NCBI GenBank assembly: GCA_041641295.1
Contig: JBEPYO010000001.1
Span: 704,001 to 768,000 of the forward strand
Source of the DNA: Nitrososphaerota archaeon
GTDB lineage: Archaea > Thermoproteota > Nitrososphaeria_A > Caldarchaeales > Calditenuaceae
Length of the DNA: 64,000 bases
Reading direction: 5' to 3'
Program-made: the position numbers and the translations under genes
The notes under the pieces: model-generated
Databases searched by the model: none
What the model was told of the DNA's origin: nothing
The model's input: the letters and a program-made list of their open reading frames with translations, nothing else
Shown: positions 1 through 64,000 of the stretch, piece by piece
How the letters are laid out: every line of letters begins with the position of its first letter
How positions within the stretch are numbered: the stretch's first letter is position 1

Positions 1-192
1 TCAGTTCTGGGGAGGCTGGTTCCACCGCCCGAGGTGCTGAGCCAGATGGTAGCCAACTCTAGAAGGGTTATGCGCGGATTCATAGCTGGTGTTAGTGGAT
101 GGGAGCTAGACTTGCTGATACTGGCGATGGCTCTCCTGCTGCTAACAACTGGTGCTGGCGCGCTCTCTATAGACGCTTTCCTAGGGATATAG
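1..192 (+). CDS. DoxX-family membrane protein, 3' part (truncated by window edge)
   Basis: Frame 1 is open to TAG at 190-192 and ends GWELDLLILAMALLLLTTGAGALSIDAFLGI, a typical DoxX C-terminus. Confidence 0.65.
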   Translation, partial: SVLGRLVPPPEVLSQMVANSRRVMRGFIAGVSGWELDLLILAMALLLLTTGAGALSIDAFLGI

Positions 193-270
193 CTGGATAA
201 CCGCGATAGCAATATACAGCTAGGCTAATCCCTTTACATCTCTAACACGTTTTTTACGGCCACTGCAATC

Positions 271-2208
271 CTAGCGTGACCGCTTGACTGCCTGTGCAAG
301 TGCTTCGCCCTGCTGAAGCATAATCCTCCTCTCGGCCCTCTTGATAATCTCTAGGAGCATGCGCCTGTATGTCCACCCCATGTAGCTGCACGCCTTGCGG
401 AGGTGGCCATCCCACACCCACCCCGGGTTGGGATTTGCCTCTAAAAAGTAGGGCACCCCGTCGCTGCCCAGCCTCCAGTCAAACCGCGCATAGTCCCTAC
501 ACTCCAGCCTCCTAAACAGTTGGATGGACCATTTCGTCATCATGGATTTTATGCTTGGTGGTAGGCGAGCAGGCACGGATCTCACTGCGCCATAGCTGCT
601 CGCAGGTATCCATTTTGCTTGATAGGTGCATATCCTAGGCAGGCTGGCTGGGACTCCACTGTAGTCCTCCCTCAGTATTGGGGCTACAACATAGTCGTGT
701 GGTGGGTTGCCTATGATGGAGACGGTTAAGTCCTCACCCTCGATATACTCCTCCACGAGGATAGGGCCGCTGTAGCCCCATCCTCTACGCAGGTTCTCGA
801 TGGCTGCTACAAGATCCTCCGCGCTCCTAGCTATACTCTTCTCAGTTATGCCCCAGCTATTGTCTCCGAAGTTGGGCTTGACTACGAGAGGATACCTCAG
901 GCCCTTAACGCGGAATGGAGCCTCTCCCGGCTCCAGCAATACAGACCGTGGTGTAGGTATCCCCATCTGGTGGGCCACCAGTTTCACCAAGTTCTTATCG
1001 TAACACAGTGTGAGACAGCGCTGGCCCGCACCGGTATATGATAGGCCGAGCATATCGAGTATTGCGGGTATGTGCGGCTCTTTGAATGGGTCGTTGCAGA
1101 ACCCATCGTCGCAGAGATTCAGTACTAGGTGTATTCTGTCGCGATTTTGCTCTAAGATTCTAAGCATCTCGGAGTGGTTGTCTATGAGCCTGAACTTGTA
1201 GCCTTTTATGCCATAGAGGGCAGACTTGAGCTCATTCACCGCATACTGGTCATCCTCATCGAATACTGAGCCGGGCTTCACGGGATTGGGGATGCGCGGG
1301 TCACCCAGCAGAACATACACCTCCTTGCCCCCCTCCTGCCCCCCATCTTCCTTGCCCGCTAGAGCCGTCACCATCATACGCGTAGCCATCAATCCAGGGT
1401 CGCTACTCGAGTCCTCAGAATCCATAAGCATTCTAAGGGTCACGTTGACGAATCCCACCGACTCGAGGAGATTCTTGAGTTCAGCAAAAGAGTAAAGCCT
1501 AACGGCGTAGATATTGTCGGCGCGGACCCCGCCCTCCACGTCTATTACAATCTCTCTTGTTATGATTCTTTCACCATCCAACGACATCTCCCTCTCCCTC
1601 ACCACGATAGTCCTGTCGTCCACCCATTCCCAGCTCCTCTTCTCATAACTTCGCCTTATTGCGTCGCCGGCTGCTATGTCTAAGAGCAGCCTCCCGTGAG
1701 GCCTCAGGACTCTGTGGACCTCTTTGAGCAGCTTGATGTCGTCATTCTTGTCTGTAAAGTAGCCGAAGCTGTTTCCCATTAGTAATACTGCGTCGAATGT
1801 GTTGTTTGGGTATGGTGTACTCCGCGCGTCTCCCACCCTGAATGTGGCTTTAACGCCCTGTTGTCGGGCCGCTTTCTGGGCCAGCCTGATTAGGTATTCC
1901 GATAGGTCGAGCCCCTCGACGTTTCTGAAGCCTCTTTTAGCCAGCTCTATGGAGTGCCTCCCCTGTCCACAGCATAGGTCCAGTATTTTCTCAGAGGGCT
2001 CGAGGTCTAGCATCTGGACTATGAGGTCTACCTCTCTCTTCGTGAGCCCCTCATTCATCACGATGCTTGAGTCTGTCTTTAGATAGAATTCGTTGAAGAT
2101 CTTTGACCACCACTCAGGGTCTAGCAGCTGCTCCAGCGGAGTCCCCGCACACCTGCCTCTAAATGGTCTGGATATAGGAGATGTAGGGGGATTCCCCAAC
2201 TGGCTCAC
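271..2208 (-). CDS. Class I SAM methyltransferase fused to a D-Ala-D-Ala-ligase-like ATP-grasp domain
   Basis: N-half has ILDLCCGQGRH; C-half has YDKNLVK, VVKPNFGDNSWGI, VEEYIEG, RDYARFDWR, FLEANPNPG. Confidence 0.85.
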   Translation of the reverse strand: MSQLGNPPTSPISRPFRGRCAGTPLEQLLDPEWWSKIFNEFYLKTDSSIVMNEGLTKREVDLIVQMLDLEPSEKILDLCCGQGRHSIELAKRGFRNVEGLDLSEYLIRLAQKAARQQGVKATFRVGDARSTPYPNNTFDAVLLMGNSFGYFTDKNDDIKLLKEVHRVLRPHGRLLLDIAAGDAIRRSYEKRSWEWVDDRTIVVREREMSLDGERIITREIVIDVEGGVRADNIYAVRLYSFAELKNLLESVGFVNVTLRMLMDSEDSSSDPGLMATRMMVTALAGKEDGGQEGGKEVYVLLGDPRIPNPVKPGSVFDEDDQYAVNELKSALYGIKGYKFRLIDNHSEMLRILEQNRDRIHLVLNLCDDGFCNDPFKEPHIPAILDMLGLSYTGAGQRCLTLCYDKNLVKLVAHQMGIPTPRSVLLEPGEAPFRVKGLRYPLVVKPNFGDNSWGITEKSIARSAEDLVAAIENLRRGWGYSGPILVEEYIEGEDLTVSIIGNPPHDYVVAPILREDYSGVPASLPRICTYQAKWIPASSYGAVRSVPARLPPSIKSMMTKWSIQLFRRLECRDYARFDWRLGSDGVPYFLEANPNPGWVWDGHLRKACSYMGWTYRRMLLEIIKRAERRIMLQQGEALAQAVKRSR

Positions 2209-2302
2209 CAGCTACCATAGCCACACCAGCTTTCACGCTCACCACCAAATGGGATGTATTAAGGTTCATTGAATTATTGCAACTTAAACTGAAATATACT
2301 TA

Positions 2303-2749
2303 TTAAGACCCGTCCATTTTCTTTAGCTTCTCAATATTCGACCTCTCGCTTTCATCGATCCTCTCTACTGCAAGCCAAGCGTCTATTATCTCCCGCGCAA
2401 CCTCAGGGGTTGTTAGCCTCCCACTCAGTGCGAGGACATTGGCGTCGTTCCAGAGGCGGGCCCCTCTCGCGGTTTGGGCGTCGAAGCAGAGGGCAGCCCG
2501 CACACCCTTGACCTTGTTCGCTGCGATAGAGACGCCTGTACCGGTGTAGCACACTATTATTCCGAAATCCACTTTACCTTCCGCAACCAGTCGCCCAACC
2601 TCGAAGCCAACTTCGGGCCATGGTTCAACCTTCCCGCTCTTCAGGGAGCCCACCTCGACCACCTCAAACCCCTTCTCTGCAAGATACTTAGCCGCCTCTA
2701 CAGCCGCGGCATATCGGTCATCAGAGCCGACAGCCACTCGCTTCCGCAC
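2303..2749 (-). CDS. rpiB: RpiB/LacA/LacB-family sugar-phosphate isomerase
   Basis: VAVGSD, CYTGTGVSIAANKVKGVRAA, NDANVLAL motifs; start moved to in-frame GTG at 2749, which has TTTAAA at 2775-2780. Confidence 0.8.
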   Translation of the reverse strand: MRKRVAVGSDDRYAAAVEAAKYLAEKGFEVVEVGSLKSGKVEPWPEVGFEVGRLVAEGKVDFGIIVCYTGTGVSIAANKVKGVRAALCFDAQTARGARLWNDANVLALSGRLTTPEVAREIIDAWLAVERIDESERSNIEKLKKMDGS

Positions 2750-2841
2750 AGATACTCTATCTCCCCTCCTAGGCTTTAAAGGATTTAGCCCGGCAAACCC
2801 CGACATAGACTAGTCCGTCATCGAGTGGCAGGGAGGGGTGG

Positions 2842-3393
2842 ATGCCTCTTCTGCGGATCGAGCCGCACAGGTTTAGGCACTACAAGGCGGAGCTGGTCGA
2901 GGCTTTTACAAGACATGTAGGCAGAGTTCTGGAGATCGGGTGCGGGCTACGGCTGTATGAGAGCTACTGTAGGGGTCTTGAGTATGTTGGGGTGGATGTA
3001 GACGCGTCGGTAAGGCCGAATATTCTCGCCGACGCCGTGAAGCTGCCATTCCGCGACTCTTGTTTCGAAATAATCATTATGCTGGATTCCCTCGAGCATG
3101 TGGCAGATGCGGATGCCGCCGTGAGGGAGTGTGTACGGGTCCTCAAGGACGGTGGCAGGCTACTAATCACGACACCCAACACCCGCGGGTTTGGGTTTTA
3201 CGACAGCTTCGCCGACAGGACACACATACACCACTTCAACTGGTCTAGCCTAGAAAAGGTGCTTAGGAGAAATGGGCTTAAGGTGGAGAAACGGGTACCA
3301 CTCCACCTACACATATACTGGCCCCTACGTCTCCTACGCTCCCGGCTACTAGTCCCACTGCAACAGTCAATCTGCGTGGTGGCTAGGAGATGA
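2842..3393 (+). CDS. Class I SAM-dependent methyltransferase (type 11)
   Basis: VLEIGCG, LPFRD, SLEHV, RVLKDGG motifs. Confidence 0.85.
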   Translation: MPLLRIEPHRFRHYKAELVEAFTRHVGRVLEIGCGLRLYESYCRGLEYVGVDVDASVRPNILADAVKLPFRDSCFEIIIMLDSLEHVADADAAVRECVRVLKDGGRLLITTPNTRGFGFYDSFADRTHIHHFNWSSLEKVLRRNGLKVEKRVPLHLHIYWPLRLLRSRLLVPLQQSICVVARR

Positions 3394-4415
3394 GTAGGAT
3401 TAGACAGCTCCTCAAGAGATCCCTAGCCGGCCTCATAGTCAGCATAGGCATAACACTCCTCATAGCCACGCTGTTCAATATACCGCTGGCCACACTACTC
3501 TCTATCCCGCCCTCCCTTCTACTTCTGTCCTTGGGCCTGTGCCTAGCGAGGCTATTGGCACAGGGGGTCAGATTCCATCTCCTAGTGCAGCACCTCTCAG
3601 CCACGCCTATGAGTATGGGTGAGGCGTTTATGATTAGGAGCGTGAGCGAGTTCTTCGCACTCACAACCATCCCCTTCATAGCAGACGAGGCGGTCAGGGC
3701 CTGGATACTGATCGAGAAGGGAGAGAACCCTGTCGTAGCCATCTGGATAGCATTCATCGAGCTAATCCTAGACGTGCTAGTATCAGCCCCGATAGCCCTC
3801 CTAGCAGGTGCAGCTGCCTTGTCCCGCGGCGCGATAAGCGTGGCACTGATGCTGATCATCATACCTGCTCTACAGCTCATACTGGTCACCACCCTCCTCA
3901 AGCAGTCTAGGCATCAGGGGTTAGAAAGCCTCCGCAGACTGACGAGCCGACTAGAGGGACGGCTACCAGTATTTAGAAGAGTGTTAAACACGCTTAAACA
4001 GCCGGGCCCGAACCAAGCGAGCCTTCTCAAGACGCTGAGTTTTAGCCGGATCAAAACCATCTCCGCAGGCCTCCTAGCCGCTACGGTGGCCGTGATGCTT
4101 ATACCAGCCATCACGCTCTATGCAGTCTTCTCAAGCTATACGGCAATAGGCTTCATAGAGGCAATTTTTGCTTTCCACGCAGGGAATACGCTGGGCGTCC
4201 TTCCGGTAACTGTTGGGGGTGCAGGCCTGACTGAGGCAGGAGTTTACCTCTTCTCCAGCAGAGTCTTGGGGGTTTACTCGTGGATTGCAGTAGTTCTATG
4301 GCGGATACTCACATATTACTTGACGCTAATAGTGAGTGGCGCGATTCTTATCTACTATGTGTTGAAGAGGCTGAGAGAGGGTATTAAAAGCTCTCGAGAT
4401 GCGAAGAGTGTTTGA
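3390..4415 (+). CDS. Lysylphosphatidylglycerol-synthase-TM (UPF0104) flippase-like membrane protein
   Basis: Multi-TM protein with PVTVGGAGLTEAG and LWRILTYY motifs; ATGA overlap with the upstream gene. Confidence 0.75.
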   Translation: MSRIRQLLKRSLAGLIVSIGITLLIATLFNIPLATLLSIPPSLLLLSLGLCLARLLAQGVRFHLLVQHLSATPMSMGEAFMIRSVSEFFALTTIPFIADEAVRAWILIEKGENPVVAIWIAFIELILDVLVSAPIALLAGAAALSRGAISVALMLIIIPALQLILVTTLLKQSRHQGLESLRRLTSRLEGRLPVFRRVLNTLKQPGPNQASLLKTLSFSRIKTISAGLLAATVAVMLIPAITLYAVFSSYTAIGFIEAIFAFHAGNTLGVLPVTVGGAGLTEAGVYLFSSRVLGVYSWIAVVLWRILTYYLTLIVSGAILIYYVLKRLREGIKSSRDAKSV

Positions 4416-4448
4416 AGACCCTCTCTATTAGAGTGTCGAGCCGCAGCC

Positions 4449-5024
4449 TCAGAGGTATCTGGCCTTCAGGGAGTTTACAACCGTGTCCAGCCGCCTAGCC
4501 CTTGTCTCTAGAGGCCTAGCTGGAGTAGAAGCTGGTGCACTAAGCCGCGGAGTATATTTGTAGAGCCTATGCAGTTTTCCGTCACTGCTCGACCAAGCCT
4601 CCAAAACCTCGACAGGTCTCCAACCTAGGATAGGATAGTTATGCGTCACGATTACTGCGTCCTTTGGCGCAGTTAATAGCACGTGCTCAATCTCCTTTAA
4701 CGCTCTGCTTGTAAGATAGGCTACAATGTGTGTGACCCCCTCCAAGCTGACCGTCCTCACGTCGGTGTTTAGGAAGGCTACATTCTCTAGTCCAAGCGCC
4801 CTAGCCCTTCTGTTAGCTATCTCTACGAGCTGGGGGTTGAGTTCAATACCCATCGAGAGAGAGCCGCATCTCTTGGCCGCCTCGATGACGAGCCTTCCAT
4901 CTCCTGATCCTAGGTCAACGATTATAGAGTCTTCGCCGGGTCCCGCGAAGTCGATGATCTTGCCGACCATGTCCCAGCCTGTTGGGACGAAGGGGTCTAG
5001 CCTTGGATGCCGCCTATTAAGCAT
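4449..5024 (-). CDS. SAM-dependent methyltransferase (protein-lysine MTase-like)
   Basis: PFVPT, VDLGSGDGR, GIELNP motifs. Confidence 0.75.
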   Translation of the reverse strand: MLNRRHPRLDPFVPTGWDMVGKIIDFAGPGEDSIIVDLGSGDGRLVIEAAKRCGSLSMGIELNPQLVEIANRRARALGLENVAFLNTDVRTVSLEGVTHIVAYLTSRALKEIEHVLLTAPKDAVIVTHNYPILGWRPVEVLEAWSSSDGKLHRLYKYTPRLSAPASTPARPLETRARRLDTVVNSLKARYL

Positions 5025-5123
5025 CCATCTATTGGAGAGCCGCCTCTCCTCTTATCCTTATCCCCCTCAAAACGCACTCCTCTCACCTGATAAATAGTCC
5101 CTGTCAATCTATTACTTGACGGA

Positions 5124-6971
5124 TTGGGCAGGGAGAAGATAGTCCCGGACACTAGTGTGCTGATTAACCGGATCCTCTCCTCCATGTTGGAGCGCGGAGA
5201 ACTGAGGGATGCTGAGATTGTTATTCCGATGGCCGCGCTTGATGAGCTTCAGGCGCAGGCTTCGAGGGGGAGGGCTGAAGGGTTTGTCGGGATTAATGAG
5301 GTGAAGCGGATTAGGGAGCTTGCCGCGGCTCATGGGGTTGAGGTTAGGTTTGCAGGTGAGAGGCCGAGCCTCGAGGATATCCGGTTAGCGCGGGGTGGGA
5401 GGATAGACGCTCTTATCCGGGATGTAGCCCGTATGGAGGGCGGAACTCTCTACACCTCAGACTATGTACAGTATCTTGTGGCGGAGGCTGAGGGTGTAGC
5501 GGCTAGACATTTTAAAGTTACGGAGCCGAGGAGGGAGCCTCCCTTCCAGCAATACTTTACGGAAGACACTATGAGCCTCCACCTGAAGGTTGGTGCGCCG
5601 CCAATGGCGAAGAGGGGTAGGCCCGGGAACTTCACACTCGTCAAACTCAGAGAAGAGCCCTTCACCCGCGAAGAGGCGGAAGCCATGATAAACGATATCA
5701 TGTGGCTGGTACAGCACAGCGAAGACTCATCAATAGAGATCTCCCGGAGTGGGGCATCAGTCATCCAGATGGGCCAGTACCGCATCTCAATGACTAGGCC
5801 TCCGTTCAGCGACGATATCGAGATAACTGTTGTCAGACCAATAACCAAGCTCACAATATACGACTACAACCTGTCGGAGAAGCTTTTCCAACGCTTGTCC
5901 ACCAAGGCGGAGGGAATACTCATAGCCGGGCCTCCCGGCTCGGGCAAGACAACTTTCGCCTCAAGCCTCGCCGAGTACTACTGGAGCCTCGGAAAGATTG
6001 TCAAGACATTTGAGTCGCCGCGAGACCTTCAGGTCGGCCCGGAGATAACACAGTTCGGACCGCTGGAGGGCGACTTCGAGAAGAGCGCCGAGATCCTCCT
6101 CCTAATCAGGCCTGACTTCACCATATTCGACGAGATGAGGAAGCAGAGGGACTTCCAAGTCTACGTCGACATGAGGCTTGCCGGTGTGGGGATGGTCGGC
6201 GTAATACATGCGAGCGACCCCATAGACGCGATTCAGCGCTTCATCTCCAAGGTAGACCTAGGACTCCTCCCCTACATAGTCGACACAGTCATCTTCATCA
6301 GGAATGGCCGGGTTGAAAGGGTCTACGAGCTAAGGCAAACCGTTCGTGTTCCAACGGGCATGTCTGACAGAGACTTGGCGAGACCAATAGTCGAGGTAGT
6401 CGACCTAGAAACCTCGAGGCTTGAGTATGAAATCTACGTCTTCGGAGAGCAGGTTACAGTGGTTAAGCTGGCAGACCGAGAAGTAAAGACAGTTGACGTT
6501 GACAGAGCTGTGAACATGGTTTCAAGGGCCTTGGGACGCCTCCTCAGAGATTTTCAAGTCTCCCTAGAAGATGGAAAGGTTGTGGTCAGGTGCGAGCGGG
6601 AGGACTTGGCGAGGCTCCTCAAATACCATGCCAAGAGCATTAGGAGGCTTGAAAAGAGGCTTGGGGTCGAGATCGAACTGGTCCCTAAGCTCCTGACCAT
6701 GGGGGAGGAGATAGAGTGTACTGTGAGCGAGGGTGGCGCCTCGGTTGAGCTCAGGCTACCGGAGGAGAGGGAGGGTGAGAGGGTCGCGGTATATGTTGGG
6801 GACAAGTTCGTAACTCTGGCTACAGTCGGTAAGGGAGGGAGAATCAGGCTCTCAAAGAAGGGAGACGCAGGAGCGGAGATCATGAAGAATCTCATGAAGG
6901 GGGAGAGAGTACGTGTATTCAGCATAAGCGGTAGGGAGAGACCGAACGCGTCTAAATTGCAGAAAAGCTAG
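5124..6971 (+). CDS. PIN-domain P-loop ATPase with KH-like C-terminus (PINA-like)
   Basis: N-terminal VPDTSVLI PIN motif, Walker A GPPGSGKTT, ESPRDL, FDEMR. Confidence 0.9.
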   Translation: MGREKIVPDTSVLINRILSSMLERGELRDAEIVIPMAALDELQAQASRGRAEGFVGINEVKRIRELAAAHGVEVRFAGERPSLEDIRLARGGRIDALIRDVARMEGGTLYTSDYVQYLVAEAEGVAARHFKVTEPRREPPFQQYFTEDTMSLHLKVGAPPMAKRGRPGNFTLVKLREEPFTREEAEAMINDIMWLVQHSEDSSIEISRSGASVIQMGQYRISMTRPPFSDDIEITVVRPITKLTIYDYNLSEKLFQRLSTKAEGILIAGPPGSGKTTFASSLAEYYWSLGKIVKTFESPRDLQVGPEITQFGPLEGDFEKSAEILLLIRPDFTIFDEMRKQRDFQVYVDMRLAGVGMVGVIHASDPIDAIQRFISKVDLGLLPYIVDTVIFIRNGRVERVYELRQTVRVPTGMSDRDLARPIVEVVDLETSRLEYEIYVFGEQVTVVKLADREVKTVDVDRAVNMVSRALGRLLRDFQVSLEDGKVVVRCEREDLARLLKYHAKSIRRLEKRLGVEIELVPKLLTMGEEIECTVSEGGASVELRLPEEREGERVAVYVGDKFVTLATVGKGGRIRLSKKGDAGAEIMKNLMKGERVRVFSISGRERPNASKLQKS

Positions 6972-6989
6972 ATGAGACGGCTTTGAGAG

Positions 6990-7322
6990 ATGCGGAGGCT
7001 GGGTGCTGGCTCGGGTATGGCGCCAGTTGAGGGGGGCCGTCCACGTGGAGGGAAAGAATACAGGTCTCGGCTTAGAATCTACGTAGATATCTTAGAGTCT
7101 GTCTCCAATGAGGGCGCAGCCCGAGTAACCACTATCATGAGGGATGCGAATCTACCGTATGACAGGCTTGTTAAGTATTTGGACGAACTTGTGAGCCGCG
7201 GCCTCCTCGAGAGACGGGATGGTGGCCAACCCGTCTATACCCTAACGGCGAGCGGGGCCAAGTTTATAGAAGAGTTTAGGCGTTTCGAGGCCCTTGCCCG
7301 AGCCTTTGGGATAAAACCATAA
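6990..7322 (+). CDS. Winged-helix DNA-binding protein
   Basis: YRSRLRIYVDIL...ANLPYDRLVKYLDELVSRGLL...YTLTASG; true start may be slightly downstream. Confidence 0.8.
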   Translation: MRRLGAGSGMAPVEGGRPRGGKEYRSRLRIYVDILESVSNEGAARVTTIMRDANLPYDRLVKYLDELVSRGLLERRDGGQPVYTLTASGAKFIEEFRRFEALARAFGIKP

Positions 7323-7402
7323 TTCCTTCACTGGGCTGCTATGGAAATTTTTTCTGGTATAGGCTTAAATCCGCGCCAACTGTACGAGTTGGTGGGTTAG
7401 TT

Positions 7403-8395
7403 TTGCCCTCATCGATAAGTGGGGGTCGAGGTGGTGAATCCCCGCTGGGACTCAAAAACACTCTCGCCGGCCGGGACATTATTAGCTGCAGAGACCTAAG
7501 CCGCGAGGATGCAGAGCTAGTCTTCAGCCTAGCGGAGGAAGTCAATTCGGGCACCATTCATTTAGAAGATACGCTCGCCGGTAAGAAAGTTGCGTTAATC
7601 TTTGTCGAGCCTTCAACAAGGACTTTCCAGAGCTTCTACGTGGCTGCGAGGTCGCTCGGCGCAGAGGTCCTCTCGATACACGACCCCGCGGTATCCTCTA
7701 TTGCGAAGGGAGAGACACTCTATGATACTGTGAAGATGATTGAGGGTTATGGGGCGGACTGTATCGTTTTGAGACATCCTGCACGCGGGTCGGCAAGGTT
7801 TGCGGCGGAGGCAGCCGCCGTGCCTGTCATCAACGCGGGCAGCGGTAGCCAAGAGCACCCAACACAGGCCCTACTTGATGTATTCACAATCAAGTCTAGG
7901 CTTGGCCAGGTCGACGGGGTCAAGATAGGCATGTTGGGAGATCTCAGATACTCGAGGACCATCCCCTCGCTCTGCTATCTCCTAGCAAAATATAACGGGG
8001 TCAAGATATTCTTCATGGCACCACCTCTTCTCCAAGTCAGAAGAGAGGTAGAACTCTACCTCGCCGAGAAGGGTGTGACTTATAGGAAGGCCGTAGAGGC
8101 TGATGAGATTAAAGAAATGATGCCTGAGCTGGATGTCTTGTATGTGACACGCATCCAGAAGGAGAGGTTTCCCGACCCGACAGAGTATGAGCGTGTGAGG
8201 GGGTCATACGTCGTCGACGCCAAACTCCTAGCTTATGGCAGGAGGGATTTGGGGGTCATGCATCCGCTCCCTAGGGTTGATGAGCTATCCCCTGAAGTGG
8301 ATAAGCTCCCCAACGCGTGGTATTTCGAGCAGGCTAGGAATGGCCTTCCTATTAGGAAGGCACTCCTACACCTGGTGCTCGGTGGGGCGGGATGA
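7403..8395 (+). CDS. pyrB: Aspartate carbamoyltransferase catalytic subunit
   Basis: EPSTRT, HPTQALLD, RIQKER, HPLP motifs. Confidence 0.97.
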   Translation: MPSSISGGRGGESPLGLKNTLAGRDIISCRDLSREDAELVFSLAEEVNSGTIHLEDTLAGKKVALIFVEPSTRTFQSFYVAARSLGAEVLSIHDPAVSSIAKGETLYDTVKMIEGYGADCIVLRHPARGSARFAAEAAAVPVINAGSGSQEHPTQALLDVFTIKSRLGQVDGVKIGMLGDLRYSRTIPSLCYLLAKYNGVKIFFMAPPLLQVRREVELYLAEKGVTYRKAVEADEIKEMMPELDVLYVTRIQKERFPDPTEYERVRGSYVVDAKLLAYGRRDLGVMHPLPRVDELSPEVDKLPNAWYFEQARNGLPIRKALLHLVLGGAG

Positions 8396-8868
8396 GCGGC
8401 GAGTCGCTCCTAGTGAGAAAGATTGACTGGGGCACCGTACTCGACCACATACCGGCCTGGAAGGCAGACCAAGTGATAAAACTCCTGAACTTAGAGTCTC
8501 TTAAACAAAACCCCGACGTCTCAGTCATAGTGCTCCACAACGTCCCAAGCAAAAAGCTAGGCAGGAAAGACATTGTGAAGCTATACCACTATATGGTCAG
8601 TGAGGATGAGGCCGAGATACTCGCACTAGTCCTCCCCCAGATAACTATCAACTACATCAGGGACTGGAAGGTCGAGAAGCATAGTCCAGGTCTGCCTGAG
8701 AAGATTGTGGGGAAGATACGCTGTCCTGAGACTACTTGCATTACAAACGTGGAGAGGGAGCCTGCGACTCCACGCTACATTGTTATGAAGGAGCATGGCG
8801 TTATAGCCTGCGAGTACTGCGACACCCTGCTAGAGATAGAGCGGATTCCAGATTTTCTGGTCGGCTAG
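8392..8868 (+). CDS. pyrI: Aspartate carbamoyltransferase regulatory subunit
   Basis: GTVLDHIPA, GRKDIVK, Zn ligands CPETTC...CEYC; coupled to pyrB. Confidence 0.93.
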   Translation: MSGESLLVRKIDWGTVLDHIPAWKADQVIKLLNLESLKQNPDVSVIVLHNVPSKKLGRKDIVKLYHYMVSEDEAEILALVLPQITINYIRDWKVEKHSPGLPEKIVGKIRCPETTCITNVEREPATPRYIVMKEHGVIACEYCDTLLEIERIPDFLVG

Positions 8869-8878
8869 TGAGTCCCGT

Positions 8879-9850
8879 TTGGCCCCGGAATGGAGATGTA
8901 TTGATCCACACGTGCATTGCAGGGATTGGAAGGAGGCCTACAAGTCGACAATCGGGGAGGTCGCTGAACTTGCTAGGAGTCAGGGAGTGGTAGCTATCCT
9001 CGACATGCCGAATACTGACCCACCGATCACTAGCTTGGAGCTTGCGGAGAGGCGGCTAGAGACCGCGAGGCGAGAGGGCGTAGAGAGGGGCTACTACCTA
9101 TACCTAGCGGCCACTCCGGATGAAGGACAGCTCGAGAGGGCCGTGGATGCAGCCAAGAAGCTGAGACGGGTGGCCGGGTTCAAAATGTATACAGCACCGA
9201 TGAAGGGCTTGGAGGCCAAGGAGCTAGAGAGTCAACGCCTCGTCTACCGAAAGCTGAGCGAGCTGGGCTACAGGGGCGTTATAGCGGTTCACTGTGAGAA
9301 GGTGAGTCTCTTTCGCGAAGACCTGTGGGACCCAAAACAGCCTTGGACATGGAATCTCTGTAGACCCCCGGAGGCGGAGGCCGAGTCTGTCAAGGACCAG
9401 ATATCGCTCGCAATTGAGACAGGTTTCTCCGGGACTCTCTACCTAGTCCACATAAGCAACCCAGTGTCCCTAGACCACATAAACAGGGGGAGGGAGCAGG
9501 GCCTCCGCGTAGTCTGTGGAGTAACGCCTCACCACCTCATGCTGAGCGTCGAGGATATGGCCGGGCCTGGCGGCGTAGCACTTAAGGTGAATCCGCCGCT
9601 TAGGGAGAAGAGGCTTGCTAAGGAGCTTCTCGAACGGGTCAAGAACGGTGAGGTTGACTTCCTCGAGACGGACCACGCACCGCACGCGCCGTGGGAGAAG
9701 TATGGGCCGCCATACCTATCAGGGATAAGAAGCCTCGAGAGCTACTCGAAGTGTGTCAGATGGCTCATGGAGAATCATATACCCGAGAAGACTCTCAGAG
9801 AGATGACCTACGATAATGCAAAGCGGGTATTCCCGATGATTGAGGAATGA
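8879..9850 (+). CDS. pyrC: Dihydroorotase
   Basis: DPHVHCR, DMPNT, KVNPPLR, TDHAPH; follows pyrBI. Confidence 0.9.
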   Translation: MAPEWRCIDPHVHCRDWKEAYKSTIGEVAELARSQGVVAILDMPNTDPPITSLELAERRLETARREGVERGYYLYLAATPDEGQLERAVDAAKKLRRVAGFKMYTAPMKGLEAKELESQRLVYRKLSELGYRGVIAVHCEKVSLFREDLWDPKQPWTWNLCRPPEAEAESVKDQISLAIETGFSGTLYLVHISNPVSLDHINRGREQGLRVVCGVTPHHLMLSVEDMAGPGGVALKVNPPLREKRLAKELLERVKNGEVDFLETDHAPHAPWEKYGPPYLSGIRSLESYSKCVRWLMENHIPEKTLREMTYDNAKRVFPMIEE

Positions 9851-9860
9851 GATATCGCGT

Positions 9861-10694
9861 CTAAGCGGCTGAAAGGGCTTTCAGAGAGTCTAACATCCTC
9901 TGGTGGATGGTGCAGAGTCTCCCGTTCCTGATCTGGGCCTCAACTAGTTCCTCATGAGTGTGGGCGTTGTATAGTCTGCACCTCATGTCGCTACAGAATG
10001 CCTCGCCGAAGAGGTAGTAGAAGACCCCCATAAGCGCGTAGCCCTTAACAACCTCGGTTAGCCTCTCATCATCTGGGGAGAGGACCTCTTCCCCTAGCTT
10101 TCGCCTCTCCTCCTCGAGGATGAGCTGCTGCATATCTGGACTCCTTAAGAGCTGGAGCTTGACGTAGACGTCCCTCGGGAGGGCTGGAGCCTCTACGAGA
10201 CCCGTCGTCGATATGAGGACGGGCTGGCCAAGTATTATGGTCCTAGCGTGGCCTCTCCCCTCGCCCAGCTCCTTCGTGACTAGCATCCTCTGAGTCAGTA
10301 TAGTGTGTAGCGTACCGTATCTCAGCTCGTCGGGTGGTATGAGTGATCGGAAGAGGGTTTGTAGCATGTAGCCCTCGTAGAGGATGCCTCCAACCCTCCT
10401 GGCAGGGTTTAACAACATTCTCTCCTCGAAGGCAACCTCACCTGGCAGCGGTTCACCCACAGGCTCACACATCAAAACATCAACAACCCTCGCGGCGGCT
10501 ATAGATGATGAGAGGCGCCTCGGCTCCGCGCCCCAGTGCTCTCGAGCGTGTGTCAGGAATTCGCCTCTTATCTCGACGCTGCAGAGGGGTATCTGTCCCT
10601 GAAGGTACTCGGCCAGCTCGGAGTATCTGATTACACGCGTTGATGGGTCTTTGTAGATGTATAGCTTGAGCCTTCTATAGGGCTTGAGGGTCAA
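9861..10694 (-). CDS. Conserved archaeal putative zinc-binding metallopeptidase-like protein
   Basis: STTGLVEAPA and C-terminal FC-x3-CRLYNAH...LCTIH Cys/His cluster. Confidence 0.6.
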   Translation of the reverse strand: MTLKPYRRLKLYIYKDPSTRVIRYSELAEYLQGQIPLCSVEIRGEFLTHAREHWGAEPRRLSSSIAAARVVDVLMCEPVGEPLPGEVAFEERMLLNPARRVGGILYEGYMLQTLFRSLIPPDELRYGTLHTILTQRMLVTKELGEGRGHARTIILGQPVLISTTGLVEAPALPRDVYVKLQLLRSPDMQQLILEEERRKLGEEVLSPDDERLTEVVKGYALMGVFYYLFGEAFCSDMRCRLYNAHTHEELVEAQIRNGRLCTIHQRMLDSLKALSAA

Positions 10695-10709
10695 ACAGTT
10701 CCCAGCGCG

Positions 10710-11507
10710 CTAGACGGCCTCGGCCTCCAGCTTCTTGAGCTCTTCTAGAGCTATCTCTGCCGCCCTCTTTCCTGATAATAGCATCGCCCCGAAGGTCGGC
10801 CCCATCCTCGGCAGACCATAGGTCTCCACCACGGCCATCCCCGCAACTATCAGCCCCGGGTAGACGACACCGGTATACTCGACCACTGCGTCCTCAGACC
10901 TCTCCACCCACATCGCCCCCATACCCCGAATCTTAACAAGACCCCGCGCCTCGAGCTTCTTCACGGCAGCGGCGTCATGCCCAGAGGCGTCAATCACAAG
11001 GCTAGCCTCCAAGGCTATCGGATCGACACAGGTAATCTGTCTTGGAAGGCCCTCGACTGGTGTCCAGTTAACCACGACGCCCCTAACTGCATTATCTCTC
11101 ACCACCACGTCGTCGAGCTTTGTAAGGTTGAGGAATTTGACGCCGGCGTCGCAGGCGGAGGCTATGAGTTTGGAGCATGCATGGGGTCCATGAGCGACGT
11201 ACAGTCCCTCGACATATTTCTTATATGGGACTCCGAGCTCGTCTAGTATCTCTTGAGCTGGGGCCCTGAAGGTTACAGGATTCATCAGGTATCCGCCGAT
11301 CCAGAACCCCCCGCCGAGGTAGTTGTTCTGCTCAATCACTAGGACACGCACCCCATTCTTCGCCAGTTCCCTAGCCGCCATCAGACCCGCAGGACCGGCA
11401 CCCACCACTATCACGTCACTCCGCGCATACTCGCTGAACATTTCTATGAATGATGAGGCTATGGCCCTTGTAATGTCCGACTCTTTAACAGGGCTGAAGA
11501 TTGGCAC
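10710..11507 (-). CDS. thi4: Thiazole synthase Thi4 (Cys-type)
   Basis: [32 protein letters not shown] motifs. Confidence 0.92.
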
Positions 11508-11927
11508 GATGCTCCTTTGTGGCGCCTAGGCTTTAAACTAGGATATAAGTCGGTTATGGGTTCAGAGCTGCGTTTTATCTAGCGGGTATGGTTGACGCCT
11601 ACAAAACTAGGCAGGAAGGGTGAGGGGAGAAATATTAGAAAAGCTGCGAGCCGCTGCTTAGCCATCTAAGCTCCGTGTCATGGTCTTGGGCTTCGACCCC
11701 TCACCCCTTTCCCTTTTAAATACGAGCTGAAACCCAATCCCCACACCAATTTCTACACCCATGGCTTGACGGTATTCTCCCCCAAGTTGGCTTTTGAGCC
11801 TGTCTATTCTAGTCCGTCCCCCTGATGACTACTATTTCCTAGGTATAGCCAGCATAGGCTTCCCCCACAACTATAGCCAAATATTTTAAGTGAGGAGGTT
11901 TACAATTATAGCTGGAAGGGGAGTACC

Positions 11928-12683
11928 ATGTTTACTATGAGGCTTCCCAACGCAGATTACGCTGCAGACCTCTTTAAGGCGGTAGCCGCAGTAGTTGACG
12001 AGGCCTCATTCAAGGTTACTCAGGACTCGTTAAGGCTCGTGTCTATGGATCCCGCGCATGTGAGTCTTGTAGACTTTGAGCTGAGGAAGGAGGCCGCAGA
12101 GGAGTTCGTGGCAGACAAGGAGACGGAGCTGACAGTCAACCTTCAGGAGCTGCTCAAATTCCTCAAAAGGGCGAAGAAGGGCGAGTCACTGACACTCGTC
12201 TACGAGGAGGAGAAGAGGAAGCTGAACATAATACTGACAGACCCGACCAAGTCGCGGGAGAGGAGGTACCAGCTCAACACCCTCGAGCCCGTAGCCGGTA
12301 CTAGCGCCTCTCCCAAGCTAGTCTTCGAGGCTAGGGCGAGGGTAAACTCTGAGGCACTGTGGGAGGCCGTCGAGGACGCAAGCCTAGTCTCAGACTCTGT
12401 CAAGATAATCATCCAGCCCTCCGCTGTGATATTGATGGCTAAAGGCGACATGGGAGTGGTTGAGAACAAGCTCTCAAGGGATGGCGCGCTAGTGTATGAG
12501 GTGGAGGCCCCCCACGAGGTTGTAGCAAGCTTCAGCCTCGCCTACCTAGAGCGGATAGTCAAGCCGGGGCGGGACTTATCCGAGGAGACGCTCATACAGC
12601 TTAGCAGCAACAAGCCGATAAAGCTGACCTTCACTCTTCCCGCAGGCAGGCTTGAATACCTCATAGCGCCTAGGCTGGAGTGA
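11928..12683 (+). CDS. pcn: DNA polymerase sliding clamp PCNA
   Basis: SMDPAHVSLVDF, FSLAYL, YLIAPRLE; preceded by SD-like GGGGAG. Confidence 0.96.
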   Translation: MFTMRLPNADYAADLFKAVAAVVDEASFKVTQDSLRLVSMDPAHVSLVDFELRKEAAEEFVADKETELTVNLQELLKFLKRAKKGESLTLVYEEEKRKLNIILTDPTKSRERRYQLNTLEPVAGTSASPKLVFEARARVNSEALWEAVEDASLVSDSVKIIIQPSAVILMAKGDMGVVENKLSRDGALVYEVEAPHEVVASFSLAYLERIVKPGRDLSEETLIQLSSNKPIKLTFTLPAGRLEYLIAPRLE

Positions 12684-12799
12684 GGCCGGATACCCTTTCT
12701 TTCATCCCTGCAGGAAATCACTTTCTGTGAAATGTTTTTAAGTGGATTACGCAAGCTGCGGTAGGCTTTAATGACAAGACAACACCTACATATTTATCA

Positions 12800-13498
12800 G
12801 TGAGCAGAGACCAGCCGGGTGAGCGGGAGGTAGCCAAGCAGGCTGATAGGCCTTCTGAGAGTGATTTTGCGAGGGACATTAACGCGCTAGTGGAGAGGCT
12901 AGCAGAGGTACTGGGCCAGTCTCTCAGGGACCAGCTCTCCAAGATTGGGGCTAAGCTCATAGACATGCATCAGAGAGGGCTTGTTAAGATCAACCATTCC
13001 GTAATGGAGGTTATCTGTGCGGGCCACTTGGCGAGGCTGGGATACGAGGTGGACGTGGAGAGGTATCTCGGCGATGCGCTCGTCTGCGACGTCTTTGGCG
13101 AGAGGGGAGGTAGCACCCAGATCATCGAGATAGAAACTGGCTTCGCCCCGCCCGAGGCCGCCCTCGACCCCCAGAGGTATCTACGGGCACGCGTGGTTAG
13201 CAAGGTTGCGCGATATAGCAAATATGCAGACAAGTTCAGCCTAGCAACACCCCGCTACAACGTGCTAGAGATCCCGGAGCCCCTATTAAAGCCGCCGAGG
13301 CTTAGAGAGGCTGGAGAAGTAGAGTCGCTGAAGAGGCTCTGCGACATCTACTACAGCAGACCACCCATCCAGATAGACGAGCTGCGCAACTGCAGAATAC
13401 ACTCCATAATAGTCATCAACATCGACGATCTCGAGATGATAGAATATTCGCCGGAACAGTATTACGAGAAAGTCCTCAGACACGTGTTGGCTCCGTAA
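12800..13498 (+). CDS. Conserved hypothetical protein, PD-(D/E)XK nuclease-like fold
   Basis: GYEVDVE...CDVFG...IIEIETG resembles the restriction-endonuclease-like core. Confidence 0.55.
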   Translation: MSRDQPGEREVAKQADRPSESDFARDINALVERLAEVLGQSLRDQLSKIGAKLIDMHQRGLVKINHSVMEVICAGHLARLGYEVDVERYLGDALVCDVFGERGGSTQIIEIETGFAPPEAALDPQRYLRARVVSKVARYSKYADKFSLATPRYNVLEIPEPLLKPPRLREAGEVESLKRLCDIYYSRPPIQIDELRNCRIHSIIVINIDDLEMIEYSPEQYYEKVLRHVLAP

Positions 13499-13502
13499 AA
13501 TA

Positions 13503-13687
13503 GGTGGGGCGCCTTTCGGGGAGGGCGCGCGACGTGCGTGTTAGACCCCTAGGCCCCACGCACACCGTGAGCACCATCCCCAATCTCTTTGCCCACGGTT
13601 TCCCGATGGGTCCACGAGACTGGAGATTCCTCGAGACGCCAGGCTATCCTGACGCCTCTTGGATCTCCCCTGTCCCGGGCGCCCCGC
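13503..13687 (-). ncRNA. Putative ~185-nt structured ncRNA (four-way junction), family unrecognised
   Basis: Terminal stem 13678-13685/13506-13513 and three long arms; many G-U pairs valid only on the minus strand; TTTATATA at 13717-13710; TATTTT just downstream. Confidence 0.75.
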
Positions 13688-13709
13688 TGCATAGGAAACT
13701 AGGGTCTCC

Positions 13710-13717
13710 TATATAAA
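13710..13717 (-). promoter_or_regulatory. TATA box for the putative ncRNA
   Basis: TTTATATA on the minus strand, about 23 nt before the terminal stem. Confidence 0.6.
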
Positions 13718-13758
13718 CGTTTGCATCAACTTATTTAGAATAATACGCAATTATTACT

Positions 13759-16056
13759 TCAAGCCGGCTTTACGGGTTTTTCTCGTATTATTCGCCAAAT
13801 CTGGTAGGGTGTTAGCGGCGTATCCACTACCCTGACGCCGAGTGGCGCCAGCGCATCCTCGACAGCGTTTACCACCGCCTGCGTCAAGCCAATTGTCGCG
13901 GCCTCCCCGACACCTTTAGCCCCTAACGGGTTAGGAGCAGGTGTCTCGGTCCTCTCCGTCAGGATTTCAGGTATCTCCACAGCGGTGGGGATGAGGTAGT
14001 CTCCGAAGTTGGAGTTGACGAGGTTTCCGTCGCTGTCGTAGAAGGCCTCCTCGTAGAGGGCCTGGGCTAGTGCTTGGACTGCTCCACCAATCACCTGCCC
14101 CTCCACCAGAAGCGGGTTAACAACCCTTCCACAGTCATCGACAAGCACTAGCCTCTTCACCTCCACCCTACCCGTCTCCGTATCTATCTCGACCACCGCC
14201 ACATGCGTCCCAAACGGATACGTCAGCTGCGGACTGTAGCCCGCCTCCGCTGACAGCCCGGGTTCCATACCCGCAGGCAGTGCCGAAGGGTCATACGCTA
14301 GGGCGGCGACCTCCTTGATCGTCACGGACTTCTCTGGGACACCCTTCACGCGAGCCTTCCCATCAACAAGCTCTAAGTCCTCCGGCCTGGCCTCCAGCAT
14401 ATGAGCCGCAAGCCTCAGTATCTTTTCTCTCACCTTCATAGAGGCTTGTAGGACCGCGTTACCGCCAGAAGCCAGCGTCCAGCTACCGGCCGTCCCAGGT
14501 CCCCATCCGATCAGAGAAGTATCACCAAATATTACGTCGACATCCTTTATGTCCACGCCCAGTGCGTCAGCGGCTATCTGTGCGAAGGCGGTCTCCTCAC
14601 CCTGACCATGTGGCAGCGTTCCAGAAATCACTTTAACCCTGCCATCCTTCTCCACACTCACTATAGCAGGAGTGGGAGCAAAGTTACATACCTCGATGTA
14701 GCTTGAGATTCCTATTCCCAACAGCTTGCCCACCGCCCTCAGCTCGGACTGTTTTCGCCTAAGCTCCTCATAGCCCACAATCTCGAGCGCCTTGTTAAGA
14801 GCCTGCTCATAGTTCCCAGAGTCATACTTGTGACCGGTTATAGTCTCGTAGGGGAACTCATCCGGCCTGATGAAATTCCTTCTCCTAACCTCCGCAGGAT
14901 CGATTCCCAGCTCCCTCGCAATCCTATCCATAGTCCGCTCAATTATGTATGAGGCCTCTGGCCTACCCGCGCCCCTATACGCCGCGGTTGGAACTTTATT
15001 GGTGAAGACACCGGTGACCTCGGCCTCCAAGCCCTTCAGCTTATAGCAACCCGGCAGCATTCCGACAATCCCCTCAGGAACCTGTATCGTAGAGAAGTAT
15101 GGATAAGCGCCGAGATCCGTCAAGATTCTAGCCCTAACCCCGAGAAGCCGGCCATCACTCTTCACAGCCGCCTCGACCCAAGCAGCAGTACCCCGCCCAT
15201 GAGTTGTAGTGTGGAAGTTCTCACTACGCGTCTCAATCCACTTTATAGGCCGCCCAAGAAGTTTGGCCAAGAGAGGGATCACAACATCTTCAGGATAGTG
15301 CTCAAGTTTCGAGCCAAAGGCCCCGCCTATGTCTGGTGCTATAACCTGAATCTTAGACTCAGGTATTCCAAGGGCCTCTGCAGTCCAGCTGCGAAAGTCG
15401 TGTGGGAACTGCTTAGTGGCCCAGATCCTCAGGTAACCGACCCCCTCGTCAAAAACCGCCACCACTCCGCGACACTCCATCGCAGCGGGGACAAGCCTCT
15501 GTATTCTCAGCTGGACATCGACGACCCTGTCGGCCTCCCTGAAGGCCGCCTCGGCATCACCATAGACACGCTTCCTTGTGAAGCAGACATTGTCTGGGAA
15601 GTCATCATGTATGACAGGCGCGCCAGGCCTAGAAGCTTCAAGTGGGTCTACAACCGGCTCAAGCCTCTCGTAATCCACGCTGATGTATTCTAGAGCGTCC
15701 CGCGCCGTGTAGGGGTCGTTAGCCACTACAACTGCAACAGGCTCGCCAACATACCTAACCTTTCCCTCCGCGAGAGGTTTAACCACAAAACCCCTCCGCC
15801 CCCGCGGTACATCCACATGTATACCACCACACATCTTGTTAAGCTCCTCGCCTGTGAAGGCGGCCACCGCGCCATTTTGAAGTGCACCAGACACATCGAT
15901 ACTAGTTATTCTCGCGTGGGCGAATGGGCTCCTAAGAAAGGCCGCATAAAGCATTCGCGGGATACTTATATCATCTATGTATCTTCCCCTCCCGGTTAAA
16001 AACCTCAGATCCTCCTTTCGCGGGATGGGCTTACCAACGTAGGTCGCTGACTGCAC
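13759..16056 (-). CDS. Xanthine-dehydrogenase-family molybdopterin large subunit (CoxL form II/CutA-like)
   Basis: GGAFGSK, AYRGAGRPE, HGQGEET, GAKGVGEA motifs. Confidence 0.9.
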   Translation of the reverse strand: MQSATYVGKPIPRKEDLRFLTGRGRYIDDISIPRMLYAAFLRSPFAHARITSIDVSGALQNGAVAAFTGEELNKMCGGIHVDVPRGRRGFVVKPLAEGKVRYVGEPVAVVVANDPYTARDALEYISVDYERLEPVVDPLEASRPGAPVIHDDFPDNVCFTRKRVYGDAEAAFREADRVVDVQLRIQRLVPAAMECRGVVAVFDEGVGYLRIWATKQFPHDFRSWTAEALGIPESKIQVIAPDIGGAFGSKLEHYPEDVVIPLLAKLLGRPIKWIETRSENFHTTTHGRGTAAWVEAAVKSDGRLLGVRARILTDLGAYPYFSTIQVPEGIVGMLPGCYKLKGLEAEVTGVFTNKVPTAAYRGAGRPEASYIIERTMDRIARELGIDPAEVRRRNFIRPDEFPYETITGHKYDSGNYEQALNKALEIVGYEELRRKQSELRAVGKLLGIGISSYIEVCNFAPTPAIVSVEKDGRVKVISGTLPHGQGEETAFAQIAADALGVDIKDVDVIFGDTSLIGWGPGTAGSWTLASGGNAVLQASMKVREKILRLAAHMLEARPEDLELVDGKARVKGVPEKSVTIKEVAALAYDPSALPAGMEPGLSAEAGYSPQLTYPFGTHVAVVEIDTETGRVEVKRLVLVDDCGRVVNPLLVEGQVIGGAVQALAQALYEEAFYDSDGNLVNSNFGDYLIPTAVEIPEILTERTETPAPNPLGAKGVGEAATIGLTQAVVNAVEDALAPLGVRVVDTPLTPYQIWRIIREKPVKPA

Positions 16057-16226
16057 GGATGAAAACTATTAGAACCTCACCTAAATATTTACTTCCCACG
16101 GCAGAGCGAAAGGAGCTATACCTCAGTCCACAAGCCCCCTATAAGCGCTGGCACGATTTGAATAATGTTTAACGAATACCCTTATTTGAGGTAAAATTGT
16201 TCACTTTATCCTGTATTTATCGCCCC

Positions 16227-16247
16227 TGTCAATGACACATTTAAATA
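16227..16247 (+). promoter_or_regulatory. glnA promoter: TGTCA-A-TGACA palindrome next to TATA box TTTAAATA
   Basis: Palindrome at 16227-16237; TATA at 16240-16247. Confidence 0.5.
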
Positions 16248-16272
16248 TGACTTATTATCCAATGTTCGCAAA

Positions 16273-16404
16273 ATGATGGTCCGTAAAACGGTAGGGTGCG
16301 GAGAAATTATAGCAGATGGACACGAAGTAGCCTGTATCTACGGCTATACAGTCAACGCGCTCGCGGAAGCTCCTCTGCCCACTTCCTTAATCGGGGGGTG
16401 TTGA
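16273..16404 (+). CDS. Putative 43-aa small protein/uORF upstream of glnA
   Basis: ATG about 26 nt after the TATA box; MMVRKTVGCGEIIADGHEVACIYGYTVNALAEAPLPTSLIGGC; stop ends 4 nt before the glnA ATG. Confidence 0.4.
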   Translation: MMVRKTVGCGEIIADGHEVACIYGYTVNALAEAPLPTSLIGGC

Positions 16405-16408
16405 AGGC

Positions 16409-17926
16409 ATGCCGTTTATCTTTGAGAACGGAGAACTCATCCCGTGGAGGATGACCATAGACCAAGTACTGGAGAACATTAAAAGGAATGGCATAAAATA
16501 CATCGACCTCCAGTTCACTGATGTTCCAGGCAGGCTCCAGCACGTAACAATTCCGACCAAATTCCTTGACGAGGATGCATTCTCCTCAGGTGTCCCAAAG
16601 CTCGACGGCTCATCAATCAGAGGATTCGTAGATATACACGAGTCCGACCTAGTACTTTATCCAGACCCCTCAACCTACGCCATCATACCATGGATACCCG
16701 ACCACGTAAAGACGGCTAGGATGATATGTAATGTGGGCTGGGGGATGGCGCGCGGAAGGCTAGAGAAGGACCCGCGATATATAGCTCAGAGGGCGGAGAT
16801 GTACGCGGCCGAGCAGGGATATGACCTCTCCCTCTGGGGACCCGAAATCGAGTTCTTCGTCTTCGACAAAGTCCACTGGGATGTCCTAGACGCCTATAGA
16901 GGCCAGTCCTACAGCATAGAGTCGAAAGAAGCGGCGTGGAGCAGCGCCGGAACCAACTACCCCATCAGGTTTAAGGAGGGCTACTACCCCGCACCACCGC
17001 ATGACACGTTGATGGTCTTCAGGTCCGAGTGCGTCAACATACTCACTGACTATTTCCACATACCCTGCGACGCCCACCACCACGAAGTAGCAACTGCAGG
17101 ACAGTGCGAGATAGACATGTATAGAGACACCCTCACAAACATGGCCGACAACTCCATAACATACAAATTCGTTGTCAAGAACCTAGCCGCCCAGAACGGA
17201 ATGATAGCCACATTTATGCCAAAGCCCATATTCGGCGATAACGCATCAGGCATGCATACCCATGTTAGCCTATGGAGAAGTAGTGGTAAGGTCAAGTCAA
17301 ACCCCGGCCACGCCATCCTACAACTAGACGGGCATGAGAACCTCTTCTACGACGAGAATGACGACTACGCCGAGTTAAGCCAGCTCGGCAGATACTTCGG
17401 TGGAGGGCTGCTAGAGCATAGCAGAGCCCTCTGCGCAATAGTGGCACCCACGACCAACAGCTACAGGAGACTCGTGCCTGGATATGAGGCGCCAGTCTTC
17501 ATAGCCTGGAGCAGAAGCAACAGGTCAGCAAACGTGAGAGTACCGGTATATCATAAAGGCCGCGCAGCGAGCGCCAAAAAGAGAATCGAGTTCAGGACAC
17601 CAGACCCATCATGCAACCCATACCTCTGCTTCGCGGCAATAATGGCTGCAGGGCTTGACGGAATCAAGAAAAAGATCGATATAGGAGACCCTGTCGACGA
17701 GGACATATACAAGCTAACCCCGGAGAAGAGGAGGCAGCTTGGAATCAAGCAACTCCCAGGAAGCCTGAAAGAGGCGATCGAAGAGCTCGAGTCAGACCAC
17801 GACTTTCTTAAACCCATATTCCCGAGCGAGCTCATAGACACAATAATAGAGAACGGTGTGAGAGAGCATACGCAGGTCTCCGCACGACCACACCCCTACG
17901 AATTCTACCTATACTTCGACATCTAG
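16409..17926 (+). CDS. glnA: Glutamine synthetase type I
   Basis: DGSSIRGF, HHHEVATAGQCEI, FMPKP, NASGMHTH, RLVPGYEAP, IEFRTPDP. Confidence 0.97.
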   Translation: MPFIFENGELIPWRMTIDQVLENIKRNGIKYIDLQFTDVPGRLQHVTIPTKFLDEDAFSSGVPKLDGSSIRGFVDIHESDLVLYPDPSTYAIIPWIPDHVKTARMICNVGWGMARGRLEKDPRYIAQRAEMYAAEQGYDLSLWGPEIEFFVFDKVHWDVLDAYRGQSYSIESKEAAWSSAGTNYPIRFKEGYYPAPPHDTLMVFRSECVNILTDYFHIPCDAHHHEVATAGQCEIDMYRDTLTNMADNSITYKFVVKNLAAQNGMIATFMPKPIFGDNASGMHTHVSLWRSSGKVKSNPGHAILQLDGHENLFYDENDDYAELSQLGRYFGGGLLEHSRALCAIVAPTTNSYRRLVPGYEAPVFIAWSRSNRSANVRVPVYHKGRAASAKKRIEFRTPDPSCNPYLCFAAIMAAGLDGIKKKIDIGDPVDEDIYKLTPEKRRQLGIKQLPGSLKEAIEELESDHDFLKPIFPSELIDTIIENGVREHTQVSARPHPYEFYLYFDI

Positions 17927-18037
17927 AACTCTATTCTAATTCCAAGGACACCGAATTAATTTATGACGACCATTAAAATATCTAACTATGGGGCGGCATA
18001 TCAGGGCTTATGCATAATGAGCATTAAGGTTAGACTA

Positions 18038-18766
18038 TCATCTCAGACCGATTAGGAAACTCGCAGCCATTATCAGAAGGATCACACCACTCAGCTTGGG
18101 TATGAGGCTTTCATACCTCTTGAGCCTCTCTTCAACCCTGCCATATACCATGACAGCGGCCATAGTCACGCCAACCAAACCCGCCGTCACAGCCAAGCTG
18201 TAGATCAGCATAAGAGCCAGCGGGTCTACCCCGCCGACGGCAAGGGCTAAGAGAGCGAACTCCTCCTCATGGGCAAACCCTAAGAAGAAAGCAGAGACGG
18301 CTATCCCCCAGAGACCAGTCAAAACTCTATTCCCACATCTGTGAGGGTGCGTATGTCTTATGCCGCCGGGATGCTCGTGTTCATGCCCATGCACACCTCC
18401 TTCGAAATCACCGTGAAGATGCCCATGAGCCTTCTTGGAATTATCTCCCGGCCTCTCTAACAAATACTTGATACCTAGGATGAGAAGAGCAGCTCCCGCG
18501 ACGTAGTTCAGGTATGGTAAGGAAAAGTCTATAGCCGCCTTCAGAACCATGTACGCCGCAACCACCGCCAAAGAGGAGATCAAGTGGAAATATGAAATCA
18601 CTACAGAGCCAACAAATGCCCTTAGAGGGCGGCTCGCCGGCCCCCTTGAACGAGGATTGGCCGCATATAGAAGAGCGAGAGGCCAGCCATGCCCCGGATC
18701 CAAACCGTGCAGCAAGCCTATGAACGCAACGGCGAAATAAACAGCTTCAACCATTGGAATTGCCAT
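18038..18766 (-). CDS. His-rich nickel/cobalt transporter (NiCoT/RcnA-like)
   Basis: GLLHGLDPGHGWP TM motif, His-rich loop HGHLHG...HGHEHEH, GFAHEEE. Confidence 0.8.
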   Translation of the reverse strand: MAIPMVEAVYFAVAFIGLLHGLDPGHGWPLALLYAANPRSRGPASRPLRAFVGSVVISYFHLISSLAVVAAYMVLKAAIDFSLPYLNYVAGAALLILGIKYLLERPGDNSKKAHGHLHGDFEGGVHGHEHEHPGGIRHTHPHRCGNRVLTGLWGIAVSAFFLGFAHEEEFALLALAVGGVDPLALMLIYSLAVTAGLVGVTMAAVMVYGRVEERLKRYESLIPKLSGVILLIMAASFLIGLR

Positions 18767-19051
18767 TGATTCGCAATTATTAATTATTACGCAGCCTTCA
18801 GACTTTAAGCATCATATCTCCTCAAGAACTAGCGTACAACAAACTTATACTCAGATACATGCAGATTGAGTTGGGAAAGCTTTGGAAAAGATATCTCTGA
18901 AATTGACGAGAATGTTCAGAATTGACCGTCACCTACTGATTTAGAATGCTTTAATCAGCCCACTATAAACACCGCCATAGGTTTCATACACTCACAACGT
19001 ACGCAATGCTGAATATATCCAAGCCCAATCACTCAACCTTAATTTTCATCA

Positions 19052-20056
19052 TCAGGGACGCAATGAATGTAGGCTTTGAGCCTTTTTGAAGAGTAGGTCT
19101 CTATAAGCGAATATAGCAGGTATGCCTCCCGTATGTATAAAAACTACGTTCTCATGGGCGCCAATCATGCCCTGTTGGATCATATAGATTAGACCGGCCA
19201 TGGCTTTCCCTGAGTATACGGGGTCGAGAATTATTCCTTCGAGCCTTGCCGTAAGTAGTATGGCGTCGATGACTTCCTTGGTGGCTTCACCATAATCGCC
19301 ATACCCATCTAGTACTTCTACGGTACTAGGTAGTTTTTCTTTGTCTAAGTTGATAAGCTCGGCCCCTTTCTCTATAAAGTTGCGTATCCGTGATATGGTT
19401 GTGGCTCGATCATATGCTGCTGAATTTACTCCTATAACCTTAACCCTTTTTCCCGCGGCTGCGAATCCGAGGACTAGGCCAGGCTGCGTCGGCCCACCAC
19501 TAGTGGCATGCACTACATAGTCTACCTCCACGCCAAGCCGCGCCGACTGCTCCACTATTTCTCGTGCACAATCATAGTACCCCAAGACACCGACCACAGG
19601 CTCATCAGTGATTATAGCAGGATTATGCCCCTTAGCTCTATACTCTTCTGCGACCTCTTGCATCACACTTGTGACATCATCTCTTATTGAGGCCTCTACT
19701 ATTCGCACATCCGCCCCCATCAAATAGTCTAGAAACAGGTTGCCAGTATAGTCAATATTCGCTCCTTTAAACTGGGCAGTCCTCAGGACTAATACCGGCT
19801 TGATTCCAAGCATTCTCGCAGCCGCTGTGATTTGTCTAGCCCAATTAGATTGAATCCCAGATGTGGCAATCACTACATCGGCTCCCCTGCTCAGAATCTC
19901 CCCCAGCACGTATTCTAATATGCGAGTCTTATTCCCCCCAAGTGCAAGACCAGTCAAGTCGTCCCTCTTTACATATATCCGCGGTCCCTTGAGATGGCTG
20001 GACAAGTTATTCATAGGGTGGAAGGGAGTAGGATAAAACCCAAGATTTACCTTCAA
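19052..20056 (-). CDS. PLP-dependent D-cysteine desulfhydrase/cysteate sulfo-lyase family enzyme
   Basis: KRDDLTG...GGNKTR, QSNWARQ, LDPVYSGKA, HTGG. Confidence 0.85.
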   Translation of the reverse strand: MKVNLGFYPTPFHPMNNLSSHLKGPRIYVKRDDLTGLALGGNKTRILEYVLGEILSRGADVVIATSGIQSNWARQITAAARMLGIKPVLVLRTAQFKGANIDYTGNLFLDYLMGADVRIVEASIRDDVTSVMQEVAEEYRAKGHNPAIITDEPVVGVLGYYDCAREIVEQSARLGVEVDYVVHATSGGPTQPGLVLGFAAAGKRVKVIGVNSAAYDRATTISRIRNFIEKGAELINLDKEKLPSTVEVLDGYGDYGEATKEVIDAILLTARLEGIILDPVYSGKAMAGLIYMIQQGMIGAHENVVFIHTGGIPAIFAYRDLLFKKAQSLHSLRP

Positions 20057-20173
20057 ATCAATAACGTTCAGTATTAAGGTTGTATTTAAGGAGATTTGCT
20101 CTGTTTTTGTGGCTGATTAGCGAGGCATGAAAATCGACATTCAACATAATCTAACGAAATATGTAGCATCGTG

Positions 20174-21319
20174 TTAGAGGCAAATACGTCTTATGAGTTC
20201 TTCGTATATTGATTGTGCCTGGTGGAGCTGTTTTATCTCTACGTATTCGTTTGGAATGTGGGCTTGCTTTACGTTTCCGGGCCCAAGTATTACTGTGGGT
20301 ATATCCAGTTTCTGATATAATGGGCCTTCGGTGCCGTATGGAGCGGTTTCGGATGCTTGTCCAGTGATCTCTTCACATAGCTTTACAAAGGGATGGTCTC
20401 GCGGCGTATTGAGTGGATCGTAGCTGAATATTTCGGTTATAGTTAGATGGAGAGTGGGGAGTTTTTCTCTGAGCCTTGATGCCAACTCTTCGAGCCGCGA
20501 ACGAATATACTCGCTACTGTGAGCTGGGATCATACGGCAGTCAACTATCATCTGACAGCTTTCCGGTATTACATTCTCCTTTATCCCACCTTCGATAATT
20601 GTCGTGGAGAGTACCGACGATCCAAGATCCGGGTCCTGTAGCTCGCCTAGTTTTTCCCTCAGGCCTATCAGCTCTACTATGAAATGCGCCGCATTCTCTA
20701 TGGCGTTTATGCCCAAGTCGGGCCTACTTGAATGGGCGCTGCGGCCACGAGAAGTTATCTTGAATATTGCACCTCCCTTGTGAGCTCTGACCACGCGGAG
20801 CTCGGTAGGCTCCCCTATAACACCGTAAAGTGCATCACCATCTCTCAGTTTTCCATCTCTAATTAGTGCTTTGAGCCCGTCGAAGTCCTTTTCCTCACCG
20901 GCTGTTGCTATGAAGATTATTCCACGCTTCAATTCTTTATCCTTAAAGGTCTCGATAGCTTTTACCAGTGCAGCTACCCCACCCTTCATGTCAGCTGCAC
21001 CTCTACCATAGAGTCTTCCTTCACGGATTCTGGGCTCAAATGCTGGTGTGTCCCACATGTTTGGATCACCAGCTGGGACGACGTCGATATGTCCTGAGAA
21101 GAGGAGCCCAGCCCTGCCCAGAGGACCTATACGCACAATAAGATTTGCCCTCTTTTCAGCAAACCTGTGCATCTCAATCTCGCACTTCTCTATATCTAGG
21201 TCGTGGAAATAGTCCTTAAGATATGCAGCGCACTCCTCCTCATTCCCCGGCGGCATCTCCGTGGGAAACGATATCAACAGGGCAGCTAATTCCTCAACCT
21301 TCACAACGTTTTCACACAT
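20174..21319 (-). CDS. M20 family amidohydrolase (ArgE/DapE-like)
   Basis: GHIDVVP, GRGAADMKGG, GEE, GEPT, AHIPNE. Confidence 0.9.
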   Translation of the reverse strand: MCENVVKVEELAALLISFPTEMPPGNEEECAAYLKDYFHDLDIEKCEIEMHRFAEKRANLIVRIGPLGRAGLLFSGHIDVVPAGDPNMWDTPAFEPRIREGRLYGRGAADMKGGVAALVKAIETFKDKELKRGIIFIATAGEEKDFDGLKALIRDGKLRDGDALYGVIGEPTELRVVRAHKGGAIFKITSRGRSAHSSRPDLGINAIENAAHFIVELIGLREKLGELQDPDLGSSVLSTTIIEGGIKENVIPESCQMIVDCRMIPAHSSEYIRSRLEELASRLREKLPTLHLTITEIFSYDPLNTPRDHPFVKLCEEITGQASETAPYGTEGPLYQKLDIPTVILGPGNVKQAHIPNEYVEIKQLHQAQSIYEELIRRICL

Positions 21320-21483
21320 TAGACGAATATAAAAATAGAGAGATGAGAGAGGAGATTGCTATTGCCGAGATAGATTGTTCGCTAGTTCTAAGCATCTGCT
21401 GTCTAGGTAGACGTCCGTTTCGGGGTCCCATGTCGGTGTCCATTAGTAAAAGGTTTTTAGCATATATTCAGTTTCTAGATTTG

Positions 21484-21903
21484 ATGGGAAGAGCCCTTCA
21501 TTTGATTCTATTTTGTGGCTCTATCGCGTCGCTGACTGTGAACTGGATTTGGGTTAATCTTCCCTTCTCTTTTATGGGTTTAAGAGGGCGCCAAGCCGTC
21601 CTATTCGGCGACTTCACCTTACTCCAGACATTTCTCCTCCCCCACCCATACCTTGCTCTCTGGATTACTGGGTTTTTGTCACAGGCAGTTTCAACGGCAT
21701 TACTCCTCCCGGCTAATGTAGGTTCAAAACGCTATGTAGGCATTCTCCTGATATTCTCAGGCGTTATGACGACTACACTCACCATGCTTATCATGTGGAG
21801 GTGGCTATTCAGTCCCAACCTAGTCATGATGTACACCTTAGGCCTAGTGTGTGGACTGACTCCAATAGTTCTAGGGTTTATCCATTTGATAGTCAATAGG
21901 TAG
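21484..21903 (+). CDS. Hypothetical membrane protein (about 4 TM)
   Basis: Hydrophobic 3' part of the 21223 ORF; start moved to ATG 21484 to avoid overlapping the M20 gene. Confidence 0.5.
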   Translation: MGRALHLILFCGSIASLTVNWIWVNLPFSFMGLRGRQAVLFGDFTLLQTFLLPHPYLALWITGFLSQAVSTALLLPANVGSKRYVGILLIFSGVMTTTLTMLIMWRWLFSPNLVMMYTLGLVCGLTPIVLGFIHLIVNR

Positions 21904-22079
21904 CCGTAAGCACGCATGAAAACTATTTTCAGCAGCTAGGGAGCGTGACGGCTGAAGGGCTTGTAAATGTATTGTTAGTAAGTTAGTCATCCAATACCTG
22001 CCGAAAACAGCATCGCGTATAGTAACTAGTGCCTGTAGTAAAAATTTATATGCCGCCACCGTTGTTCACAACTCCGAAT

Positions 22080-23393
22080 ATGACTGAAAAACCAAAGTCG
22101 AATAGGCGTGCCTTTCTAGGAACCGTCGCAGGGACTGTAGGCGGGTTAGTCGTCGGCGCCGCCTTGGGATCTTTAGCTTTCCCACAGCGGATCGTCCAAG
22201 AAGTAACACGGGAGGTTGAGGTGCCTGTTGCTAAGAAGGGCTGGGAGGGCAGACGCTGGATACCAATCGTTAACAAGTATATGACCTTCAAAGAGGTTCA
22301 GGACACGTTAGCGAGTGAAGGAAAGCTTATAATGGCTAATTGGACATACTGGGGCTTGGTCGATACGGCCTTCGTCCAAGAGTTTAAGGATTATGTGGCT
22401 ATGATGTACGATGTGAATGTCGATATTGACATTCTTGGGACCCAAGAGGCTAAGGGTGGATTCATGTTCCAGCTTTATTCAGCATATTCGGCAGGTCTTA
22501 AAGCACCATACGACATAATGCACATCGAAGAGAATTTCTTCGAAGAGGCTGTTGCAAAAGGAATAGCCGTGCCCTTCCTACCATCACCCCTAGTGCCTAA
22601 CACAGCAATGGTTGACTATTACTTCTTAAGAATGCCGTACGGAATACAGTTTCAGCAGCATGGCCTCGCGAATTTCACTGTGAACACGAAGCAGGTAGGT
22701 GATTGGTTTAATTCTTGGCGTGCGCTGGCAGACAAGAGGCTTGAGGGGAAAATAACGTTATGGGTGTTTGAGGACAACGGCTTCTGGGGATGGCTCGTCG
22801 TAATGGCGCAGGAACTGGGCAAGAACTACAAGAATCCCCAGGAGATGAGGGAGGTGCTTAAGTGGATAGCCGATAACATCCATCCGAACGTATTAAAGTA
22901 TACCAGTGATGAAGCCGAGTTAGATGAGCTGCTTGGCAGGGACATAAGTTGGGCTTCTGCATACTGGTGTGCCCTAGGTGAGGGATACTCTGTAACTAGA
23001 CCAGAGCTTAAGGGAAGCCAAGTTTTACCTTGGAAGTTTAACAGCCAGCACCCGAACCTGCCGGGCGTCCTATGGATTCCGAAGGATGTTGAGCATCCTC
23101 TCCTCGCACAGGTGGCTGCTGACTGGTTGATTAGCCCACTCCACCAACTCCCCGACATAAACAAATACAAACAATACACTAAAGAACTCTGGCTAAGGGC
23201 AGAGGAAGGACCACTGGGCCCCGATTATGAGCAATATGTGCCCGATTGGGTTAACGCTCTTGGACCCAAAGGCATATATGAAGTCTACCCAACAATCGAG
23301 GAAGCACGAAAGTTCCCGAAGATCGATTGGCTCTATGTGAATGAGCATGCCCCAGAATGGATCAATATCTATAAAGAATTGATAGGCGCCTAA
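22080..23393 (+). CDS. ABC transporter substrate-binding protein (PotD-like) with twin-arginine signal
   Basis: SNRRAFLG followed by a hydrophobic stretch; heads the ABC operon; start moved to ATG 22080. Confidence 0.8.
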   Translation: MTEKPKSNRRAFLGTVAGTVGGLVVGAALGSLAFPQRIVQEVTREVEVPVAKKGWEGRRWIPIVNKYMTFKEVQDTLASEGKLIMANWTYWGLVDTAFVQEFKDYVAMMYDVNVDIDILGTQEAKGGFMFQLYSAYSAGLKAPYDIMHIEENFFEEAVAKGIAVPFLPSPLVPNTAMVDYYFLRMPYGIQFQQHGLANFTVNTKQVGDWFNSWRALADKRLEGKITLWVFEDNGFWGWLVVMAQELGKNYKNPQEMREVLKWIADNIHPNVLKYTSDEAELDELLGRDISWASAYWCALGEGYSVTRPELKGSQVLPWKFNSQHPNLPGVLWIPKDVEHPLLAQVAADWLISPLHQLPDINKYKQYTKELWLRAEEGPLGPDYEQYVPDWVNALGPKGIYEVYPTIEEARKFPKIDWLYVNEHAPEWINIYKELIGA

Positions 23394-23405
23394 AGATACA
23401 TTGAG

Positions 23406-24248
23406 GTGACGACATCGGTGGGGCGTCGCTGGGCAACGCTCCCTCTGATAACCCCCGCTATAGCCCTCCAATCACTCTTTTTCTTTTTGCCACTTATCAT
23501 GATCTTAATTGTGAGCTTTACATATAGGGACACATTCTTTTTTTCACCGGTTTATACTCTTGATAATTATGTCAAGATGTTTCGAATATATAGGATAGAT
23601 TTTCAGAACACATTCTTCTTGGCAGGCATGGCCGGTCTAATAGATATAATAATAGGCTACCCATTCGCCTATATCCTTCTCCGCAAAGTCACACGGTTTG
23701 CAGATGTATTCAGGGCGATACTAATCATACCCCTCTTCGGCGAGCTTTACATAGCATATGGTCTTCTTTACCTGATCCTTCCAGGCGGACCGGTTTCACG
23801 CCTCCTCGACACACTCGGCATATCACCTCTAGATGTCTTATACTCAGCCCCTATGGCGATATTTGGAATGTCGCTTTATACTCTGCCATTCGTTGTATAC
23901 AACATCGGCATATCTTTACAGGGGATAGACCGCTCTTATGAAGAGGCGGCAAGATGCTTAGGGGCTAGCAGGCTGAAGACATTTCTGAGGGTGACTCTAC
24001 CGCTAAGTCTTCCAGGAATAATAACTGGCTGGCTGACAAGTTTTGGATGGAACCTTGGAACACTTGCAATACCTGTACTTCTCGGCGGACCAATACTTGG
24101 AACCAGAGTCTTATCCAACCAAATATGGACAACCAGCCTAGTTACGTCCGACTTCGGAATGGGAGCTGCCATCGGCGTCATGGTCGTAGCAATAACTATG
24201 GTTGTCTTCTATGTTGTAGTTAAGTTTAGCAGGGGTGTCCTAATCTGA
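23406..24248 (+). CDS. ABC permease (PotB-like)
   Basis: EEAARCLGAS EAA loop, TLPLSLPG. Confidence 0.9.
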   Translation: MTTSVGRRWATLPLITPAIALQSLFFFLPLIMILIVSFTYRDTFFFSPVYTLDNYVKMFRIYRIDFQNTFFLAGMAGLIDIIIGYPFAYILLRKVTRFADVFRAILIIPLFGELYIAYGLLYLILPGGPVSRLLDTLGISPLDVLYSAPMAIFGMSLYTLPFVVYNIGISLQGIDRSYEEAARCLGASRLKTFLRVTLPLSLPGIITGWLTSFGWNLGTLAIPVLLGGPILGTRVLSNQIWTTSLVTSDFGMGAAIGVMVVAITMVVFYVVVKFSRGVLI

Positions 24249-25060
24249 TGGGCAGAGGAATGTATGAAAGGCTCTCATCCATCCTATCTTATCTTTACCT
24301 CATCCTTGTCTGTACGGCAATACTCCTACCCCTTTCAATAACTCTATACAGGGCTATTGTCGTCTATAATCCTGACGGAAGCATAACTATATCGTTCCAA
24401 TCCTACACAATGATATCCGAGGCATTTTGGGATAAAGTGCTCGTAAACGTTTCAATATCGCTGCTTACTGTGGCGATAGATGTTGCTATAGCAGTTCCGG
24501 CAGCCTATGCTCTTGTAAAATATGAACTAAAGGCCAAGAGATTAATCTTTACTTATCTTAACGGCGTCTGGTATGTTCCTGGCATATCATACGGTCTCGC
24601 ACTTGTACTAAGTTACTATTTTGTCTATAAGTTCCTCTTAGGTTTTTGGGGGTTTGTAGTTGCATATTCCACTGGCTTCATGCTTTTAGCACTCTTAACA
24701 GCGATAGTGGCCTTCAGGAACCTCGACCCTGTCTATGAAGAGGCGGCTAGGTGTCTTGGGGCTGGGAGGCTGAAAACCTTCTTCAAAGTAACGCTACCCC
24801 TTGTTGGCCCCGGCATAACAGCTGGTGTCGTCCTAATTCTTGTATTATCACTGAATGAATTCATCACAGCCCTGTTATTGTCCGGCCCCACTAGGGTTAA
24901 AACGGCCCCGCTTCAGGTTTTCAGCGACATTAGACACGCGGGGATTCAACCGTTCGTTGCCGCAGAGGCGACCGTTCTCCAACTAGTATCACTTGCCATC
25001 GTGATTCTCTATCTAAAATTCTTTGGGACAAAATATTTGAGGGGGGCCATAATGATCTAA
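24248..25060 (+). CDS. ABC permease (PotC-like)
   Basis: EEAARCLGAG EAA loop, SLNEF. Confidence 0.9.
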   Translation: MGRGMYERLSSILSYLYLILVCTAILLPLSITLYRAIVVYNPDGSITISFQSYTMISEAFWDKVLVNVSISLLTVAIDVAIAVPAAYALVKYELKAKRLIFTYLNGVWYVPGISYGLALVLSYYFVYKFLLGFWGFVVAYSTGFMLLALLTAIVAFRNLDPVYEEAARCLGAGRLKTFFKVTLPLVGPGITAGVVLILVLSLNEFITALLLSGPTRVKTAPLQVFSDIRHAGIQPFVAAEATVLQLVSLAIVILYLKFFGTKYLRGAIMI

Positions 25061-25065
25061 TCTAG

Positions 25066-26154
25066 GTGGAACTGATGACAAGAGTGGAGGCTATAGACCT
25101 CGTCAAGAGATATGGCTCATTCGTCGCTGTAGACAAAGTTACTCTCAGGGCGCGAGAAGGAGAGTTAGTAACTATCCTCGGTCCAAGTGGTTGTGGCAAA
25201 TCCACAACGCTGCGTATGCTCGCGGGTCTCATACAGCCTGATGGGGGGCGAATATTCTTCGATGAGAGAGACGTCACTTCTCTCCCTCCAGATAAGCGGA
25301 ATATAGGATTCGTATTTCAACGAGTAGCTCTATTTCCACACATGAATGTATACAAAAATGTAGCGTTTGGATTGGAAATGAGGAAAATGCCGAAAAGAGT
25401 GATTCAGGAAAGAGTGAAAGAAGCTCTGCGGCTGGTACATATGGAGGGGTATGAGGATAGAATGCCCTCCCAGCTAAGCGGTGGTCAAGCTCAAAGGGTG
25501 GAAATCGCACGCGTTCTAGCCACCGATCCTGAAGTCCTCCTCTTTGACGAGCCTCTCAGCAATATAGACGCGAAACTCAAGGACGAGCTGAAGTACGAGA
25601 TTAGAAGGATTCAGAGAGAGACTAGGAAGACATTGATATACGTGACCCACGACCAAGCTGAGGCTTTCGCTATATCAGACAGAGTTTACGTCATGAACAA
25701 TGGAAGAATAGAACAAGAAGGAACTCCACTTGAGATATACACTAACCCGAGAACACCTTTCATCGCCTCATTCATAGGGACAACTAACTTCATAGAGACG
25801 AGTTTAAAGGACTATGACGAGAAGGGTGGGATCGCGACACTTGAGGCCTCTGGACTAGAGATAAGAGTCAGGCATCCAAGCATCCTATTAGATAGGCGGA
25901 GGAGATACTTCATCAGCATAAGACCCGAAGACATAAAAGTGATTAATCCCGATGACCAGAAAAGCTATCTAAATTCTTTTAAGGGCACTGTTGAAGACGC
26001 CATCTTTATTGGAACAACCGTGAGACTGAACATAAACGTTAACGGGCTACTTCTAAAGGTTGACACTTACGGCGCTGAACGGTTCAACTTTTTGGACTCT
26101 AAGGGCAAGGAGGTTGTTATTGGGTTTGACAGCTGCACCATACTAAACATGTAA
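25066..26154 (+). CDS. ABC ATPase (PotA-like)
   Basis: GPSGCGKST, LSGGQ, DEPLSN, VTHDQ. Confidence 0.95.
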   Translation: MELMTRVEAIDLVKRYGSFVAVDKVTLRAREGELVTILGPSGCGKSTTLRMLAGLIQPDGGRIFFDERDVTSLPPDKRNIGFVFQRVALFPHMNVYKNVAFGLEMRKMPKRVIQERVKEALRLVHMEGYEDRMPSQLSGGQAQRVEIARVLATDPEVLLFDEPLSNIDAKLKDELKYEIRRIQRETRKTLIYVTHDQAEAFAISDRVYVMNNGRIEQEGTPLEIYTNPRTPFIASFIGTTNFIETSLKDYDEKGGIATLEASGLEIRVRHPSILLDRRRRYFISIRPEDIKVINPDDQKSYLNSFKGTVEDAIFIGTTVRLNINVNGLLLKVDTYGAERFNFLDSKGKEVVIGFDSCTILNM

Positions 26155-26229
26155 TTACTAAATATATTTGTATAAATGCAGGTGTTGTTTAAGCTTCTCC
26201 CTATGCAGAGGAGTGGTGGCGCTTCAAGT

Positions 26230-27012
26230 TTAGGTTTTTAACTCTTTAAGTATTTTTACGATTGTCTTCGCTTTTTCTTCTTCTGAGCCCTCGAGGAACT
26301 TTCTCAGCCTCTGGGGTGGCGCTATTGACTGGAGCTCGATTACGTCTGTCCTTGACCCTGTCTTGCCTGTGAGGTTTAAATCCAGCTCGAGGTCGTTAGC
26401 AGTCCACACTGTTATTTTGAACTCTCGTTCGGCCCATCTCTTTCTCTTAAAGTCGGGAAATCTGGGCGTGTTGCTTCCTAGCTCTACTGACACTACTACA
26501 GGTAACGGTACTTTCACCACTTCATACCCGCCTCTTACCGTGCGTTTAGCTACTACAGCTCTATCCTCTATGCTAATTTGTGATACATAGGAGATGTTGT
26601 GGTATCCGAGCCACTCGGCTATCTGGGGAGGGACCTGAGATGTTCCTGAGTCAGAGGTACTCTCGCCGCAGAGGACTATGTCTGGCTTTAGCCTTTTTAT
26701 GGCCTGGGCTAAGACATATGATGTGGCGTATGTGTCTGCCCCCGCGAAGGCTTTGTCGGAGAGGAGTATCGCGTCGTCAGCGCCCATAGCTACGCACAGC
26801 TTTAGGAAGGGCTCAAAGAATGGTGGTCCCATAGACAACACTGTGACCTTCCCACCATGCCTGTCCTTGAGTTGCAGCGCTGCCTCGACGGCGTTTTTAT
26901 CTGCATCGTTCAGCTCATTCTCAGCCGATGCCCTGTCCACTGTCTTAGTTATTGGGTCAAACCTAACTTGCTCAACCTTTGGAACAACCTTAACACACAC
27001 CACTATGTCCAT
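26230..27012 (-). CDS. etfB: Electron transfer flavoprotein beta subunit
   Basis: MDIVVCVKVVP, AGADTYATS, DSGTSQVP; start moved to ATG 27012. Confidence 0.93.
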   Translation of the reverse strand: MDIVVCVKVVPKVEQVRFDPITKTVDRASAENELNDADKNAVEAALQLKDRHGGKVTVLSMGPPFFEPFLKLCVAMGADDAILLSDKAFAGADTYATSYVLAQAIKRLKPDIVLCGESTSDSGTSQVPPQIAEWLGYHNISYVSQISIEDRAVVAKRTVRGGYEVVKVPLPVVVSVELGSNTPRFPDFKRKRWAEREFKITVWTANDLELDLNLTGKTGSRTDVIELQSIAPPQRLRKFLEGSEEEKAKTIVKILKELKT

Positions 27013-27013
27013 T

Positions 27014-27994
27014 TCATCCACCCTCCTTCTCAAGCTCCTCAACAATCCTTGGAACTAGTTTGAATAGGTCAGCTTCCACGCAGTAGTCGGAGAACTGGAA
27101 TATCGGGGCGTTTCTGTCGATGTTGACCGAGATTACTGTCTTCACATCGCGGATACCTGAGACGAAGTGTGACGCTCCACTAACTCCTAGGATTAAAGCA
27201 ATCTTAGATCTTAGGCTGACGCCTGTGGAGCCTACTTGAACGTCTCTGGGTGCAAGGCCTAGGTCTGCTAGGGGCCTCGTTACCGCCAGTTGTGCACCCA
27301 TTTTCTCGGCGAGCGTCTTGATGAGGGTGAGGTCTCCTCCGGTCCCCATCCCTGCCACAACAACTTTTTCAGCCCTCGTAATGTCCACCACCTTTGCCAC
27401 ATGCCTCTCAACTATTTTCCACCCATCTGTCGGATGGAGATCAGGGCTAAACCTTTGGATCTCCGCCTCACGCCCTGTTGGGCTCGGCTTCTCGAAAACT
27501 CCCGGCCTCACCGTCGCAATCTGTAGGACGCCTGGCCTGAATTTGCAGACAGCTACGATGCTCCCGCCAAAGCCCGGTACATGTCCTATTAGTCTCCCGT
27601 CTGAGGGGTCTATGCCGAGGTATGTTACATGGGCTATTAGTCCTGCCCCAGTCCTAACGGCCAGCCTAGCGGCTATGTCGACCCCATTATAGGTTGCTCC
27701 GAAAAGCACTGTCTCGGGTTTCTCCCTCTCAACCAGCTGGTGTAGGGCCATGGCGTGTTTCGCCGGGTCATAGACAGCCAGTTCACTGTGTTCAACATAG
27801 TACACTTTGTCGACGGGGTATCTTGAGACTTCTTTGACGATTTCTTCCATTCCCCAGCCTGTTAGGACGGCTGCAGTTCTCGTATTACTCTGAGCCCCAA
27901 GTTCAGCCGCTTTACCGATTATCTCCAATGATACATCCTCAATCCCTTCGGGCCCCACTTCCACGAAAGACCATATCTCACCCATCTTGACCAC
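27014..27994 (-). CDS. etfA: Electron transfer flavoprotein alpha subunit
   Basis: QVGSTG, GVSGASHF, NIDRNAPIF. Confidence 0.93.
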   Translation of the reverse strand: MVKMGEIWSFVEVGPEGIEDVSLEIIGKAAELGAQSNTRTAAVLTGWGMEEIVKEVSRYPVDKVYYVEHSELAVYDPAKHAMALHQLVEREKPETVLFGATYNGVDIAARLAVRTGAGLIAHVTYLGIDPSDGRLIGHVPGFGGSIVAVCKFRPGVLQIATVRPGVFEKPSPTGREAEIQRFSPDLHPTDGWKIVERHVAKVVDITRAEKVVVAGMGTGGDLTLIKTLAEKMGAQLAVTRPLADLGLAPRDVQVGSTGVSLRSKIALILGVSGASHFVSGIRDVKTVISVNIDRNAPIFQFSDYCVEADLFKLVPRIVEELEKEGG

Positions 27995-29117
27995 CTACCG
28001 CAGCTTCTAGAAGCTCCGCAACATCCATTACCCTAAGGGGTGCTTTCTGAACCTTTGCAGAGTCTTCGAAGTTTATTATGCAGTAGGGGCACGAGGTTAC
28101 CAAGATTTCTGACCCTGTTTCAACTGCTTGTTTTACCCTCATGTTTGATGGTCTCTCCTCGGGTTTTGACTCCAACAGTATCCGCCCCCCTCCTCCTCCG
28201 CAGCAGAGGGATAGTTCTTTTGAGAGGCTCATTTCTGAGAATGAAAGTTGTTTGACACTCTCTATCAGTCTTCGAGGCTGTTCGTATATCTTTGCGTATC
28301 TACCTAGATAGCATGGGTCGTGATAGGTTACTCTCGCATCTAGCTGTGCATTGAGTGATAGTTTCCCCGCGTCCATGAGCTCTGCGAGATACTCTGTGTA
28401 GTGGTGGACCTCATACTCTCCTCCATACTTGGGATAGATGTCCCGGAACATGATGTAGCAGTGGGGGGAGAGGGCTATTATCCTCCTGATACCTAGAGAG
28501 TTGAACTTGGCTATGTTCTCGCTGACCAGTTCTTCAAGGAAGTCTGTCTCACCGGCGTGAAAGACGGGGTCGCCGCAACACCTCTCTTCGTCTCCGAGGA
28601 CTGTGAAATCGACTCCTGCCTTAAGAAGGAGCTTCACTATCGCGGATGCTATTCTCTGGAGTCGTATATCGTAAGATGAGATGCATCCGATGTAGAGGAG
28701 CGTATCGCTTCTCTTCTTCGCTATGTTTGAGCCCAGCTTGTCGAGCCATTGGCCTCTTGTCCGGGAGGGGTAGCCCCACGGGTTTCCATCCTCATAGACC
28801 CTCCAGAGGGCTTGAGTGAGTTGTGCGGGGGTTCTGTTGCTCCTGAACCAGATTCTCCTCAACTCTTGAATTACTCTTGTGACTTTAACATTTCGCGGGC
28901 ATACTGATTCGCATGCCCTGCACATCATGCAGAGGTATGGGTCGATGTTTACTGGGAGGCCTAGCTGTATCCTTCGGAGAAGCTGTCTTGGGCTTAGTTT
29001 GGGGCCGTCAAATATGTTGAGGGGGCAGGCGGCCGTGCATGCTCCGCACTGGAAGCAGGCCGCAATGTTTTCGGCTAGATCCCTGTCTTTGACGAGGTCT
29101 GATAGTAGTTGGTACAT
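27978..29117 (-). CDS. HdrD/GlpC-like Fe-S oxidoreductase (2x[4Fe-4S] plus two CCG domains)
   Basis: CFQCGACTAACP, CMMCRACESVCP, ERCCG, YHDPCYLGR, CCGGGG, TSCPYC. Confidence 0.9.
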   Translation of the reverse strand: MYQLLSDLVKDRDLAENIAACFQCGACTAACPLNIFDGPKLSPRQLLRRIQLGLPVNIDPYLCMMCRACESVCPRNVKVTRVIQELRRIWFRSNRTPAQLTQALWRVYEDGNPWGYPSRTRGQWLDKLGSNIAKKRSDTLLYIGCISSYDIRLQRIASAIVKLLLKAGVDFTVLGDEERCCGDPVFHAGETDFLEELVSENIAKFNSLGIRRIIALSPHCYIMFRDIYPKYGGEYEVHHYTEYLAELMDAGKLSLNAQLDARVTYHDPCYLGRYAKIYEQPRRLIESVKQLSFSEMSLSKELSLCCGGGGGRILLESKPEERPSNMRVKQAVETGSEILVTSCPYCIINFEDSAKVQKAPLRVMDVAELLEAAVGGQDG

Positions 29118-32100
29118 TTAGCCGCTCACCTCCATCTTCGCCTTTTTCAGACTCATCACGACCTCGTGGGCCTCAGTCATCTTCTCTGCAAACCTCTTGG
29201 CCTCTGCGGCGCTTATCCAGTGTAGCTGGAGCCTCTTCGGATCTATGTTGCGGGCCTGTATTATTTTGAGCCATTGCTCGTATCGTCTCTTAGTGTTGAG
29301 GTTGGCGTAGTTGTAGTGGCAGTCCTGTGGCCAACAGCCTGTTACGAAGACGGCCCCGGCACCCTTCTTGAATGCGTGCAAAATTAGCTTCTGCGAAACG
29401 CGTGCAGAGCACATTGTCCGTATGACCCTGCATGTAGGCGGGTACTGTATCTTGAGGATACCTGCTAGGTCTGCTCCTGCGTAGCTGCACCAGTTACAGG
29501 CGAAGACTATTGCCTTCTCCTCCGGGTTCTCAGCTAGCGCCGCGTCTATTTGCGCCATTATTTGCTCGTCTGTGAACCCAGGCATCGTTATAGCCCCCTC
29601 GACGTTACACTCGGCAACACATGCACCACATCCTTGGCAGAGGCCCGGAATGATCTCTATCCATTTTCTCAGTTCGCCTCTGATCGCACCATATGGGCAG
29701 ACCTGCGCGCACCTCATGCACTTAGTGCATTTTTGCGGGTCTATGACTGGGATGAAGGGCTCTTTCTCGAGCTGTGGTGATGTGAGGAGTGCGGCTGCCT
29801 TTGCGGCTGCGGCCAATCCCTGCGAGATGCTCTCCCTAACATCTTTGGGTCCTTGGGCGACCCCTGCGAGAAAGACGCCCTGTGTTATTGATTCAACAGG
29901 GCCCAGCTTTGGATGGAGTTCGAGGAAGAATCCCTCCGAGTCCTTGGCGACTCTGAGCTGCTGAGCCGCCGCAATCTCTCCCGGAGGATCTATGGCGGTA
30001 GCCAGCACGACGTAGTCTGCTGGTATATTTAGTGTCTCTCCAATTGTGATGTCTCGCACCGTTATGCCGCCCTCGCCTATTTGGACAAGGTCTTCAATCG
30101 GCTTTTCCGTTCCAACCCTGATGAATCTTACACCTTCTTCGCAGGCTTTCCTGTAAAGCTCCTCAGCCCCACGCCCATAGGTCCTCACGTCCTTGACAAT
30201 AACTGAGACGTTCTTTCCGCTCTTCCTAAGCTTGAGGGCGTGGTAGGTAATGGTCTGGCAGCAATATCTTGAGCACCCCCTATTCAGGTTCCTAGAACCC
30301 ACACATCCGATAAAGACTATGTTACTAGCATCCTTTGGAACGCCGTCCATCTCGTATTCAAGCAGTGTCACAACTTTTGGCCTGTCAGTTCCGATTATAG
30401 GCCAGTTTGGCTCGTGGACTTTACCGCCTGTGGCTAAGATTATGGCGCCTACGTCTAGTTCCTCGCCGTTGGATAGTTTTACGTGGTAGTTGCCGACGAA
30501 CCCTGTTACTTCTGTCACCTCTGTGCCCAAGTGGACCTTGGCACCAGACCTCTCAAGCTGTTTTATCTTCCACTGCAGGAAGCGCTGTGCATCTATGCCG
30601 GAGGGGGCAATTTCTTTAAGATGTCTGAGGAGGCCGCCTAGCTCGTGTTCCTTCTCAACTAGATGTGTCTCGAACCCCATCTCTGCAAGGGCGGTGGCGG
30701 CGGTTATCCCAGCCACACCTCCCCCGATTACTAGGGCCTTTTGCTGGACGGGGGTGAACAGCTTGGTCATTGGGTTTTGTCGGACCACTTTGGCGACCGC
30801 CATCGAGATTAGGTCTATGGCTTTCCTAGTTGCCTCTTCGGGTTGGTTCTTGTGAACCCAAGAGTTGAGGTTGCGTATGTTAGCCATCTCAATGAGGTAT
30901 GGGTTAAGCCCTGCCCTTGCACAGGCCCTCATGAAGGTTGGGCTATGGGTCTTCGGCGAACAGGCAGCTATAACAATCCTGTTGAGCCTCTTCTCCCTTA
31001 TCACATTCTCGATATGCTTCGTACCAGCTCCAGAGCATGAGAACCTCTGGTCCTCTACATGCACTACATAGGGTATTTTCTTGGACTGTTCAACGGCAGT
31101 TTTTATATCGACTACCCCAGCTATATTAGATCCGCAGTGGCAGATGAAGACCCCAACGCGGGGCTCCCCCAGGGCGTCTATCGTTTCCTCGAAAATTTCG
31201 GGTTCTACGGACCTTGAGGTCAGATGAGTTAGCGCCTTCGCAGCGGCCGCACCCGCCTCTGTAACACTGTCGGGAATGTCCTTGGGACCGCTCGCACATC
31301 CACAGACGTATATCCCTCTCCTCGATGTTCCGACGAAGTCTCCGTCAATCTCGTATGATTTGATGAAGCCGTCTTCTCCCACCTCTATCCCAAGGGTTTT
31401 AGCCAGTCTGTTTAATTCTTCTGATGGAACGAGGGCCGTTGAAAGGACAACCATGTCGAAGGTTTCTCTCCGCAGCTCTCCTGTGGTCGTGTCCTCATAG
31501 ACTACGTCTATGCCTTCGCCGTTGGGGATAACTCTTCCAGGCCTGCTCCGTATAAATCTGACACCACTCTTCTTCGCCCTCTCAAACATCTCGTCGAAGC
31601 CCTTTCCATAAGCCCTTATGTCCATGTAGAATATTGTGACGTCTTTGATTCCATGGTCGACAAGCTGCAGCGCCTCCTTAATACTGTACATGCAGCAGAC
31701 CCTGCTGCAGAAGCTGTAGAACCTTTTATCACGAGCACCAACGCATAGGATGAATGCTACTCTCTCCGGGTGGCGGTGGTTGCTGGGCTTTATGACCTCA
31801 CCCCTTGAAGGGCCGCTCGACTGCAGCAGTCTCTCGAGCTCCATCGCCGTGAGGATGTCGGGGTGTCTTCCATAGCCGAACTCAGGGATTAGCGAGGCGT
31901 CAAAGAGGTCCGAGCCAGCCGCAACTATTATTGCGCCTACATTCAGTTCATGGATCTTCTCCCTCATCTCGAAGTCTATGCATTTTGGCCCGCATGCCTC
32001 GACGCACCTGTTACAGGGTAGGTAGTTGGGCGGCTTGTTCAAGCAGTGCTCAATGTCTATTACGTATGTTCCTGGCTCGGCCTGGTCGAAGGGGAGGTAG

Positions 32101-32504
32101 ATGGCCTTCCTCGCACCCATCCCTACGTCAAACTCGTTCTTCAGTATGACTGGGCAGGCGGGTACGCAGTCGCCGCACCTCGTACACTCGTCGGTGACAA
32201 AGCGGGGCTTCTGGACAACTTTTACATGGAAGTTCCCAGCCTCGCCTCTTACCTCGACAACCTCGGCCAAGGTTAGGACCTTAATGTTCTTGTTCTGCAT
32301 CACCTCGCTCAGCTTGGGCGCTTCAATGCAGATCGAGCAGTCCATGGTGGGGAAGTTCTTGTCTAGAGCCGCCATCCTACCCCCTATCACGGGGCTTTTC
32401 TCAACGAGGTAGACCTTGGCACCCGCCTTGGCTAGGTCGAGGGATGCCTGAACCCCCGCAATCCCACCACCTATAACCAGTACAGCGTCCGCCAACCCCC
32501 TCAC
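29118..32504 (-). CDS. hdrA: Tandem HdrA-like flavoprotein with C-terminal MvhD domain
   Basis: Two GGG(I/V)AG FAD motifs, FPTMDCSIC, CSRVCCMY, ferredoxin inserts, C-terminal FACNWCSYAGAD...CSAR...GC...DCHY. Confidence 0.9.
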   Translation of the reverse strand: MRGLADAVLVIGGGIAGVQASLDLAKAGAKVYLVEKSPVIGGRMAALDKNFPTMDCSICIEAPKLSEVMQNKNIKVLTLAEVVEVRGEAGNFHVKVVQKPRFVTDECTRCGDCVPACPVILKNEFDVGMGARKAIYLPFDQAEPGTYVIDIEHCLNKPPNYLPCNRCVEACGPKCIDFEMREKIHELNVGAIIVAAGSDLFDASLIPEFGYGRHPDILTAMELERLLQSSGPSRGEVIKPSNHRHPERVAFILCVGARDKRFYSFCSRVCCMYSIKEALQLVDHGIKDVTIFYMDIRAYGKGFDEMFERAKKSGVRFIRSRPGRVIPNGEGIDVVYEDTTTGELRRETFDMVVLSTALVPSEELNRLAKTLGIEVGEDGFIKSYEIDGDFVGTSRRGIYVCGCASGPKDIPDSVTEAGAAAAKALTHLTSRSVEPEIFEETIDALGEPRVGVFICHCGSNIAGVVDIKTAVEQSKKIPYVVHVEDQRFSCSGAGTKHIENVIREKRLNRIVIAACSPKTHSPTFMRACARAGLNPYLIEMANIRNLNSWVHKNQPEEATRKAIDLISMAVAKVVRQNPMTKLFTPVQQKALVIGGGVAGITAATALAEMGFETHLVEKEHELGGLLRHLKEIAPSGIDAQRFLQWKIKQLERSGAKVHLGTEVTEVTGFVGNYHVKLSNGEELDVGAIILATGGKVHEPNWPIIGTDRPKVVTLLEYEMDGVPKDASNIVFIGCVGSRNLNRGCSRYCCQTITYHALKLRKSGKNVSVIVKDVRTYGRGAEELYRKACEEGVRFIRVGTEKPIEDLVQIGEGGITVRDITIGETLNIPADYVVLATAIDPPGEIAAAQQLRVAKDSEGFFLELHPKLGPVESITQGVFLAGVAQGPKDVRESISQGLAAAAKAAALLTSPQLEKEPFIPVIDPQKCTKCMRCAQVCPYGAIRGELRKWIEIIPGLCQGCGACVAECNVEGAITMPGFTDEQIMAQIDAALAENPEEKAIVFACNWCSYAGADLAGILKIQYPPTCRVIRTMCSARVSQKLILHAFKKGAGAVFVTGCWPQDCHYNYANLNTKRRYEQWLKIIQARNIDPKRLQLHWISAAEAKRFAEKMTEAHEVVMSLKKAKMEVSG

Positions 32505-33058
32505 CTCCTCCCAGAAACACCTATACTGGCCAGCAGCTCGGATGCTATGCTGTAGCCCTGCCGGACTGCCTTGCGGTTAAGGTCAGCCGCCTTTGGGAAC
32601 CTATCGGCCAGCGCCTTTTCCACCGACTCCAAGGACGGCGTGCCCAGGACAGCAACTATGGCACCAAGTATCACGATATTTGCGACTATCTTTCTTCCTA
32701 GACTCTCTGCCACCTCAATGGCTGGCACCGGCAAGACCTTGTGGTCCTGCGAATCGTGTTTAACGAGTTCTTTCACGGTTACTATTACTCCGCCGCGCTT
32801 AACGTGTCTGAGGTTTTGTACGAAGCCCTCGTCATACATTGTGGCTAGCACGTCTAGCTTGGTTATGAGAGGGTAGTCTATGGTCTCGTCCGATATTATT
32901 ACGTCGGCTCTAGACCAGCCCCCTGTTATGTATGGGCTGTAGCCCTCAGTCACCACTGCCTCCTTGCCGTCGTATATTGCCGCGGCCCTCCCAAGTATGT
33001 GGCCAGCCGTTATGGCCCCTTGACCTCCCAACCCGGTTATCCTGACCTCGTATCTCAA
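32501..33058 (-). CDS. korC: 2-oxoacid:ferredoxin oxidoreductase gamma subunit
   Basis: GLGGQG, ANIVILGA. Confidence 0.88.
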   Translation of the reverse strand: MRYEVRITGLGGQGAITAGHILGRAAAIYDGKEAVVTEGYSPYITGGWSRADVIISDETIDYPLITKLDVLATMYDEGFVQNLRHVKRGGVIVTVKELVKHDSQDHKVLPVPAIEVAESLGRKIVANIVILGAIVAVLGTPSLESVEKALADRFPKAADLNRKAVRQGYSIASELLASIGVSGRR

Positions 33059-33909
33059 ATGCCCTCCCCCCTCCCAGAGGCCCTCCTGATGGTCTCCTGG
33101 ATAAGCTCCTGGTAACTCGGTCTCCTCCTATCCACGAAGTTTCCAACAACCAGCGGCTCGCCCTGAAGACGTATGTCTATCTTACTTAGATCGGCATTAT
33201 GGTCTACCACCGAATGTTTTCTGAAATACTCCATCATGTCGAGTGCCTCGGGGAAGTTGTTGAACTCGCCGAAGGTGGGCGGACAGGGAGATATGACCTC
33301 AATAAATGCGAATCCCTCCACACTCATCATACGCTTTATCGCGTTGATCAGCTGCCGCACGTGCAGGGTTGTCCACCTAGCAACGAAGGAGGCGCCAGCA
33401 GCGGCCACTAGGTAAGGTATGTTGAATGGGTTTTCAAAGTTGCCGTAGGGCGAAGTGTATGTCTTTGCCCCGAGTGGAGTAGTTCCACCGTGCTGGCCGC
33501 CCGTCATACCATAGTTGAAGTTGTTGACCATTATCACGTTGATGTCAACGTTCCTCCTAGCAGCGTGTATCAGATGATTCCCGCCTATGGTGCAGATGTC
33601 TCCGTCGCCTGAGATGACTGTGACCTCCAAGTCGGGCCTCACGAGAGATAGGCCTGTGGCAAATGCTATGGCACGACCATGAGTCGTATGGAACGAGTCG
33701 AGATGCATGTAGCCTGAAACCCTCCCAGTACAGCCTATACCTGAAATGCAGACATGCTTCTCAGGAGGAATACCCGATGCCTCGATGGCGTCCGCGTAGG
33801 CGGCCATGACTATGCCGATGCCGCATCCCGGGCACCAGATGTGTGGAAGCCTCTCACTCCGCAGCAGCCTGTCTCTAGGATGGCGTTGAGCCTTAACCAC
33901 TTGGGTCAC
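33055..33909 (-). CDS. korB: 2-oxoacid:ferredoxin oxidoreductase beta subunit
   Basis: WCPGCG, SGIGC, HGRA, GDGD, YGMTGGQ, SPCP. Confidence 0.92.
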   Translation of the reverse strand: MTQVVKAQRHPRDRLLRSERLPHIWCPGCGIGIVMAAYADAIEASGIPPEKHVCISGIGCTGRVSGYMHLDSFHTTHGRAIAFATGLSLVRPDLEVTVISGDGDICTIGGNHLIHAARRNVDINVIMVNNFNYGMTGGQHGGTTPLGAKTYTSPYGNFENPFNIPYLVAAAGASFVARWTTLHVRQLINAIKRMMSVEGFAFIEVISPCPPTFGEFNNFPEALDMMEYFRKHSVVDHNADLSKIDIRLQGEPLVVGNFVDRRRPSYQELIQETIRRASGRGEGI

Positions 33910-35051
33910 GCAGCAGCCACCTCCACCGCATCCACGATGACATTAGGCTCTATCAGGCTGCCCGGCGCCCAGTTAACCTCTATGACAGGGCATTTAGCAT
34001 GCTCTCTGACAGGATGGACGAGCTGGCCGAAGTTTATCTCAGGGACCACGAGGACGTTGACGCGCTGGCTCAGCCTCTCAATCACGTCGCTTGGGAAGGG
34101 CCATATAGTGATGAGCTGTAGCAGCCCGGCCTTAATCCCACGTGAGCGAGCCTGCTTAACGGCATTCAAGGCCGACCTAGCAGTAGACCCATAAGCAACC
34201 ACAACAACCTCAGCATCATCCGTCATGAACTCCTTATACATCCAGAGCTCACGGGCGTGATTCCTAATCTTGCCGAGAAGATACCTCAGCATTCTATCAG
34301 AAACCTCTTGAGAGGTAGTCGGATAGCCTCTCTCATCATGAGTGAGGCTGTCAATGTTTACACGGCAGCCCGTCCCCACTATGGGCATTGGATTCACGTC
34401 AGCGGAGTAATCGAATGGCAGCCTAGTGGAGAGGAGGCGCGGATCCATAACCTTTCTCTCCACTATCTCGATCTCTTCGGCCGGGGGGATGACCACTTTC
34501 TCCCACATCAGGCCTACCAGCTGGTCGGCTAGGACTATGACTGGTGTGCGAAGCCTTTCCGCCGTATTGAAGGCACGAATGGTTAGGTCGAAGAACTCTT
34601 GGACGCTGCTGGGAGCGTAGACAACCGTCTCTAGGTCTCCGTGAGAGCCCCACCTAGCCTGCATCACATCGCCCTGTCCTATCAGTGTTGGTATTCCTGT
34701 GCTGGGCCCTGCCCTCTGAACGTTAACAATGACTATCGGCGCTTCCATTATGAATGCTAACCCTATGTTCTCCATCATCAGGCTGAAGCCTGGGCCGGAT
34801 GTTGCGGTCATGGCTTTGGCTCCGGCATAAGACGCGCCTATAAGGGCGGCCACACTCGCCATCTCATCCTCCATCTCCACAGCTATCCCGCCGACCTGCG
34901 GAAACCTTACACAAGCCCTCTCGAAAATCTCGCTGGACGGGGTGATTGGGTATCCGGCGAAGAACCTACACCCAGCTAGTATGGCGGCCTCGACACACGC
35001 GAAGTTTCCCATCATGAAGTGAACACCGGGTCTCGGCAAGCCGCTACTCAT
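33906..35051 (-). CDS. korA: 2-oxoacid:ferredoxin oxidoreductase alpha subunit
   Basis: GYPITPSSE, EDE, ATSGPGFSLM, QRAGPSTG. Confidence 0.92.
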   Translation of the reverse strand: MSSGLPRPGVHFMMGNFACVEAAILAGCRFFAGYPITPSSEIFERACVRFPQVGGIAVEMEDEMASVAALIGASYAGAKAMTATSGPGFSLMMENIGLAFIMEAPIVIVNVQRAGPSTGIPTLIGQGDVMQARWGSHGDLETVVYAPSSVQEFFDLTIRAFNTAERLRTPVIVLADQLVGLMWEKVVIPPAEEIEIVERKVMDPRLLSTRLPFDYSADVNPMPIVGTGCRVNIDSLTHDERGYPTTSQEVSDRMLRYLLGKIRNHARELWMYKEFMTDDAEVVVVAYGSTARSALNAVKQARSRGIKAGLLQLITIWPFPSDVIERLSQRVNVLVVPEINFGQLVHPVREHAKCPVIEVNWAPGSLIEPNVIVDAVEVAAA

Positions 35052-35055
35052 ACAG

Positions 35056-35334
35056 CTAGCTCACCTCCACCGTGTAGATGGCTAGCTCAGGGCAAATCAG
35101 ACTACACATCTTGCAATTGATGCAGTCGTTTTCCTTCCCTGGCTTAACTCTGGGATACCTGTAACCGTTTGGATTGAACTGGTCAGACCGCTCGAGGACA
35201 TCCATGGGACAGAAGCTCCAACAAAATCCGCACTCCTTACACCTCTCAGGTATAATGTAGACCTGCCCCAACGGTCTACGAAACAAGGCTAGGTTAATCG
35301 GCTCACGTAATATTTTCAAGGCTAGAGCCCCCAA
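35056..35334 (-). CDS. korD: 2-oxoacid:ferredoxin oxidoreductase delta (ferredoxin) subunit
   Basis: CKECGFCWSFCP and CINCKMCSLICP. Confidence 0.88.
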   Translation of the reverse strand: MGALALKILREPINLALFRRPLGQVYIIPERCKECGFCWSFCPMDVLERSDQFNPNGYRYPRVKPGKENDCINCKMCSLICPELAIYTVEVS

Positions 35335-35393
35335 GGCTCAGTAAATCGCTGTGAGTCCGCATAATTATACACTAACAAATATTCTACCTAATC

Positions 35394-35443
35394 CAATATA
35401 TAGCATATTAAATTCAAATGAGACTTCATTAAACAATATATAG
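35394..35443. promoter_or_regulatory. Divergent promoter region with a 10-bp direct repeat and central palindrome
   Basis: CAATATATAG at 35394-35403 and 35434-35443, with AATGA-N4-TCATT at 35417-35430 between them. Confidence 0.45.
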
Positions 35444-35465
35444 GTCTTCGGGGGAGATAACTATT

Positions 35466-36533
35466 GTGGGGGGCAAAGCCCAGGCCAACCAGCTGATGAC
35501 ACTTCTAGCCTCATATCCCCCACTAACATGGAGCGAGGATCGATTCATCCACTCACCTCTCTACAGGATTGAAGAGTTCGATGAAAAACTCCTTCTCTTC
35601 CCAAGCCACTCAGACGCGGAGATCATTCTGGAGAATCTTATCCGCCTCCTCGGACTCCAAAAACAAAGAACCTCCCCAACAGCCTATCTAATCCAGAAGA
35701 ACGAGGTCTTTAAAACCCTGAGAAATTTCCTATGGATAGTTAGGAGGAGCTGGAGAGACGAGACAGTCCGGGTCATCTGGTCCACATTATATGTGGCTCA
35801 CGCCAAGGGGTGGGGTAATATCCCGCTCCACATGATTGCGGATGTGAGCGGCCTCGACCAGGCAAAATGCCGAGAGATTCTGGCGAAAATCTTTGAGGAT
35901 GGGGGGCTGGTTGACGGCGAAAAAGTAAGGGCTGGACCCAAGCATTTCGCAGAGGCTTTAGAACTCATGCTTCAACAGATTCCCACTTGGAGCGAGGAAC
36001 TGGTCATGTCCTTCCTCTGCACAGAGATATACGCGTCGGTGGAGGACATATACGTGAAGGTGCGGCCTTATGGGCTGAGCATTGCGGCAGTTTACAAAAT
36101 AGTGCAAAAGCTTAAAAAAGCCAACCATATAGCCCGGGTGAGATATAGCCGGAGAAGACCACAGGGGCCCATGAGAGAGGTGTTCTCACCAAACTGCCGC
36201 AACTGCTTCTACGGATACAGCAGCGAGGAGAAATGTCTACAACACCTCCTCTCCGAGATGGAGACCTATTTCAAGGAAAACTATGGGAAAACCTTTAGCG
36301 TAGAAGAGAAGATGGCACTATACAAATCGCTTAGGCTGACGCCATTCGGGCCGCGAGTTTTACGAAAGCTACTCACTACGCTCAAGCATGTTAGAAATGT
36401 GGAGCAGTCCGTCAAGGATGAGAGGCTGGCCGGTCTTTTGAGAAAGCTGGAGGAGCTATGCGGTATAAAACTAATCCTACCATCCTTTGAATTCAGGACC
36501 CTAAACAATATTGGACAAAATCCACCAATCTGA
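35466..36533 (+). CDS. Hypothetical multi-HTH protein, probable transcription regulator
   Basis: HTH-like segments (LHMIADVSGLDQAKC; SVEDIY...LSIAAVYKIVQKL) and CRNC; divergent from the kor operon. Confidence 0.55.
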   Translation: MGGKAQANQLMTLLASYPPLTWSEDRFIHSPLYRIEEFDEKLLLFPSHSDAEIILENLIRLLGLQKQRTSPTAYLIQKNEVFKTLRNFLWIVRRSWRDETVRVIWSTLYVAHAKGWGNIPLHMIADVSGLDQAKCREILAKIFEDGGLVDGEKVRAGPKHFAEALELMLQQIPTWSEELVMSFLCTEIYASVEDIYVKVRPYGLSIAAVYKIVQKLKKANHIARVRYSRRRPQGPMREVFSPNCRNCFYGYSSEEKCLQHLLSEMETYFKENYGKTFSVEEKMALYKSLRLTPFGPRVLRKLLTTLKHVRNVEQSVKDERLAGLLRKLEELCGIKLILPSFEFRTLNNIGQNPPI

Positions 36534-36566
36534 TAATATTATAGAGCCACGGATCGTTTAACATAT

Positions 36567-36887
36567 GTGAATAAAAGGGAGTTTCAGTGCCGTGACTGTA
36601 TACACTTCCTCCCCTACCCCCTCATCGAGGGTATTGGGACATGCTCAAACCCAGCCAGCTTAAACTATGACCGAGTGAGGTTTGGTGATGAAGAGCCCTG
36701 CGAGTTCTTCGGATTAGCAGTGCTCAGTGTCTCAGGCCTCGAAGGAGTGGAGTTCTACTGGTGCCACACATGCAGAAAACACTTGTACAGAGATGAACTC
36801 GAGTACCATGTGGGTCATAGGGTTTACACTGGAGCGGCTAAGACAGATGCTGAGTTTAACGCAGAGAGCACTATGGCCGCAGACTGA
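36567..36887 (+). CDS. Small Cys/His-rich metal-binding protein
   Basis: CRDCIHF...C...C and CHTC...H motifs in 106 aa. Confidence 0.65.
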   Translation: MNKREFQCRDCIHFLPYPLIEGIGTCSNPASLNYDRVRFGDEEPCEFFGLAVLSVSGLEGVEFYWCHTCRKHLYRDELEYHVGHRVYTGAAKTDAEFNAESTMAAD

Positions 36888-37083
36888 TTAGAGAGTAGTC
36901 TAGCAGACCAAAACACCACACTAGGCCAAACCACTAGCAACAGCCACATATCCCTGACCAAACATTCTCAACGCCACACAGTTGTTTAACCGTAAACTTC
37001 TGGTGTAAGTCGCTGTGTTTTGCCCCAACGCCCCCTGTATTGTGTTAAAAAATTTATAGAGAGTAGACCATGTTTTATAGGCC

Positions 37084-39054
37084 TTGCTTCTCTGGGAGCC
37101 TACAACAGAAGTGATAGAGAAGGCCAACATGACCCGGTTCATAGAATACGTCGATGACAAGGAGGGGCTTGGAATAGATCCGTTTGAAAGACGCGCGTAT
37201 TTTAAGCTGTATGAGTGGTCCATTGCAAATATACCTGAGTTCTGGGATGTGGTCTGGAGCTTTGTCGGGGTCAAGGCCTCTAAGCCGTACCAGCAGGTTG
37301 TTGATGATTTGGGTAGGTTCCCCGGAGCTTCATGGTTTATAGGTGCGAGGCTCAACTTCGCCGAAAACCTTCTCAGGGTAAGGGATGGGAAAACAGCCAT
37401 CATAGCTGTTAGGGAGGACGGGTTCTCAAGGAGGGTGTCCTACCTCGATTTATATCGTGAGGTTGTGGGGCTGGCTAAGGGTTTGCAGGAGGTGGGGGTT
37501 GGAGAGGGTGACAGAGTCTGCGGATATATTCCCAACACAGTTGAGGCTTGCGTAGGCATGCTTGCTACAGCCGCGCTTGGAGGAACATGGTCTTCCACAG
37601 GAACAGAAATAGGGGCTGAAGCTGTGGTCGACAGATTTGAACAGGTATCTCCCAAAGTACTCATCACAATCGATGGATACTTCTACAAGGGTAAGAGATA
37701 CAATATCTTAGAGAGGGTTAAGAAGATTGTTGACAATATACCTTCTATAGAGCGCGTGATTGTTGTCCCATACTTAGAGGAGAACCCCAAGATTGATGTA
37801 CTAAAGAATACTGTTCTTTATAGCGACTTCGTCGAGCCCGGCGATGGCTTCTCGTTCAAGCAGGTCTCATCCTCGACGCCCATATACATAATGTTCACCT
37901 CGGGGACCACGGGTAAGCCAAAATGCCTAGTCCAGTCTGTCGCAGGTATACTTGCTAACCACTTGAAGGAGCTTATCATACACACAGACCTAAAGCCGAC
38001 GGACACGATAACGTACATAACCTCCACCAGCTGGATGATGTGGAATTGGCTGATGACTTCTCTAGCCACAGGCGCTACACTGCTACTTTACGACGGCGAC
38101 CCAAACTATCCTGACTGGAGAAGGATGTGGAGCCTGATAGATGAGTATGGCGTCTCAATCTTCGGGTGCAGTGCAAGCTACATCAACTATCTCAGGGGTG
38201 TAAATGCCTCACCAAAGGGGAGCTTCGACCTTGCAACTCTGCGGGAGATATCGCAGACCGGCTCCCCCCTGTCTGCCGACGGATTTAAGTGGGTATATGA
38301 CGAGGTTAAGAGGGATCACCACTTCAACTCTATATCAGGCGGCACTGATATCAACGGCTGCTTTGCCATAGGTAGTCCGACGTTACCAGTCTATGCGGGG
38401 CAACTCCAATCACCAGCTTTGGGCATGAAGATAAAGTGTTACGATGAACACGGTAACCCGGTCTACGACAGAGAAGGAGAACTAGTGTGCGAGGCTCCAG
38501 CACCATCTATGCCACTTTACTTCCTCAACGATCCGAACAACGAGAAATATCTCGACGCATACTTCAGGTTCTATACTCACAAGAGGGTGTGGAGGCATGG
38601 AGACTACGTAATATTCCACAGCGACACAGGTGGAATTACCTTCCTAGGCAGGTCTGACGCTGTGATTAAGCGGTCTGGAGTTAGGATTGGGACTGCCGAG
38701 ATATATAGCGTAGTTGAGAAATTTAAAGAGATAGCTGATAGCATAGCGGTTGGGCAGAACTGGAAGGGTGACCAAAGAATAATACTTTTCGTGAAAATGG
38801 CGGCGGGATATTCTTTAACCGATGAGTTGAAGGATAGGATTAAAAAAGAGCTGAGGGAGAAGGTCTCACCCCGACATGTACCCGACATTATTTTGGAGGC
38901 GCCTGACATACCATATACATTTAACATGAAGAAGGTGGAGATAGCGGTTTCAAACATAATAAACGGTAGAAAAGTTATTAACAGGGACTCGCTAATCAAC
39001 CCTGAATCACTTGACTACTTCGAAAAAATCTTACCGCTGCTACAGGGTGATTAA
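37084..39054 (+). CDS. Acetoacetate-CoA ligase
   Basis: LNFAENLL, FTSGTTGKPK, WMMWNW, SISGGTD, GVRIGTAEIY. Confidence 0.9.
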   Translation: MLLWEPTTEVIEKANMTRFIEYVDDKEGLGIDPFERRAYFKLYEWSIANIPEFWDVVWSFVGVKASKPYQQVVDDLGRFPGASWFIGARLNFAENLLRVRDGKTAIIAVREDGFSRRVSYLDLYREVVGLAKGLQEVGVGEGDRVCGYIPNTVEACVGMLATAALGGTWSSTGTEIGAEAVVDRFEQVSPKVLITIDGYFYKGKRYNILERVKKIVDNIPSIERVIVVPYLEENPKIDVLKNTVLYSDFVEPGDGFSFKQVSSSTPIYIMFTSGTTGKPKCLVQSVAGILANHLKELIIHTDLKPTDTITYITSTSWMMWNWLMTSLATGATLLLYDGDPNYPDWRRMWSLIDEYGVSIFGCSASYINYLRGVNASPKGSFDLATLREISQTGSPLSADGFKWVYDEVKRDHHFNSISGGTDINGCFAIGSPTLPVYAGQLQSPALGMKIKCYDEHGNPVYDREGELVCEAPAPSMPLYFLNDPNNEKYLDAYFRFYTHKRVWRHGDYVIFHSDTGGITFLGRSDAVIKRSGVRIGTAEIYSVVEKFKEIADSIAVGQNWKGDQRIILFVKMAAGYSLTDELKDRIKKELREKVSPRHVPDIILEAPDIPYTFNMKKVEIAVSNIINGRKVINRDSLINPESLDYFEKILPLLQGD

Positions 39055-39608
39055 TGCCTGTGTCTATTTTTGAGGAGTTGTTCCTAGATATGAGTCTGAG
39101 AAGACTGATTCATGATCCTTACAAACTGTTAAAAGCCATGAGGCTGGAGGCAGGACACATTCTATTGGACATAGGTTGTGGGACGGGTTATCTCTCCATT
39201 CCCGCCGCATCTATAGTGGGTGATAGGGGGATTATTTACGCGGTGGACATCTCAGACAAATACCTGTGGAAACTAGAGCTAAGGGCCGCTAAACTCGGTG
39301 TAAAAAACATACTGACGGTCAGGACTAGGGCTGAAGAGTTGGATGGAATCCCCGACAATTCCGTTGACAGGGCTGTCTTCATGCTGAGCCTCCACCACAT
39401 AGAGGGAAAGGAACAGGCACTGAGTCAGGTTAGACGTAAGCTTAAACAAAACGGCCTACTGATGGTTTATGAGCCGATAGCCTCAAGAATGCTTGGACAC
39501 GGCACAGAACCGTCAGAGATCATACCTCTTCTAAGGCAGAAAGGGTTTGAGCCGAAGCTGTTGGAGAAAGGGCGTCTATTCTGGACCGCTCTGCTTGCTC
39601 CCGTCTAG
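39054..39608 (+). CDS. Class I SAM-dependent methyltransferase
   Basis: LDIGCGTG, YAVDIS; TAATG overlap with the ligase gene. Confidence 0.85.
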   Translation: MPVSIFEELFLDMSLRRLIHDPYKLLKAMRLEAGHILLDIGCGTGYLSIPAASIVGDRGIIYAVDISDKYLWKLELRAAKLGVKNILTVRTRAEELDGIPDNSVDRAVFMLSLHHIEGKEQALSQVRRKLKQNGLLMVYEPIASRMLGHGTEPSEIIPLLRQKGFEPKLLEKGRLFWTALLAPV

Positions 39609-39695
39609 ACTGCCATGTACTTCATCCTCAAAATGAATTTGCTAATGGCGATGTTGTTTTAAAATGTTTAATTATCTCTGAGCATTTCTAGTCTT

Positions 39696-40835
39696 ATGCT
39701 CTCCGAAGAGGAGGCATTAATTCTTAAAACAGCTGAAAAAATAGGCGCGATGGTTGGTCGGGATTATTGGTTGCGTTGTGCCCGTGAGAAGAAAAGCCCT
39801 GACTTGTTGTGGGGGGAGCTTTTAAAGACAAACCTAACAAGCGCTGGTGTTGAGAGAGTTTCGGGCACAGGTCTCTTGGAGGCCGTCCTTGTCCAAGAGG
39901 GCCTAGCGAGGGCCGGGCTGCCCCTTCTCCAATTCTTGACGACGCATCTCTCCAGGACAGTAATCGCTAAGTATGGGACTGAGGAGCAGTTCGAAAGGTT
40001 TGTTAGACCTACATGTGAGCAGGGAAAAAAGATAAGTTTTTGCATCACTGAGGCCGAGGCCGGCTCCAATACTTGGCGGATACGAACCTTTGCGAAGAAG
40101 AGGAATGGCGGCTACATCTTGAACGGGCAGAAAATATTCATTACAGGTGCACGCGAGTCAGACTACCTGCTGATAGTGGCGAGGACGAAAAGATACGAGG
40201 AGGTTGAGGATAAGAGGGATGGGATATCGCTGTTTGTTGTGGAGACACATACTAGTGGAATATCGTTCGAGGCGCTTAACATTGAGCTATATTCACCGGA
40301 GACTCAGTATATTGTTTACTTTGATGGTGTTGAGCTGGGGGATGAGAATTTGGTAGGAGAGGCGGATAAGGGGGTCAATTATCTCTTCGACTGTCTGAAT
40401 GTGGAGAGGATTTTGATAGCTGCCTGCAGTATTGGTTTGGGTGAGCATGTTCTTAAGAGGGCTGTCGAATATGCTAAGCAGAGGATTGTATTCGATAAGC
40501 CTATAGGGTCTTATCAGGGTCTCCAGTTTAGGATGGCGCGTGCCAAAGCGCATTTAGAGGCTGCGAGAGCGCTGAACTATCATGCGGCTAGACTCTATGA
40601 CAGTGGTGGAAGAGTGGGAGCTGAGGCGAACATGGCTAAGCTTGTTGCTTCTGAGGCAGGTCTGGAGGCCTTTGAGATTGCGATGCAGACCTTCGGAGGC
40701 AACGCCTACGACTTAGACACAGACATAATAACATTCTACCCAGTCATAAGACTCTTCATAACCGCACCGGTGACCAACGAGCTTGTGCTCAGCTACATCG
40801 GCCGGCATGTTTTGGGTCTGCCAAAATCCTATTAG
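39696..40835 (+). CDS. Acyl-CoA dehydrogenase
   Basis: CITEAEAGSN, NGQKIFIT, FDKPIGSYQG, QTFGG. Confidence 0.92.
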   Translation: MLSEEEALILKTAEKIGAMVGRDYWLRCAREKKSPDLLWGELLKTNLTSAGVERVSGTGLLEAVLVQEGLARAGLPLLQFLTTHLSRTVIAKYGTEEQFERFVRPTCEQGKKISFCITEAEAGSNTWRIRTFAKKRNGGYILNGQKIFITGARESDYLLIVARTKRYEEVEDKRDGISLFVVETHTSGISFEALNIELYSPETQYIVYFDGVELGDENLVGEADKGVNYLFDCLNVERILIAACSIGLGEHVLKRAVEYAKQRIVFDKPIGSYQGLQFRMARAKAHLEAARALNYHAARLYDSGGRVGAEANMAKLVASEAGLEAFEIAMQTFGGNAYDLDTDIITFYPVIRLFITAPVTNELVLSYIGRHVLGLPKSY

Positions 40836-40844
40836 GGGTGTAAT

Positions 40845-41951
40845 GTGATGGACATATGGGTTGCTGGTGTAGGCGAAATCCCCTGTAGACCTAGCTACGA
40901 CGAGATGGATTTTAGAGAGATGCTGTACAGGGCCGCGGCGAAAGCCTACCTCGATGCAGGAATTACACCAGCAGACGTTGATGGGGTGGTTTCCAGCGGC
41001 ATGGATTTCTATGAGGGGATGAGTATTACTGATTCATACACGCCCGATCAGGTTGGTGGACGCCTGAAGTTCAACACCCTCGTCTCTAATGACGCCTTAA
41101 ACGCATTCATCCATGCATGTATGCTTTTGAAGACGGGGCAATTCAGGACTGTTTTAGTAACTGCCTATGCCAAGGCCTCAAATATACTAAACTATCCCGA
41201 AATCGTCTTTAACTCCTTCGACCCCCACGTCGTCAGGCCCCTCACTCCTCACTTCTACGCTATCGCAGCGATGGATGCACAGGCATATCTCCTAAACTCT
41301 GGGGGCGATGCACGCGACCTCTCTCTAGTCGCCGCTAAGAATAAGAGAAATGCCCTCAGAAACCCTTCCGCGGCATTTGCCGAGAATATTTCTATTGAGG
41401 AGGTTGAGAGCATGGAGGTTGTTTCTGAACCACTGCGGAAAGGTCATGTCGCAGTGCCCTGCGACTATGCTGCGGCCGTCCTGCTGACCACGGAGAAGAG
41501 CCTAGGTAAGGTGCGAGTCGAGGCATTCGGGTATTCCATCGGCAGTTATTCAGTAGACCTCTCCTTGAAGGAGTGGGGCCGGTCACACTGGGCTAGGGCC
41601 GCATTGGAGATGGCTCTCAGGCAGATAAGGATGAGGCGAGTGGATTTCGTAGAGGTTTCAGAACCCTTCGCCCACACCGAGCTGATGGTATTGGATGGAT
41701 TCGGAATTGTTGGGGAAAATGTATGTAAGACTCTGCGGGATGGAGGTTTTAACATGGATGGCTACTTGCCCGTGAACCCTTCGGGCGGGTGTATCGGGAT
41801 GGGTTATCCATTAAACGCCGCGGGGCTCCAGAGGCTGGTCCAGTCTGTCAACCTGTTAAGAACTGGTAGGTGGAGTTCGTGTCTGGTGGCCTCGCCTGAT
41901 GGTGAGGTTGTAGATGGAGGCGCTGTAGTGGTGCTGAGTGCGGAGGTGTGA
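40845..41951 (+). CDS. Thiolase-fold protein lacking the catalytic Cys (Ltp4-like)
   Basis: AAKNKRNALRNP, CDYAAAV, VNPSGG; no nucleophilic Cys in the N-terminal motif. Confidence 0.75.
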   Translation: MMDIWVAGVGEIPCRPSYDEMDFREMLYRAAAKAYLDAGITPADVDGVVSSGMDFYEGMSITDSYTPDQVGGRLKFNTLVSNDALNAFIHACMLLKTGQFRTVLVTAYAKASNILNYPEIVFNSFDPHVVRPLTPHFYAIAAMDAQAYLLNSGGDARDLSLVAAKNKRNALRNPSAAFAENISIEEVESMEVVSEPLRKGHVAVPCDYAAAVLLTTEKSLGKVRVEAFGYSIGSYSVDLSLKEWGRSHWARAALEMALRQIRMRRVDFVEVSEPFAHTELMVLDGFGIVGENVCKTLRDGGFNMDGYLPVNPSGGCIGMGYPLNAAGLQRLVQSVNLLRTGRWSSCLVASPDGEVVDGGAVVVLSAEV

Positions 41952-43110
41952 GGGGTTGAGGAAGAGAGTAGCTATTGTGGGGGCTGGGATGACGTATTTC
42001 CGCTCAATGCTGCCAATGACGCCTCAAGAAATGGTGTACGAGGCCGTTAGGAAGAGTTTGGATGACTGTGGACTCGAGTTCAAAGACATTGACGCCGTAG
42101 TATCTGGGTCGGCACCTGATGCATTCGATGGATATCATCATAAGGGGCTTGTAGGGGTTGAGCCATCCGGTGCCAATGGAAAACCATATTCCAGAGTCTT
42201 TGTGGGGGGCGGTACAGGAGTGGGCGCAGCTGTCGCAGGCTGGTGGCATGTTGCGTCAGGAGTCTTCAAAAGAGTCTTGGTCGTGGCATGGGAGAAGATG
42301 AGCCACCCATACCCTCACGCCCAGCCCCTATTCAAGACAATCTTCGAGCCAATTGTAGAGCAGCCTCTCGGCCCGAACCTGATATGGATATTCGCACTTG
42401 AGATGCGCCGCTACATGGAGGCGCATAAACTGTCTAAGGAGCTGATAGCACGCGTCGCGGTCAAGAACAAGGGTAACGCGCTAGACCATCCCTACGCGCA
42501 GCTGGGGGCAAAAATAACAGTTGAAGACGTTTTGAAATCGCCAGTACTGGTTTGGCCCGTGCATAGGCTTGACATCAGCCCATCGTCAGACGGGGCAGTT
42601 GCTCTTGTTCTCGCCTCGGAAGATGAGGCTAGGAAGATAACCGATACGCCTGTCTGGATTGAAGGTGTGGGTGCGTGTCTGGACAGCCAATTCTGGACCA
42701 ACAGAGACCTCGCATACCCCTACTACGTTTACCTAGCTGCGCAGCAGGCCTACAAGATGGCGGGGATAACCAACCCTCTCAAGGAGATCGACGTATTCGA
42801 ACCCTACGACCCATTCACGTATAAGGAGCTACACCACCTAGACGCTCTGCTGGGCAAGCCCGGCCTCGCGCCGAAGCTATTGGAGGAGGGACAGCTAGAG
42901 AGGGATGGAGACTACCCCACATGCCCCTCGGGCGGTCTACTAGGTGTTGGAAACCCGATAGCGGCTGCGGGGTTGATGAAGGTTGCCGAGCTATACTGGC
43001 AGCTCTCTGGGAGGGCGGGGAAGAGACAAGTCCCAAACGCGTATGTCGGAGTCGCACAGGCCTGGGGTGACCTGATGCAAGTCGCCCAAGTGGTGGTGTG
43101 CAGGTCATGA
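41938..43110 (+). CDS. Thiolase-fold protein lacking the catalytic Cys (Ltp3-like)
   Basis: RVFVGGGTG in place of xCxSG, SDGAVA, EPYDPF, SGGLLGVGNPIAAAG. Confidence 0.8.
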   Translation: MRRCEGLRKRVAIVGAGMTYFRSMLPMTPQEMVYEAVRKSLDDCGLEFKDIDAVVSGSAPDAFDGYHHKGLVGVEPSGANGKPYSRVFVGGGTGVGAAVAGWWHVASGVFKRVLVVAWEKMSHPYPHAQPLFKTIFEPIVEQPLGPNLIWIFALEMRRYMEAHKLSKELIARVAVKNKGNALDHPYAQLGAKITVEDVLKSPVLVWPVHRLDISPSSDGAVALVLASEDEARKITDTPVWIEGVGACLDSQFWTNRDLAYPYYVYLAAQQAYKMAGITNPLKEIDVFEPYDPFTYKELHHLDALLGKPGLAPKLLEEGQLERDGDYPTCPSGGLLGVGNPIAAAGLMKVAELYWQLSGRAGKRQVPNAYVGVAQAWGDLMQVAQVVVCRS

Positions 43111-43766
43111 CAAGGGCCACACCCTCGAGATTCTCGCCAAACTACTTAAAACAACTACCGGAGGACTTGGCCGAATACGTGCGGAGACACGGGCTCGACA
43201 AAGAGTTCGGAAGACTGGACAGCTGGTCTTCATCAATGGAGAAGACATACACGGAGATTGAGGAGTGGCAAATCGACAACCTCATCATCAGCTACTGGCA
43301 CATAGAATGCATGTATAAACACGCGGCTGGTTTTGCTGTTTCCCGCTTTCTCGAAGGACTGAAAAACGGTAAGATATTGGGAACGAAGTGCGAGGGCTGT
43401 GGACGCGTGCTGATACCTCCACGCATCTTCTGTGAATGGTGTTTCCGAGACGTGGACACGTGGGTCGAACACCCGGGGACTGGAGTCATATCAACCTACT
43501 CGTTGTCATATATTGGGACAGACCCTAGGGTCAGGTTTGAGAAGCCCATAATAGTTGCTGTAATCTGGTTTGATGGCACCGTGAAAAAGGCGAATTCCTC
43601 TAGGACGGTTTTACACTCCGCTGGAATACTGCACAAGGTTCAAGGAGTTGACCCGGAGAAGGTTCACGTTGGGATGCGTGTAAAGCCGGTTTGGAGAAGG
43701 CCGGAAGAGAGGGTTGGCAGCATATTGGACATAGAGTATTTCGCACCCTTGGAGGGTGATGGGTGA
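43098..43766 (+). CDS. DUF35 Zn-ribbon/OB-fold protein
   Basis: CEGC...PPRIFCEWC, GMRVKPVW. Confidence 0.88.
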   Translation: MQVMTRATPSRFSPNYLKQLPEDLAEYVRRHGLDKEFGRLDSWSSSMEKTYTEIEEWQIDNLIISYWHIECMYKHAAGFAVSRFLEGLKNGKILGTKCEGCGRVLIPPRIFCEWCFRDVDTWVEHPGTGVISTYSLSYIGTDPRVRFEKPIIVAVIWFDGTVKKANSSRTVLHSAGILHKVQGVDPEKVHVGMRVKPVWRRPEERVGSILDIEYFAPLEGDG

Positions 43767-44173
43767 TGAGTATCGAGAGCTTTTACGAGTATCCTACCGG
43801 TGTAGCACTCTCTAGATTCCTTGAGGGATTAAGACTAGGCCGGCTGATTGCGAGTAAATGCAGCAGGTGCAACCACACAGTGATACCGCCGCGGGCCTAC
43901 TGTCTGAAATGCTATAGGCCGATTAAAGAGTATCAAATAATCGGAGAAGAGGGGCGGATAGCCACCTACACGCGCTCCTTCACCAACATTGAGGGGAAGC
44001 CTGCTAACCCACCAGTAACATGGGTCTTCGTAAAATTCGACGGTGTTGATGGAGGACTATTTCACATACTCGACCCTTCGATCATCCCGCAGACAGGCAT
44101 GAGGGTTAGGCCGGTTTTTAGAGAACATAGGATTGGAAGCATCCTTGATATTAAGTGGTTTACAGCCGTTTAG
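43763..44173 (+). CDS. DUF35 Zn-ribbon/OB-fold protein
   Basis: CSRC...PPRAYCLKC, GMRVRPVF. Confidence 0.88.
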   Translation: MMSIESFYEYPTGVALSRFLEGLRLGRLIASKCSRCNHTVIPPRAYCLKCYRPIKEYQIIGEEGRIATYTRSFTNIEGKPANPPVTWVFVKFDGVDGGLFHILDPSIIPQTGMRVRPVFREHRIGSILDIKWFTAV

Positions 44174-44306
44174 CCGGTCTGCCCAAAATTCCAGTCAGGC
44201 GCTACAGGTTTGCCTCACCTAGTTTGCTGATTACTCAAAATGGCTGGGCGGCATGTTTTGGTCGTAGGTTTGTGAAGTTTTAAAGCGGGGTCTACTGTTT
44301 TATTCT

Positions 44307-44570
44307 TTGTTGAATCCGCCGATGATTTTCTCCGGCCTAATAGTCTTCCTCACGGGCCTAGTCCTCTTCGTTGTGGGTCTTCAGGCTTTCTGGATACTTG
44401 CTGCGGCTGGTGTTTTGATGATTGCTGCGGGGTTCTTCTCCGAGAAGAGGGAGGAAGTGGTGCCTGAGAATCCAGGGATGAAGTTCTGCTGGTACTGTCT
44501 CAAAGAGATACCTGTTGAGGCTGAGGAGTGTATGTACTGTGGGTTTAGGCAGGATCAGTTTAAGAAGTAG
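44307..44570 (+). CDS. Small 2-TM protein with C-terminal zinc ribbon
   Basis: Two hydrophobic helices, then CWYC...CMYCG. Confidence 0.7.
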   Translation: MLNPPMIFSGLIVFLTGLVLFVVGLQAFWILAAAGVLMIAAGFFSEKREEVVPENPGMKFCWYCLKEIPVEAEECMYCGFRQDQFKK

Positions 44571-45384
44571 AGCGCCTCCACCGGCGAAGGCCGAGGTAGA
44601 GTATCAGCGATATTAGCGTCCACGTGGCTATGCCTATAGGGCCGAGCCCACCCAGCTCTCGGGGTAGCTGGCTTACCAATATTGTTAGTCCCCAAGCCGC
44701 ATTGACGGCCCCGTGGAGTGATGCGACCGGTATAACGCTTGATGATAGGCGCCTGACCACTGCGTGGGGAAGTGAGAGCGAGGCAGTGAAGGCTATGAAG
44801 AGGAGGGAGCCCAGCACAGGGTTCTCCGGATAGTTGTAGCCTAGGAGCAGGATTGCTGGTGCGTGCCAGACTCCCCAGACTAGGCCTACGAGGAGCGACG
44901 CCTTTGTGAGGCTGAGTCCAAGCGCCTCTAGCTCGGTTTGGAGGAATCCTCTCCACCCTATCTCCTCTCCAAGTGCGAAGAGCGTGTTTATTGTTATGGC
45001 TGAGAAGTAGGTGGCGAGAAGCATCAACACAATCAGAGCCTCTGGAGCGAGACTTATTGGTGCAGGAATCTGGAGAGACTCAAGTGTTAGGAGGCCTACT
45101 GGGGTTATGATGAGGAGGTATAGTAGAATTGCTGAGAAGGCTATTAACGGTGAAGAGAGGTAGAGGACGAACACCTTCATGCCGAGACGGATGGATTCCT
45201 TCACCTCTCTACGCCCAGCAACTAGGAGGGCCGAGACCGTGGGCGTATACATTCTGATGGCCCCCCAGCCCAGTGTTACGAGAACGCCGGCCAGTCCGCC
45301 CATTAGGTAGACGACTACATCGACTAGAGCTGCCAGTGATATGGAGAGGGCCGAAAAGGTAACGACCCTTCTCCAAGTAGGCAT
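44560..45384 (-). CDS. CPBP (CAAX/Abi) intramembrane protease
   Basis: GEEIGWRGF, WGVWH, HGAVN. Confidence 0.88.
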   Translation of the reverse strand: MPTWRRVVTFSALSISLAALVDVVVYLMGGLAGVLVTLGWGAIRMYTPTVSALLVAGRREVKESIRLGMKVFVLYLSSPLIAFSAILLYLLIITPVGLLTLESLQIPAPISLAPEALIVLMLLATYFSAITINTLFALGEEIGWRGFLQTELEALGLSLTKASLLVGLVWGVWHAPAILLLGYNYPENPVLGSLLFIAFTASLSLPHAVVRRLSSSVIPVASLHGAVNAAWGLTILVSQLPRELGGLGPIGIATWTLISLILYLGLRRWRRSTS

Positions 45385-45544
45385 GGCACTTAATGTCTTT
45401 GGCAGCGATTTAAACGTGGTTAGTCAGATTTGGCTCGCTTTTAGTGCTGGCAGGAGAATACCCGCCCTATCGTTCAAGAATTCGAGCCAAGTCTTCTTGA
45501 CATGGTCTCCTGAATATTTAAGCAGAGGAGGACTGGCAATATCT

Positions 45545-48259
45545 GTGCACACCGATTCAACCATCCCCCCACCCTTCAACCTCCGGTGCGAATACTTGGT
45601 GAACCCGCTCGGCATAGATGTCCGTCGCCCAAGATTCTCCTGGATGCTTAGACATGACGAGCGTGGTAGGCTCCAGTCGGCCTACCGGATTATAGTCTCC
45701 AGCAGCCTTGAGGCGGCGGAGAAGTTTATCGGGGATGTCTGGGACAGCGGGAAGGTCGCATCAGGCCAGTCGATAAACGTGGAATACGGTGGCGGAGAGC
45801 TAGAGAGTAGGCGTAGATATTATTGGAGGGTGAAGTGGTGGGACGATACTGGCCGTGAGAGCCCATTCAGCGAGATAGCATTCTTCGAGACGGGCATACT
45901 TAGCCAAGCGGAGTGGAGGGCCAAGTGGATTGGCGGCGGACGCCTGCTTAGAAGAGAGTTTATGATAGATGGCGAGGTCAAGCGCGCCCGAGTATACATC
46001 TGCGGCCTCGGATACTATGAACTCAGGATCAACGGGAAGCGGGTAGGCGACAGGGTCTTAGACCCTCCCTGGACCGATTACGAGGAACTGGCACTCTACA
46101 CAGTATACGATGTCACGGATTATATTAGGAGGGGGGCTAACGCCGTCGCAGCACTGCTCGGAAATGGCAGATACTCGCCTAAGCATGAGTGGAGGGTGAA
46201 GGGTATTCAGGTTAAGAAGTATGGGGATGCTGAGCCCAAGCTGTTGGCGGAGATATGGGTCTGGCTTGATGATGGCCGGGAGGTTGTGATAGTTACCGAC
46301 GAGGAGTGGAGGGCATCCGACGGACCCATAGTGTTCGACGACATCTATGATGGCGAGGTCTATGACGCTAGGCTTGAGAGAGTGGGCTATGATAGGCCGG
46401 GATTCGACGACTCTGACTGGAGAAGGGCCCATACAACAGCTCCGCCGTGCAAGAGACTATACTCATCGACGACATCACCGCCCATCAGGAGAGTAAGGCT
46501 ACTTCCTGCGAGGAAAATCCTGAACCCGAGGCCGGGCGTATACATCTTCGACTTTGGCCAGAATTTTTCAGGCTGGGTCAGGCTGAAGGTCTCAGGTGAA
46601 AGAGGGACGATGGTTAGGCTGAGATACGCCGAGCTATTGGACGAGAGCGGGGAGTTGAATACGGCTCCGAACAGGGCCGCCAAGTCAACAGACGTCTACA
46701 TACTCAAGGGAGACGGCGTAGAGGAGTATGAGCCACACTTCACATACCACGGGTTTAGATACGTCGAGCTAACAGGATACCCCGGAACTCCACACCTAGA
46801 CACCCTCACCGGCGTCGAAGTCCACTCAGATGTCGAGCCCGTCGGAGGATTTTCCTGCTCAAACCAGCTCCTCAATGATATTCACCGCATCATAGTCTGG
46901 TCGGTGTTGAGCAACCTAATGGGTGTGCCGACCGACTGTCCACAGCGAGACGAGCGGTTGGGCTGGATGGGCGACGCGCACCTAGTAGCAGAGGCTGCGA
47001 TATTCAACTTCGACATGGCGGCCTTCTACAACAAGTGGCTACGCGACATTAGGCTGGCACAGGCGGAGGATGGCAGTGTCCCAGATGTTGTGCCTCCCTA
47101 CTGGCTACTCTACCCCGCAGATCCTGCATGGGGCTCGGCATGCACCATAATTCCGTGGCTCCTCTACCTCTACTACGGCGACCGCAGAGCACTCGAGGAA
47201 AACTATGAGATGATGAGGCGCTGGGTCGAGTTCCTATCCTCTAAGGCTGAAAACAACATAGTTAGGCTGAGCAAGTATGGCGACTGGTGTAGGCCTGGCT
47301 TCATATCCTCGCCCGAGACACCCGGCGAGCTAGTCTCCACCTGGTTCTACTATTACTCCACTAGGATACTTGCGGAGTCTGCGAGGGTTCTGGGCAGGAC
47401 TAGTGACTGGGAGAGATACTCATCACTGGCTGAAAAGATAAAGGACGCATTCAACCGCGAGTTTCTGAGAGATGGGCGCTACGGGGTTGTCAGGCCTTCA
47501 AGCCAGACCGCGCCGCTCAGCAGCCAGACTTCAAACATCCTCCCACTAGCCCTCGACATGACACCTGAAGGCGAGGTCGGCCGCGTACTCGAGAACCTGC
47601 TTGAGGATATAGTTCAGCGTAAAGACTACCACCTCGCCACTGGAATCATAGGAACCCGATACCTCCTCGAGACGCTATCAAAACATGGGCACACCGACAC
47701 TGCCTACAGGGTGGTCAGCAAGACCAGCTACCCGAGCTGGGGCTACATGATCCGAGAGGGGGCCACAACCCTCTGGGAGAGGTGGGAGCTGCTAACAGGC
47801 GGGGGCATGAACTCTCACAACCACGCAATGTTTGGAAGTATCGACTCGTGGTTCTACAAATTTTTGGCCGGAATCAACCCTGACGAACAGGAGCCCGGAT
47901 TCAAAAAGATAATAATAAAGCCACACCTGCCCAGCGGACTAAACCATGCTTCAGCCTCCACCTACACCATAAGGGGCCTCGTCTACTCCGCCTGGCAAAA
48001 GAGAGGTGGAAAGCTTCACGTTGAAGTCTCAATCCCCACCAACAGTACAGGGGCAATCTGGCTCCCAGTGAAAGAGTTTCCAAACCCCGCCGTCTATGAG
48101 GGTGGGAGAGCCGTGTGGCGGGATGGAAGCTATATCCCCGGCGTCGAGGGCATCAAGTCGGCGCGAATGGAAGGAGACTACATCGTTCTCGAAGCTGGCT
48201 CCGGATTTTATCACTTCGAGATAACCGCCGGAAAAGAGGCTAAAGAGACGAGTCAATAA
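45545..48259 (+). CDS. Alpha-L-rhamnosidase (GH78)
   Basis: PTDCPQRDERLGWMGD, GATTLWERW, NSHNHAMFG; start moved to GTG 45545 because the longer ORF overlaps the CPBP gene. Confidence 0.9.
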   Translation: MHTDSTIPPPFNLRCEYLVNPLGIDVRRPRFSWMLRHDERGRLQSAYRIIVSSSLEAAEKFIGDVWDSGKVASGQSINVEYGGGELESRRRYYWRVKWWDDTGRESPFSEIAFFETGILSQAEWRAKWIGGGRLLRREFMIDGEVKRARVYICGLGYYELRINGKRVGDRVLDPPWTDYEELALYTVYDVTDYIRRGANAVAALLGNGRYSPKHEWRVKGIQVKKYGDAEPKLLAEIWVWLDDGREVVIVTDEEWRASDGPIVFDDIYDGEVYDARLERVGYDRPGFDDSDWRRAHTTAPPCKRLYSSTTSPPIRRVRLLPARKILNPRPGVYIFDFGQNFSGWVRLKVSGERGTMVRLRYAELLDESGELNTAPNRAAKSTDVYILKGDGVEEYEPHFTYHGFRYVELTGYPGTPHLDTLTGVEVHSDVEPVGGFSCSNQLLNDIHRIIVWSVLSNLMGVPTDCPQRDERLGWMGDAHLVAEAAIFNFDMAAFYNKWLRDIRLAQAEDGSVPDVVPPYWLLYPADPAWGSACTIIPWLLYLYYGDRRALEENYEMMRRWVEFLSSKAENNIVRLSKYGDWCRPGFISSPETPGELVSTWFYYYSTRILAESARVLGRTSDWERYSSLAEKIKDAFNREFLRDGRYGVVRPSSQTAPLSSQTSNILPLALDMTPEGEVGRVLENLLEDIVQRKDYHLATGIIGTRYLLETLSKHGHTDTAYRVVSKTSYPSWGYMIREGATTLWERWELLTGGGMNSHNHAMFGSIDSWFYKFLAGINPDEQEPGFKKIIIKPHLPSGLNHASASTYTIRGLVYSAWQKRGGKLHVEVSIPTNSTGAIWLPVKEFPNPAVYEGGRAVWRDGSYIPGVEGIKSARMEGDYIVLEAGSGFYHFEITAGKEAKETSQ

Positions 48260-48728
48260 CCTCTTGGTCGAGGTTGGGTGTAACGACTACCACTGGGACC
48301 GTCGCCTTCTCTATGACTTTTTTGAGTACCCTGCCGCCGCTGGGCTCTAGGAATCCTCCACCCTTGTAGCCCATAACTATGAGCGCGGCTAGCTTCTCGG
48401 CCTGCTCCAATATAATCCGCGAGGGGTCACCGGTCAGGCTTAACAGCTTCACCTTCACACCGCTCTCCATAAGCTCTGAGACGATGCTGTGGACAACCCT
48501 CAGCTCCTCGTTCAGCGTCTCATCCTTGAGCGCTAGGATTGGTTCAGCGCCAGACTCGCCGGGGCTCGGCCTACCAACAGTTTGGACGCCAGCCATTAGG
48601 TGTTCACTAACTACGTGAAGGAGTATTAGCTGAAGCCCCAGCCTCTCCGCAAGTCTGAGGGCAACCCTCGCAACCTTCCTACTTATAGGCGACCCATCGA
48701 CACTAGCTAAAACTACCTTCTCCACCAC
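48240..48728 (-). CDS. Universal stress protein
   Basis: LASVDGS, GDP...IVMG, ATVPVVVV. Confidence 0.85.
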   Translation of the reverse strand: MVEKVVLASVDGSPISRKVARVALRLAERLGLQLILLHVVSEHLMAGVQTVGRPSPGESGAEPILALKDETLNEELRVVHSIVSELMESGVKVKLLSLTGDPSRIILEQAEKLAALIVMGYKGGGFLEPSGGRVLKKVIEKATVPVVVVTPNLDQEVIDSSL

Positions 48729-48777
48729 TTATCTAAGCCGCGACACGGCCATTTAAATGCTCGGCCACACTACCCTC

Positions 48778-49989
48778 CTACTTTGGCAGCTGGGTATGTA
48801 GCAGACCGAAAACAAGCCGCCCTATCGCCGAGATTGTTAATACTATTCTGAGGGCGTTCTCCAGCCCTAGGCTCTGTTCAAGCTGCTGCACCAGCTGGCC
48901 GCCTACGAGGGAGCCGAAGAAGAAGGAGACCCCTTGGAGAAGGTTGTAGACCGCGGTGAAGGTCCCCCTATCCTCCACACTCGTTATACGCGTGATATAC
49001 AGTAGGAGGGAGATGCTGATTCCCACGTTAGCCGCGCCAGCTACTACGTTTGCCAATGCGAAGGCCCAGAATGAGGGGATGAAGGCATAGACCGTGGCCA
49101 GCAAAGACAGCGCCGCCCTACAATATGCTAGTGAACGCACATCACCTAGATTCTCGAAGATCCCCCGACCAACACTTGAGAATACGAGCCCAACCACCCC
49201 TGAGACGATGGAGAGAAGCGCTATCTCGAAGAAGCTGAGTTTAGCAACCCTAGTCATGGTCAGTGTGAAGCAGGGCCAAGCAATAGACATGTAGAACCCA
49301 TAGATGTTGGAGATGACTGTGAACTTCAGGAACTGGCGGGAATTGATAATGTGCTGGATGACGTAGGTGATTGTCAGCTCGCCGCTCAGTGTCTTGTGCC
49401 TCGGGGGCTCCTTCATCTTCAGGAATGTGAGAGCAGAAAGTATGCCTGCAACCGCCGCGACGGAGAAGCCGAGCTGGTAGCCGGGAATCCCAACAAGAGA
49501 TACTATACCCACCGCAAGTGTCGAGATAAGTGAGCCAACCTGCCCCCAGAAGTTTATAGTGGCGGTAACCACCGACCGCACAGCAAGCGGCACAACCTCG
49601 CCTATCAAGGCGGTGTACAGGGGGGCGGAGACCGAGGCAACAATAAACTGCACACCGACCAGAGCTATGTAAACAGCTGGGTCTCCCACAAGTATTATGG
49701 GCACCCATAGAAGGGAGGAGATTAACGTGCTATAGAAGATGGGCTTCACCCTGGACCCTCTCTTATCACTTAAGAACCCCCAAATTGGCTGAAGCGCATT
49801 AGCGGCCAAGTTGTTTACTGCGTGTAGGAAGCCTACCTGAGAGGAGGATGCGCCGAGAACCGCGGCGTAAACTGCTATGAATGGCTGTGAGGCTCCGCTG
49901 GAAAGAGAGGATAATACAGACCTCGCGTACAGCCTCTTAATCTGCCTACCGTCAACATCCAATCTTGCAGTAGAAAACACATGGCTCAC
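48778..49989 (-). CDS. MFS transporter
   Basis: About 12 TM helices, WGFLSDKRG motif A. Confidence 0.88.
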   Translation of the reverse strand: MSHVFSTARLDVDGRQIKRLYARSVLSSLSSGASQPFIAVYAAVLGASSSQVGFLHAVNNLAANALQPIWGFLSDKRGSRVKPIFYSTLISSLLWVPIILVGDPAVYIALVGVQFIVASVSAPLYTALIGEVVPLAVRSVVTATINFWGQVGSLISTLAVGIVSLVGIPGYQLGFSVAAVAGILSALTFLKMKEPPRHKTLSGELTITYVIQHIINSRQFLKFTVISNIYGFYMSIAWPCFTLTMTRVAKLSFFEIALLSIVSGVVGLVFSSVGRGIFENLGDVRSLAYCRAALSLLATVYAFIPSFWAFALANVVAGAANVGISISLLLYITRITSVEDRGTFTAVYNLLQGVSFFFGSLVGGQLVQQLEQSLGLENALRIVLTISAIGRLVFGLLHTQLPK

Positions 49990-50053
49990 AATTTAGACAT
50001 TACTAAGGGAAAAGAGTTTTTAGACGCCGGCCAACAACACCTATTAGAAGAAA

Positions 50054-50266
50054 ATGAGAGTGGAGGCTCTGACCGGAGTAATCTTGATAATGATTGGCGT
50101 TATCTTATTGCTGATAGGAGTTGCTCCACGCCTATTGGAATCAATACCCAAACTACACCCAATTATCTACACCCAAGTATCACTTGGAGATTTGAAGATA
50201 GGGACCTCGCCGCTGGCAATAATCATCCTAACGATACTCTACCTATTTTTTGCTCTCAGGAGTTGA
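50054..50266 (+). CDS. Small 2-TM membrane protein
   Basis: 70-aa hydrophobic ORF filling the gap before the dsrE gene. Confidence 0.55.
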   Translation: MRVEALTGVILIMIGVILLLIGVAPRLLESIPKLHPIIYTQVSLGDLKIGTSPLAIIILTILYLFFALRS

Positions 50267-50320
50267 GCACATAGATCTATGATTAATTATAATTTTGCAT
50301 GCTCATGTGGGCTAGGGATT

Positions 50321-50336
50321 ATTAGAAAATTCGAAT
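50321..50336. promoter_or_regulatory. Possible ArsR-family operator (ATTA-N8-GAAT)
   Basis: Imperfect palindrome ATTAGAAAATTCGAAT ending 15 nt before the dsrE-tusA-sqr-arsR operon. Confidence 0.4.
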
Positions 50337-50351
50337 ATTCAATTTACCGAG

Positions 50352-50855
50352 GTGGTTAAGATGCAAACAACCACTCGTGAGAAAGAGTCTCAAAAAACTG
50401 CGCAGAAACTCTGCATAATACTCTCTAAAGGCTCCCTCGACATGGTCTACCCGGCATTCATACTGGCCACCACAGGCGCGGCTATGGGGATGGAGGTGCA
50501 TATGTTCTTCACTTTCTGGGGGCTCGATGCCGTCGTTAAGAGGAAAGTCGATAATCTGAAGATCTCAGCTGTTGGCAATCCGTCACTAGGTCTTCCATCG
50601 ATACTCGGTGTGCTTCCGGGGATGAGTGGGATGGTTACACGCATGATGGCTAAGAGGTTTAGGAAGCTGAAGGTGCCCACGGTCTACGAGCTGATAAAGC
50701 AGGCGAAGGATTTGGGCGTCAAGCTCCACGCATGCTCGACAACCATGACGGCTATGGGGATTAAGGAGTCGGACCTGATTCCAGAGGTTGAGGACGTGGT
50801 CGGCGCCTCAACATTCCTGAGCATCGCGGAGGGAGGCCAAGTAATCTTCATATGA
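50352..50855 (+). CDS. DsrE/DsrF-like (DsrE2-type) sulfur carrier
   Basis: FFTFWGL, LHACSTTM, VGASTFL. Confidence 0.85.
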   Translation: MVKMQTTTREKESQKTAQKLCIILSKGSLDMVYPAFILATTGAAMGMEVHMFFTFWGLDAVVKRKVDNLKISAVGNPSLGLPSILGVLPGMSGMVTRMMAKRFRKLKVPTVYELIKQAKDLGVKLHACSTTMTAMGIKESDLIPEVEDVVGASTFLSIAEGGQVIFI

Positions 50856-50856
50856 G

Positions 50857-51102
50857 GTGAAGTGGGGAGTGAGGCACGTAGTAGATGCTAGGGGGAGCTT
50901 CTGCCCAGGGCCGATAACAGAGCTCATCAAGGCTTACAGGAAGGCGCAGCCTGGCGACGAGATAGAGCTACTTGCCACTGACCCAGCTGCCAAGAGCGAT
51001 GTGGCCGCTTGGGCCGCGAAGAGCAAGAACGAGATAGTCGAGATGAGGGAGGAGCAGGGCTACATCAAGATAGTCATACGCGTGGCCTCTAAAGGAGGGT
51101 AG
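50857..51102 (+). CDS. tusA: TusA-family sulfurtransferase
   Basis: DARGSFCPGP, ATDP. Confidence 0.88.
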   Translation: MKWGVRHVVDARGSFCPGPITELIKAYRKAQPGDEIELLATDPAAKSDVAAWAAKSKNEIVEMREEQGYIKIVIRVASKGG

Positions 51103-51104
51103 CT

Positions 51105-52322
51105 ATGAGGCGGATAGCCATAATCGGGGCCGGCACTGGAGGAACAATACTGGCCAACGCGCTGGCCAAGAAGCTGAGGACTGAGGTGAGGGGCGGCCGC
51201 CTAGAGATAGTGGTGTTCGACGGGTCTGAGTCTCACATATACCAGCCCGGCAACATCGACATAGCATTCAGAGGAGCAAACCCTAAAGCCTTCAGAAGAC
51301 CACCAACACAACTGCTGAGCCGAGAAGTAAAGTTACTCAAGAGTCCAGTCTCGCGAATAGACCTAGAAAATAGAGCCGTAATATATGATGGCGGAGCGAA
51401 GATGGGCTATGATTACCTCGTTGTCGCGACCGGCTCCATAGCCGCCCCAGAGATTATACCAGGGCTGGCCCAGGCATCTCTCAACTTCCACAGGTCGCAG
51501 GAGGATGCTGTGAGGGTCTGGGAAGCACTTTCAGCCTTCAGACGCGGCAGGATAGTTGTGCTGCCGGCCCTACCCCACAAATGTCCACCCTCCCCGGTCG
51601 AGGCCGTCTTCCTCATAGACGAGCTGATGAGAAAGAGGAGCATCAGAAAAGACGTGGAGATCATCTATGCCACACCCTACACCAGAGCCTACCCAGCCCA
51701 CGGGATAGCTGACGTTGTGGAGCCCGAGATGGAGAAGAGGGGCATAACTACATACACACTCTTCAACATAGACTATGTCGACCCTGCAGCCAAGAAGGTC
51801 TATTCGCTTGAGGGCGAGGAACTGGCATATGATCTTCTAATAGCAATCCCGCCCCACAGGGGTGCTGATGTCGTGATAGCCTCGGGCATAGGAGGGGAGG
51901 AGGGGTGGATACCGACTGACAAGCATACGCTGAAAATCAAGGGGCATGACGATGCATACGCGATAGGCGACGCCACGGACATACCCATCTCAAAATCAGG
52001 AGTAGTCGCACACCTAGAGGCGATAACGACGGCCGAGTCGATAACATCCCAGATACATGGGACAGGAAAAGTATACCTCTATAACGGGAGGATAAATTGC
52101 CCCTTGGAGATGGGTGGCCGCAAGGCAGTCTTCGTCTCCGGGACATACGTCAAGCAGCCGGAGAGGCAAAACCCCTCAACGACCAAGTATCTCATGAAGA
52201 GGCTCTTCAACAGGCTATACTGGACTATGCTGAGCGGGGCCCTGGAGCCCATATTCAACATATATTTGGGCCCACCCTACGAGGTTAAAGTGGTGGCAGA
52301 TGACGCTAACAAAAGCCCGTGA
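51105..52322 (+). CDS. sqr: Sulfide:quinone oxidoreductase-like flavoprotein (type III-like)
   Basis: GAGTGG, YQPG, HKCPPSP, IGDAT, SKSG, INCP. Confidence 0.78.
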   Translation: MRRIAIIGAGTGGTILANALAKKLRTEVRGGRLEIVVFDGSESHIYQPGNIDIAFRGANPKAFRRPPTQLLSREVKLLKSPVSRIDLENRAVIYDGGAKMGYDYLVVATGSIAAPEIIPGLAQASLNFHRSQEDAVRVWEALSAFRRGRIVVLPALPHKCPPSPVEAVFLIDELMRKRSIRKDVEIIYATPYTRAYPAHGIADVVEPEMEKRGITTYTLFNIDYVDPAAKKVYSLEGEELAYDLLIAIPPHRGADVVIASGIGGEEGWIPTDKHTLKIKGHDDAYAIGDATDIPISKSGVVAHLEAITTAESITSQIHGTGKVYLYNGRINCPLEMGGRKAVFVSGTYVKQPERQNPSTTKYLMKRLFNRLYWTMLSGALEPIFNIYLGPPYEVKVVADDANKSP

Positions 52323-52632
52323 GGCAGCCCAGCTCGAACTGATCTCAGACTTCTTCACAATATTCACAAACCCCAAGAGAATACAGATACTACAACTCCT
52401 CAAAGAGGGCGAGCTCACAGTATCCGAGATCGCTGAGAAGACAGGCCTCCCACAACCAACAGTCTCCCAACACCTCAAAATACTCCGCGACAAACGCATA
52501 ATCACTGCCAAGAGGCGGGGAAACAAATGCTACTACACCGTCGAGGACGAGAGAATATACCAAGTCTGCGACCTCATAAAGGGAATAATCTCAAGAAGGA
52601 TAGAGGAGATAAGAAAGGAGATAGCCAGATAA
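52300..52632 (+). CDS. ArsR/SmtB-family regulator
   Basis: NPKRIQIL, ELTVSEIA, QPTVSQHLKIL. Confidence 0.9.
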   Translation: MTLTKAREAAQLELISDFFTIFTNPKRIQILQLLKEGELTVSEIAEKTGLPQPTVSQHLKILRDKRIITAKRRGNKCYYTVEDERIYQVCDLIKGIISRRIEEIRKEIAR

Positions 52633-52711
52633 ATATCGAGAAAAATCAACCCCAAAGGACAAATATAAAGCCCGGCAACAAGTTAAAATCCAGCAGACAA
52701 TACTTTATAGA

Positions 52712-52773
52712 ATGCGATGATGACTGAACGTCGCGGGAAACCAGTAATGTTCATAGGAGCGGGGGCTGAGCAT
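52712..52773 (+). ncRNA. C/D-box methylation guide sRNA
   Basis: C box ATGATGA 52717-52723, D box CTGA 52766-52769, terminal ATGC/GCAT stem, about 60 nt. Confidence 0.7.
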
Positions 52774-52791
52774 CCTCCACACAGCTTGAGG

Positions 52792-52876
52792 GCGGGGGTC
52801 GCCAAGCCTGGTCAAAGGCGCAGGGCTTAGGACCCTGTCCCGTAGGGGTTCGTGGGTTCAAATCCCACCCCCCGCA
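52792..52876 (+). tRNA. tRNA-Leu(TAG)
   Basis: GCGGGGG/CCCCCGC acceptor stem, CAGGG-CTTAGGA-CCCTG anticodon arm, long variable arm, GGTTCAAATCC T-arm. Confidence 0.97.
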
Positions 52877-53486
52877 CAAATGTTTGTGCTAAATATTCCA
52901 AGGTAGGATGCTGGCTTCGCTTTAGAATTAGAGATCCCTCTCAGGCAGCATAACCAATCATGAAAAAAACAGTCTTACAACCCTCTATGCATGATATGAA
53001 GCCTATTTTTCATATTACTGCACACTTATCTTCCGGCTCTCATCTCATAAAGGCATGTTTTTGCAATAAGGTCTGATTATTAAATTGTGTTGAGACACGT
53101 AGGATGGGGTGATCAAATATCCTTAATAGAGCGGTTGCGGATATATGGTACGATTATGAGCATAAAGAACATGTGTATAGAATCACTCGATGAGATAGGA
53201 GGTATCGTGAGCGAAAATGTTGAACCGCTGAATATGGCCAGGTTCTCCGTTCTGCCTGTATGTAGATGGACAAAGCTTTTCAAAGTAAATGACGTGTCAA
53301 TCTGTATACAACAGATTATTACATACGATTACAGGGATTCAGAGCTGCGTCTTGGTAGGTTTTATGAGGGTGTGTTAGGCCGCTATGTTTGGTTTATGGG
53401 AAATGAGCCATCCATAGGTATGGTGCTTCTTCAAGACACGCGGCCAAATGCGCAAAACCCGTTAATTAGTTTCGCATGAGGGTTTA

Positions 53487-55235
53487 GTGAAGTTTTTGCA
53501 AACAGACAGCCCGAATAGGGGAGTGTATCTAAGGATTCTGACGTGGATAACCCTAATTATTCCCGTGATACTTCTTCAAATTTTTGGTACCTCTACACTG
53601 TCTTCATTATTATGGGTTTGGGGGGCTATAGTCGCTCAGATGAAGCTCTTCATATCAGTTTTGACAAGCAACTCTTTCGTCAGCTCACTCTTATATCTAA
53701 ATCTCTCTCTACTGGGTATTGCTGGAGTCCTCTCAATCATTAATAATAAAGAGTATGATGGGCACAACTCATTTTTCTACGAGATAGCAAACGAGAATGC
53801 ATCGCCGACATACTACGACTATACTGCTGAAAAGTATAATGAAACTATTTCGTCACTGTTTAATAGAAAGGCCGACCACTTCATTGACCTAGCTGGATTC
53901 TCAACTATTTTCGGAGTCTTGCTGCCTGAGGGCCCTGCAGTAAGGACCCTCCTAGACGTCCTAGTCAATGGTACCAAGTTGAGCTGGGTGCTAAGCGCTC
54001 CGCACGTAATGCTTCAAAACGCGGGCTTATCATCATTTAAGAAGAGGGACTTTTTGATAGATGAGGAGAAACTAAGAGAAAGAGCGGCTGCGTTGAGGGG
54101 TAAGAAGTTGATATTTATGTTGCCGACAAATGGGAAAAATCTAAAGACGGTCACTAGGTCCGTATCCTCGGTGGTTTATTGGCGCGAAATTGTCGGGAAG
54201 AATTTTTCATATACACCGGACATTTCTTCATGGGTTGTATGCGAGGAGAAGGACTACTTTGAGAAGAGGGATAGCTATGAGAAGCTCAAATCAGTGGGTT
54301 GTAGAATTATAGTAGTGCCCAGTGACTACAAGACCGTGAAAGAGACGCCGTATAAGGCGAGGGCTCTGACATATGCGTCAGGCATCATGGAGCAGGAGGG
54401 ACTCTCGACTAAAGATACATGGATCTATCACCAGGATGACGAGACAATGATAGGGGAGGACACGATTCTTGGCATTATGGATTTCATCTCTACAGCCAGT
54501 CCAAGCGATGTCTATGCAGCTGGAATGATAATATATGCTGATGGCTGGGGTTCTAGTGTCTCCACAATGCAGGAGCCCGCAAGAACGTATGACGACCTTA
54601 GAATACTGTTTACTACTAGGACGAGGGGGTTACTTTCGTTTGGGCATCACGGTTCCCACCTGCTTGTCAGGGCTGACGCTGAGCGAAGAATTGGTTGGGA
54701 CTTCGGCAAGGTAAAGACGGAGGACTGGATCTTCGGATTAAAGCTCTGGCAAGAATATAATCCTAAAAACACTATACTGAAGGGATTTGCTTACGAGAAA
54801 CCGCCACTAAATATCCGTGATTTATTAAAGCAGAGGAGAAGGTGGGCACAGGGAGCACTTGAGATAATTTTTAGAAGAGACATCAAACTGAGGTACCGTT
54901 TGGCAGCTCTCTACGGTGTCATAAGTTGGTTCTCAGCACTTCCGTCCTTGATAGCATTTATCTTAAACCTCATTATTCCGACTGGTGGTCTCTTCGTAGG
55001 TGCAGGCGCATTAGCGGGCTTCACCTGGTTCTCTCTTTATAGATACTATGGAAATGGCTATGCCTTAAATAAGCCATACCTAAGGAATTTTGGCCAAGAC
55101 AAGAGCTCAAGGATTAGGAGGACATTTACGATTATCGGCGGAATGATGCTTGAAAGTATAGCTCCATGGTATGCGCTCCTGAGACCCACGAAGAACTTCG
55201 AAGTTATAAGCAAGGATGCGAAAGGAACGTCGTAG
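53487..55235 (+). CDS. Membrane GT2 glycosyltransferase, egghead/BRE-3-like
   Basis: KARALTYA, HQDDET, TED, QRRRW with flanking TM helices. Confidence 0.8.
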   Translation: MKFLQTDSPNRGVYLRILTWITLIIPVILLQIFGTSTLSSLLWVWGAIVAQMKLFISVLTSNSFVSSLLYLNLSLLGIAGVLSIINNKEYDGHNSFFYEIANENASPTYYDYTAEKYNETISSLFNRKADHFIDLAGFSTIFGVLLPEGPAVRTLLDVLVNGTKLSWVLSAPHVMLQNAGLSSFKKRDFLIDEEKLRERAAALRGKKLIFMLPTNGKNLKTVTRSVSSVVYWREIVGKNFSYTPDISSWVVCEEKDYFEKRDSYEKLKSVGCRIIVVPSDYKTVKETPYKARALTYASGIMEQEGLSTKDTWIYHQDDETMIGEDTILGIMDFISTASPSDVYAAGMIIYADGWGSSVSTMQEPARTYDDLRILFTTRTRGLLSFGHHGSHLLVRADAERRIGWDFGKVKTEDWIFGLKLWQEYNPKNTILKGFAYEKPPLNIRDLLKQRRRWAQGALEIIFRRDIKLRYRLAALYGVISWFSALPSLIAFILNLIIPTGGLFVGAGALAGFTWFSLYRYYGNGYALNKPYLRNFGQDKSSRIRRTFTIIGGMMLESIAPWYALLRPTKNFEVISKDAKGTS

Positions 55236-55240
55236 ATAGA

Positions 55241-56107
55241 TTGAGCGACAAATATTTAGCTGCACTGGTCCTCTTATCCACTGTTCTTCTTTCCTATTTT
55301 TTCCTACCTCTTGCGGTGGGGGAGGAGACCCGAGACCTTTGCATCGATATGTCCACCGTCTATGACCAGCGCTTCAATTGGTATAACACGAATGGAAGTC
55401 TTCCCGCATACATGGGCGACCACTATCTTTTTAATGGCGGCTCAACCTCAAACATGTACCAAGACGCGCTATCTCTTGCTTCGATAAAGGTCGGGAAGGC
55501 ATTCGCGCTATCCGCGAGGCTTAGCATCCATATTGGTTCTGAGTCTACGAGCCCCAGGGATGAATTCGCCATCTTTGTGACAGATGATACGAAAGTATTT
55601 ACTGGCGATGAGTTTGGATTCGTTGTCCGTCAAGACACAGCCTCGCTCTACGGATATTTACAGTCTCCACGTTTCTATGAGTTTTTCAAGGAGTTTAAGC
55701 TGGCTGATCTGACCATCGGTAGGGAGGAGACATTTAACTTGAAAGCAGTCTACTCAGAGTTAGATGGAAGAGCACTAATTAGATTCTTCGTAAACGACAT
55801 CAATGTGCTGGTACATGATTTTCCAATCGTGACTGGCGAGAATCTTTATTTAGTCATTAGCTCCAAGAAGCTCAGCCCGCCATCAATTGATACTTCGAGA
55901 AACTACATGAAGGTCTATTCCACATGTATTGTGAACCTGCCAGCCCCCAGAATAGATATAACAGGACAAGATCCCACGCAAGAAAGTGACTCCATGTATC
56001 AAATAATAGTGTTTACAAACGTTGCCATCCTCATCGTCCTGCTGTCCATGTTCTTCATGATGGTTAGACTTTCAAGGCAGTTTAGACGGCCCGCCAGCAA
56101 GTCTTGA
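55241..56107 (+). CDS. Secreted/membrane-anchored beta-rich protein (ConA/LamG-like fold suspected)
   Basis: N-terminal signal-like helix, beta-strand-rich core, C-terminal TM and basic tail; start moved to TTG 55241. Confidence 0.55.
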   Translation: MSDKYLAALVLLSTVLLSYFFLPLAVGEETRDLCIDMSTVYDQRFNWYNTNGSLPAYMGDHYLFNGGSTSNMYQDALSLASIKVGKAFALSARLSIHIGSESTSPRDEFAIFVTDDTKVFTGDEFGFVVRQDTASLYGYLQSPRFYEFFKEFKLADLTIGREETFNLKAVYSELDGRALIRFFVNDINVLVHDFPIVTGENLYLVISSKKLSPPSIDTSRNYMKVYSTCIVNLPAPRIDITGQDPTQESDSMYQIIVFTNVAILIVLLSMFFMMVRLSRQFRRPASKS

Positions 56108-56197
56108 TAAAAAGCATCTCTTACAAGAGAGTGGGGTTGCTCGGCCTCATGATTTAGGGTTCTTGAACTGTTAAATATTGGGGATAGAGGCTAATGT

Positions 56198-56842
56198 GTG
56201 TTTGGCAGTACTTTTCGTGTGGATGCTGCGGATGCTAGTCTGCCGGCAACCCTCGTCGGGTTAATAGTGGCCTTTCCACTCTGGTATTTCACGTTCAACA
56301 CGGATTTTATGGGAGGGTTCTGGAATAGGATGGTCTTCTCGGTCAGTGTTTTGGGTCTTGTGGCGTTCCTAGCCGAGAGGGGGGAGATGTTGAGACAGCT
56401 TAGGAGGATCAATCCTAGGGTGTTGTTTTTGGGTGTTTTATCGGCACTCGCGTTGTATCTTCTGTTCTATGGGGGATACGTGGTTTTGAGGCCTTTTTTA
56501 GAGCATGGTGCGTTAAACGTCTACCTGCTCACAGGAGGGGTCTCGGCGGTCCAGGTTGCAGCCACCCTAGTCTACACGTCTTTCTGCGAGGAGTTATTTT
56601 GGAGGGGGTTTGTCCAGAGGAACATTATGGTCTATCTCGGGGATTTGGCAGGATTTCTGGTGGCAACAGCATTTTACACGCTCATCCACCTGTTCACACT
56701 GAACGCGCCATTAATGCTTGCGGCCCTAGTAGCGGGCCTCTGGTGGGGATTCCTCTACATGCTTAAACGCTCGTTATGGTTAAATATTATCTCGCATATC
56801 GTCTGGACCGAGCTAGTAATTTTGATGCTTCCCTTGAGGTGA
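56198..56842 (+). CDS. CPBP (CAAX/Abi) intramembrane protease
   Basis: EELFWRGF, YTLIH, SHIVW. Confidence 0.82.
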   Translation: MFGSTFRVDAADASLPATLVGLIVAFPLWYFTFNTDFMGGFWNRMVFSVSVLGLVAFLAERGEMLRQLRRINPRVLFLGVLSALALYLLFYGGYVVLRPFLEHGALNVYLLTGGVSAVQVAATLVYTSFCEELFWRGFVQRNIMVYLGDLAGFLVATAFYTLIHLFTLNAPLMLAALVAGLWWGFLYMLKRSLWLNIISHIVWTELVILMLPLR

Positions 56843-57738
56843 TGGTCATGTCGGTGAAAACATGGTTCATAGCCACTCGCCCCTGGTCTTTCGTCATGAC
56901 TTTTGTTTCCGCGACATTGGCGGCTGTTTTGGCGCTGAAACTCGCAACATTTGATGCAACACTCTATTTAATCACACTCGTTGGGTTGATTCTCTTCCAC
57001 GCCGCGACAAACATGCTCAACGACTACTTCGACGTGAAGAACAGGGTTGACAGGTTTGATGTGCCGACATCAAGGTATAGGCCTCACCCACTTTTGACGG
57101 GTGCGATTGGAGGCCGAGAATTCCTAGCGACGACAGCCACACTCTATGGCCTGGTGGTATTGATTGCCGGCATCTTATCCCTGGTTAGAGGCCCCCTAAT
57201 ACTCCTGCTTACTGGCGTGGGCCTGTTAGCCAGCGTGTTCTACACAGCCCCACCCATCGAATTCAAGTACAGGGCGCTGGGCGAGCCTGTGGTCTTCCTG
57301 GTCTGGGGGCCGCTGATGGTTGGTGGGAGCTACTACACTATAGCAGGTGACCTCAAGGTTGAGCCATTCCTAGCCGCCATTCCAGTAGGGATACTTGTGC
57401 TTTTGGTGCTTTTAGCCAACAACATAAGGGACACAGACTATGACAGGGAGGCCGTCAGTGCAACCATCCCCATCCTCCTAGGGGTCCGGAGAAGTCTAAT
57501 ACTCTTTGGAGCACTCTTGGCATCGACGTACATAATCACAATCCTCCTAATACTGCTGCGTATACTCTCCGTCTACAGCCTCGCGGTACTATTCACAGCC
57601 CCTATCGCGGCCAAGCTTGTAAAAACATTCTGGGTGAAGGTGCCAGATGATGCAGACCCACAGACAGCCAGGCTAGCCCTCTTATTCGGGCTCCTGCTTA
57701 TAGCCGGAGAGCTGTCTTCAGTCTTCATAAAATTTTAG
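56842..57738 (+). CDS. menA: UbiA-family prenyltransferase (MenA-like)
   Basis: TRPWSF, NDYFD...D, KYRALGE, NNIRD...D; start moved to ATG 56842. Confidence 0.85.
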   Translation: MVMSVKTWFIATRPWSFVMTFVSATLAAVLALKLATFDATLYLITLVGLILFHAATNMLNDYFDVKNRVDRFDVPTSRYRPHPLLTGAIGGREFLATTATLYGLVVLIAGILSLVRGPLILLLTGVGLLASVFYTAPPIEFKYRALGEPVVFLVWGPLMVGGSYYTIAGDLKVEPFLAAIPVGILVLLVLLANNIRDTDYDREAVSATIPILLGVRRSLILFGALLASTYIITILLILLRILSVYSLAVLFTAPIAAKLVKTFWVKVPDDADPQTARLALLFGLLLIAGELSSVFIKF

Positions 57739-57748
57739 GTGAGTCTTC

Positions 57749-58741
57749 TTGAGGCTGGGTATTGGGTGGAATATCTCACACCCCGTATCTAAGGTTGCTG
57801 AGTTGGCGGCGAGGTCTGAGGAGTTTGGCTTCGAGTCGTTTTGGCTCCATGAAAACCCCATGCTGGGGGATGGCTTCGCCTCCCTCATCCTCGCCTGCAG
57901 GAGCACGGCCAGAATAAGGATAGGCATCGCCTGTACAAGCGTCATCACCAGACACCCAGTCATGATAGCAGCGTCAGCGGTGACACTTCAGAACGAGAGC
58001 GACGGGAGATTCGTGCTAGGCCTCTGTCTGGGCGGATTCCCGTGGCTGCCCCTCATAAACTATCCTGTGCAGCCAGTAAAAGAGACAAGACCCCTCCGCA
58101 GAATAGTAGAAGCCGCATCCATCATCCGATCGTTAATAAACGGCGGGGCCGCCGTCGTACCTGGAACCTTCTACAACGTCAAGGGATTCAGGCTGATGGC
58201 AAAGGCGTCTAAGCCCATACCAATCTACATAGGCGCACTAGGTCCTAGGACACTGAGAATGGCCCCCAGAATCTTCGACGGCGTAATAACCTCCCCAGGT
58301 GTTTTGACGCCGCTAGACGTCAGACGGCTCGTGGGATGGGTTGAGGAGGGGGAGAAAGACGGAAGAAAGGTGGAGAAGCTAGCATATGTCCTATCAGCGG
58401 TCAGCGGGAATGAGGCGGAGGCCTATGCGGCTATCAAGCGCGACCCCTTCTTCATCTATCAGCTCTCCGAGGTCGTCCCAGAAGAGAGCCTAGAACACTA
58501 CGGCGTAAAGCTGGACAAGCTGCCAGAGATAAGAGAGGCTTGGAGGAGACGCGACTTAGCTTGGGCCGCCAACCTAATAAGCGACGACATGGTAACAGCC
58601 CTCACAGCCTCGGGGCGAAAAGAAGACGCCATTAAAAGGATAGAAGAATATTCACAGACCGGCGCAGACACACTCATCATAACGCCCGTAGGAGACGTTG
58701 AAAAAGTCCTAAAAACATTCGCACCCCTAAACTCCGCCTGA
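57749..58741 (+). CDS. LLM-class flavin/F420-dependent oxidoreductase
   Basis: GFESFWLHE, TRHP, GRFVLGL, PIYIGALGP. Confidence 0.85.
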   Translation: MRLGIGWNISHPVSKVAELAARSEEFGFESFWLHENPMLGDGFASLILACRSTARIRIGIACTSVITRHPVMIAASAVTLQNESDGRFVLGLCLGGFPWLPLINYPVQPVKETRPLRRIVEAASIIRSLINGGAAVVPGTFYNVKGFRLMAKASKPIPIYIGALGPRTLRMAPRIFDGVITSPGVLTPLDVRRLVGWVEEGEKDGRKVEKLAYVLSAVSGNEAEAYAAIKRDPFFIYQLSEVVPEESLEHYGVKLDKLPEIREAWRRRDLAWAANLISDDMVTALTASGRKEDAIKRIEEYSQTGADTLIITPVGDVEKVLKTFAPLNSA

Positions 58742-58847
58742 TGGTCCAGCATTTCGAAATTACTACCACACGGTTTATTTCAACACCCATGTGCTCGGTG
58801 GAGCTTGACCTACTGCAGACACTATAAAAACAAAAGATGTGCAATCC

Positions 58848-59750
58848 TCAAAACTTCACAGCTCCCGCTAATTTAGGAATATTAATGAATTTTAGGATCA
58901 ATAAGATGACAACTATCATAGGGAGCATCGTTAACGTTAATATTGCGTACATCATTGCCCAATACACGTCAGTAGCTGTTGCCATAGAAGCTATAAATAC
59001 AGGAACTGTTTGAACATCAATGCGACCGAGTAAGAAGTGGGCGAACAAAAATTCGTTGTATGAAGTCAGGAAGGCAAATAGAGCTATAGCCAGTAATCCC
59101 GTACTTGCAACTGGCATAGTGATGTATCTTACTGTTTGCCATAATGTTGCACCATCAACTCTAGAAGCCTCTTCAATCTCCACCGGAATCGTTCGGTAAT
59201 AGAGAACTAGGTACCAAATAGAAAAGGGGAGTGTTAAAACTATATGGATCAATATTATAGACCCCAAGTTGTTGACGAGACCCAGCGTCTGCATTAAAAT
59301 ATAATATGGTACAGCAAGAACTACCGGTGGAAGTAGCCTACTTATGAGTATGAATGTAAAGAGTCCGACTCTACCCCTAAAGTTTATTCGGGTGAAAGCG
59401 AAAGCTGCCAGCGAAGCCAAGAAAAAGTTAGTTACTGCAACTGCACCTGCAACAATTACACTATTGAGTAGAATCTTACCGAAATAAGCGATATTAAGTA
59501 TTACAAGGGAACGTATTTCGTATCTTATATAGGGATCCTGTGAAGGAAATTCAAATCCAAATGGAGCTAAGAAAACATATTGATAATATACGGTGGTTGG
59601 CCCTCGAGCAAACCACAATCTACTTCCGGGCGGTGAACGTAATTCAGTCTCGGGCATAATGCTCCCGATTACGCTAAAAGCCACTGGAACAAATAGGAAT
59701 AGTAGGAAGATTATAATTATCAAGTAACTGACCAAATGTTTGGCTCTCAA
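58848..59750 (-). CDS. Carbohydrate ABC permease (MalG-like)
   Basis: IEEASRVDGAT, SYNEF. Confidence 0.9.
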   Translation of the reverse strand: MRAKHLVSYLIIIIFLLFLFVPVAFSVIGSIMPETELRSPPGSRLWFARGPTTVYYQYVFLAPFGFEFPSQDPYIRYEIRSLVILNIAYFGKILLNSVIVAGAVAVTNFFLASLAAFAFTRINFRGRVGLFTFILISRLLPPVVLAVPYYILMQTLGLVNNLGSIILIHIVLTLPFSIWYLVLYYRTIPVEIEEASRVDGATLWQTVRYITMPVASTGLLAIALFAFLTSYNEFLFAHFLLGRIDVQTVPVFIASMATATDVYWAMMYAILTLTMLPMIVVILLILKFINIPKLAGAVKF

Positions 59751-59752
59751 CT

Positions 59753-60664
59753 TTATTCACCCGCAAAGGAGTATCGGTATAGCTTTTCTGGAGGGACCAC
59801 TCTCAAAATAATCAGTATGACCAACAATGTCATTATTGCCAATATAACCGCCAAGGCAGCTCCATGTCCAAAATTCCCCCATTGAAACATCTCTGCGAAA
59901 GCATAATAAGATATTAACCCATACGTTCCTCCTGCGAATGTGTACACCATATCGTAGGTGGTTAAAGCGAGGATGGCTTGAAATGCTGCAACCACCGCTA
60001 TAGCAGACTTTAAGTAAGGCAGTGTAACATGTCTTAATCTTGCAAAACCTGTCGCACCATCAAGTTCGGATGAGTCTATTATATCCTTAGGTACTAGTTG
60101 CAACACAGCTAGCATTAAAAGAATGCAAAATGGTAATTGTTGCCACATCTGTGCTATGACTGCAAATAAGATCTGAACACTTCTAGGAGCCGATAGGAAA
60201 TAAAATGGCTCTTTCCATAAACCTAAGTCGACTAAAACCTTATTCACCCAACCAAAGCTTTGAAACATAAAACGCCAAATTAATCCTGCGGCTGCTGGAG
60301 GTATCGCCCAAGGTATTAGCATGACAACTCTAACAATACTCATGCCCTTCAAATTCTGATTTAAAACGAGTGCTAATGCAAGAGCCGTTCCAACTATAAC
60401 CAAGACGGAGACGACCGTAAATAATAAAGTGTTAATTAAGGCTTCAGTAAAGTAGGTTGAATTTACTACCTCCTCATAATTTTTCAGCCCTATGAAGAGT
60501 CCAATTGTATGCGGCTCATACACGACGTATTTTGATAAGCTAGTATATATTGCGTAGAAAAAAGGATATAATGTGAAGAACCCCACTAGAATAAGTGTTG
60601 GTAATATGAAGTTATAAGGTGAAGGTTCTTTTGTACTAGCCTTTATTTTGGTGTGCACAGTCAT
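59753..60664 (-). CDS. Carbohydrate ABC permease (MalF-like)
   Basis: PWAIP, SELDGA, GHGAALA. Confidence 0.9.
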   Translation of the reverse strand: MTVHTKIKASTKEPSPYNFILPTLILVGFFTLYPFFYAIYTSLSKYVVYEPHTIGLFIGLKNYEEVVNSTYFTEALINTLLFTVVSVLVIVGTALALALVLNQNLKGMSIVRVVMLIPWAIPPAAAGLIWRFMFQSFGWVNKVLVDLGLWKEPFYFLSAPRSVQILFAVIAQMWQQLPFCILLMLAVLQLVPKDIIDSSELDGATGFARLRHVTLPYLKSAIAVVAAFQAILALTTYDMVYTFAGGTYGLISYYAFAEMFQWGNFGHGAALAVILAIMTLLVILIILRVVPPEKLYRYSFAGE

Positions 60665-60712
60665 TCACACCACCAACACCTAATGTCATAAAAATAATAA
60701 ATAGATGCTGTC

Positions 60713-62089
60713 TTATCCTCTAAGTTCTTTTGCACGTCTAGCCATCCTATCAACGGCCTCTTTAACACTTATTTCTTTGGAGAATGCCTTTGCAATGGCC
60801 TCTTTTATGCTGTAATCGACCCACTGCCCGAACCATACGGGGTGTGGAATCGTTTTAGCGATGGTTGCCTGTTCTTTAATAGATTTGTCCGCACCTGGAC
60901 CGTAATAGTCCACTAGCGACTTTGCAATGTCTGGGTCACTATATGGTGAGAGGAAGCCAAATCCAAGTCCTTTTTCGACAGCCCATCTTTTGAGTACAGG
61001 ACTGTCGTTTGCTCCGAAGTATTCTATGAATGTTATTGCAGCTTGGATAGCGGCATCTCCTCTTTCTACACACATGCGTGTCATATTGTACATCTTTGCA
61101 AAGCCATAGGCTTCATGTGTTTTTCCAGGCATTAATGCCAATCTAAAGTTTCCAGCATTAGGCGATGACCCCGGTGCATTCATGGCCGCCAACATATATT
61201 TGGCTAGCACTGTGAATACTCCTTCTCCCGCCCCCATTTTCTTTGCCGCATCGGTCTCATGCGTTGCCAAATAGTCAGGATTGATTATCTTGTACTTATG
61301 TATACCATCTACTATCCATTGTAGATGCTCGTAGAATGGATGGTCCTCCGAAGCAAATATTGGGTTCAGATCTTCATCAAAGAGTCTTGCTCCACGTCCC
61401 ATCGCACCTGAAAATACGGCATAGAAGTCGAATGGGTTGGTTGCTTGATACTGAAGTATGTATGGATATCTGATTCCTTTCTCCTTGAGTTTTAAGGAAG
61501 CATCAAGAACGTCTTCCCATGTATCGGGAACTTCGAGTCCATAATCTTTTAATATCTTGTCGTTATACATGAAAGTAAACATATCTGAATAGTATGGTAA
61601 TCCATAGATTTTCCCCTTATAGGTCATAGACTCCTTCGCAAATGGTACCATATCATTTACATATTCGCTGAACTTTTTCTTTGTCACATATTTGTCCCAG
61701 TAGTCTTGTAACGGCACAACCCAGCCTGCTTCGGCCCATTGAGCCAGCCAATCTTCACCATTATAACACACATCAGTCGGTGTCTTGGTAGTAAATCGTT
61801 GAATCATGGTTGAAGGATAGTCAGGCCAGTTAAAGTCATATAACGTTACTTCGATGTTTGGGTACTGTTGCATGAATTTTTGGATATTGTCACGAATAGT
61901 CTCAACCGAGTAATTCCAAACGGTAAACTCGAGTTTTACCTTTTGAGGGGCGGCGGATTGCTGATAAAATGCATAAGTGGCCGCACCACCGACAATAGCT
62001 GCACCAACTACACCAATTGCGATTTTTGCCCCAGTGCTTAATGCTTCACGCCTAGTATATCGCTCATTCGACAATACCTTACACCTCAC
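60713..62089 (-). CDS. Sugar ABC substrate-binding protein with twin-arginine signal
   Basis: TRREAL followed by a hydrophobic segment; YKGKIYGLPY...YN...PDTWED. Confidence 0.88.
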   Translation of the reverse strand: MRCKVLSNERYTRREALSTGAKIAIGVVGAAIVGGAATYAFYQQSAAPQKVKLEFTVWNYSVETIRDNIQKFMQQYPNIEVTLYDFNWPDYPSTMIQRFTTKTPTDVCYNGEDWLAQWAEAGWVVPLQDYWDKYVTKKKFSEYVNDMVPFAKESMTYKGKIYGLPYYSDMFTFMYNDKILKDYGLEVPDTWEDVLDASLKLKEKGIRYPYILQYQATNPFDFYAVFSGAMGRGARLFDEDLNPIFASEDHPFYEHLQWIVDGIHKYKIINPDYLATHETDAAKKMGAGEGVFTVLAKYMLAAMNAPGSSPNAGNFRLALMPGKTHEAYGFAKMYNMTRMCVERGDAAIQAAITFIEYFGANDSPVLKRWAVEKGLGFGFLSPYSDPDIAKSLVDYYGPGADKSIKEQATIAKTIPHPVWFGQWVDYSIKEAIAKAFSKEISVKEAVDRMARRAKELRG

Positions 62090-62369
62090 ATGGATTGCAA
62101 GTACTCACCTATATAAGTTTTTATATATATACATAAATTCACAGCCAGAACACTTCATGTTTAGATTCAGAACGTTTTCCGGAGAATCTAGGACCTGAGC
62201 GCTACGCTTCTTCCGGCATGTCAGCACACGACATCGTACACCAACCTTCTCTCTCAAGGCCAGGGTTCAGTTCGGGATGAGCTAGTGCGCTGGGACTGCG
62301 TTTTTTACCAATAGCCACGGGAGTTGGGAGGAACGTCTATAAGAAGCGTCTAGTGTCTGTTTTGGTTGG

Positions 62370-62442
62370 GCCCCGGTAGCTCAGCTGGGAGAGCGCCCGG
62401 CTGAAGACCGGGAAGTCGTGGGTTCGAGTCCCACCCGGGGCA
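62370..62442 (+). tRNA. tRNA-Phe(GAA)
   Basis: GCCCCGG/CCGGGGC acceptor stem, CCCGG-CTGAAGA-CCGGG anticodon arm, GGTTCGAGTCC T-arm. Confidence 0.97.
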
Positions 62443-62504
62443 GATTGTGGCGTGGTAATCTAGATATTGCTGAGGGGAGGGTTTGTGTCTTGGGGGTTGT
62501 GGGT

Positions 62505-63476
62505 TTGAAGTATCTTGAGTTGGGTCGGAGTGGCTTGAGGGTTTCTAAGATTGGGTTGGGGACGTGGCAGATTGGGTCGTCTGAGTGGGGGTGGAATAGG
62601 GGTTACGGCGTTGATGATGTGGTGCGGGCTATTGCTAGGGCCCATGAGCTGGGGATCAACTTCATCGATACCGCCGAGATTTATGGTGGTGGAGTGTCGG
62701 AGGAGGTTGTGGGCAGGGCGATACGCGAGTTTAGGGACGAGGTTGTCATAGCTACGAAGGTTTGGCCCACACACGCAACGTATGATGGTGTCTTGAAGGC
62801 CTGTGAGAGAAGCCTAAGACGGCTGGGAGTCGATGTCATAGATCTCTACCAGATCCACTGGCCGAACCCGCTGGTCCCCCTCTCATCCACCATGAGAGCC
62901 ATGGAGAGGCTCGTCGAGCTGGGCAAAGTTAGAGCGATCGGCGTGAGCAACTTCTCTCTGGGAAGGCTGAAGAAGGCTCAAGAGTGTCTCAGGAGGGAGG
63001 AGATAGCCTCGAACCAGGTCAAGTATAATCTCGTGGAGAGAGGTGTTGAGAAGGGTTTGCTACAATACTGTGAGAGGGAGGGGATCGCATTGATAGCCTA
63101 TAGCCCGCTGGCCCAGGGATTTCTGACCGCGCGATACAGCGCCTCGAACAGGCCGAGAGACCTTGTCCGCAGGCTCAACCCCCTCTTCGACCCAGCCGTG
63201 CTCAGGAGGGCGGAGCCATTAATGACGCTTCTGAGAGAAGTGGCCGCGAGACATGGTGCAGAGCCAGGCCAAGTTGCTCTGGCATGGCTTATCAGGTGGA
63301 GCCGCGTAGTCGCCATACCTGGGGCCAAGAGGCCGGAGCAAGTCGAGTCAAACGCGCGTGCAGCCGATTTAGAACTCAGCGATGAGGAGTGGGGGATGCT
63401 CTCTGAGGCAGCTTCTAAGGTATCGATTGGGATCTGGCCGCGTCTGAAGACCCCTCTGAGGCTACTGGGGATATAA
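62505..63476 (+). CDS. Aldo/keto reductase
   Basis: GLGTW, IDTAEIYG, ATKVW, DLYQIHWP, GVSNF, AYSPL; start moved to TTG 62505 because the longer ORF overlaps the tRNA. Confidence 0.92.
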   Translation: MKYLELGRSGLRVSKIGLGTWQIGSSEWGWNRGYGVDDVVRAIARAHELGINFIDTAEIYGGGVSEEVVGRAIREFRDEVVIATKVWPTHATYDGVLKACERSLRRLGVDVIDLYQIHWPNPLVPLSSTMRAMERLVELGKVRAIGVSNFSLGRLKKAQECLRREEIASNQVKYNLVERGVEKGLLQYCEREGIALIAYSPLAQGFLTARYSASNRPRDLVRRLNPLFDPAVLRRAEPLMTLLREVAARHGAEPGQVALAWLIRWSRVVAIPGAKRPEQVESNARAADLELSDEEWGMLSEAASKVSIGIWPRLKTPLRLLGI

Positions 63477-63531
63477 ACTCTAAGAAGACTTGGAGGCGAA
63501 GAGGTAAAGTGTAGGTATCTGCCGCAATGGT

Positions 63532-64000
63532 ATGGAAATGTCCGTGGAGGCCAGCAACATCCACATCAGTCCCCGTTCTACCCTTATTGTGAAGGGGCCT
63601 GCCTCAGCCAGGGTCTTAGAGGGTTCGGTCGAGGTTTACGGATACAGCCCTGGGCCGAAGGAGAGGGTGGTTGTTAAGCCGTGGAGGTCTCTGCCGCTAT
63701 ATTCTGAGGCAGGTGCTGTCGTGGAGGTTCTGTTAGGAGAGGGGGGAGCGGCCGAGGTCGTGGAAGGGTGTACGATACCCCAGGAGTGGGTGGAGGTTGC
63801 CTCGAGGATAGGCGGCAGGTTCAGGGTCATGGTCATCGGTGGAGTTGATGTGGGAAAGACCTCGCTGCTGACGTATCTCTATAACAGGCTTGTCTCTGGA
63901 GGAGGGATTGCTGTGGCTGACCTTGATGTGGGCCAGTCGGAGATCTGCCCTCCAACAACCATGGGCATAGCGACAGGCATCAAGCCGACCACCAGCCTCT
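63532..64000 (+). CDS. Clp1/Nol9-like polynucleotide 5'-OH kinase, 5' part (truncated)
   Basis: Manual translation gives VKGPAS..., VIGGVDVGKTS, DLDVGQSEICPPTT. Confidence 0.85.
   Translation, partial: MEMSVEASNIHISPRSTLIVKGPASARVLEGSVEVYGYSPGPKERVVVKPWRSLPLYSEAGAVVEVLLGEGGAAEVVEGCTIPQEWVEVASRIGGRFRVMVIGGVDVGKTSLLTYLYNRLVSGGGIAVADLDVGQSEICPPTTMGIATGIKPTTSL

What the first reader, a model, noticed from the sequence alone, without database searches (positions are those of the whole stretch)
13503..13717. Unannotated ~185-nt four-way-junction ncRNA with its own promoter
Seen on the minus strand: closing stem GGGGCGCC/GGCGCCCC (13685-13678/13513-13506) and GGGGAG/CUCCCC, then three arms meeting with almost no unpaired nucleotides. 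Arm 1 is UCC-AA-GAGGCGUCAGG-AUAG-CCUGGCGUCUC-GA-GGA. Arm 2 is a 12-bp AUCUCCAGUCUC/GAGAUUGGGGAU stem capped by CCCAUCGG-GAAA-CCGUGGG (GNRA tetraloop). Arm 3 is GGUGC-UCA-CGGUGUGCGUG...CACGCACGUCG-C-GCGCC. Many pairs are G-U on the minus strand and would be A-C mismatches on plus, which points to selection at the RNA level. TTTATATA lies about 23 nt upstream and TATTTT just downstream. I cannot match it to tRNA, SRP, RNase P, C/D or H/ACA RNA. Inference: a stand-alone archaeal ncRNA class that may be undescribed.
Basis: partly seen in the sequence, partly recalled or inferred. Interest (0 to 1): 0.85.

Follow-up and report, generated by a model that had tools for sequence, protein, structure and literature searches.

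The report
New archaeal RNA paired with nuclease
This is a real gene for a ~180-base, tightly folded non-coding RNA of a family found in no catalogue searched, and in heat-loving relatives of the ammonia-oxidising archaea it sits almost always beside the gene of an uncharacterised nuclease-like protein, which suggests an unknown RNA-protein machine.

Summary
Window 13506-13685 (minus strand) folds as described: closing stem, asymmetric loop, second stem, four-way junction (MFE -114.7 kcal/mol, z -7.3). It has a conserved TATA box 24 nt upstream and a T-run downstream. It is single-copy and matches no Rfam 15 family. RNase P RNA and SRP RNA lie elsewhere in the genome.

Homologues of 174-230 nt show heavy compensatory change (53 of 67 pairs). 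They occur in Caldarchaeia (Calditenuaceae, which is the window's family, and Wolframiiraptoraceae). They also occur in a Nitrosocaldus-like family (label recalled), one further family, and metagenome contigs. The shared core is P1 / 5'-CGRNANA...GAAN-3' loop / P2 / three arms.

New here: the RNA gene lies at the 3' end, convergent or co-directional, of a conserved ~210-230-aa gene (window 12800-13498). That protein has no Pfam, NCBIfam or PADLOC hit. Its predicted fold is PD-(D/E)xK nuclease-like, and it is predicted to form a homodimer. In the class, 43 of 48 genomes with the protein have the RNA, and 0 of 28 without it do.

Best reading: a trans-acting RNA partner of this nuclease-like protein. 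Binding and function are inferred, not shown, and no expression data could be obtained.

The parts
13506..13685 (-). ncRNA gene, 180 nt (P1 to P1')
   Evidence: MFE fold z -7.26. CM hit of 207.6 bits to R1, a model built from this and six congeneric sequences, so a match by construction. Covariation. Single copy.
13710..13717 (-). TATA box TTTATATA, 24 nt upstream of the RNA 5' end
   Evidence: TTATATA is invariant in 7 of 7 congeners. Family-wide A/T peak of 0.81-0.93 at -30..-26, still 0.74 and 0.71 at -25 and -24; a TATA-like octamer in 53 of 69 members against 333 of 1380 random positions.
13497..13502 (-). T-run (TATTTT) just 3' of the RNA, a likely archaeal terminator; it overlaps the stop codon region of the convergent gene
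   Evidence: A run of T4 or more lies within 20 nt downstream in 37 of 69 family members, against 60 of 1380 controls.
13678..13685 (-). P1 5' strand GGGGCGCC (pairs with 13506-13513)
   Evidence: Of 8 P1 pairs, 6 show changes on both sides across 14 sequences.
13671..13677 (-). 5' side of the conserved asymmetric internal loop, CGGGACA (family consensus CGRNANA)
   Evidence: Six of seven positions are invariant in 7 congeners. Consensus from 58 parsed members.
13514..13517 (-). 3' side of the internal loop, GAAA (family consensus GAAN)
13665..13670 (-). P2 5' strand GGGGAG (pairs with CUCCCC at 13518-13523)
13628..13663 (-). Arm 1 hairpin (tip GG-NNNR-CCU conserved in the family)
   Evidence: Of 14 pairs, 11 have compensatory change. 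Tips compared.
13576..13627 (-). Arm 2: 12-bp stem, internal loop, GAAA-capped tip. The tip block, written from the alignment as GACCCAnCGGGAnACCGUGGGCnAAG, is nearly invariant in the genus (3 variable positions).
13524..13575 (-). Arm 3: stem with the invariant tip GUGGGGCCUAGGGGUCUAACAC
12800..13498 (+). Linked gene 'orf232': a conserved uncharacterised protein with predicted PD-(D/E)xK nuclease fold, convergent with the RNA; its stop lies 8 nt from the RNA 3' end
   Evidence: No Pfam, NCBIfam or PADLOC family. Fold. Linkage and co-occurrence. Predicted homodimer.
13759..16056 (-). Context only: molybdopterin-binding oxidoreductase large subunit (aldehyde oxidase/xanthine dehydrogenase family), upstream of the RNA on the same strand
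   Evidence: Pfam MoCoBD_1, MoCoBD_2 and Ald_Xan_dh_C. It neighbours the RNA only in genera g1 and g2.

Best explanation
Window 13506-13685 (minus strand) is a stand-alone gene for a ~180-nt structured non-coding RNA. It is transcribed from its own archaeal TATA promoter and ends at a T-run.

It belongs to an uncatalogued RNA family of 174-230 nt. The family has a fixed architecture:
- closing stem P1;
- an A-rich asymmetric internal loop (5'-CGRNANA-3' opposite 5'-GAAN-3');
- stem P2;
- a four-way junction carrying three hairpin arms.

The RNA most likely works in trans as the dedicated partner of the protein encoded next to it. That protein (orf232) is a conserved, predicted homodimeric PD-(D/E)xK-fold nuclease-like protein specific to Nitrososphaeria and their relatives. 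Together they would form a ribonucleoprotein in which the RNA controls or equips the nuclease as scaffold, regulator or specificity subunit.

Shown: the RNA gene, its structure, its conservation, its promoter and terminator signals, the gene linkage and the co-occurrence.

Inferred: transcription, physical binding, and any effect on nuclease activity.
For: RNA gene and structure
- Fold z -7.26.
- 13 of 67 pairs compensatory within the genus; 53 of 67 across three genera.
- 62 of 69 collected homologues fold, unconstrained, into one closing stem plus a three-branch multiloop.
- Conserved TATA-like element and T-run.
- 1-2-nt indels among congeners exclude a conserved reading frame.
- Single copy.

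Not a known family
- Rfam 15 gives nothing at the locus or in 10 diverse members.
- RNase P RNA (156 bits) and SRP RNA (132 bits) are elsewhere in the genome.
- ARAGORN finds nothing.

Linkage
- In 6 of 7 g1 loci, orf232 lies in the locus with the RNA (L046 is the exception). In the window they are convergent, with the stop 8 nt from the RNA 3' end.
- The same convergent pair is seen in g4.
- It is seen in all 15 Wolframiiraptoraceae genomes hit by the model (coordinates; orf232 homology 44-50% identity).
- It is seen in 13 of 16 further orf232 loci searched without filters.
- In 24 of 80 metagenome loci the RNA starts 44 nt inside to 71 nt beyond the end of the orf232 reading frame. Of the 23 found by descriptor, 14 are convergent and 9 co-directional; one more (L222) is convergent by the model.
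- In the Nitrosocaldus-like family f53 the RNA is co-directional about 100 nt downstream.
- No other protein neighbour recurs in more than 11 of 80 loci.
- PCNA adjacency is limited to 5 loci.

Co-occurrence in the class
- The protein is in 48 of 76 genomes.
- The RNA was found in 43 of those 48 and in 0 of the 28 without the protein.

Trans action
- In Calditenuis (g2), in G001 and in G373 the RNA is unlinked yet conserved.

Protein
- AlphaFold model pLDDT 87.8.
- VIA-align Z 9.2 to XisH (2okf) and to 3dnx, 8.4 to AF1548, 6.7 to NucS, plus many restriction enzymes; Foldseek is consistent.
- D97, E110, E112 and K135 are invariant and E70 nearly so, also in ammonia-oxidiser-like genomes.
- Predicted homodimer score 0.83, best of 3 controls 0.09. 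That mark was reached by 20 of 30 solved homodimers and 1 of 23 solved monomers. The runs agree in at least 98% of contacts, and partner pLDDT is at least 93.
Against: - No expression data, and no binding test is possible with these tools.
- orf232 is much more widespread than the RNA I could find. It is in 139 of 301 sampled genomes of the phylum.
- 20 loci from other families have no adjacent RNA; 4 of the 9 downstream gaps read there carry a small Cys-rich ORF and 2 a small ORF that looks GIY-YIG-like (motif recalled).
- 12 loci with distant homologues also show none. The 5 f20 loci and L361 run straight into a convergent ORF.
- Three g5 genomes have the protein but no RNA was found.
- About 55 of 80 metagenome loci show no adjacent RNA by my descriptor or model.

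The protein may therefore work without the RNA, or the RNA may be unlinked and too diverged for my model. The model misses a known positive control.

The RNA shows no obvious two-fold symmetry to match a dimer, and no free guide-like segment.
Confidence: 0.6

Rival explanations
1. An orphan structured RNA whose function has nothing to do with orf232. Candidates include a ligand-binding RNA, a ribozyme, or a partner of another protein. On this reading the adjacency is only inherited gene order.
For: The RNA stays conserved where it is unlinked from orf232: Calditenuis g2 in 5 of 7 genomes and G373. orf232 exists without a detectable adjacent RNA in many lineages. Strongly conserved loops and junction would also suit a ligand pocket or active site.
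Against: The adjacency survived orientation flips (14 convergent and 9 co-directional) and complete turnover of all other neighbours. It spans at least three families in two classes. In the class, 0 of 28 genomes lacking orf232 have the RNA.
Confidence: 0.22
2. An RNA decoy or antitoxin-like inhibitor. The four-way-junction RNA would mimic a branched nucleic-acid substrate and hold the nuclease dimer inactive. This would be analogous in logic to type III toxin-antitoxin pairs or to 6S RNA mimicry. It is a special case of the best explanation.
For: A nearly perfect four-helix junction in the window's RNA, with 1/0/0/0 unpaired junction nucleotides. The partner has the fold of structure-specific nucleases and is a predicted dimer. 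The two genes are tightly linked.
Against: The module is vertically inherited, single-copy and near-universal within whole families, unlike mobile toxin-antitoxin modules. There is no PADLOC hit and no viral relative. The RNA is not made of repeats. Hjc-type resolvases are not among the top 50 fold matches. The junction is not perfect in other lineages.
Confidence: 0.12
3. The guide RNA of an RNA-guided nuclease, arranged like TnpB or IscB with their omega RNAs.
For: The RNA gene sits at or just beyond the 3' end of a nuclease-like gene. It is co-directional in 9 metagenome loci and in f53. Its size is similar to omega RNAs (recalled).
Against: The 5' and 3' ends are paired in P1, with no variable or free guide segment. 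It has its own promoter and is convergent in most lineages. It is single-copy with no transposon ends or repeats. The protein is a 210-230-aa PD-(D/E)xK fold, not RuvC/HNH.
Confidence: 0.03
4. A cis-acting element of orf232. Possibilities are an antisense regulator through convergent read-through, a structured 3' UTR, or a terminator insulator between convergent genes.
For: The RNA 3' end is 8 nt from the orf232 stop in the window, and within tens of nt in most lineages.
Against: Both orientations occur. The RNA has its own conserved TATA box and T-run. It is conserved when unlinked. Its size and sequence conservation far exceed what a terminator needs.
Confidence: 0.03

Closest known systems
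Type T (minimal) and archaeal RNase P RNA (Rfam RF02357, RF00373)
   Same: A structured archaeal RNA of about 200 nt, single-copy, GC-rich. A closing stem leads to a multi-helix core. It would work with protein partners.
   Different: The genome has a canonical RNase P RNA elsewhere (156 bits, full length). RF02357 and RF00373 give nothing at this locus. I saw no P4-type conserved strands by eye; that motif knowledge is recalled.
TnpB/IscB omega RNAs and other nuclease-linked scaffold RNAs
   Same: A structured RNA of 150-250 nt encoded next to, often at the 3' end of, the gene of a small nuclease.
   Different: There is no guide segment, no transposon context, and it is single-copy and vertically inherited. 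It has its own promoter and is mostly convergent. The protein fold is PD-(D/E)xK, not RuvC/HNH.
Type III toxin-antitoxin systems (ToxIN type)
   Same: A nuclease gene paired with a dedicated structured RNA gene.
   Different: The RNA is not a tandem repeat array and is not in one operon upstream of the nuclease. The module is not patchy or mobile. No hit in PADLOC. The protein fold differs; the ToxN fold is recalled.
Y RNA / YrlA with Ro60 (Rsr)
   Same: A non-coding RNA closed by a terminal stem with a conserved internal loop, plus a multi-helix module, acting as the partner of one protein (recalled).
   Different: No Rfam Y-RNA or YrlA hit. The neighbouring protein is a PD-(D/E)xK fold, not a TROVE ring. 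I did not test whether a Ro60 homologue exists in the genome.
Orphan structured RNAs of hyperthermophilic archaea (HgcC, SscA and similar Rfam families)
   Same: GC-rich, stand-alone, promoter-bearing RNAs of unknown function found by structure and composition.
   Different: No similarity to any of them by Rfam 15. This family has a defined, conserved protein-gene partner.
XisH / SPO1766 / AF1548 / NucS group of PD-(D/E)xK proteins (for the linked protein)
   Same: Best structural matches: Z 9.2, 9.2, 8.4 and 6.7 over about 100-113 residues. An acidic active-site pattern lies on the matching strands (D97, E110, E112).
   Different: No sequence-level relation by Pfam, NCBIfam or PDB profile. 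There is an extra N-terminal helical hairpin. None of those proteins is known to me to have an RNA partner (recalled).

Membership tests
Archaeal RNase P RNA (RF00373) / type T (RF02357) | Match to the family covariance model; one RNase P RNA per genome | tested here: not met
   The locus gives no hit at E up to 10. RF00373 matches G000:C1:549082-549380 at 156 bits. The best RF02357 hits are 13.2 and 11.1 bits, both elsewhere.
Archaeal SRP RNA (RF01857) | Match to the covariance model | tested here: not met
   The SRP RNA is at C1:1255109-1255423 (132 bits). Nothing at the locus.
tRNA / tRNA-like (cloverleaf four-way junction) | Detection by ARAGORN or Rfam tRNA; canonical D and T loops | tested here: not met
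   ARAGORN finds 0 genes in 13300-13900. Rfam tRNA hits lie only at 52792-52876 and 62370-62442.
K-turn / L7Ae-binding sRNAs (box C/D, H/ACA) | A 3-nt bulge followed by tandem sheared G.A/A.G pairs with G at position 1b (feature recalled); C/D or ACA boxes | tested here: not met
   The loop consensus CGRNANA / GAAN puts a variable base or A where the invariant G is needed, in every register I tried. There is no Rfam C/D or H/ACA hit. This rests on inspection only.
Riboswitch or other cis-regulatory leader | Lies in the 5' UTR of a regulated gene on the same strand | tested here: not met
   In the window and most lineages, the next gene downstream is convergent. The RNA is followed by a T-run.
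MITE or other repeat element | Many genomic copies, terminal inverted repeats with target-site duplications | tested here: not met
   There is one full-length copy in the 1.56-Mb genome. The other 5 matches are 14-18 nt. There is one copy per genome in 30 of 30 positive genomes.
Type III toxin-antitoxin | Tandem-repeat RNA antitoxin upstream of and co-transcribed with an endoribonuclease toxin; patchy, mobile distribution | tested here: not met
   No repeats and a separate promoter, mostly convergent. Near-universal within families. No PADLOC hit.
OMEGA-type guide RNA (TnpB/IscB) | Scaffold plus a variable guide at one end; transposon-encoded RuvC nuclease | tested here: not met
   The ends are paired in P1. 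The protein has a PD-(D/E)xK fold. It is single-copy.
PD-(D/E)xK nuclease superfamily (linked protein orf232) | An alpha-beta-beta-beta-alpha-beta core with acidic residues on strands 2 and 3 and a lysine | tested here: inconclusive
   The predicted core is helix 64-79, strands 83-89, 95-102 and 105-111, helix 124-142 and strand 145-151. D97, E110, E112 and K135 are invariant. Fold matches reach Z 9.2 or less and Foldseek E is 3e-3 or weaker. The usual lysine of the (D/E)xK triad is replaced by E112. No sequence family matches. Activity is untested.
The new RNA family itself (working definition) | P1, a 7/4 loop (CGRNANA / GAAN), P2, three arms, 174-230 nt, own TATA box | tested here: met
   The window RNA scores 182 bits with model R3. 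It parses as P1 of 8 bp, CGGGACA / GAAA, and P2 of 6 bp. It folds with three arms. The TATA box is at -32 to -25.

The most novel reading that the evidence does not exclude
The RNA and orf232 form a previously unknown kind of ribonucleoprotein nuclease that is ancestral to Nitrososphaeria (Caldarchaeia, thermophilic ammonia oxidisers and relatives). In it, a four-way-junction RNA is an obligatory subunit of a PD-(D/E)xK dimer. It would either supply substrate recognition or gate the enzyme by mimicking a branched nucleic acid. Diverged, unlinked versions of the RNA would await discovery in the globally abundant mesophilic ammonia-oxidising archaea, which keep the protein with all its invariant residues.
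Probability: 0.3. Interest if true: 0.9.

Novelty: categorically new. Interest (0 to 1): 0.8.

Why it matters
Structured non-coding RNAs with their own genes are few in archaea. Almost all known ones (rRNA, tRNA, RNase P, SRP, guide sRNAs, CRISPR RNAs) were found decades ago. This is a large, strongly covarying RNA class with a clear architecture and a specific genetic partner. The partner is a protein family of at least 4697 database proteins and 238 clusters at 50% identity. Every source name in the 120 rows listed reads 'hypothetical' or 'uncharacterized', and none has a Pfam domain.

The protein is conserved across Nitrososphaeria, including genomes that look like ammonia oxidisers, which matter for the global nitrogen cycle. 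If the two act together, this would be, to my knowledge (recalled), the first RNA-dependent enzyme or RNA-regulated nuclease built on the PD-(D/E)xK fold. It would also give a direct handle on a conserved gene of unknown function.

The idea is directly testable. Enrichment or pure cultures exist for Calditenuis and Wolframiiraptor (abstracts seen). Both components are small enough for in-vitro reconstitution and structural work.

Tried and rejected
Known families
- Rfam 15 was run at gathering and E-value thresholds on the window and on 10 diverse homologues. Only tRNAs and chance hits appeared.
- RNase P, type T RNase P and SRP models were run on the whole genome. The real genes are elsewhere.
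- ARAGORN found nothing.
- A K-turn reading of the 7/4 loop was rejected by inspection against the family consensus.

Coding reading
- The overlapping ORFs 13504-13716 (+) and 13549-13692 (-) have no Pfam hit (the + ORF was tested).
- The congeners differ by 1-2-nt indels.
- The 65-aa minus-strand ORF 13286-13483 is only the antisense frame of orf232. It is 46-83% conserved, against 75-96% for orf232.

Model sensitivity
- Model R1 (genus only) found nothing outside the genus.
- MAFFT could not align genera structurally.
- Whole-genome searches with R3 score only 17-35 candidates per genome. They missed g9 and 7 g15 genomes that a filter-free search then found.
- R3 also misses the positive control G349. 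The blank for the rest of the phylum (one weak 28-bit partial hit in G176, not followed) is therefore uninformative.
- The 'class' search returned the same 76 genomes as 'order'.

Descriptor limits
- Pattern searches in 10 model-negative genomes gave only chance-level hits that failed the stem filter. Six hits had no locus and were not examined.
- My loosest descriptor has a background of 25 hits per 3.1 Mb in the own genome at -0.36 kcal/mol per nt. It is therefore evidence only together with position next to orf232 and the much lower energies. Family median is -0.58; the window RNA is -0.63.

Lineages without an adjacent RNA
- Ammonia-oxidiser-like loci have no adjacent RNA.
- The f20 family with distant homologues (Sulfolobaceae-like; guessed from genome sizes, not named by any search) has none either.
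- The arm-3 pattern over 401 genomes was mostly chance, apart from f53 (3 of 3) and G373.

Other neighbours
- PCNA adjacency, which would have hinted at a replication role, holds in only 5 loci of one genus.
- No other protein cluster occurs in more than 11 of 80 loci. Clusters 1-3 were antisense frames of orf232 itself.

Protein family
- No hit in NCBIfam, PADLOC or Pfam, including 10 distant members. No significant PHROG hit (best E 5e-4 over 32 residues). No PDB sequence match.
- The ESM Atlas gave only 'hypothetical protein' clusters, plus a 0.87 lead to PDDEXK_14 on 10% of one viral cluster.
- Viral contigs: 0 of 38 pattern matches confirmed.

Expression
- No RNA holder was listed for window 12800-14400.

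Literature
- Five full-text searches turned up no description of this RNA or protein: 'Wolframiiraptor'; 'Aigarchaeota' + 'non-coding RNA'; 'Thaumarchaeota/structured/ncRNA/covariation'; 'archaea' + 'novel ncRNA' + 'four-way junction'; 'Nitrososphaerota/small RNA/conserved secondary structure'. I saw listings and abstracts only.
- In PMC12979851 I ran a term search of the main text. 'non-coding', 'ncRNA', 'small RNA' and 'nuclease' each occur 0 times.
- Supplementary files were not consulted and might list expressed intergenic regions.
Full report
**1. The observation**

On the minus strand, window 13506-13685 reads GGGGCGCC-CGGGACA-GGGGAG-[three hairpins]-CUCCCC-GAAA-GGCGCCCC.

It gives closing stem P1, a 7-nt/4-nt internal loop, stem P2, and a four-way junction. 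The arms meet with one unpaired nucleotide in total.
- MFE is -114.7 kcal/mol.
- The shuffles average -80.4 +/- 4.7, z = -7.26, and 0 of 200 fold as well.
- The plus strand folds less well (-95.9, z -5.2).

TTTATATA lies at 13717-13710, 24 nt before the first G. TATTTT lies at 13502-13497, just after the last C.

The element sits in a 260-nt gap between two convergent genes:
- a 232-codon ORF with no known domain (12800-13498, plus strand; 'orf232' below);
- a molybdopterin-binding oxidoreductase subunit (13759-16056, minus strand).

**2. It is not a catalogued RNA**

- Rfam 15 at gathering thresholds finds two tRNAs elsewhere in the window and nothing at the locus.
- In E-value mode the best of three hits at the locus is E 0.11, at 22 bits against a 47.4-bit cut-off.
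- The genome has its RNase P RNA at C1:549082-549380 (156 bits) and its SRP RNA at C1:1255109-1255423 (132 bits).
- The type T RNase P model gives only 13-bit noise.
- ARAGORN finds no tRNA.
- The element is single-copy. The five other BLAST matches in the 1.56-Mb genome are 14-18 nt long. It is therefore not a repeat element.

**3. Conservation and covariation**

BLAST finds full-length homologues at 74-94% identity in 6 of 7 congeneric genomes. Their alignment shows several things:
- an invariant TTATATA at the same distance upstream;
- a T-rich tail;
- a nearly invariant arm-2 tip block and an invariant arm-3 tip block;
- indels of 1-2 nt, which rule out a conserved reading frame.

RNAalifold predicts 67 pairs, and 13 of them show compensatory changes.

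A pattern built on the P1-proximal loop then revealed diverged homologues in two more genera of the family. Iterated covariance models R1 to R3 aligned 14 sequences from three genera.
- Of pair cells, 94.9% are paired, against 68.1% in shuffles.
- 53 of 67 pairs changed on both sides (0 of 500 shuffles reach this).
- Slid controls give 13-21 such pairs.
- The alignment is fitted to the model, which favours the structure. The margin is large all the same.

**4. Distribution**

R3 finds one copy each in 30 of 76 genomes of the class, which equals one order here. Filter-free searches of selected loci add 13 more.

Record titles of identical or near-identical RNAs name the groups:
- The window's family contains Candidatus Calditenuis. 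RNA identity is 100% and 98% to two genomes of genus g2.
- The other positive family contains Candidatus Terraquivivens (99%).

The window therefore lies in Calditenuaceae, and the second family is Wolframiiraptoraceae, both in Caldarchaeia. The family name of Terraquivivens is recalled.

The third large family of the class gives no hit in 17 of 18 genomes. The exception is G041, a 350-contig assembly with a 2.8-kb contig.

Outside the class:
- Family f53 is Nitrosocaldus-like. This is my inference from a 1.58-Mb single-contig, A+T-rich genome, and the name is recalled. It carries a 221-nt version in 3 of 3 sampled genomes.
- One 2.7-Mb genome of family f55 has a version.
- Metagenome contigs add groups of 210-231 nt.

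In all, 69 members of 174-230 nt were collected. Of these, 62 fold, unconstrained, into one closing stem plus a three-branch multiloop. Ten diverse members give no Rfam hit.

R3 misses the f53 positive control. The family's true range in the phylum is therefore unknown.

**5. Anatomy of the family**

The constant part is as follows:
- P1 of 6-12 bp;
- loop 5'-C-G-R-N-A-N-A-3' opposite 5'-G-A-A-N-3';
- P2 beginning with G-G or G-A.

Arm 1 ends in a small hairpin of the form GG-NNNR-CCU (for example GGGGGAAGCCUC). Arm 2 often ends in a GNRA loop. In many lineages arm 3 has a symmetric A-rich 3x3 loop.

The loop does not fit a K-turn, because the position that must be G is variable or A. This rests on inspection, and the K-turn rule is recalled.

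Upstream, the A/T fraction peaks at 0.81-0.93 from -30 to -26, falls to 0.71 by -24, and drops to 0.36-0.49 from -22 to -18.
- A TATA-like octamer is present in 53 of 69 members, against 333 of 1380 random positions.
- A run of four or more T follows within 20 nt in 37 of 69, against 60 of 1380.

These are the signals of an independent archaeal transcription unit.

**6. The linked protein gene**

In the genus, the gene order is PCNA, orf232, RNA, oxidoreductase. Only one neighbour is kept beyond the genus, and that is orf232.
- Its homologues (44-50% identity) lie convergent to the RNA in all 15 Wolframiiraptoraceae genomes hit by R3.
- The same holds in 13 of 16 further loci, in g4 and in G041.
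- Among 80 metagenome loci chosen only for encoding orf232, the RNA starts 44 nt inside to 71 nt beyond the end of the orf232 reading frame in 24. Of the 23 found by descriptor, 14 are convergent and 9 co-directional. One more (L222) is convergent by the model.
- In f53 the RNA is co-directional, about 100 nt downstream, with its own TATA box.
- No other protein cluster recurs in more than 11 of the 80 loci.
- PCNA is adjacent in only 5 loci.

Within the class, orf232 is present in 48 of 76 genomes.
- The RNA was found in 43 of these 48.
- It was not found in G018 and three g5 genomes, and G057 was not examined.
- It was found in 0 of the 28 genomes without orf232.

In Calditenuis, in G001 and in G373 the two genes are unlinked yet both are kept. 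This argues that the RNA acts in trans.

**7. What the protein is**

- No Pfam, NCBIfam or PADLOC family, no significant PHROG family, and no PDB sequence relative.
- Ten distant members also have no Pfam family.
- The family comprises at least 4697 database proteins. Every source name in the 120 rows listed reads 'hypothetical' or 'uncharacterized', mostly from Nitrososphaerota.
- It comprises 238 clusters at 50% identity; the 150 listed are 60-286 aa.
- No relative was found in viral contigs.

The AlphaFold model (pLDDT 87.8) has an N-terminal helical hairpin and an alpha-beta-beta-beta-alpha-beta core. The best structural matches are PD-(D/E)xK proteins:
- XisH 2okf, Z 9.2;
- 3dnx, Z 9.2;
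- AF1548, Z 8.4;
- NucS, Z 6.7;
- many restriction enzymes, Can2 and CdiA-CT.

These Z values are moderate, so the fold assignment is probable, not certain.

D97, E110, E112 and K135 are invariant and E70 is nearly so, also in ammonia-oxidiser-like genomes.

A symmetric homodimer is predicted:
- score 0.83, with the best of 3 controls at 0.09;
- that mark was reached by 20 of 30 solved homodimers and 1 of 23 solved monomers;
- the runs agree in at least 98% of contacts, and partner pLDDT is at least 93;
- the interface uses the invariant KIN, ETGF, ALDP and TPxxN blocks.

**8. Interpretation**

The RNA is a real, independently transcribed, trans-acting structured RNA of a new family. I hold this with high confidence, although transcription itself is inferred.

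The persistent pairing with orf232 spans orientation flips, neighbour turnover and at least two classes, and it comes with one-way co-occurrence. It is best explained by a functional partnership, most simply a ribonucleoprotein of the RNA with the nuclease-like dimer.

I cannot decide whether the RNA is a scaffold or specificity subunit, or a decoy that gates the enzyme, perhaps by mimicking a branched substrate. A guide-RNA role is unlikely, because both ends are locked in P1 and nothing is variable.

The main caveat is that the protein is far more widespread than the RNA I could detect.
- It is in 139 of 301 sampled genomes of the phylum.
- There is no adjacent RNA in 20 loci of other families or in 12 loci with distant homologues.

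Either the RNA is unlinked and too diverged for my tools there, or the protein works without it.

**9. Limits**

- No RNA-seq run could be listed.
- Only three covariance models were allowed.
- Supplementary files were not read.
- Five literature searches and one in-paper term search found no prior description.

Noticed in passing
window 52792-52876 (+) and 62370-62442 (+): Two tRNA genes (Rfam 56.5 and 71.5 bits). The first is 85 nt long against a 71-position model, so it may carry an intron or a long variable arm.
   Followed up: no
window 11928-12683 (+): A PCNA gene lies directly upstream of orf232. The adjacency holds in only 5 loci of the genus, so it is probably not functional linkage.
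   Followed up: yes
L082/L085 (genus g2, Candidatus Calditenuis), about 1501-1677: In Calditenuis the RNA gene is inverted relative to the oxidoreductase gene (convergent instead of downstream on the same strand). orf232 has moved to another locus. This is a local rearrangement that split the pair.
   Followed up: partly
L086 / L191 (G041 contig C46, 2.8 kb): The only genome of family f4 with the RNA-orf232 pair is a 350-contig, 81%-complete assembly. Its RNA is closest to the window's genus type. This could be bin contamination or a transfer, and it was not resolved.
   Followed up: no
L297-L300 (family f5, A+T-rich genomes of about 1.6 Mb), about 100-300 nt after orf232: Four of the nine downstream gaps read carry a conserved small cysteine-rich ORF beginning MIC(A/G)ACE directly downstream of orf232, at the place where the RNA sits in thermophiles; L296 has a similar one beginning MICSSCE.
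   Followed up: no
L305, L306 (family f14), downstream of orf232: A small ORF that looks GIY-YIG-like (motif recalled; no family search was run), with YVYIL/YVYIM followed by G-YYTGYT, follows orf232. This would be a second nuclease-type gene at the position otherwise taken by the RNA.
   Followed up: no
L244, L259, L266, L271, L288, L295 (metagenome loci), 270-311 nt after orf232: In these six loci a gene of a shared cluster (170-230 codons stop to stop; cluster 10, 7 loci in all) begins 270-311 nt downstream, and the stretch between reads as a small hydrophobic ORF with a conserved G-P-[IV]-P motif rather than an RNA.
   Followed up: no
G000:C1:532662-532894 (+), outside the window: My loose descriptor also picked a 233-nt stretch folding at -122.7 kcal/mol. 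It lies near a weak type T RNase P model hit at 531470-531507. It may be part of another structured RNA (possibly rRNA) and was not examined.
   Followed up: no
L104 (G176:C1:537571-537698, minus strand): The only R3 hit outside the class in the phylum sample: 28.4 bits, partial (model positions 17-167), E 0.005. It may be chance or a distant relative.
   Followed up: no
G063:C26:64040-64372: A second, broken copy of orf232 (1 TGA and 1 TAG inside, residues 56-167 only) sits in one Wolframiiraptoraceae genome.
   Followed up: no

Follow-up and report, generated by a model that had tools for sequence, protein, structure and literature searches.

The window analysed here is a 64,000-nt stretch of DNA from a Nitrososphaerota archaeon. 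On its minus strand, from position 35334 to 26230, korDABC is followed by the gene of an HdrA-HdrA-MvhD fusion, by hdrD, which encodes a soluble protein, and by etfAB, with neighbouring genes overlapping or abutting. The junctions comprise one 4-nt gap, three 4-nt overlaps (korC/hdrA among them) and one abutment, as well as overlaps of 17 and 32 nt that depend on the listed starts. All eight open reading frames proposed in the initial annotation were found where it had placed them, and the subunit identities, assigned with Pfam and NCBIfam profiles, agreed with it. The AT-rich divergent intergenic region at 35335..35465 contains TATA-like boxes, read from the sequence, and is a putative promoter region shared with the conserved upstream gene at 35466-36533. 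As had been claimed, the genes of the block include none for a hydrogenase, a formate dehydrogenase, Flx or a free-standing HdrB or HdrC. The host is without an Mvh-type hydrogenase; the sole NiFe hydrogenase of the genome is a four-subunit enzyme of the sulfhydrogenase (group 3b-like) type, encoded about 120 kb away. Two other CCG proteins are encoded elsewhere in the genome.

Kor subunits

All four subunits of KorDABC were found with their TPP and Fe-S domains, and the alpha subunit alone passed its NCBIfam cut-off. KorA (35051-33906, 381 aa), the 2-oxoacid:acceptor oxidoreductase alpha subunit, has POR_N and PFOR_II domains and a YPITP motif at residue 34, and scored 505.6 bits with NF006412 (cut-off 411). 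The TPP-binding beta subunit KorB (33909-33055, 284 aa; TPP_enzyme_C) reached 235 bits with NF007207 (2-oxoglutarate ferredoxin oxidoreductase beta; cut-off 364), and the gamma subunit KorC (33058-32501, 185 aa; POR family) 155 bits with NF006323 (cut-off 235). The korC stop lies within a 4-nt overlap with the start of hdrA. KorD (35334-35056, 92 aa if counted from the listed TTG, though translation may begin further in) matched Fer4 families, its best NCBIfam match being OGOR_delta with 47.5 bits (cut-off 125). The best solved relatives of KorA were 1yd7 (2-keto acid:ferredoxin oxidoreductase alpha, 2.4e-120) and 8ys5_A (2-oxoglutarate synthase alpha, 5.6e-71), and that of KorB was 8ys5_C (2-oxoglutarate ferredoxin oxidoreductase beta, 1.8e-63). 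The nearest named solved relatives of Kor are thus 2-oxoglutarate enzymes (8ys5, 6n2n) and the generic 2-keto acid enzyme 1yd7; 2-oxoglutarate may be the substrate. Subunits of NADH-dependent phenylglyoxylate dehydrogenase were distant NCBIfam relatives of KorA, KorB and KorC.

The HdrA-HdrA-MvhD fusion

The fusion (32504-29118, 1128 aa) consists of HdrA copy 1 (31200..32504, residues 1-435), HdrA copy 2 (29529..31190, residues 439-992) and an MvhD domain, a [2Fe-2S] adaptor (29118..29522, residues 995-1128 plus stop). It matched 8rvu HdrA with 2.1e-193, and the FAD glycine motifs and Cys sets of HdrA were present in all 16 fusions compared. Residues 5-381 of copy 1 align to HdrA 151-525 (8rvu, 1.4e-109). 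This copy has the FAD site, DC56SIC59, an inserted 2x[4Fe-4S] ferredoxin domain and a CxGxRD...CSRxCC cluster, but neither the N-terminal domain nor the ferredoxin domain at the C-terminus. In copy 2, residues 439-618 align to HdrA 3-182 and residues 848-992 to HdrA 513-655. This copy has its N-terminal Fe-S domain and FAD site as well as a C-terminal 2x[4Fe-4S] ferredoxin domain, while the DCSxC motif and the inserted ferredoxin domain are missing, and the stretch between residues 619 and 733 is free of Cys. Invariant in 16/16 fusions were G12, G14, G17, C56, C59, C107/110/113/117, C154/164/167/171 and C254/266/270/271 of copy 1, and C455/457/490/515, G594/596/599, C734/744/748/749, C926/929/932/936 and C956/959/962/966 of copy 2. 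The MvhD domain matched FlpD (2.3e-42, residues 999-1119) and 5odc_D (1.4e-33), and is the sole MvhD of the host genome.

As the two HdrA halves are complementary in their domains, they suggest an internal pseudo-heterodimer. An AlphaFold model of the fusion (pTM 0.80, pLDDT 78) had HdrA chains as its best fold matches. The Fe-S motif of both halves sits at a place that we take to be the NAD(P)H-binding position of TrxR-type enzymes. The initial annotation had assigned flavin-based bifurcation to HdrA. This stands as far as an HdrA-type flavin module was found, which makes a bifurcating or confurcating role plausible; the coupling itself is conjectural.

The top NCBIfam model of the fusion was NF040770 'HdrA2' (1168 bits, cut-off 1100), scored over three stretches. 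Methanosarcina HdrA2 (HdrA2B2C2) shares the C-terminal MvhD fusion to HdrA, but the module protein has two HdrA copies and no HdrB2C2, and naming it HdrA2 would be a misannotation. According to the available part of PMC9012536, tandem and fused HdrA of ANME show the same domain complementarity, a size of more than 1000 aa, a complementary N-terminal domain with its Cys ligand and, now and then, HdrD-like neighbours. In the HdrA3/4 described there the domain order is reversed, copy 1 of the module being the half without the N-terminal domain, and the partners are FdhAB-like proteins instead of Kor and ETF. In a paralogue from a closed genome, a KorD-like 2x[4Fe-4S] domain precedes HdrA-HdrA-MvhD in the same polypeptide, as an N-terminal fusion, and another four-subunit OFOR lies 1.7 kb downstream of it.

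HdrD and ETF

Methanogen HdrB carries two complete CCG motifs, each with five Cys, that bind two noncubane clusters. In HdrD (29117-27978, 379 aa), a soluble EtfD-type protein with 2x[4Fe-4S] and two CCG domains, only the second motif was complete (60/60): C269, C305, C306, C343 and C346 of this distal site were kept together with H219 in 60/60 sequences, as were the eight ferredoxin Cys. At the first site Ser217 replaces one Cys in 58/60; the remaining Cys were present in 51-56 of 60, and the site was degenerate in 4-9 of 60. The best solved relative was mycobacterial EtfD (9ojn_A, 1042 aa, 7.8e-52), with HdrC (2.2e-11) and HdrB (6.2e-6) far behind, and HdrD is much closer to this ETF oxidoreductase than to either. 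It has the features of the soluble part of EtfD, namely two [4Fe-4S], two CCG domains and the noncubane ligands. The scan of HdrD for membrane segments found none (maximum KD19 1.67), so the membrane/heme-b domain of EtfD is missing. Like EtfD and the ETF:menaquinone oxidoreductases of syntrophs, HdrD combines the second CCG ligands and the His with a predicted ETF partner; its electron partner on the other side, however, would be HdrA and not quinone. The EtfD cluster ligands used for this comparison were taken from the accessible part of PMC13083937, which in part also defines the CCG motif; in contrast to the four-Cys set given there for a linear [3Fe-4S] cluster, the first site of HdrD consists of CC plus Ser.

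EtfA (27994-27014, 326 aa) is the large and EtfB (27045-26230, 271 aa as listed) the small ETF subunit. Profile matches of EtfB begin at residues 12-14 of the listed frame; an ATG at 27012 is the probable start and would give 260 aa. The five solved bifurcating ETFs (Bcd-Etf 5ol2, CarCDE 6fah, LctBCD 7qh2, EtfABCX 7koe and 4kpu) were the top five matches for both subunits, with 5e-54 to 3.7e-30 for the large and 3.3e-48 to 4e-39 for the small one, while non-bifurcating ETFs gave 1e-26 or weaker. By this kinship the module ETF is placed in the bifurcating (group 2) lineage. The Arg of the RPxFGG motif, present in all five solved bifurcating ETFs, is nevertheless replaced, by Val139 in the window and across the module by V in 54/56 and T in 2/56. 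Among the 150 best EtfA representatives this position was R in 101 and K in 16, and the V forms held the top ranks. The module further differs from the five in that the predicted partner is an Fe-S protein and not a flavoenzyme, and EtfA is without an N-terminal ferredoxin domain. EtfB R38 was kept in 53/53, and the G..GS.T.V motif is likewise retained. In T. maritima ETF the RPxFGG Arg (R140) is needed for reducing ferredoxin by bifurcation, according to the part of PMC10734219 that was available. The change of Arg to Val could therefore set the module ETF apart from its relatives in behaviour, and its NAD(H) binding is putative.

ETFs anchor their partner dehydrogenases through the EtfB recognition loop, which in the module is nearly invariant (N181-x-P-R184-F185-x-D187). 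A complex model placed HdrD on this loop, with a score of 0.83 against 0.62 for the best of three controls, the one in which EtfA was replaced. The margin of +0.21 is barely over the mark, which was reached by 58/80 solved complexes and 2/110 mismatched pairs; the alignments behind the present model differ from those used to calibrate the scoring tool. The runs shared at least 72% of contacts, partner pLDDT was at least 86, and the interface was centred on the invariant EtfB R184/F185 and on HdrD W105. HdrD is accordingly modelled as docking on EtfB.

Conservation of the gene block

The 80 loci surveyed were the best matches to the fusion, hence orthologues by selection, and came from archaeal and bacterial phyla. 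All eight genes occurred in identical order in 50/80, and the order agreed as far as the contig end in 27 more; three were odd. Because of this recurrence the arrangement is far beyond chance. KorD held the first position in at least 68 related loci, and the median of the junctions was -4 nt, including korC-hdrA (n=78). The survey and these junctions bear out the earlier view of the eight genes as one co-conserved unit. In one locus the kor genes were inverted in order and the block was otherwise held; of four lower-identity fusions examined, three lay in other gene contexts. The kor genes were never missing from loci of the set with enough upstream sequence, and none of 611 flank ORFs was a metabolic gene conserved across phyla. 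Trees of KorA+B, EtfA+B and HdrD each had one Bacteria/Archaea change, and their pairwise distances correlated with r = 0.87-0.95 (1081 pairs); these sub-modules co-evolve. Within the genus of the host the module was present in 4/8 genomes; with so patchy a distribution it does not qualify as a core enzyme of the TCA cycle. No description of a Kor-HdrA-HdrD-ETF arrangement was found in the literature searched.

Among the nearest known systems are the methanogen complexes MvhADG-HdrABC and FdhAB-HdrABC(-Fmd) (5odc, 8rvu, 7bkb). Features in common are the FAD/Fe-S core of HdrA (2.1e-193 to 1.4e-151), the adaptor MvhD (1.4e-33) and a 2x[4Fe-4S] plus CCG module resembling HdrC. In contrast to these, the block has an OFOR in the operon and no hydrogenase or Fdh. 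Its HdrA occurs as two fused, asymmetric copies, and HdrD unites HdrB and HdrC in one chain, in which one CCG site is imperfect; an ETF is found at the heterodisulfide position, and the host has heme-copper oxidases. Class II benzoyl-CoA reductase BamBCDEFGHI follows a like logic, joining a substrate module, HdrD-, HdrA- and MvhD-like proteins and an NAD(H) module; it differs in its tungsten AOR-type substrate module and NuoEFG-like NAD module.

Possible routes of electron flow

The initial annotation had proposed confurcation, with reduced ferredoxin from Kor driving the re-oxidation of ETF loaded by an acyl-CoA dehydrogenase (ACAD). In this scheme Kor would supply low-potential electrons and ACADs high-potential ones, the latter reaching the ETF alpha-FAD and then HdrD; together they would yield NADH, so that 2-oxoacid oxidation pays for the re-oxidation of ETF. 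The annotation described the ACAD as the divergent neighbour, which was an error: the gene (39696-40835, plus strand) lies 4.4 kb from korD with four other genes between. ACAD, acyl-CoA synthetase and thiolase-like genes do occur upstream, at distances of 1.7-8 kb, both in the window and in its two closest relatives, and ACADs could be the natural high-potential partner otherwise missing for an HdrA-type fork. The resemblance of HdrD to EtfD, which takes beta-oxidation electrons from ETF in the part of PMC13083937 available, also speaks for this. However, no more than those 2/80 loci share the acs, methyltransferase, ACAD and thiolase genes as neighbours, a third locus having an ACAD-like match of 28% identity, and the flanks hold no metabolic gene conserved across phyla. 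The host has three other ETF pairs, one of which adjoins thiolase and 3-hydroxyacyl-CoA dehydrogenase genes. The loading of ETF by this ACAD is thus unsupported, also in view of the other ETF pairs, the missing Arg and the model in which HdrD occupies the EtfB loop; the ETF might nevertheless receive electrons from ACADs whose genes lie elsewhere. The host genome also has three heme-copper oxidase matches and is predicted to allow respiration with oxygen, and at standard potentials ferredoxin plus acyl-CoA to 2 NADH is uphill. Confurcation is thus quite unlikely. The reverse flow, from NADH through ETF and HdrD to bifurcation at the HdrA flavin, would send high-potential electrons to a disulfide or another acceptor and channel low-potential ones straight into Kor for reductive carboxylation, that is 2-oxoacid synthesis. 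OFORs are reversible, and methanogen Hdr supercomplexes were among the best solved matches of the fusion, including the Fdh-Hdr-formylmethanofuran dehydrogenase complex 7bkb, which channels directly to a CO2-reducing enzyme. Many hosts are aerobic or facultative, as the heme-copper oxidases of the present host illustrate, with reduced ferredoxin scarce, and one CCG motif of HdrD is complete and includes the additional Cys that is typical of Hdr. Nevertheless, no high-potential acceptor was encoded or conserved nearby in the flank survey, and the imperfect first CCG site is a poor fit to disulfide chemistry, which needs both clusters. HdrD is moreover modelled as ending on ETF rather than at a free substrate site, and most named hosts are, we assume, heterotrophs as they are usually called; this direction is unlikely.

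Without any coupling or ferredoxin, the module might simply oxidise 2-oxoacids with NAD+ along the same wire, from Kor over Hdr, HdrD and ETF, much as the NAD-dependent phenylglyoxylate oxidoreductase does; subunits of the NADH-dependent phenylglyoxylate dehydrogenase are the distant Kor relatives mentioned above. Every site needed is within the module, the bifurcation Arg is lost from ETF, and NADH fits an aerobic host. Two HdrA flavins and about eight Fe-S clusters in the fusion, however, exceed the needs of a wire, and the inserted ferredoxin domain is conserved with invariant Cys (16/16). All characterised HdrA complexes listed in the accessible part of PMC5861303 bifurcate, and this simple enzyme is improbable. 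As a further alternative, two co-expressed enzymes could be encoded, with Kor reducing free ferredoxin and a separate HdrA-HdrD-ETF swapping electrons between ferredoxin and NAD(H). Kor owns all four usual subunits, the delta ferredoxin included, and the block holds in the locus with inverted kor order (L038). In methanogens the hdr and mvh genes frequently lie apart although their products assemble into complexes, as stated in the part of PMC6085437 available, so that linkage and binding are separable. Against this stand the kor genes in every locus with enough upstream sequence, the -4 nt korC-hdrA median of 78 loci and a Kor tree that mirrors those of HdrD and ETF. The MvhD adaptor would be left partnerless, and the paralogous HdrA fusion bears a KorD-like domain; two separate enzymes are very unlikely.

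The reading we favour, tentatively and as a reasonable possibility, is one soluble complex, rich in cofactors, in which 2-oxoacid oxidation feeds the HdrA flavin and, through HdrD-ETF, NAD+, with ferredoxin as co-acceptor. The 2-oxoacid / acyl-CoA + CO2 couple lies at about -500 mV. KorABC would oxidise the 2-oxoacid, and KorD would hand single electrons to the MvhD [2Fe-2S] cluster and the C-terminal ferredoxin domain of the fusion, Kor filling the place of the hydrogenase or formate dehydrogenase of methanogen Hdr complexes. The fusion would fold into the internal pseudo-heterodimer, with one FAD fully wired. The FAD branch that in methanogens leads to HdrBC and heterodisulfide may go instead through the EtfD-like HdrD to the ETF held by its EtfB loop, and from alpha-FAD over beta-FAD to NAD+. 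A second exit, to free ferredoxin, may run through the ferredoxin domain inserted in HdrA copy 1; the downhill step to NAD+ could thereby hold ferredoxin strongly reduced. We infer here the physical attachment of Kor to the fusion, the direction of electron flow, NAD(H) as the substrate and any energy coupling. A position of Kor next to MvhD is favoured by the sole MvhD, the sulfhydrogenase-like nature of the only NiFe hydrogenase and the KorD-like fusion paralogue. NAD(H) via ETF is favoured by the kinship to bifurcating ETFs and by the Fe-S motif at the presumed TrxR NAD(P)H position. Against the proposed complex, Kor is already a complete four-subunit enzyme by itself, and with a donor near -500 mV and NAD+ at -320 mV, bifurcation would drive ferredoxin very low, for which there is no evident need, least of all with three heme-copper oxidase matches. 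The block, found unbroken across many archaea and bacteria, probably encodes one uncharacterised redox enzyme complex.

Organization of the gene block and its surroundings

Eight ORFs, korD, korA, korB, korC, hdrAAD, hdrD, etfA and etfB, lie on the minus strand at 35334-26230 of the window. They are joined by one gap of 4 nt, three overlaps of 4 nt (korC/hdrA among them) and one abutment, and the two further junctions are overlaps of 17 and 32 nt by the listed starts. Pfam and NCBIfam identified the 2x[4Fe-4S] subunit KorD, KorA (NF006412, 505.6 bits, cut-off 411), the TPP-binding KorB and KorC, a 379-aa HdrD with 2x[4Fe-4S] and two CCG domains, and the large and small ETF subunits EtfA and EtfB. 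The 1128-aa HdrA-HdrA-MvhD fusion matched NF040770 'HdrA2' in three stretches with 1168 bits (cut-off 1100) and ends in a C-terminal MvhD/FlpD domain. The eight-gene minus-strand block described in the initial annotation was therefore correct. The solved structures nearest to KorA and KorB were 2-oxoglutarate-type and generic 2-keto acid oxidoreductases (OFORs). Membrane anchoring was ruled out, as none of the eight proteins had a membrane-like segment. The intergenic region upstream of the block (35335-35465) is AT-rich and contains TATA-like boxes.

Two plus-strand genes divergent from korD (35466-36533 and 36567-36887) had no Pfam match at E <= 0.01. The 355-aa product of the first occupies the same position in 12 loci of Caldarchaeales and Nitrososphaerales; the 106-aa product of the second contains two CxxC pairs and was present in 11 loci (6 Thermoplasmata, 4 Caldarchaeales, 1 Nitrososphaerales). 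They may represent a regulator and a small metal-binding partner. The plus-strand genes at 37084-43766 encode an acyl-CoA synthetase, a methyltransferase, an acyl-CoA dehydrogenase (ACAD), two thiolase-like proteins and a ChsH2/DUF35-type OB-fold protein. This run, which looks like a lipid or acyl-CoA cluster, is common only to the window and its two closest relatives.

Further along the plus strand, 45341-48259 encodes an alpha-L-rhamnosidase of 972 aa, matched by five Pfam domains, here in an Aigarchaeote; genes for a sugar-type ABC transporter (22029-26154) and for an MFS transporter lie nearby. The listed start of the 352-aa ORF at 62418-63476 falls within the tRNA-Phe gene (62370-62442), so the true start of this ORF is probably further in.

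Conservation and phylogeny of the block

One genome per species was scanned with an alignment of 16 fusions; 537 relatives were confirmed, and gene order was determined in the best 80 loci by tblastn with the window proteins. The synteny survey proposed with the initial annotation bore out the gene order: all eight genes were complete and collinear in 50 of these 80 loci, which are orthologues by selection, and the order was collinear up to the contig end in 27. The three odd loci were a truncated one (L018), one with all eight genes in which the kor genes were inverted in order (L038), and one in which tblastn gave no etf match in the last 1 kb (L079). According to the record titles, the archaeal carriers are Caldarchaeales, Bathyarchaeia, Nitrososphaerales, Thermoplasmata/Thermoplasmatota, Aciduliprofundum and one Heimdallarchaeote; the bacterial carriers are Anaerolineae, Dehalococcoidia, Thermoflexus, Elusimicrobiota, Rokubacteria/Methylomirabilota, Sysuimicrobiota and one Acidobacteriote.

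The flanks of the loci were surveyed for a conserved third enzyme by single-linkage clustering of 611 ORFs. Among these, no metabolic gene was conserved across phyla outside the block, and solely regulators (HTH_10/BAT, MerR-like), a CBS protein and two unknown proteins were recovered; taxa in this tally were hand-labelled from titles, and L020 was counted as Caldarchaeales though it is Sysuimicrobiota. FastTree trees of KorA+B, EtfA+B and HdrD were calculated from the window and 46 complete loci, the other 34 being left out as incomplete. No sign of recent inter-domain transfer was seen in these three trees, since each required a single change between Bacteria and Archaea when locus L042 was taken as archaeal; counted as a bacterium by its title, it adds one more change per tree. 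Pairwise distances among the three data sets correlated with r = 0.887, 0.868 and 0.950. In a sample of 301 genomes from the host's phylum, the full-length fusion was present at >=58% identity in twelve, split in two in one and at 48-49% identity in four; the one checked of these four, a closed genome (L085), contains the whole block. Within the host's genus 4 of 8 genomes carry the fusion. Gene order, flanks, trees and patchy occurrence thus identify the block as a self-contained, co-evolving and patchily distributed unit.

Several individual records deserve mention. L042 (DAIDAB010000005.1) is titled 'bacterium', yet its Kor proteins fall, with strong support, within the Nitrososphaerales archaea; mislabelling or faulty binning is the probable cause. 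The fusion of a genome from the host's genus (G243:C29:15235-18842) is read in two pieces that overlap, covering residues 2-573 and 530-1128. Elsewhere, a single in-frame TGA was seen in each of two full-length paralogues (G228:C6:41646-45074 and G252:C12:20068-23451), which could be selenocysteine or a break. Three of the four lower-identity fusions inspected (L086-L088) lie in gene contexts other than the block. At L086:8550-12230 (genome G115), HdrA-HdrA-MvhD is preceded within one paralogous protein of 1226 aa by a fused 2x[4Fe-4S] domain; the genes that follow encode a 102-aa 2x[4Fe-4S] protein, citrate synthase in two fragments, an OFOR of four subunits and an aconitase, and neither HdrD nor ETF was found at this locus.

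Domain structure of the HdrA-HdrA-MvhD fusion

Residues 5-381 of the fusion align with residues 151-525 of solved HdrA (flavin domain with the inserted ferredoxin domain), 439-618 with 3-182 (N-terminal Fe-S domain) and 848-992 with 513-655 (C-terminal ferredoxin domain); residues 995-1124 align with MvhD. The motif DC56SIC59 is kept in the first HdrA copy, and the second copy has no cysteine at that site. Both FAD glycine motifs and all cysteine sets are invariant in 16 of 16 aligned fusions. The two halves thus complement each other. The available text of PMC9012536 reports the same complementarity for tandem and fused HdrA of ANME archaea and interprets it as a heterodimer; the DCSxC cysteine was equated with 'Cys197' of that paper by position only. 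An AlphaFold model of the fusion (pLDDT 78.3, pTM 0.80) had low confidence in the cluster-dependent loops 42-58 and 106-172, and its best fold matches were the HdrA chains 5odc_A (TM 0.75) and 8rvu_a (TM 0.88). In Candidatus Caldarchaeum MAGs (L004:10001-14956 and L008) an intein of about 525 aa is inserted exactly inside DCSI|C of the first HdrA copy; the related protein P0006 (1602 aa) carries the intein and LAGLIDADG Pfam families.

The ETF and its predicted complex with HdrD

The nearest solved relatives of EtfA and EtfB were all five solved bifurcating ETFs. The arginine of the EtfA motif RPxFGG, present in 5 of 5 of these, is replaced by Val139 in the window and by valine (54 of 56) or threonine (2 of 56) across the module. 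According to the accessible part of PMC10734219, replacement of this arginine abolished ferredoxin reduction by the T. maritima ETF. A profile search of 1.84 billion representatives gave 6026 relatives at E <= 1e-30; of the best 150, 101 had arginine at this site, 16 lysine and 21 valine. The V/T forms occupied ranks 1-3, 5-13, 16, 20 and 21 of these 150, so the substitution marks the module's own clade within the bifurcating lineage.

HdrD was by a wide margin most similar to the solved chain 9ojn_A (7.8e-52, vs 2.2e-11 for HdrC and 6.2e-6 for HdrB), and this chain was equated with the M. smegmatis EtfD described in PMC13083937. In the available portion of that paper, the linear [3Fe-4S] cluster D1 is bound by Cys503/538/581/584, the noncubane [4Fe-4S] cluster D2 by Cys637/672/673/709/712 and His583, and D2 is suggested as the entry point from ETF. 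By alignment the D2 set corresponds to C269, C305, C306, C343, C346 and H219 of HdrD and is retained in 60 of 60 module HdrDs. The D1 site consists of C145, C180, C181 (an extra Hdr-type cysteine) and C220, which are cysteine in 54, 54, 56 and 51 of the 60, with Ser217 instead of one cysteine in 58. The variability of this first site argues against two-cluster disulfide chemistry and for a role of HdrD as an electron relay.

The initial annotation had suggested modelling HdrA-MvhD, HdrD and EtfAB as a multimer, and for the HdrD/EtfAB part binding was predicted. EtfA, EtfB and HdrD were modelled with a 30-row alignment each, HdrD being the partner. The complex scored 0.83 and the best of 3 controls, one still holding EtfB, 0.62, a margin of +0.21 that is just past the mark; 58 of 80 solved complexes and 2 of 110 mismatched pairs reached the mark for complex scores. 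Contacts agreed to >=72% between runs, and the partner pLDDT was >=86. The model supports, short of proof, binding of HdrD to the module ETF. Its interface lies between EtfB 182-189 and HdrD 94-119 and 190-196, and three residues, R184 and F185 of EtfB and W105 of HdrD, do not vary in any of the 30 aligned sequences. The EtfB loop is presumably the 'recognition loop' that anchors partner dehydrogenases to ETFs. As the ETF site on EtfD is given as unknown in the accessible text of PMC13083937, it is unlikely that the model recalls a known complex.

Redox inventory of the host genome

The loci nearest to the window block are Caldarchaeales (Aigarchaeota) MAGs, and a 94% match to the fusion was found in the record Candidatus Calditenuaceae archaeon HR02. 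The host genome (1.56 Mb, 93.8% complete) contains four ETF pairs, three CCG proteins, four OFORs and three heme-copper oxidase matches above cut-off. The.P.[FY]GG motif is absent from the other three ETF pairs, one of which adjoins a thiolase and a 3-hydroxyacyl-CoA dehydrogenase and another a FixC-like flavoprotein. Because a separate pair thus sits with beta-oxidation genes, the module ETF is unlikely to serve beta-oxidation. The only MvhD is that of the fusion. The single NiFe hydrogenase is encoded by an operon for alpha, delta, FAD/NAD gamma and beta subunits and a maturation protease; its subunits are of the sulfhydrogenase type, not Mvh-type, and an unlinked Mvh hydrogenase was rejected as partner of the MvhD domain.

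Proposed electron path and alternatives

The module was mapped onto the Hdr wiring of methanogens on the basis that ETF is the sole pyridine-nucleotide site visible in it, that its MvhD has no hydrogenase to serve and that HdrD is modelled as ending on ETF. Kor, through KorD, would take the place of the hydrogenase, HdrD-ETF-NAD+ that of HdrBC and the heterodisulfide, and the inserted ferredoxin domain of HdrA would remain the ferredoxin exit. Oxidation of a 2-oxoacid by Kor, with electrons passing over the HdrA flavin to HdrD-ETF and NAD+ and with ferredoxin as co-acceptor, is tentatively preferred as the best reading, and its electron path is better supported than its energy coupling. The potentials considered were -320 mV for NADH and about -450 mV for ferredoxin (available text of PMC10734219), and -420 mV for ferredoxin and -140 mV for the heterodisulfide (available text of PMC5861303); those of the 2-oxoacid and acyl-CoA couples were taken from general knowledge.

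The same components could run in reverse, NADH driving carboxylation, or serve as a plain NAD-dependent 2-oxoacid dehydrogenase, and both schemes are considered improbable. The initial annotation favoured confurcation with ETF loaded by a divergently encoded ACAD. This ACAD is not a direct neighbour, because four genes, encoding the 355-aa protein, the 106-aa Cys-rich protein, the acyl-CoA synthetase and the methyltransferase, stand between it and the block; recurrence of the ACAD, synthetase and thiolase genes in the flanks of the best 80 loci was limited to L001 and L002, and an ACAD-fed module is now thought quite improbable. Two separate enzymes, Kor apart from HdrA-HdrD-ETF, are more doubtful still. 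The median gap across loci was -4 nt at 5 of 7 junctions, korC-hdrA among these (n=78). In a closed genome a paralogue carries a KorD-like domain at the N-terminus of HdrA-HdrA-MvhD, with a further OFOR 1.7 kb downstream, and this fusion lends Rosetta-stone-type support to a contact between the ferredoxin domain and HdrA.

Beyond the preferred path from Kor to NAD+, the module might form a new class of flavin-based energy-coupling enzyme. HdrA and EtfAB, two of four independently evolved bifurcating lineages, would then be united in one complex and hard-wired to a TPP-dependent 2-oxoacid oxidoreductase, and bifurcation would have passed from ETF to HdrA with the Arg to Val exchange. Either 2-oxoacid oxidation would super-charge ferredoxin, or NADH would drive CO2-fixing 2-oxoacid synthesis in oxygen-exposed cells, and the enzyme would be old enough for a clean split between Bacteria and Archaea. 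Taken as a whole, this proposal is rather unlikely.

Significance of the block

The available text of a 2018 review (PMC5861303) assigns the known bifurcating complexes to four independent groups (EtfAB, NuoF homologue, NfnB and HdrA), of which the block joins two, EtfAB and HdrA, with an OFOR. No description of a kor-hdrA-hdrD-etf block was found in freely accessible papers on Aigarchaeota, Chloroflexi, Thermoplasmata, ANME and sulfate reducers or in surveys of bifurcating enzymes. If the reading is true, HdrA and ETF modules would here be united in a single enzyme for the first time.

Complexes built on HdrA have a central role in how methanogens and sulfate reducers conserve energy. Elsewhere HdrA homologues are routinely labelled 'heterodisulfide reductase' or 'hydrogenase iron-sulfur subunit', with no substrate assigned. 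The block supplies a large orphan HdrA family with defined, testable partners, namely an OFOR, an EtfD-like relay and an NAD-type ETF. Its carriers include lineages dominant in sediments, hot springs and groundwater: Anaerolineae, Dehalococcoidia, Bathyarchaeia, Thermoplasmata, Caldarchaeales, Rokubacteria and a Heimdallarchaeote. If 2-oxoacid oxidation is coupled to NAD+ and ferredoxin, the block would bear on the balance of ferredoxin and NADH wherever OFORs replace 2-oxoacid dehydrogenases, aerobic archaea included.
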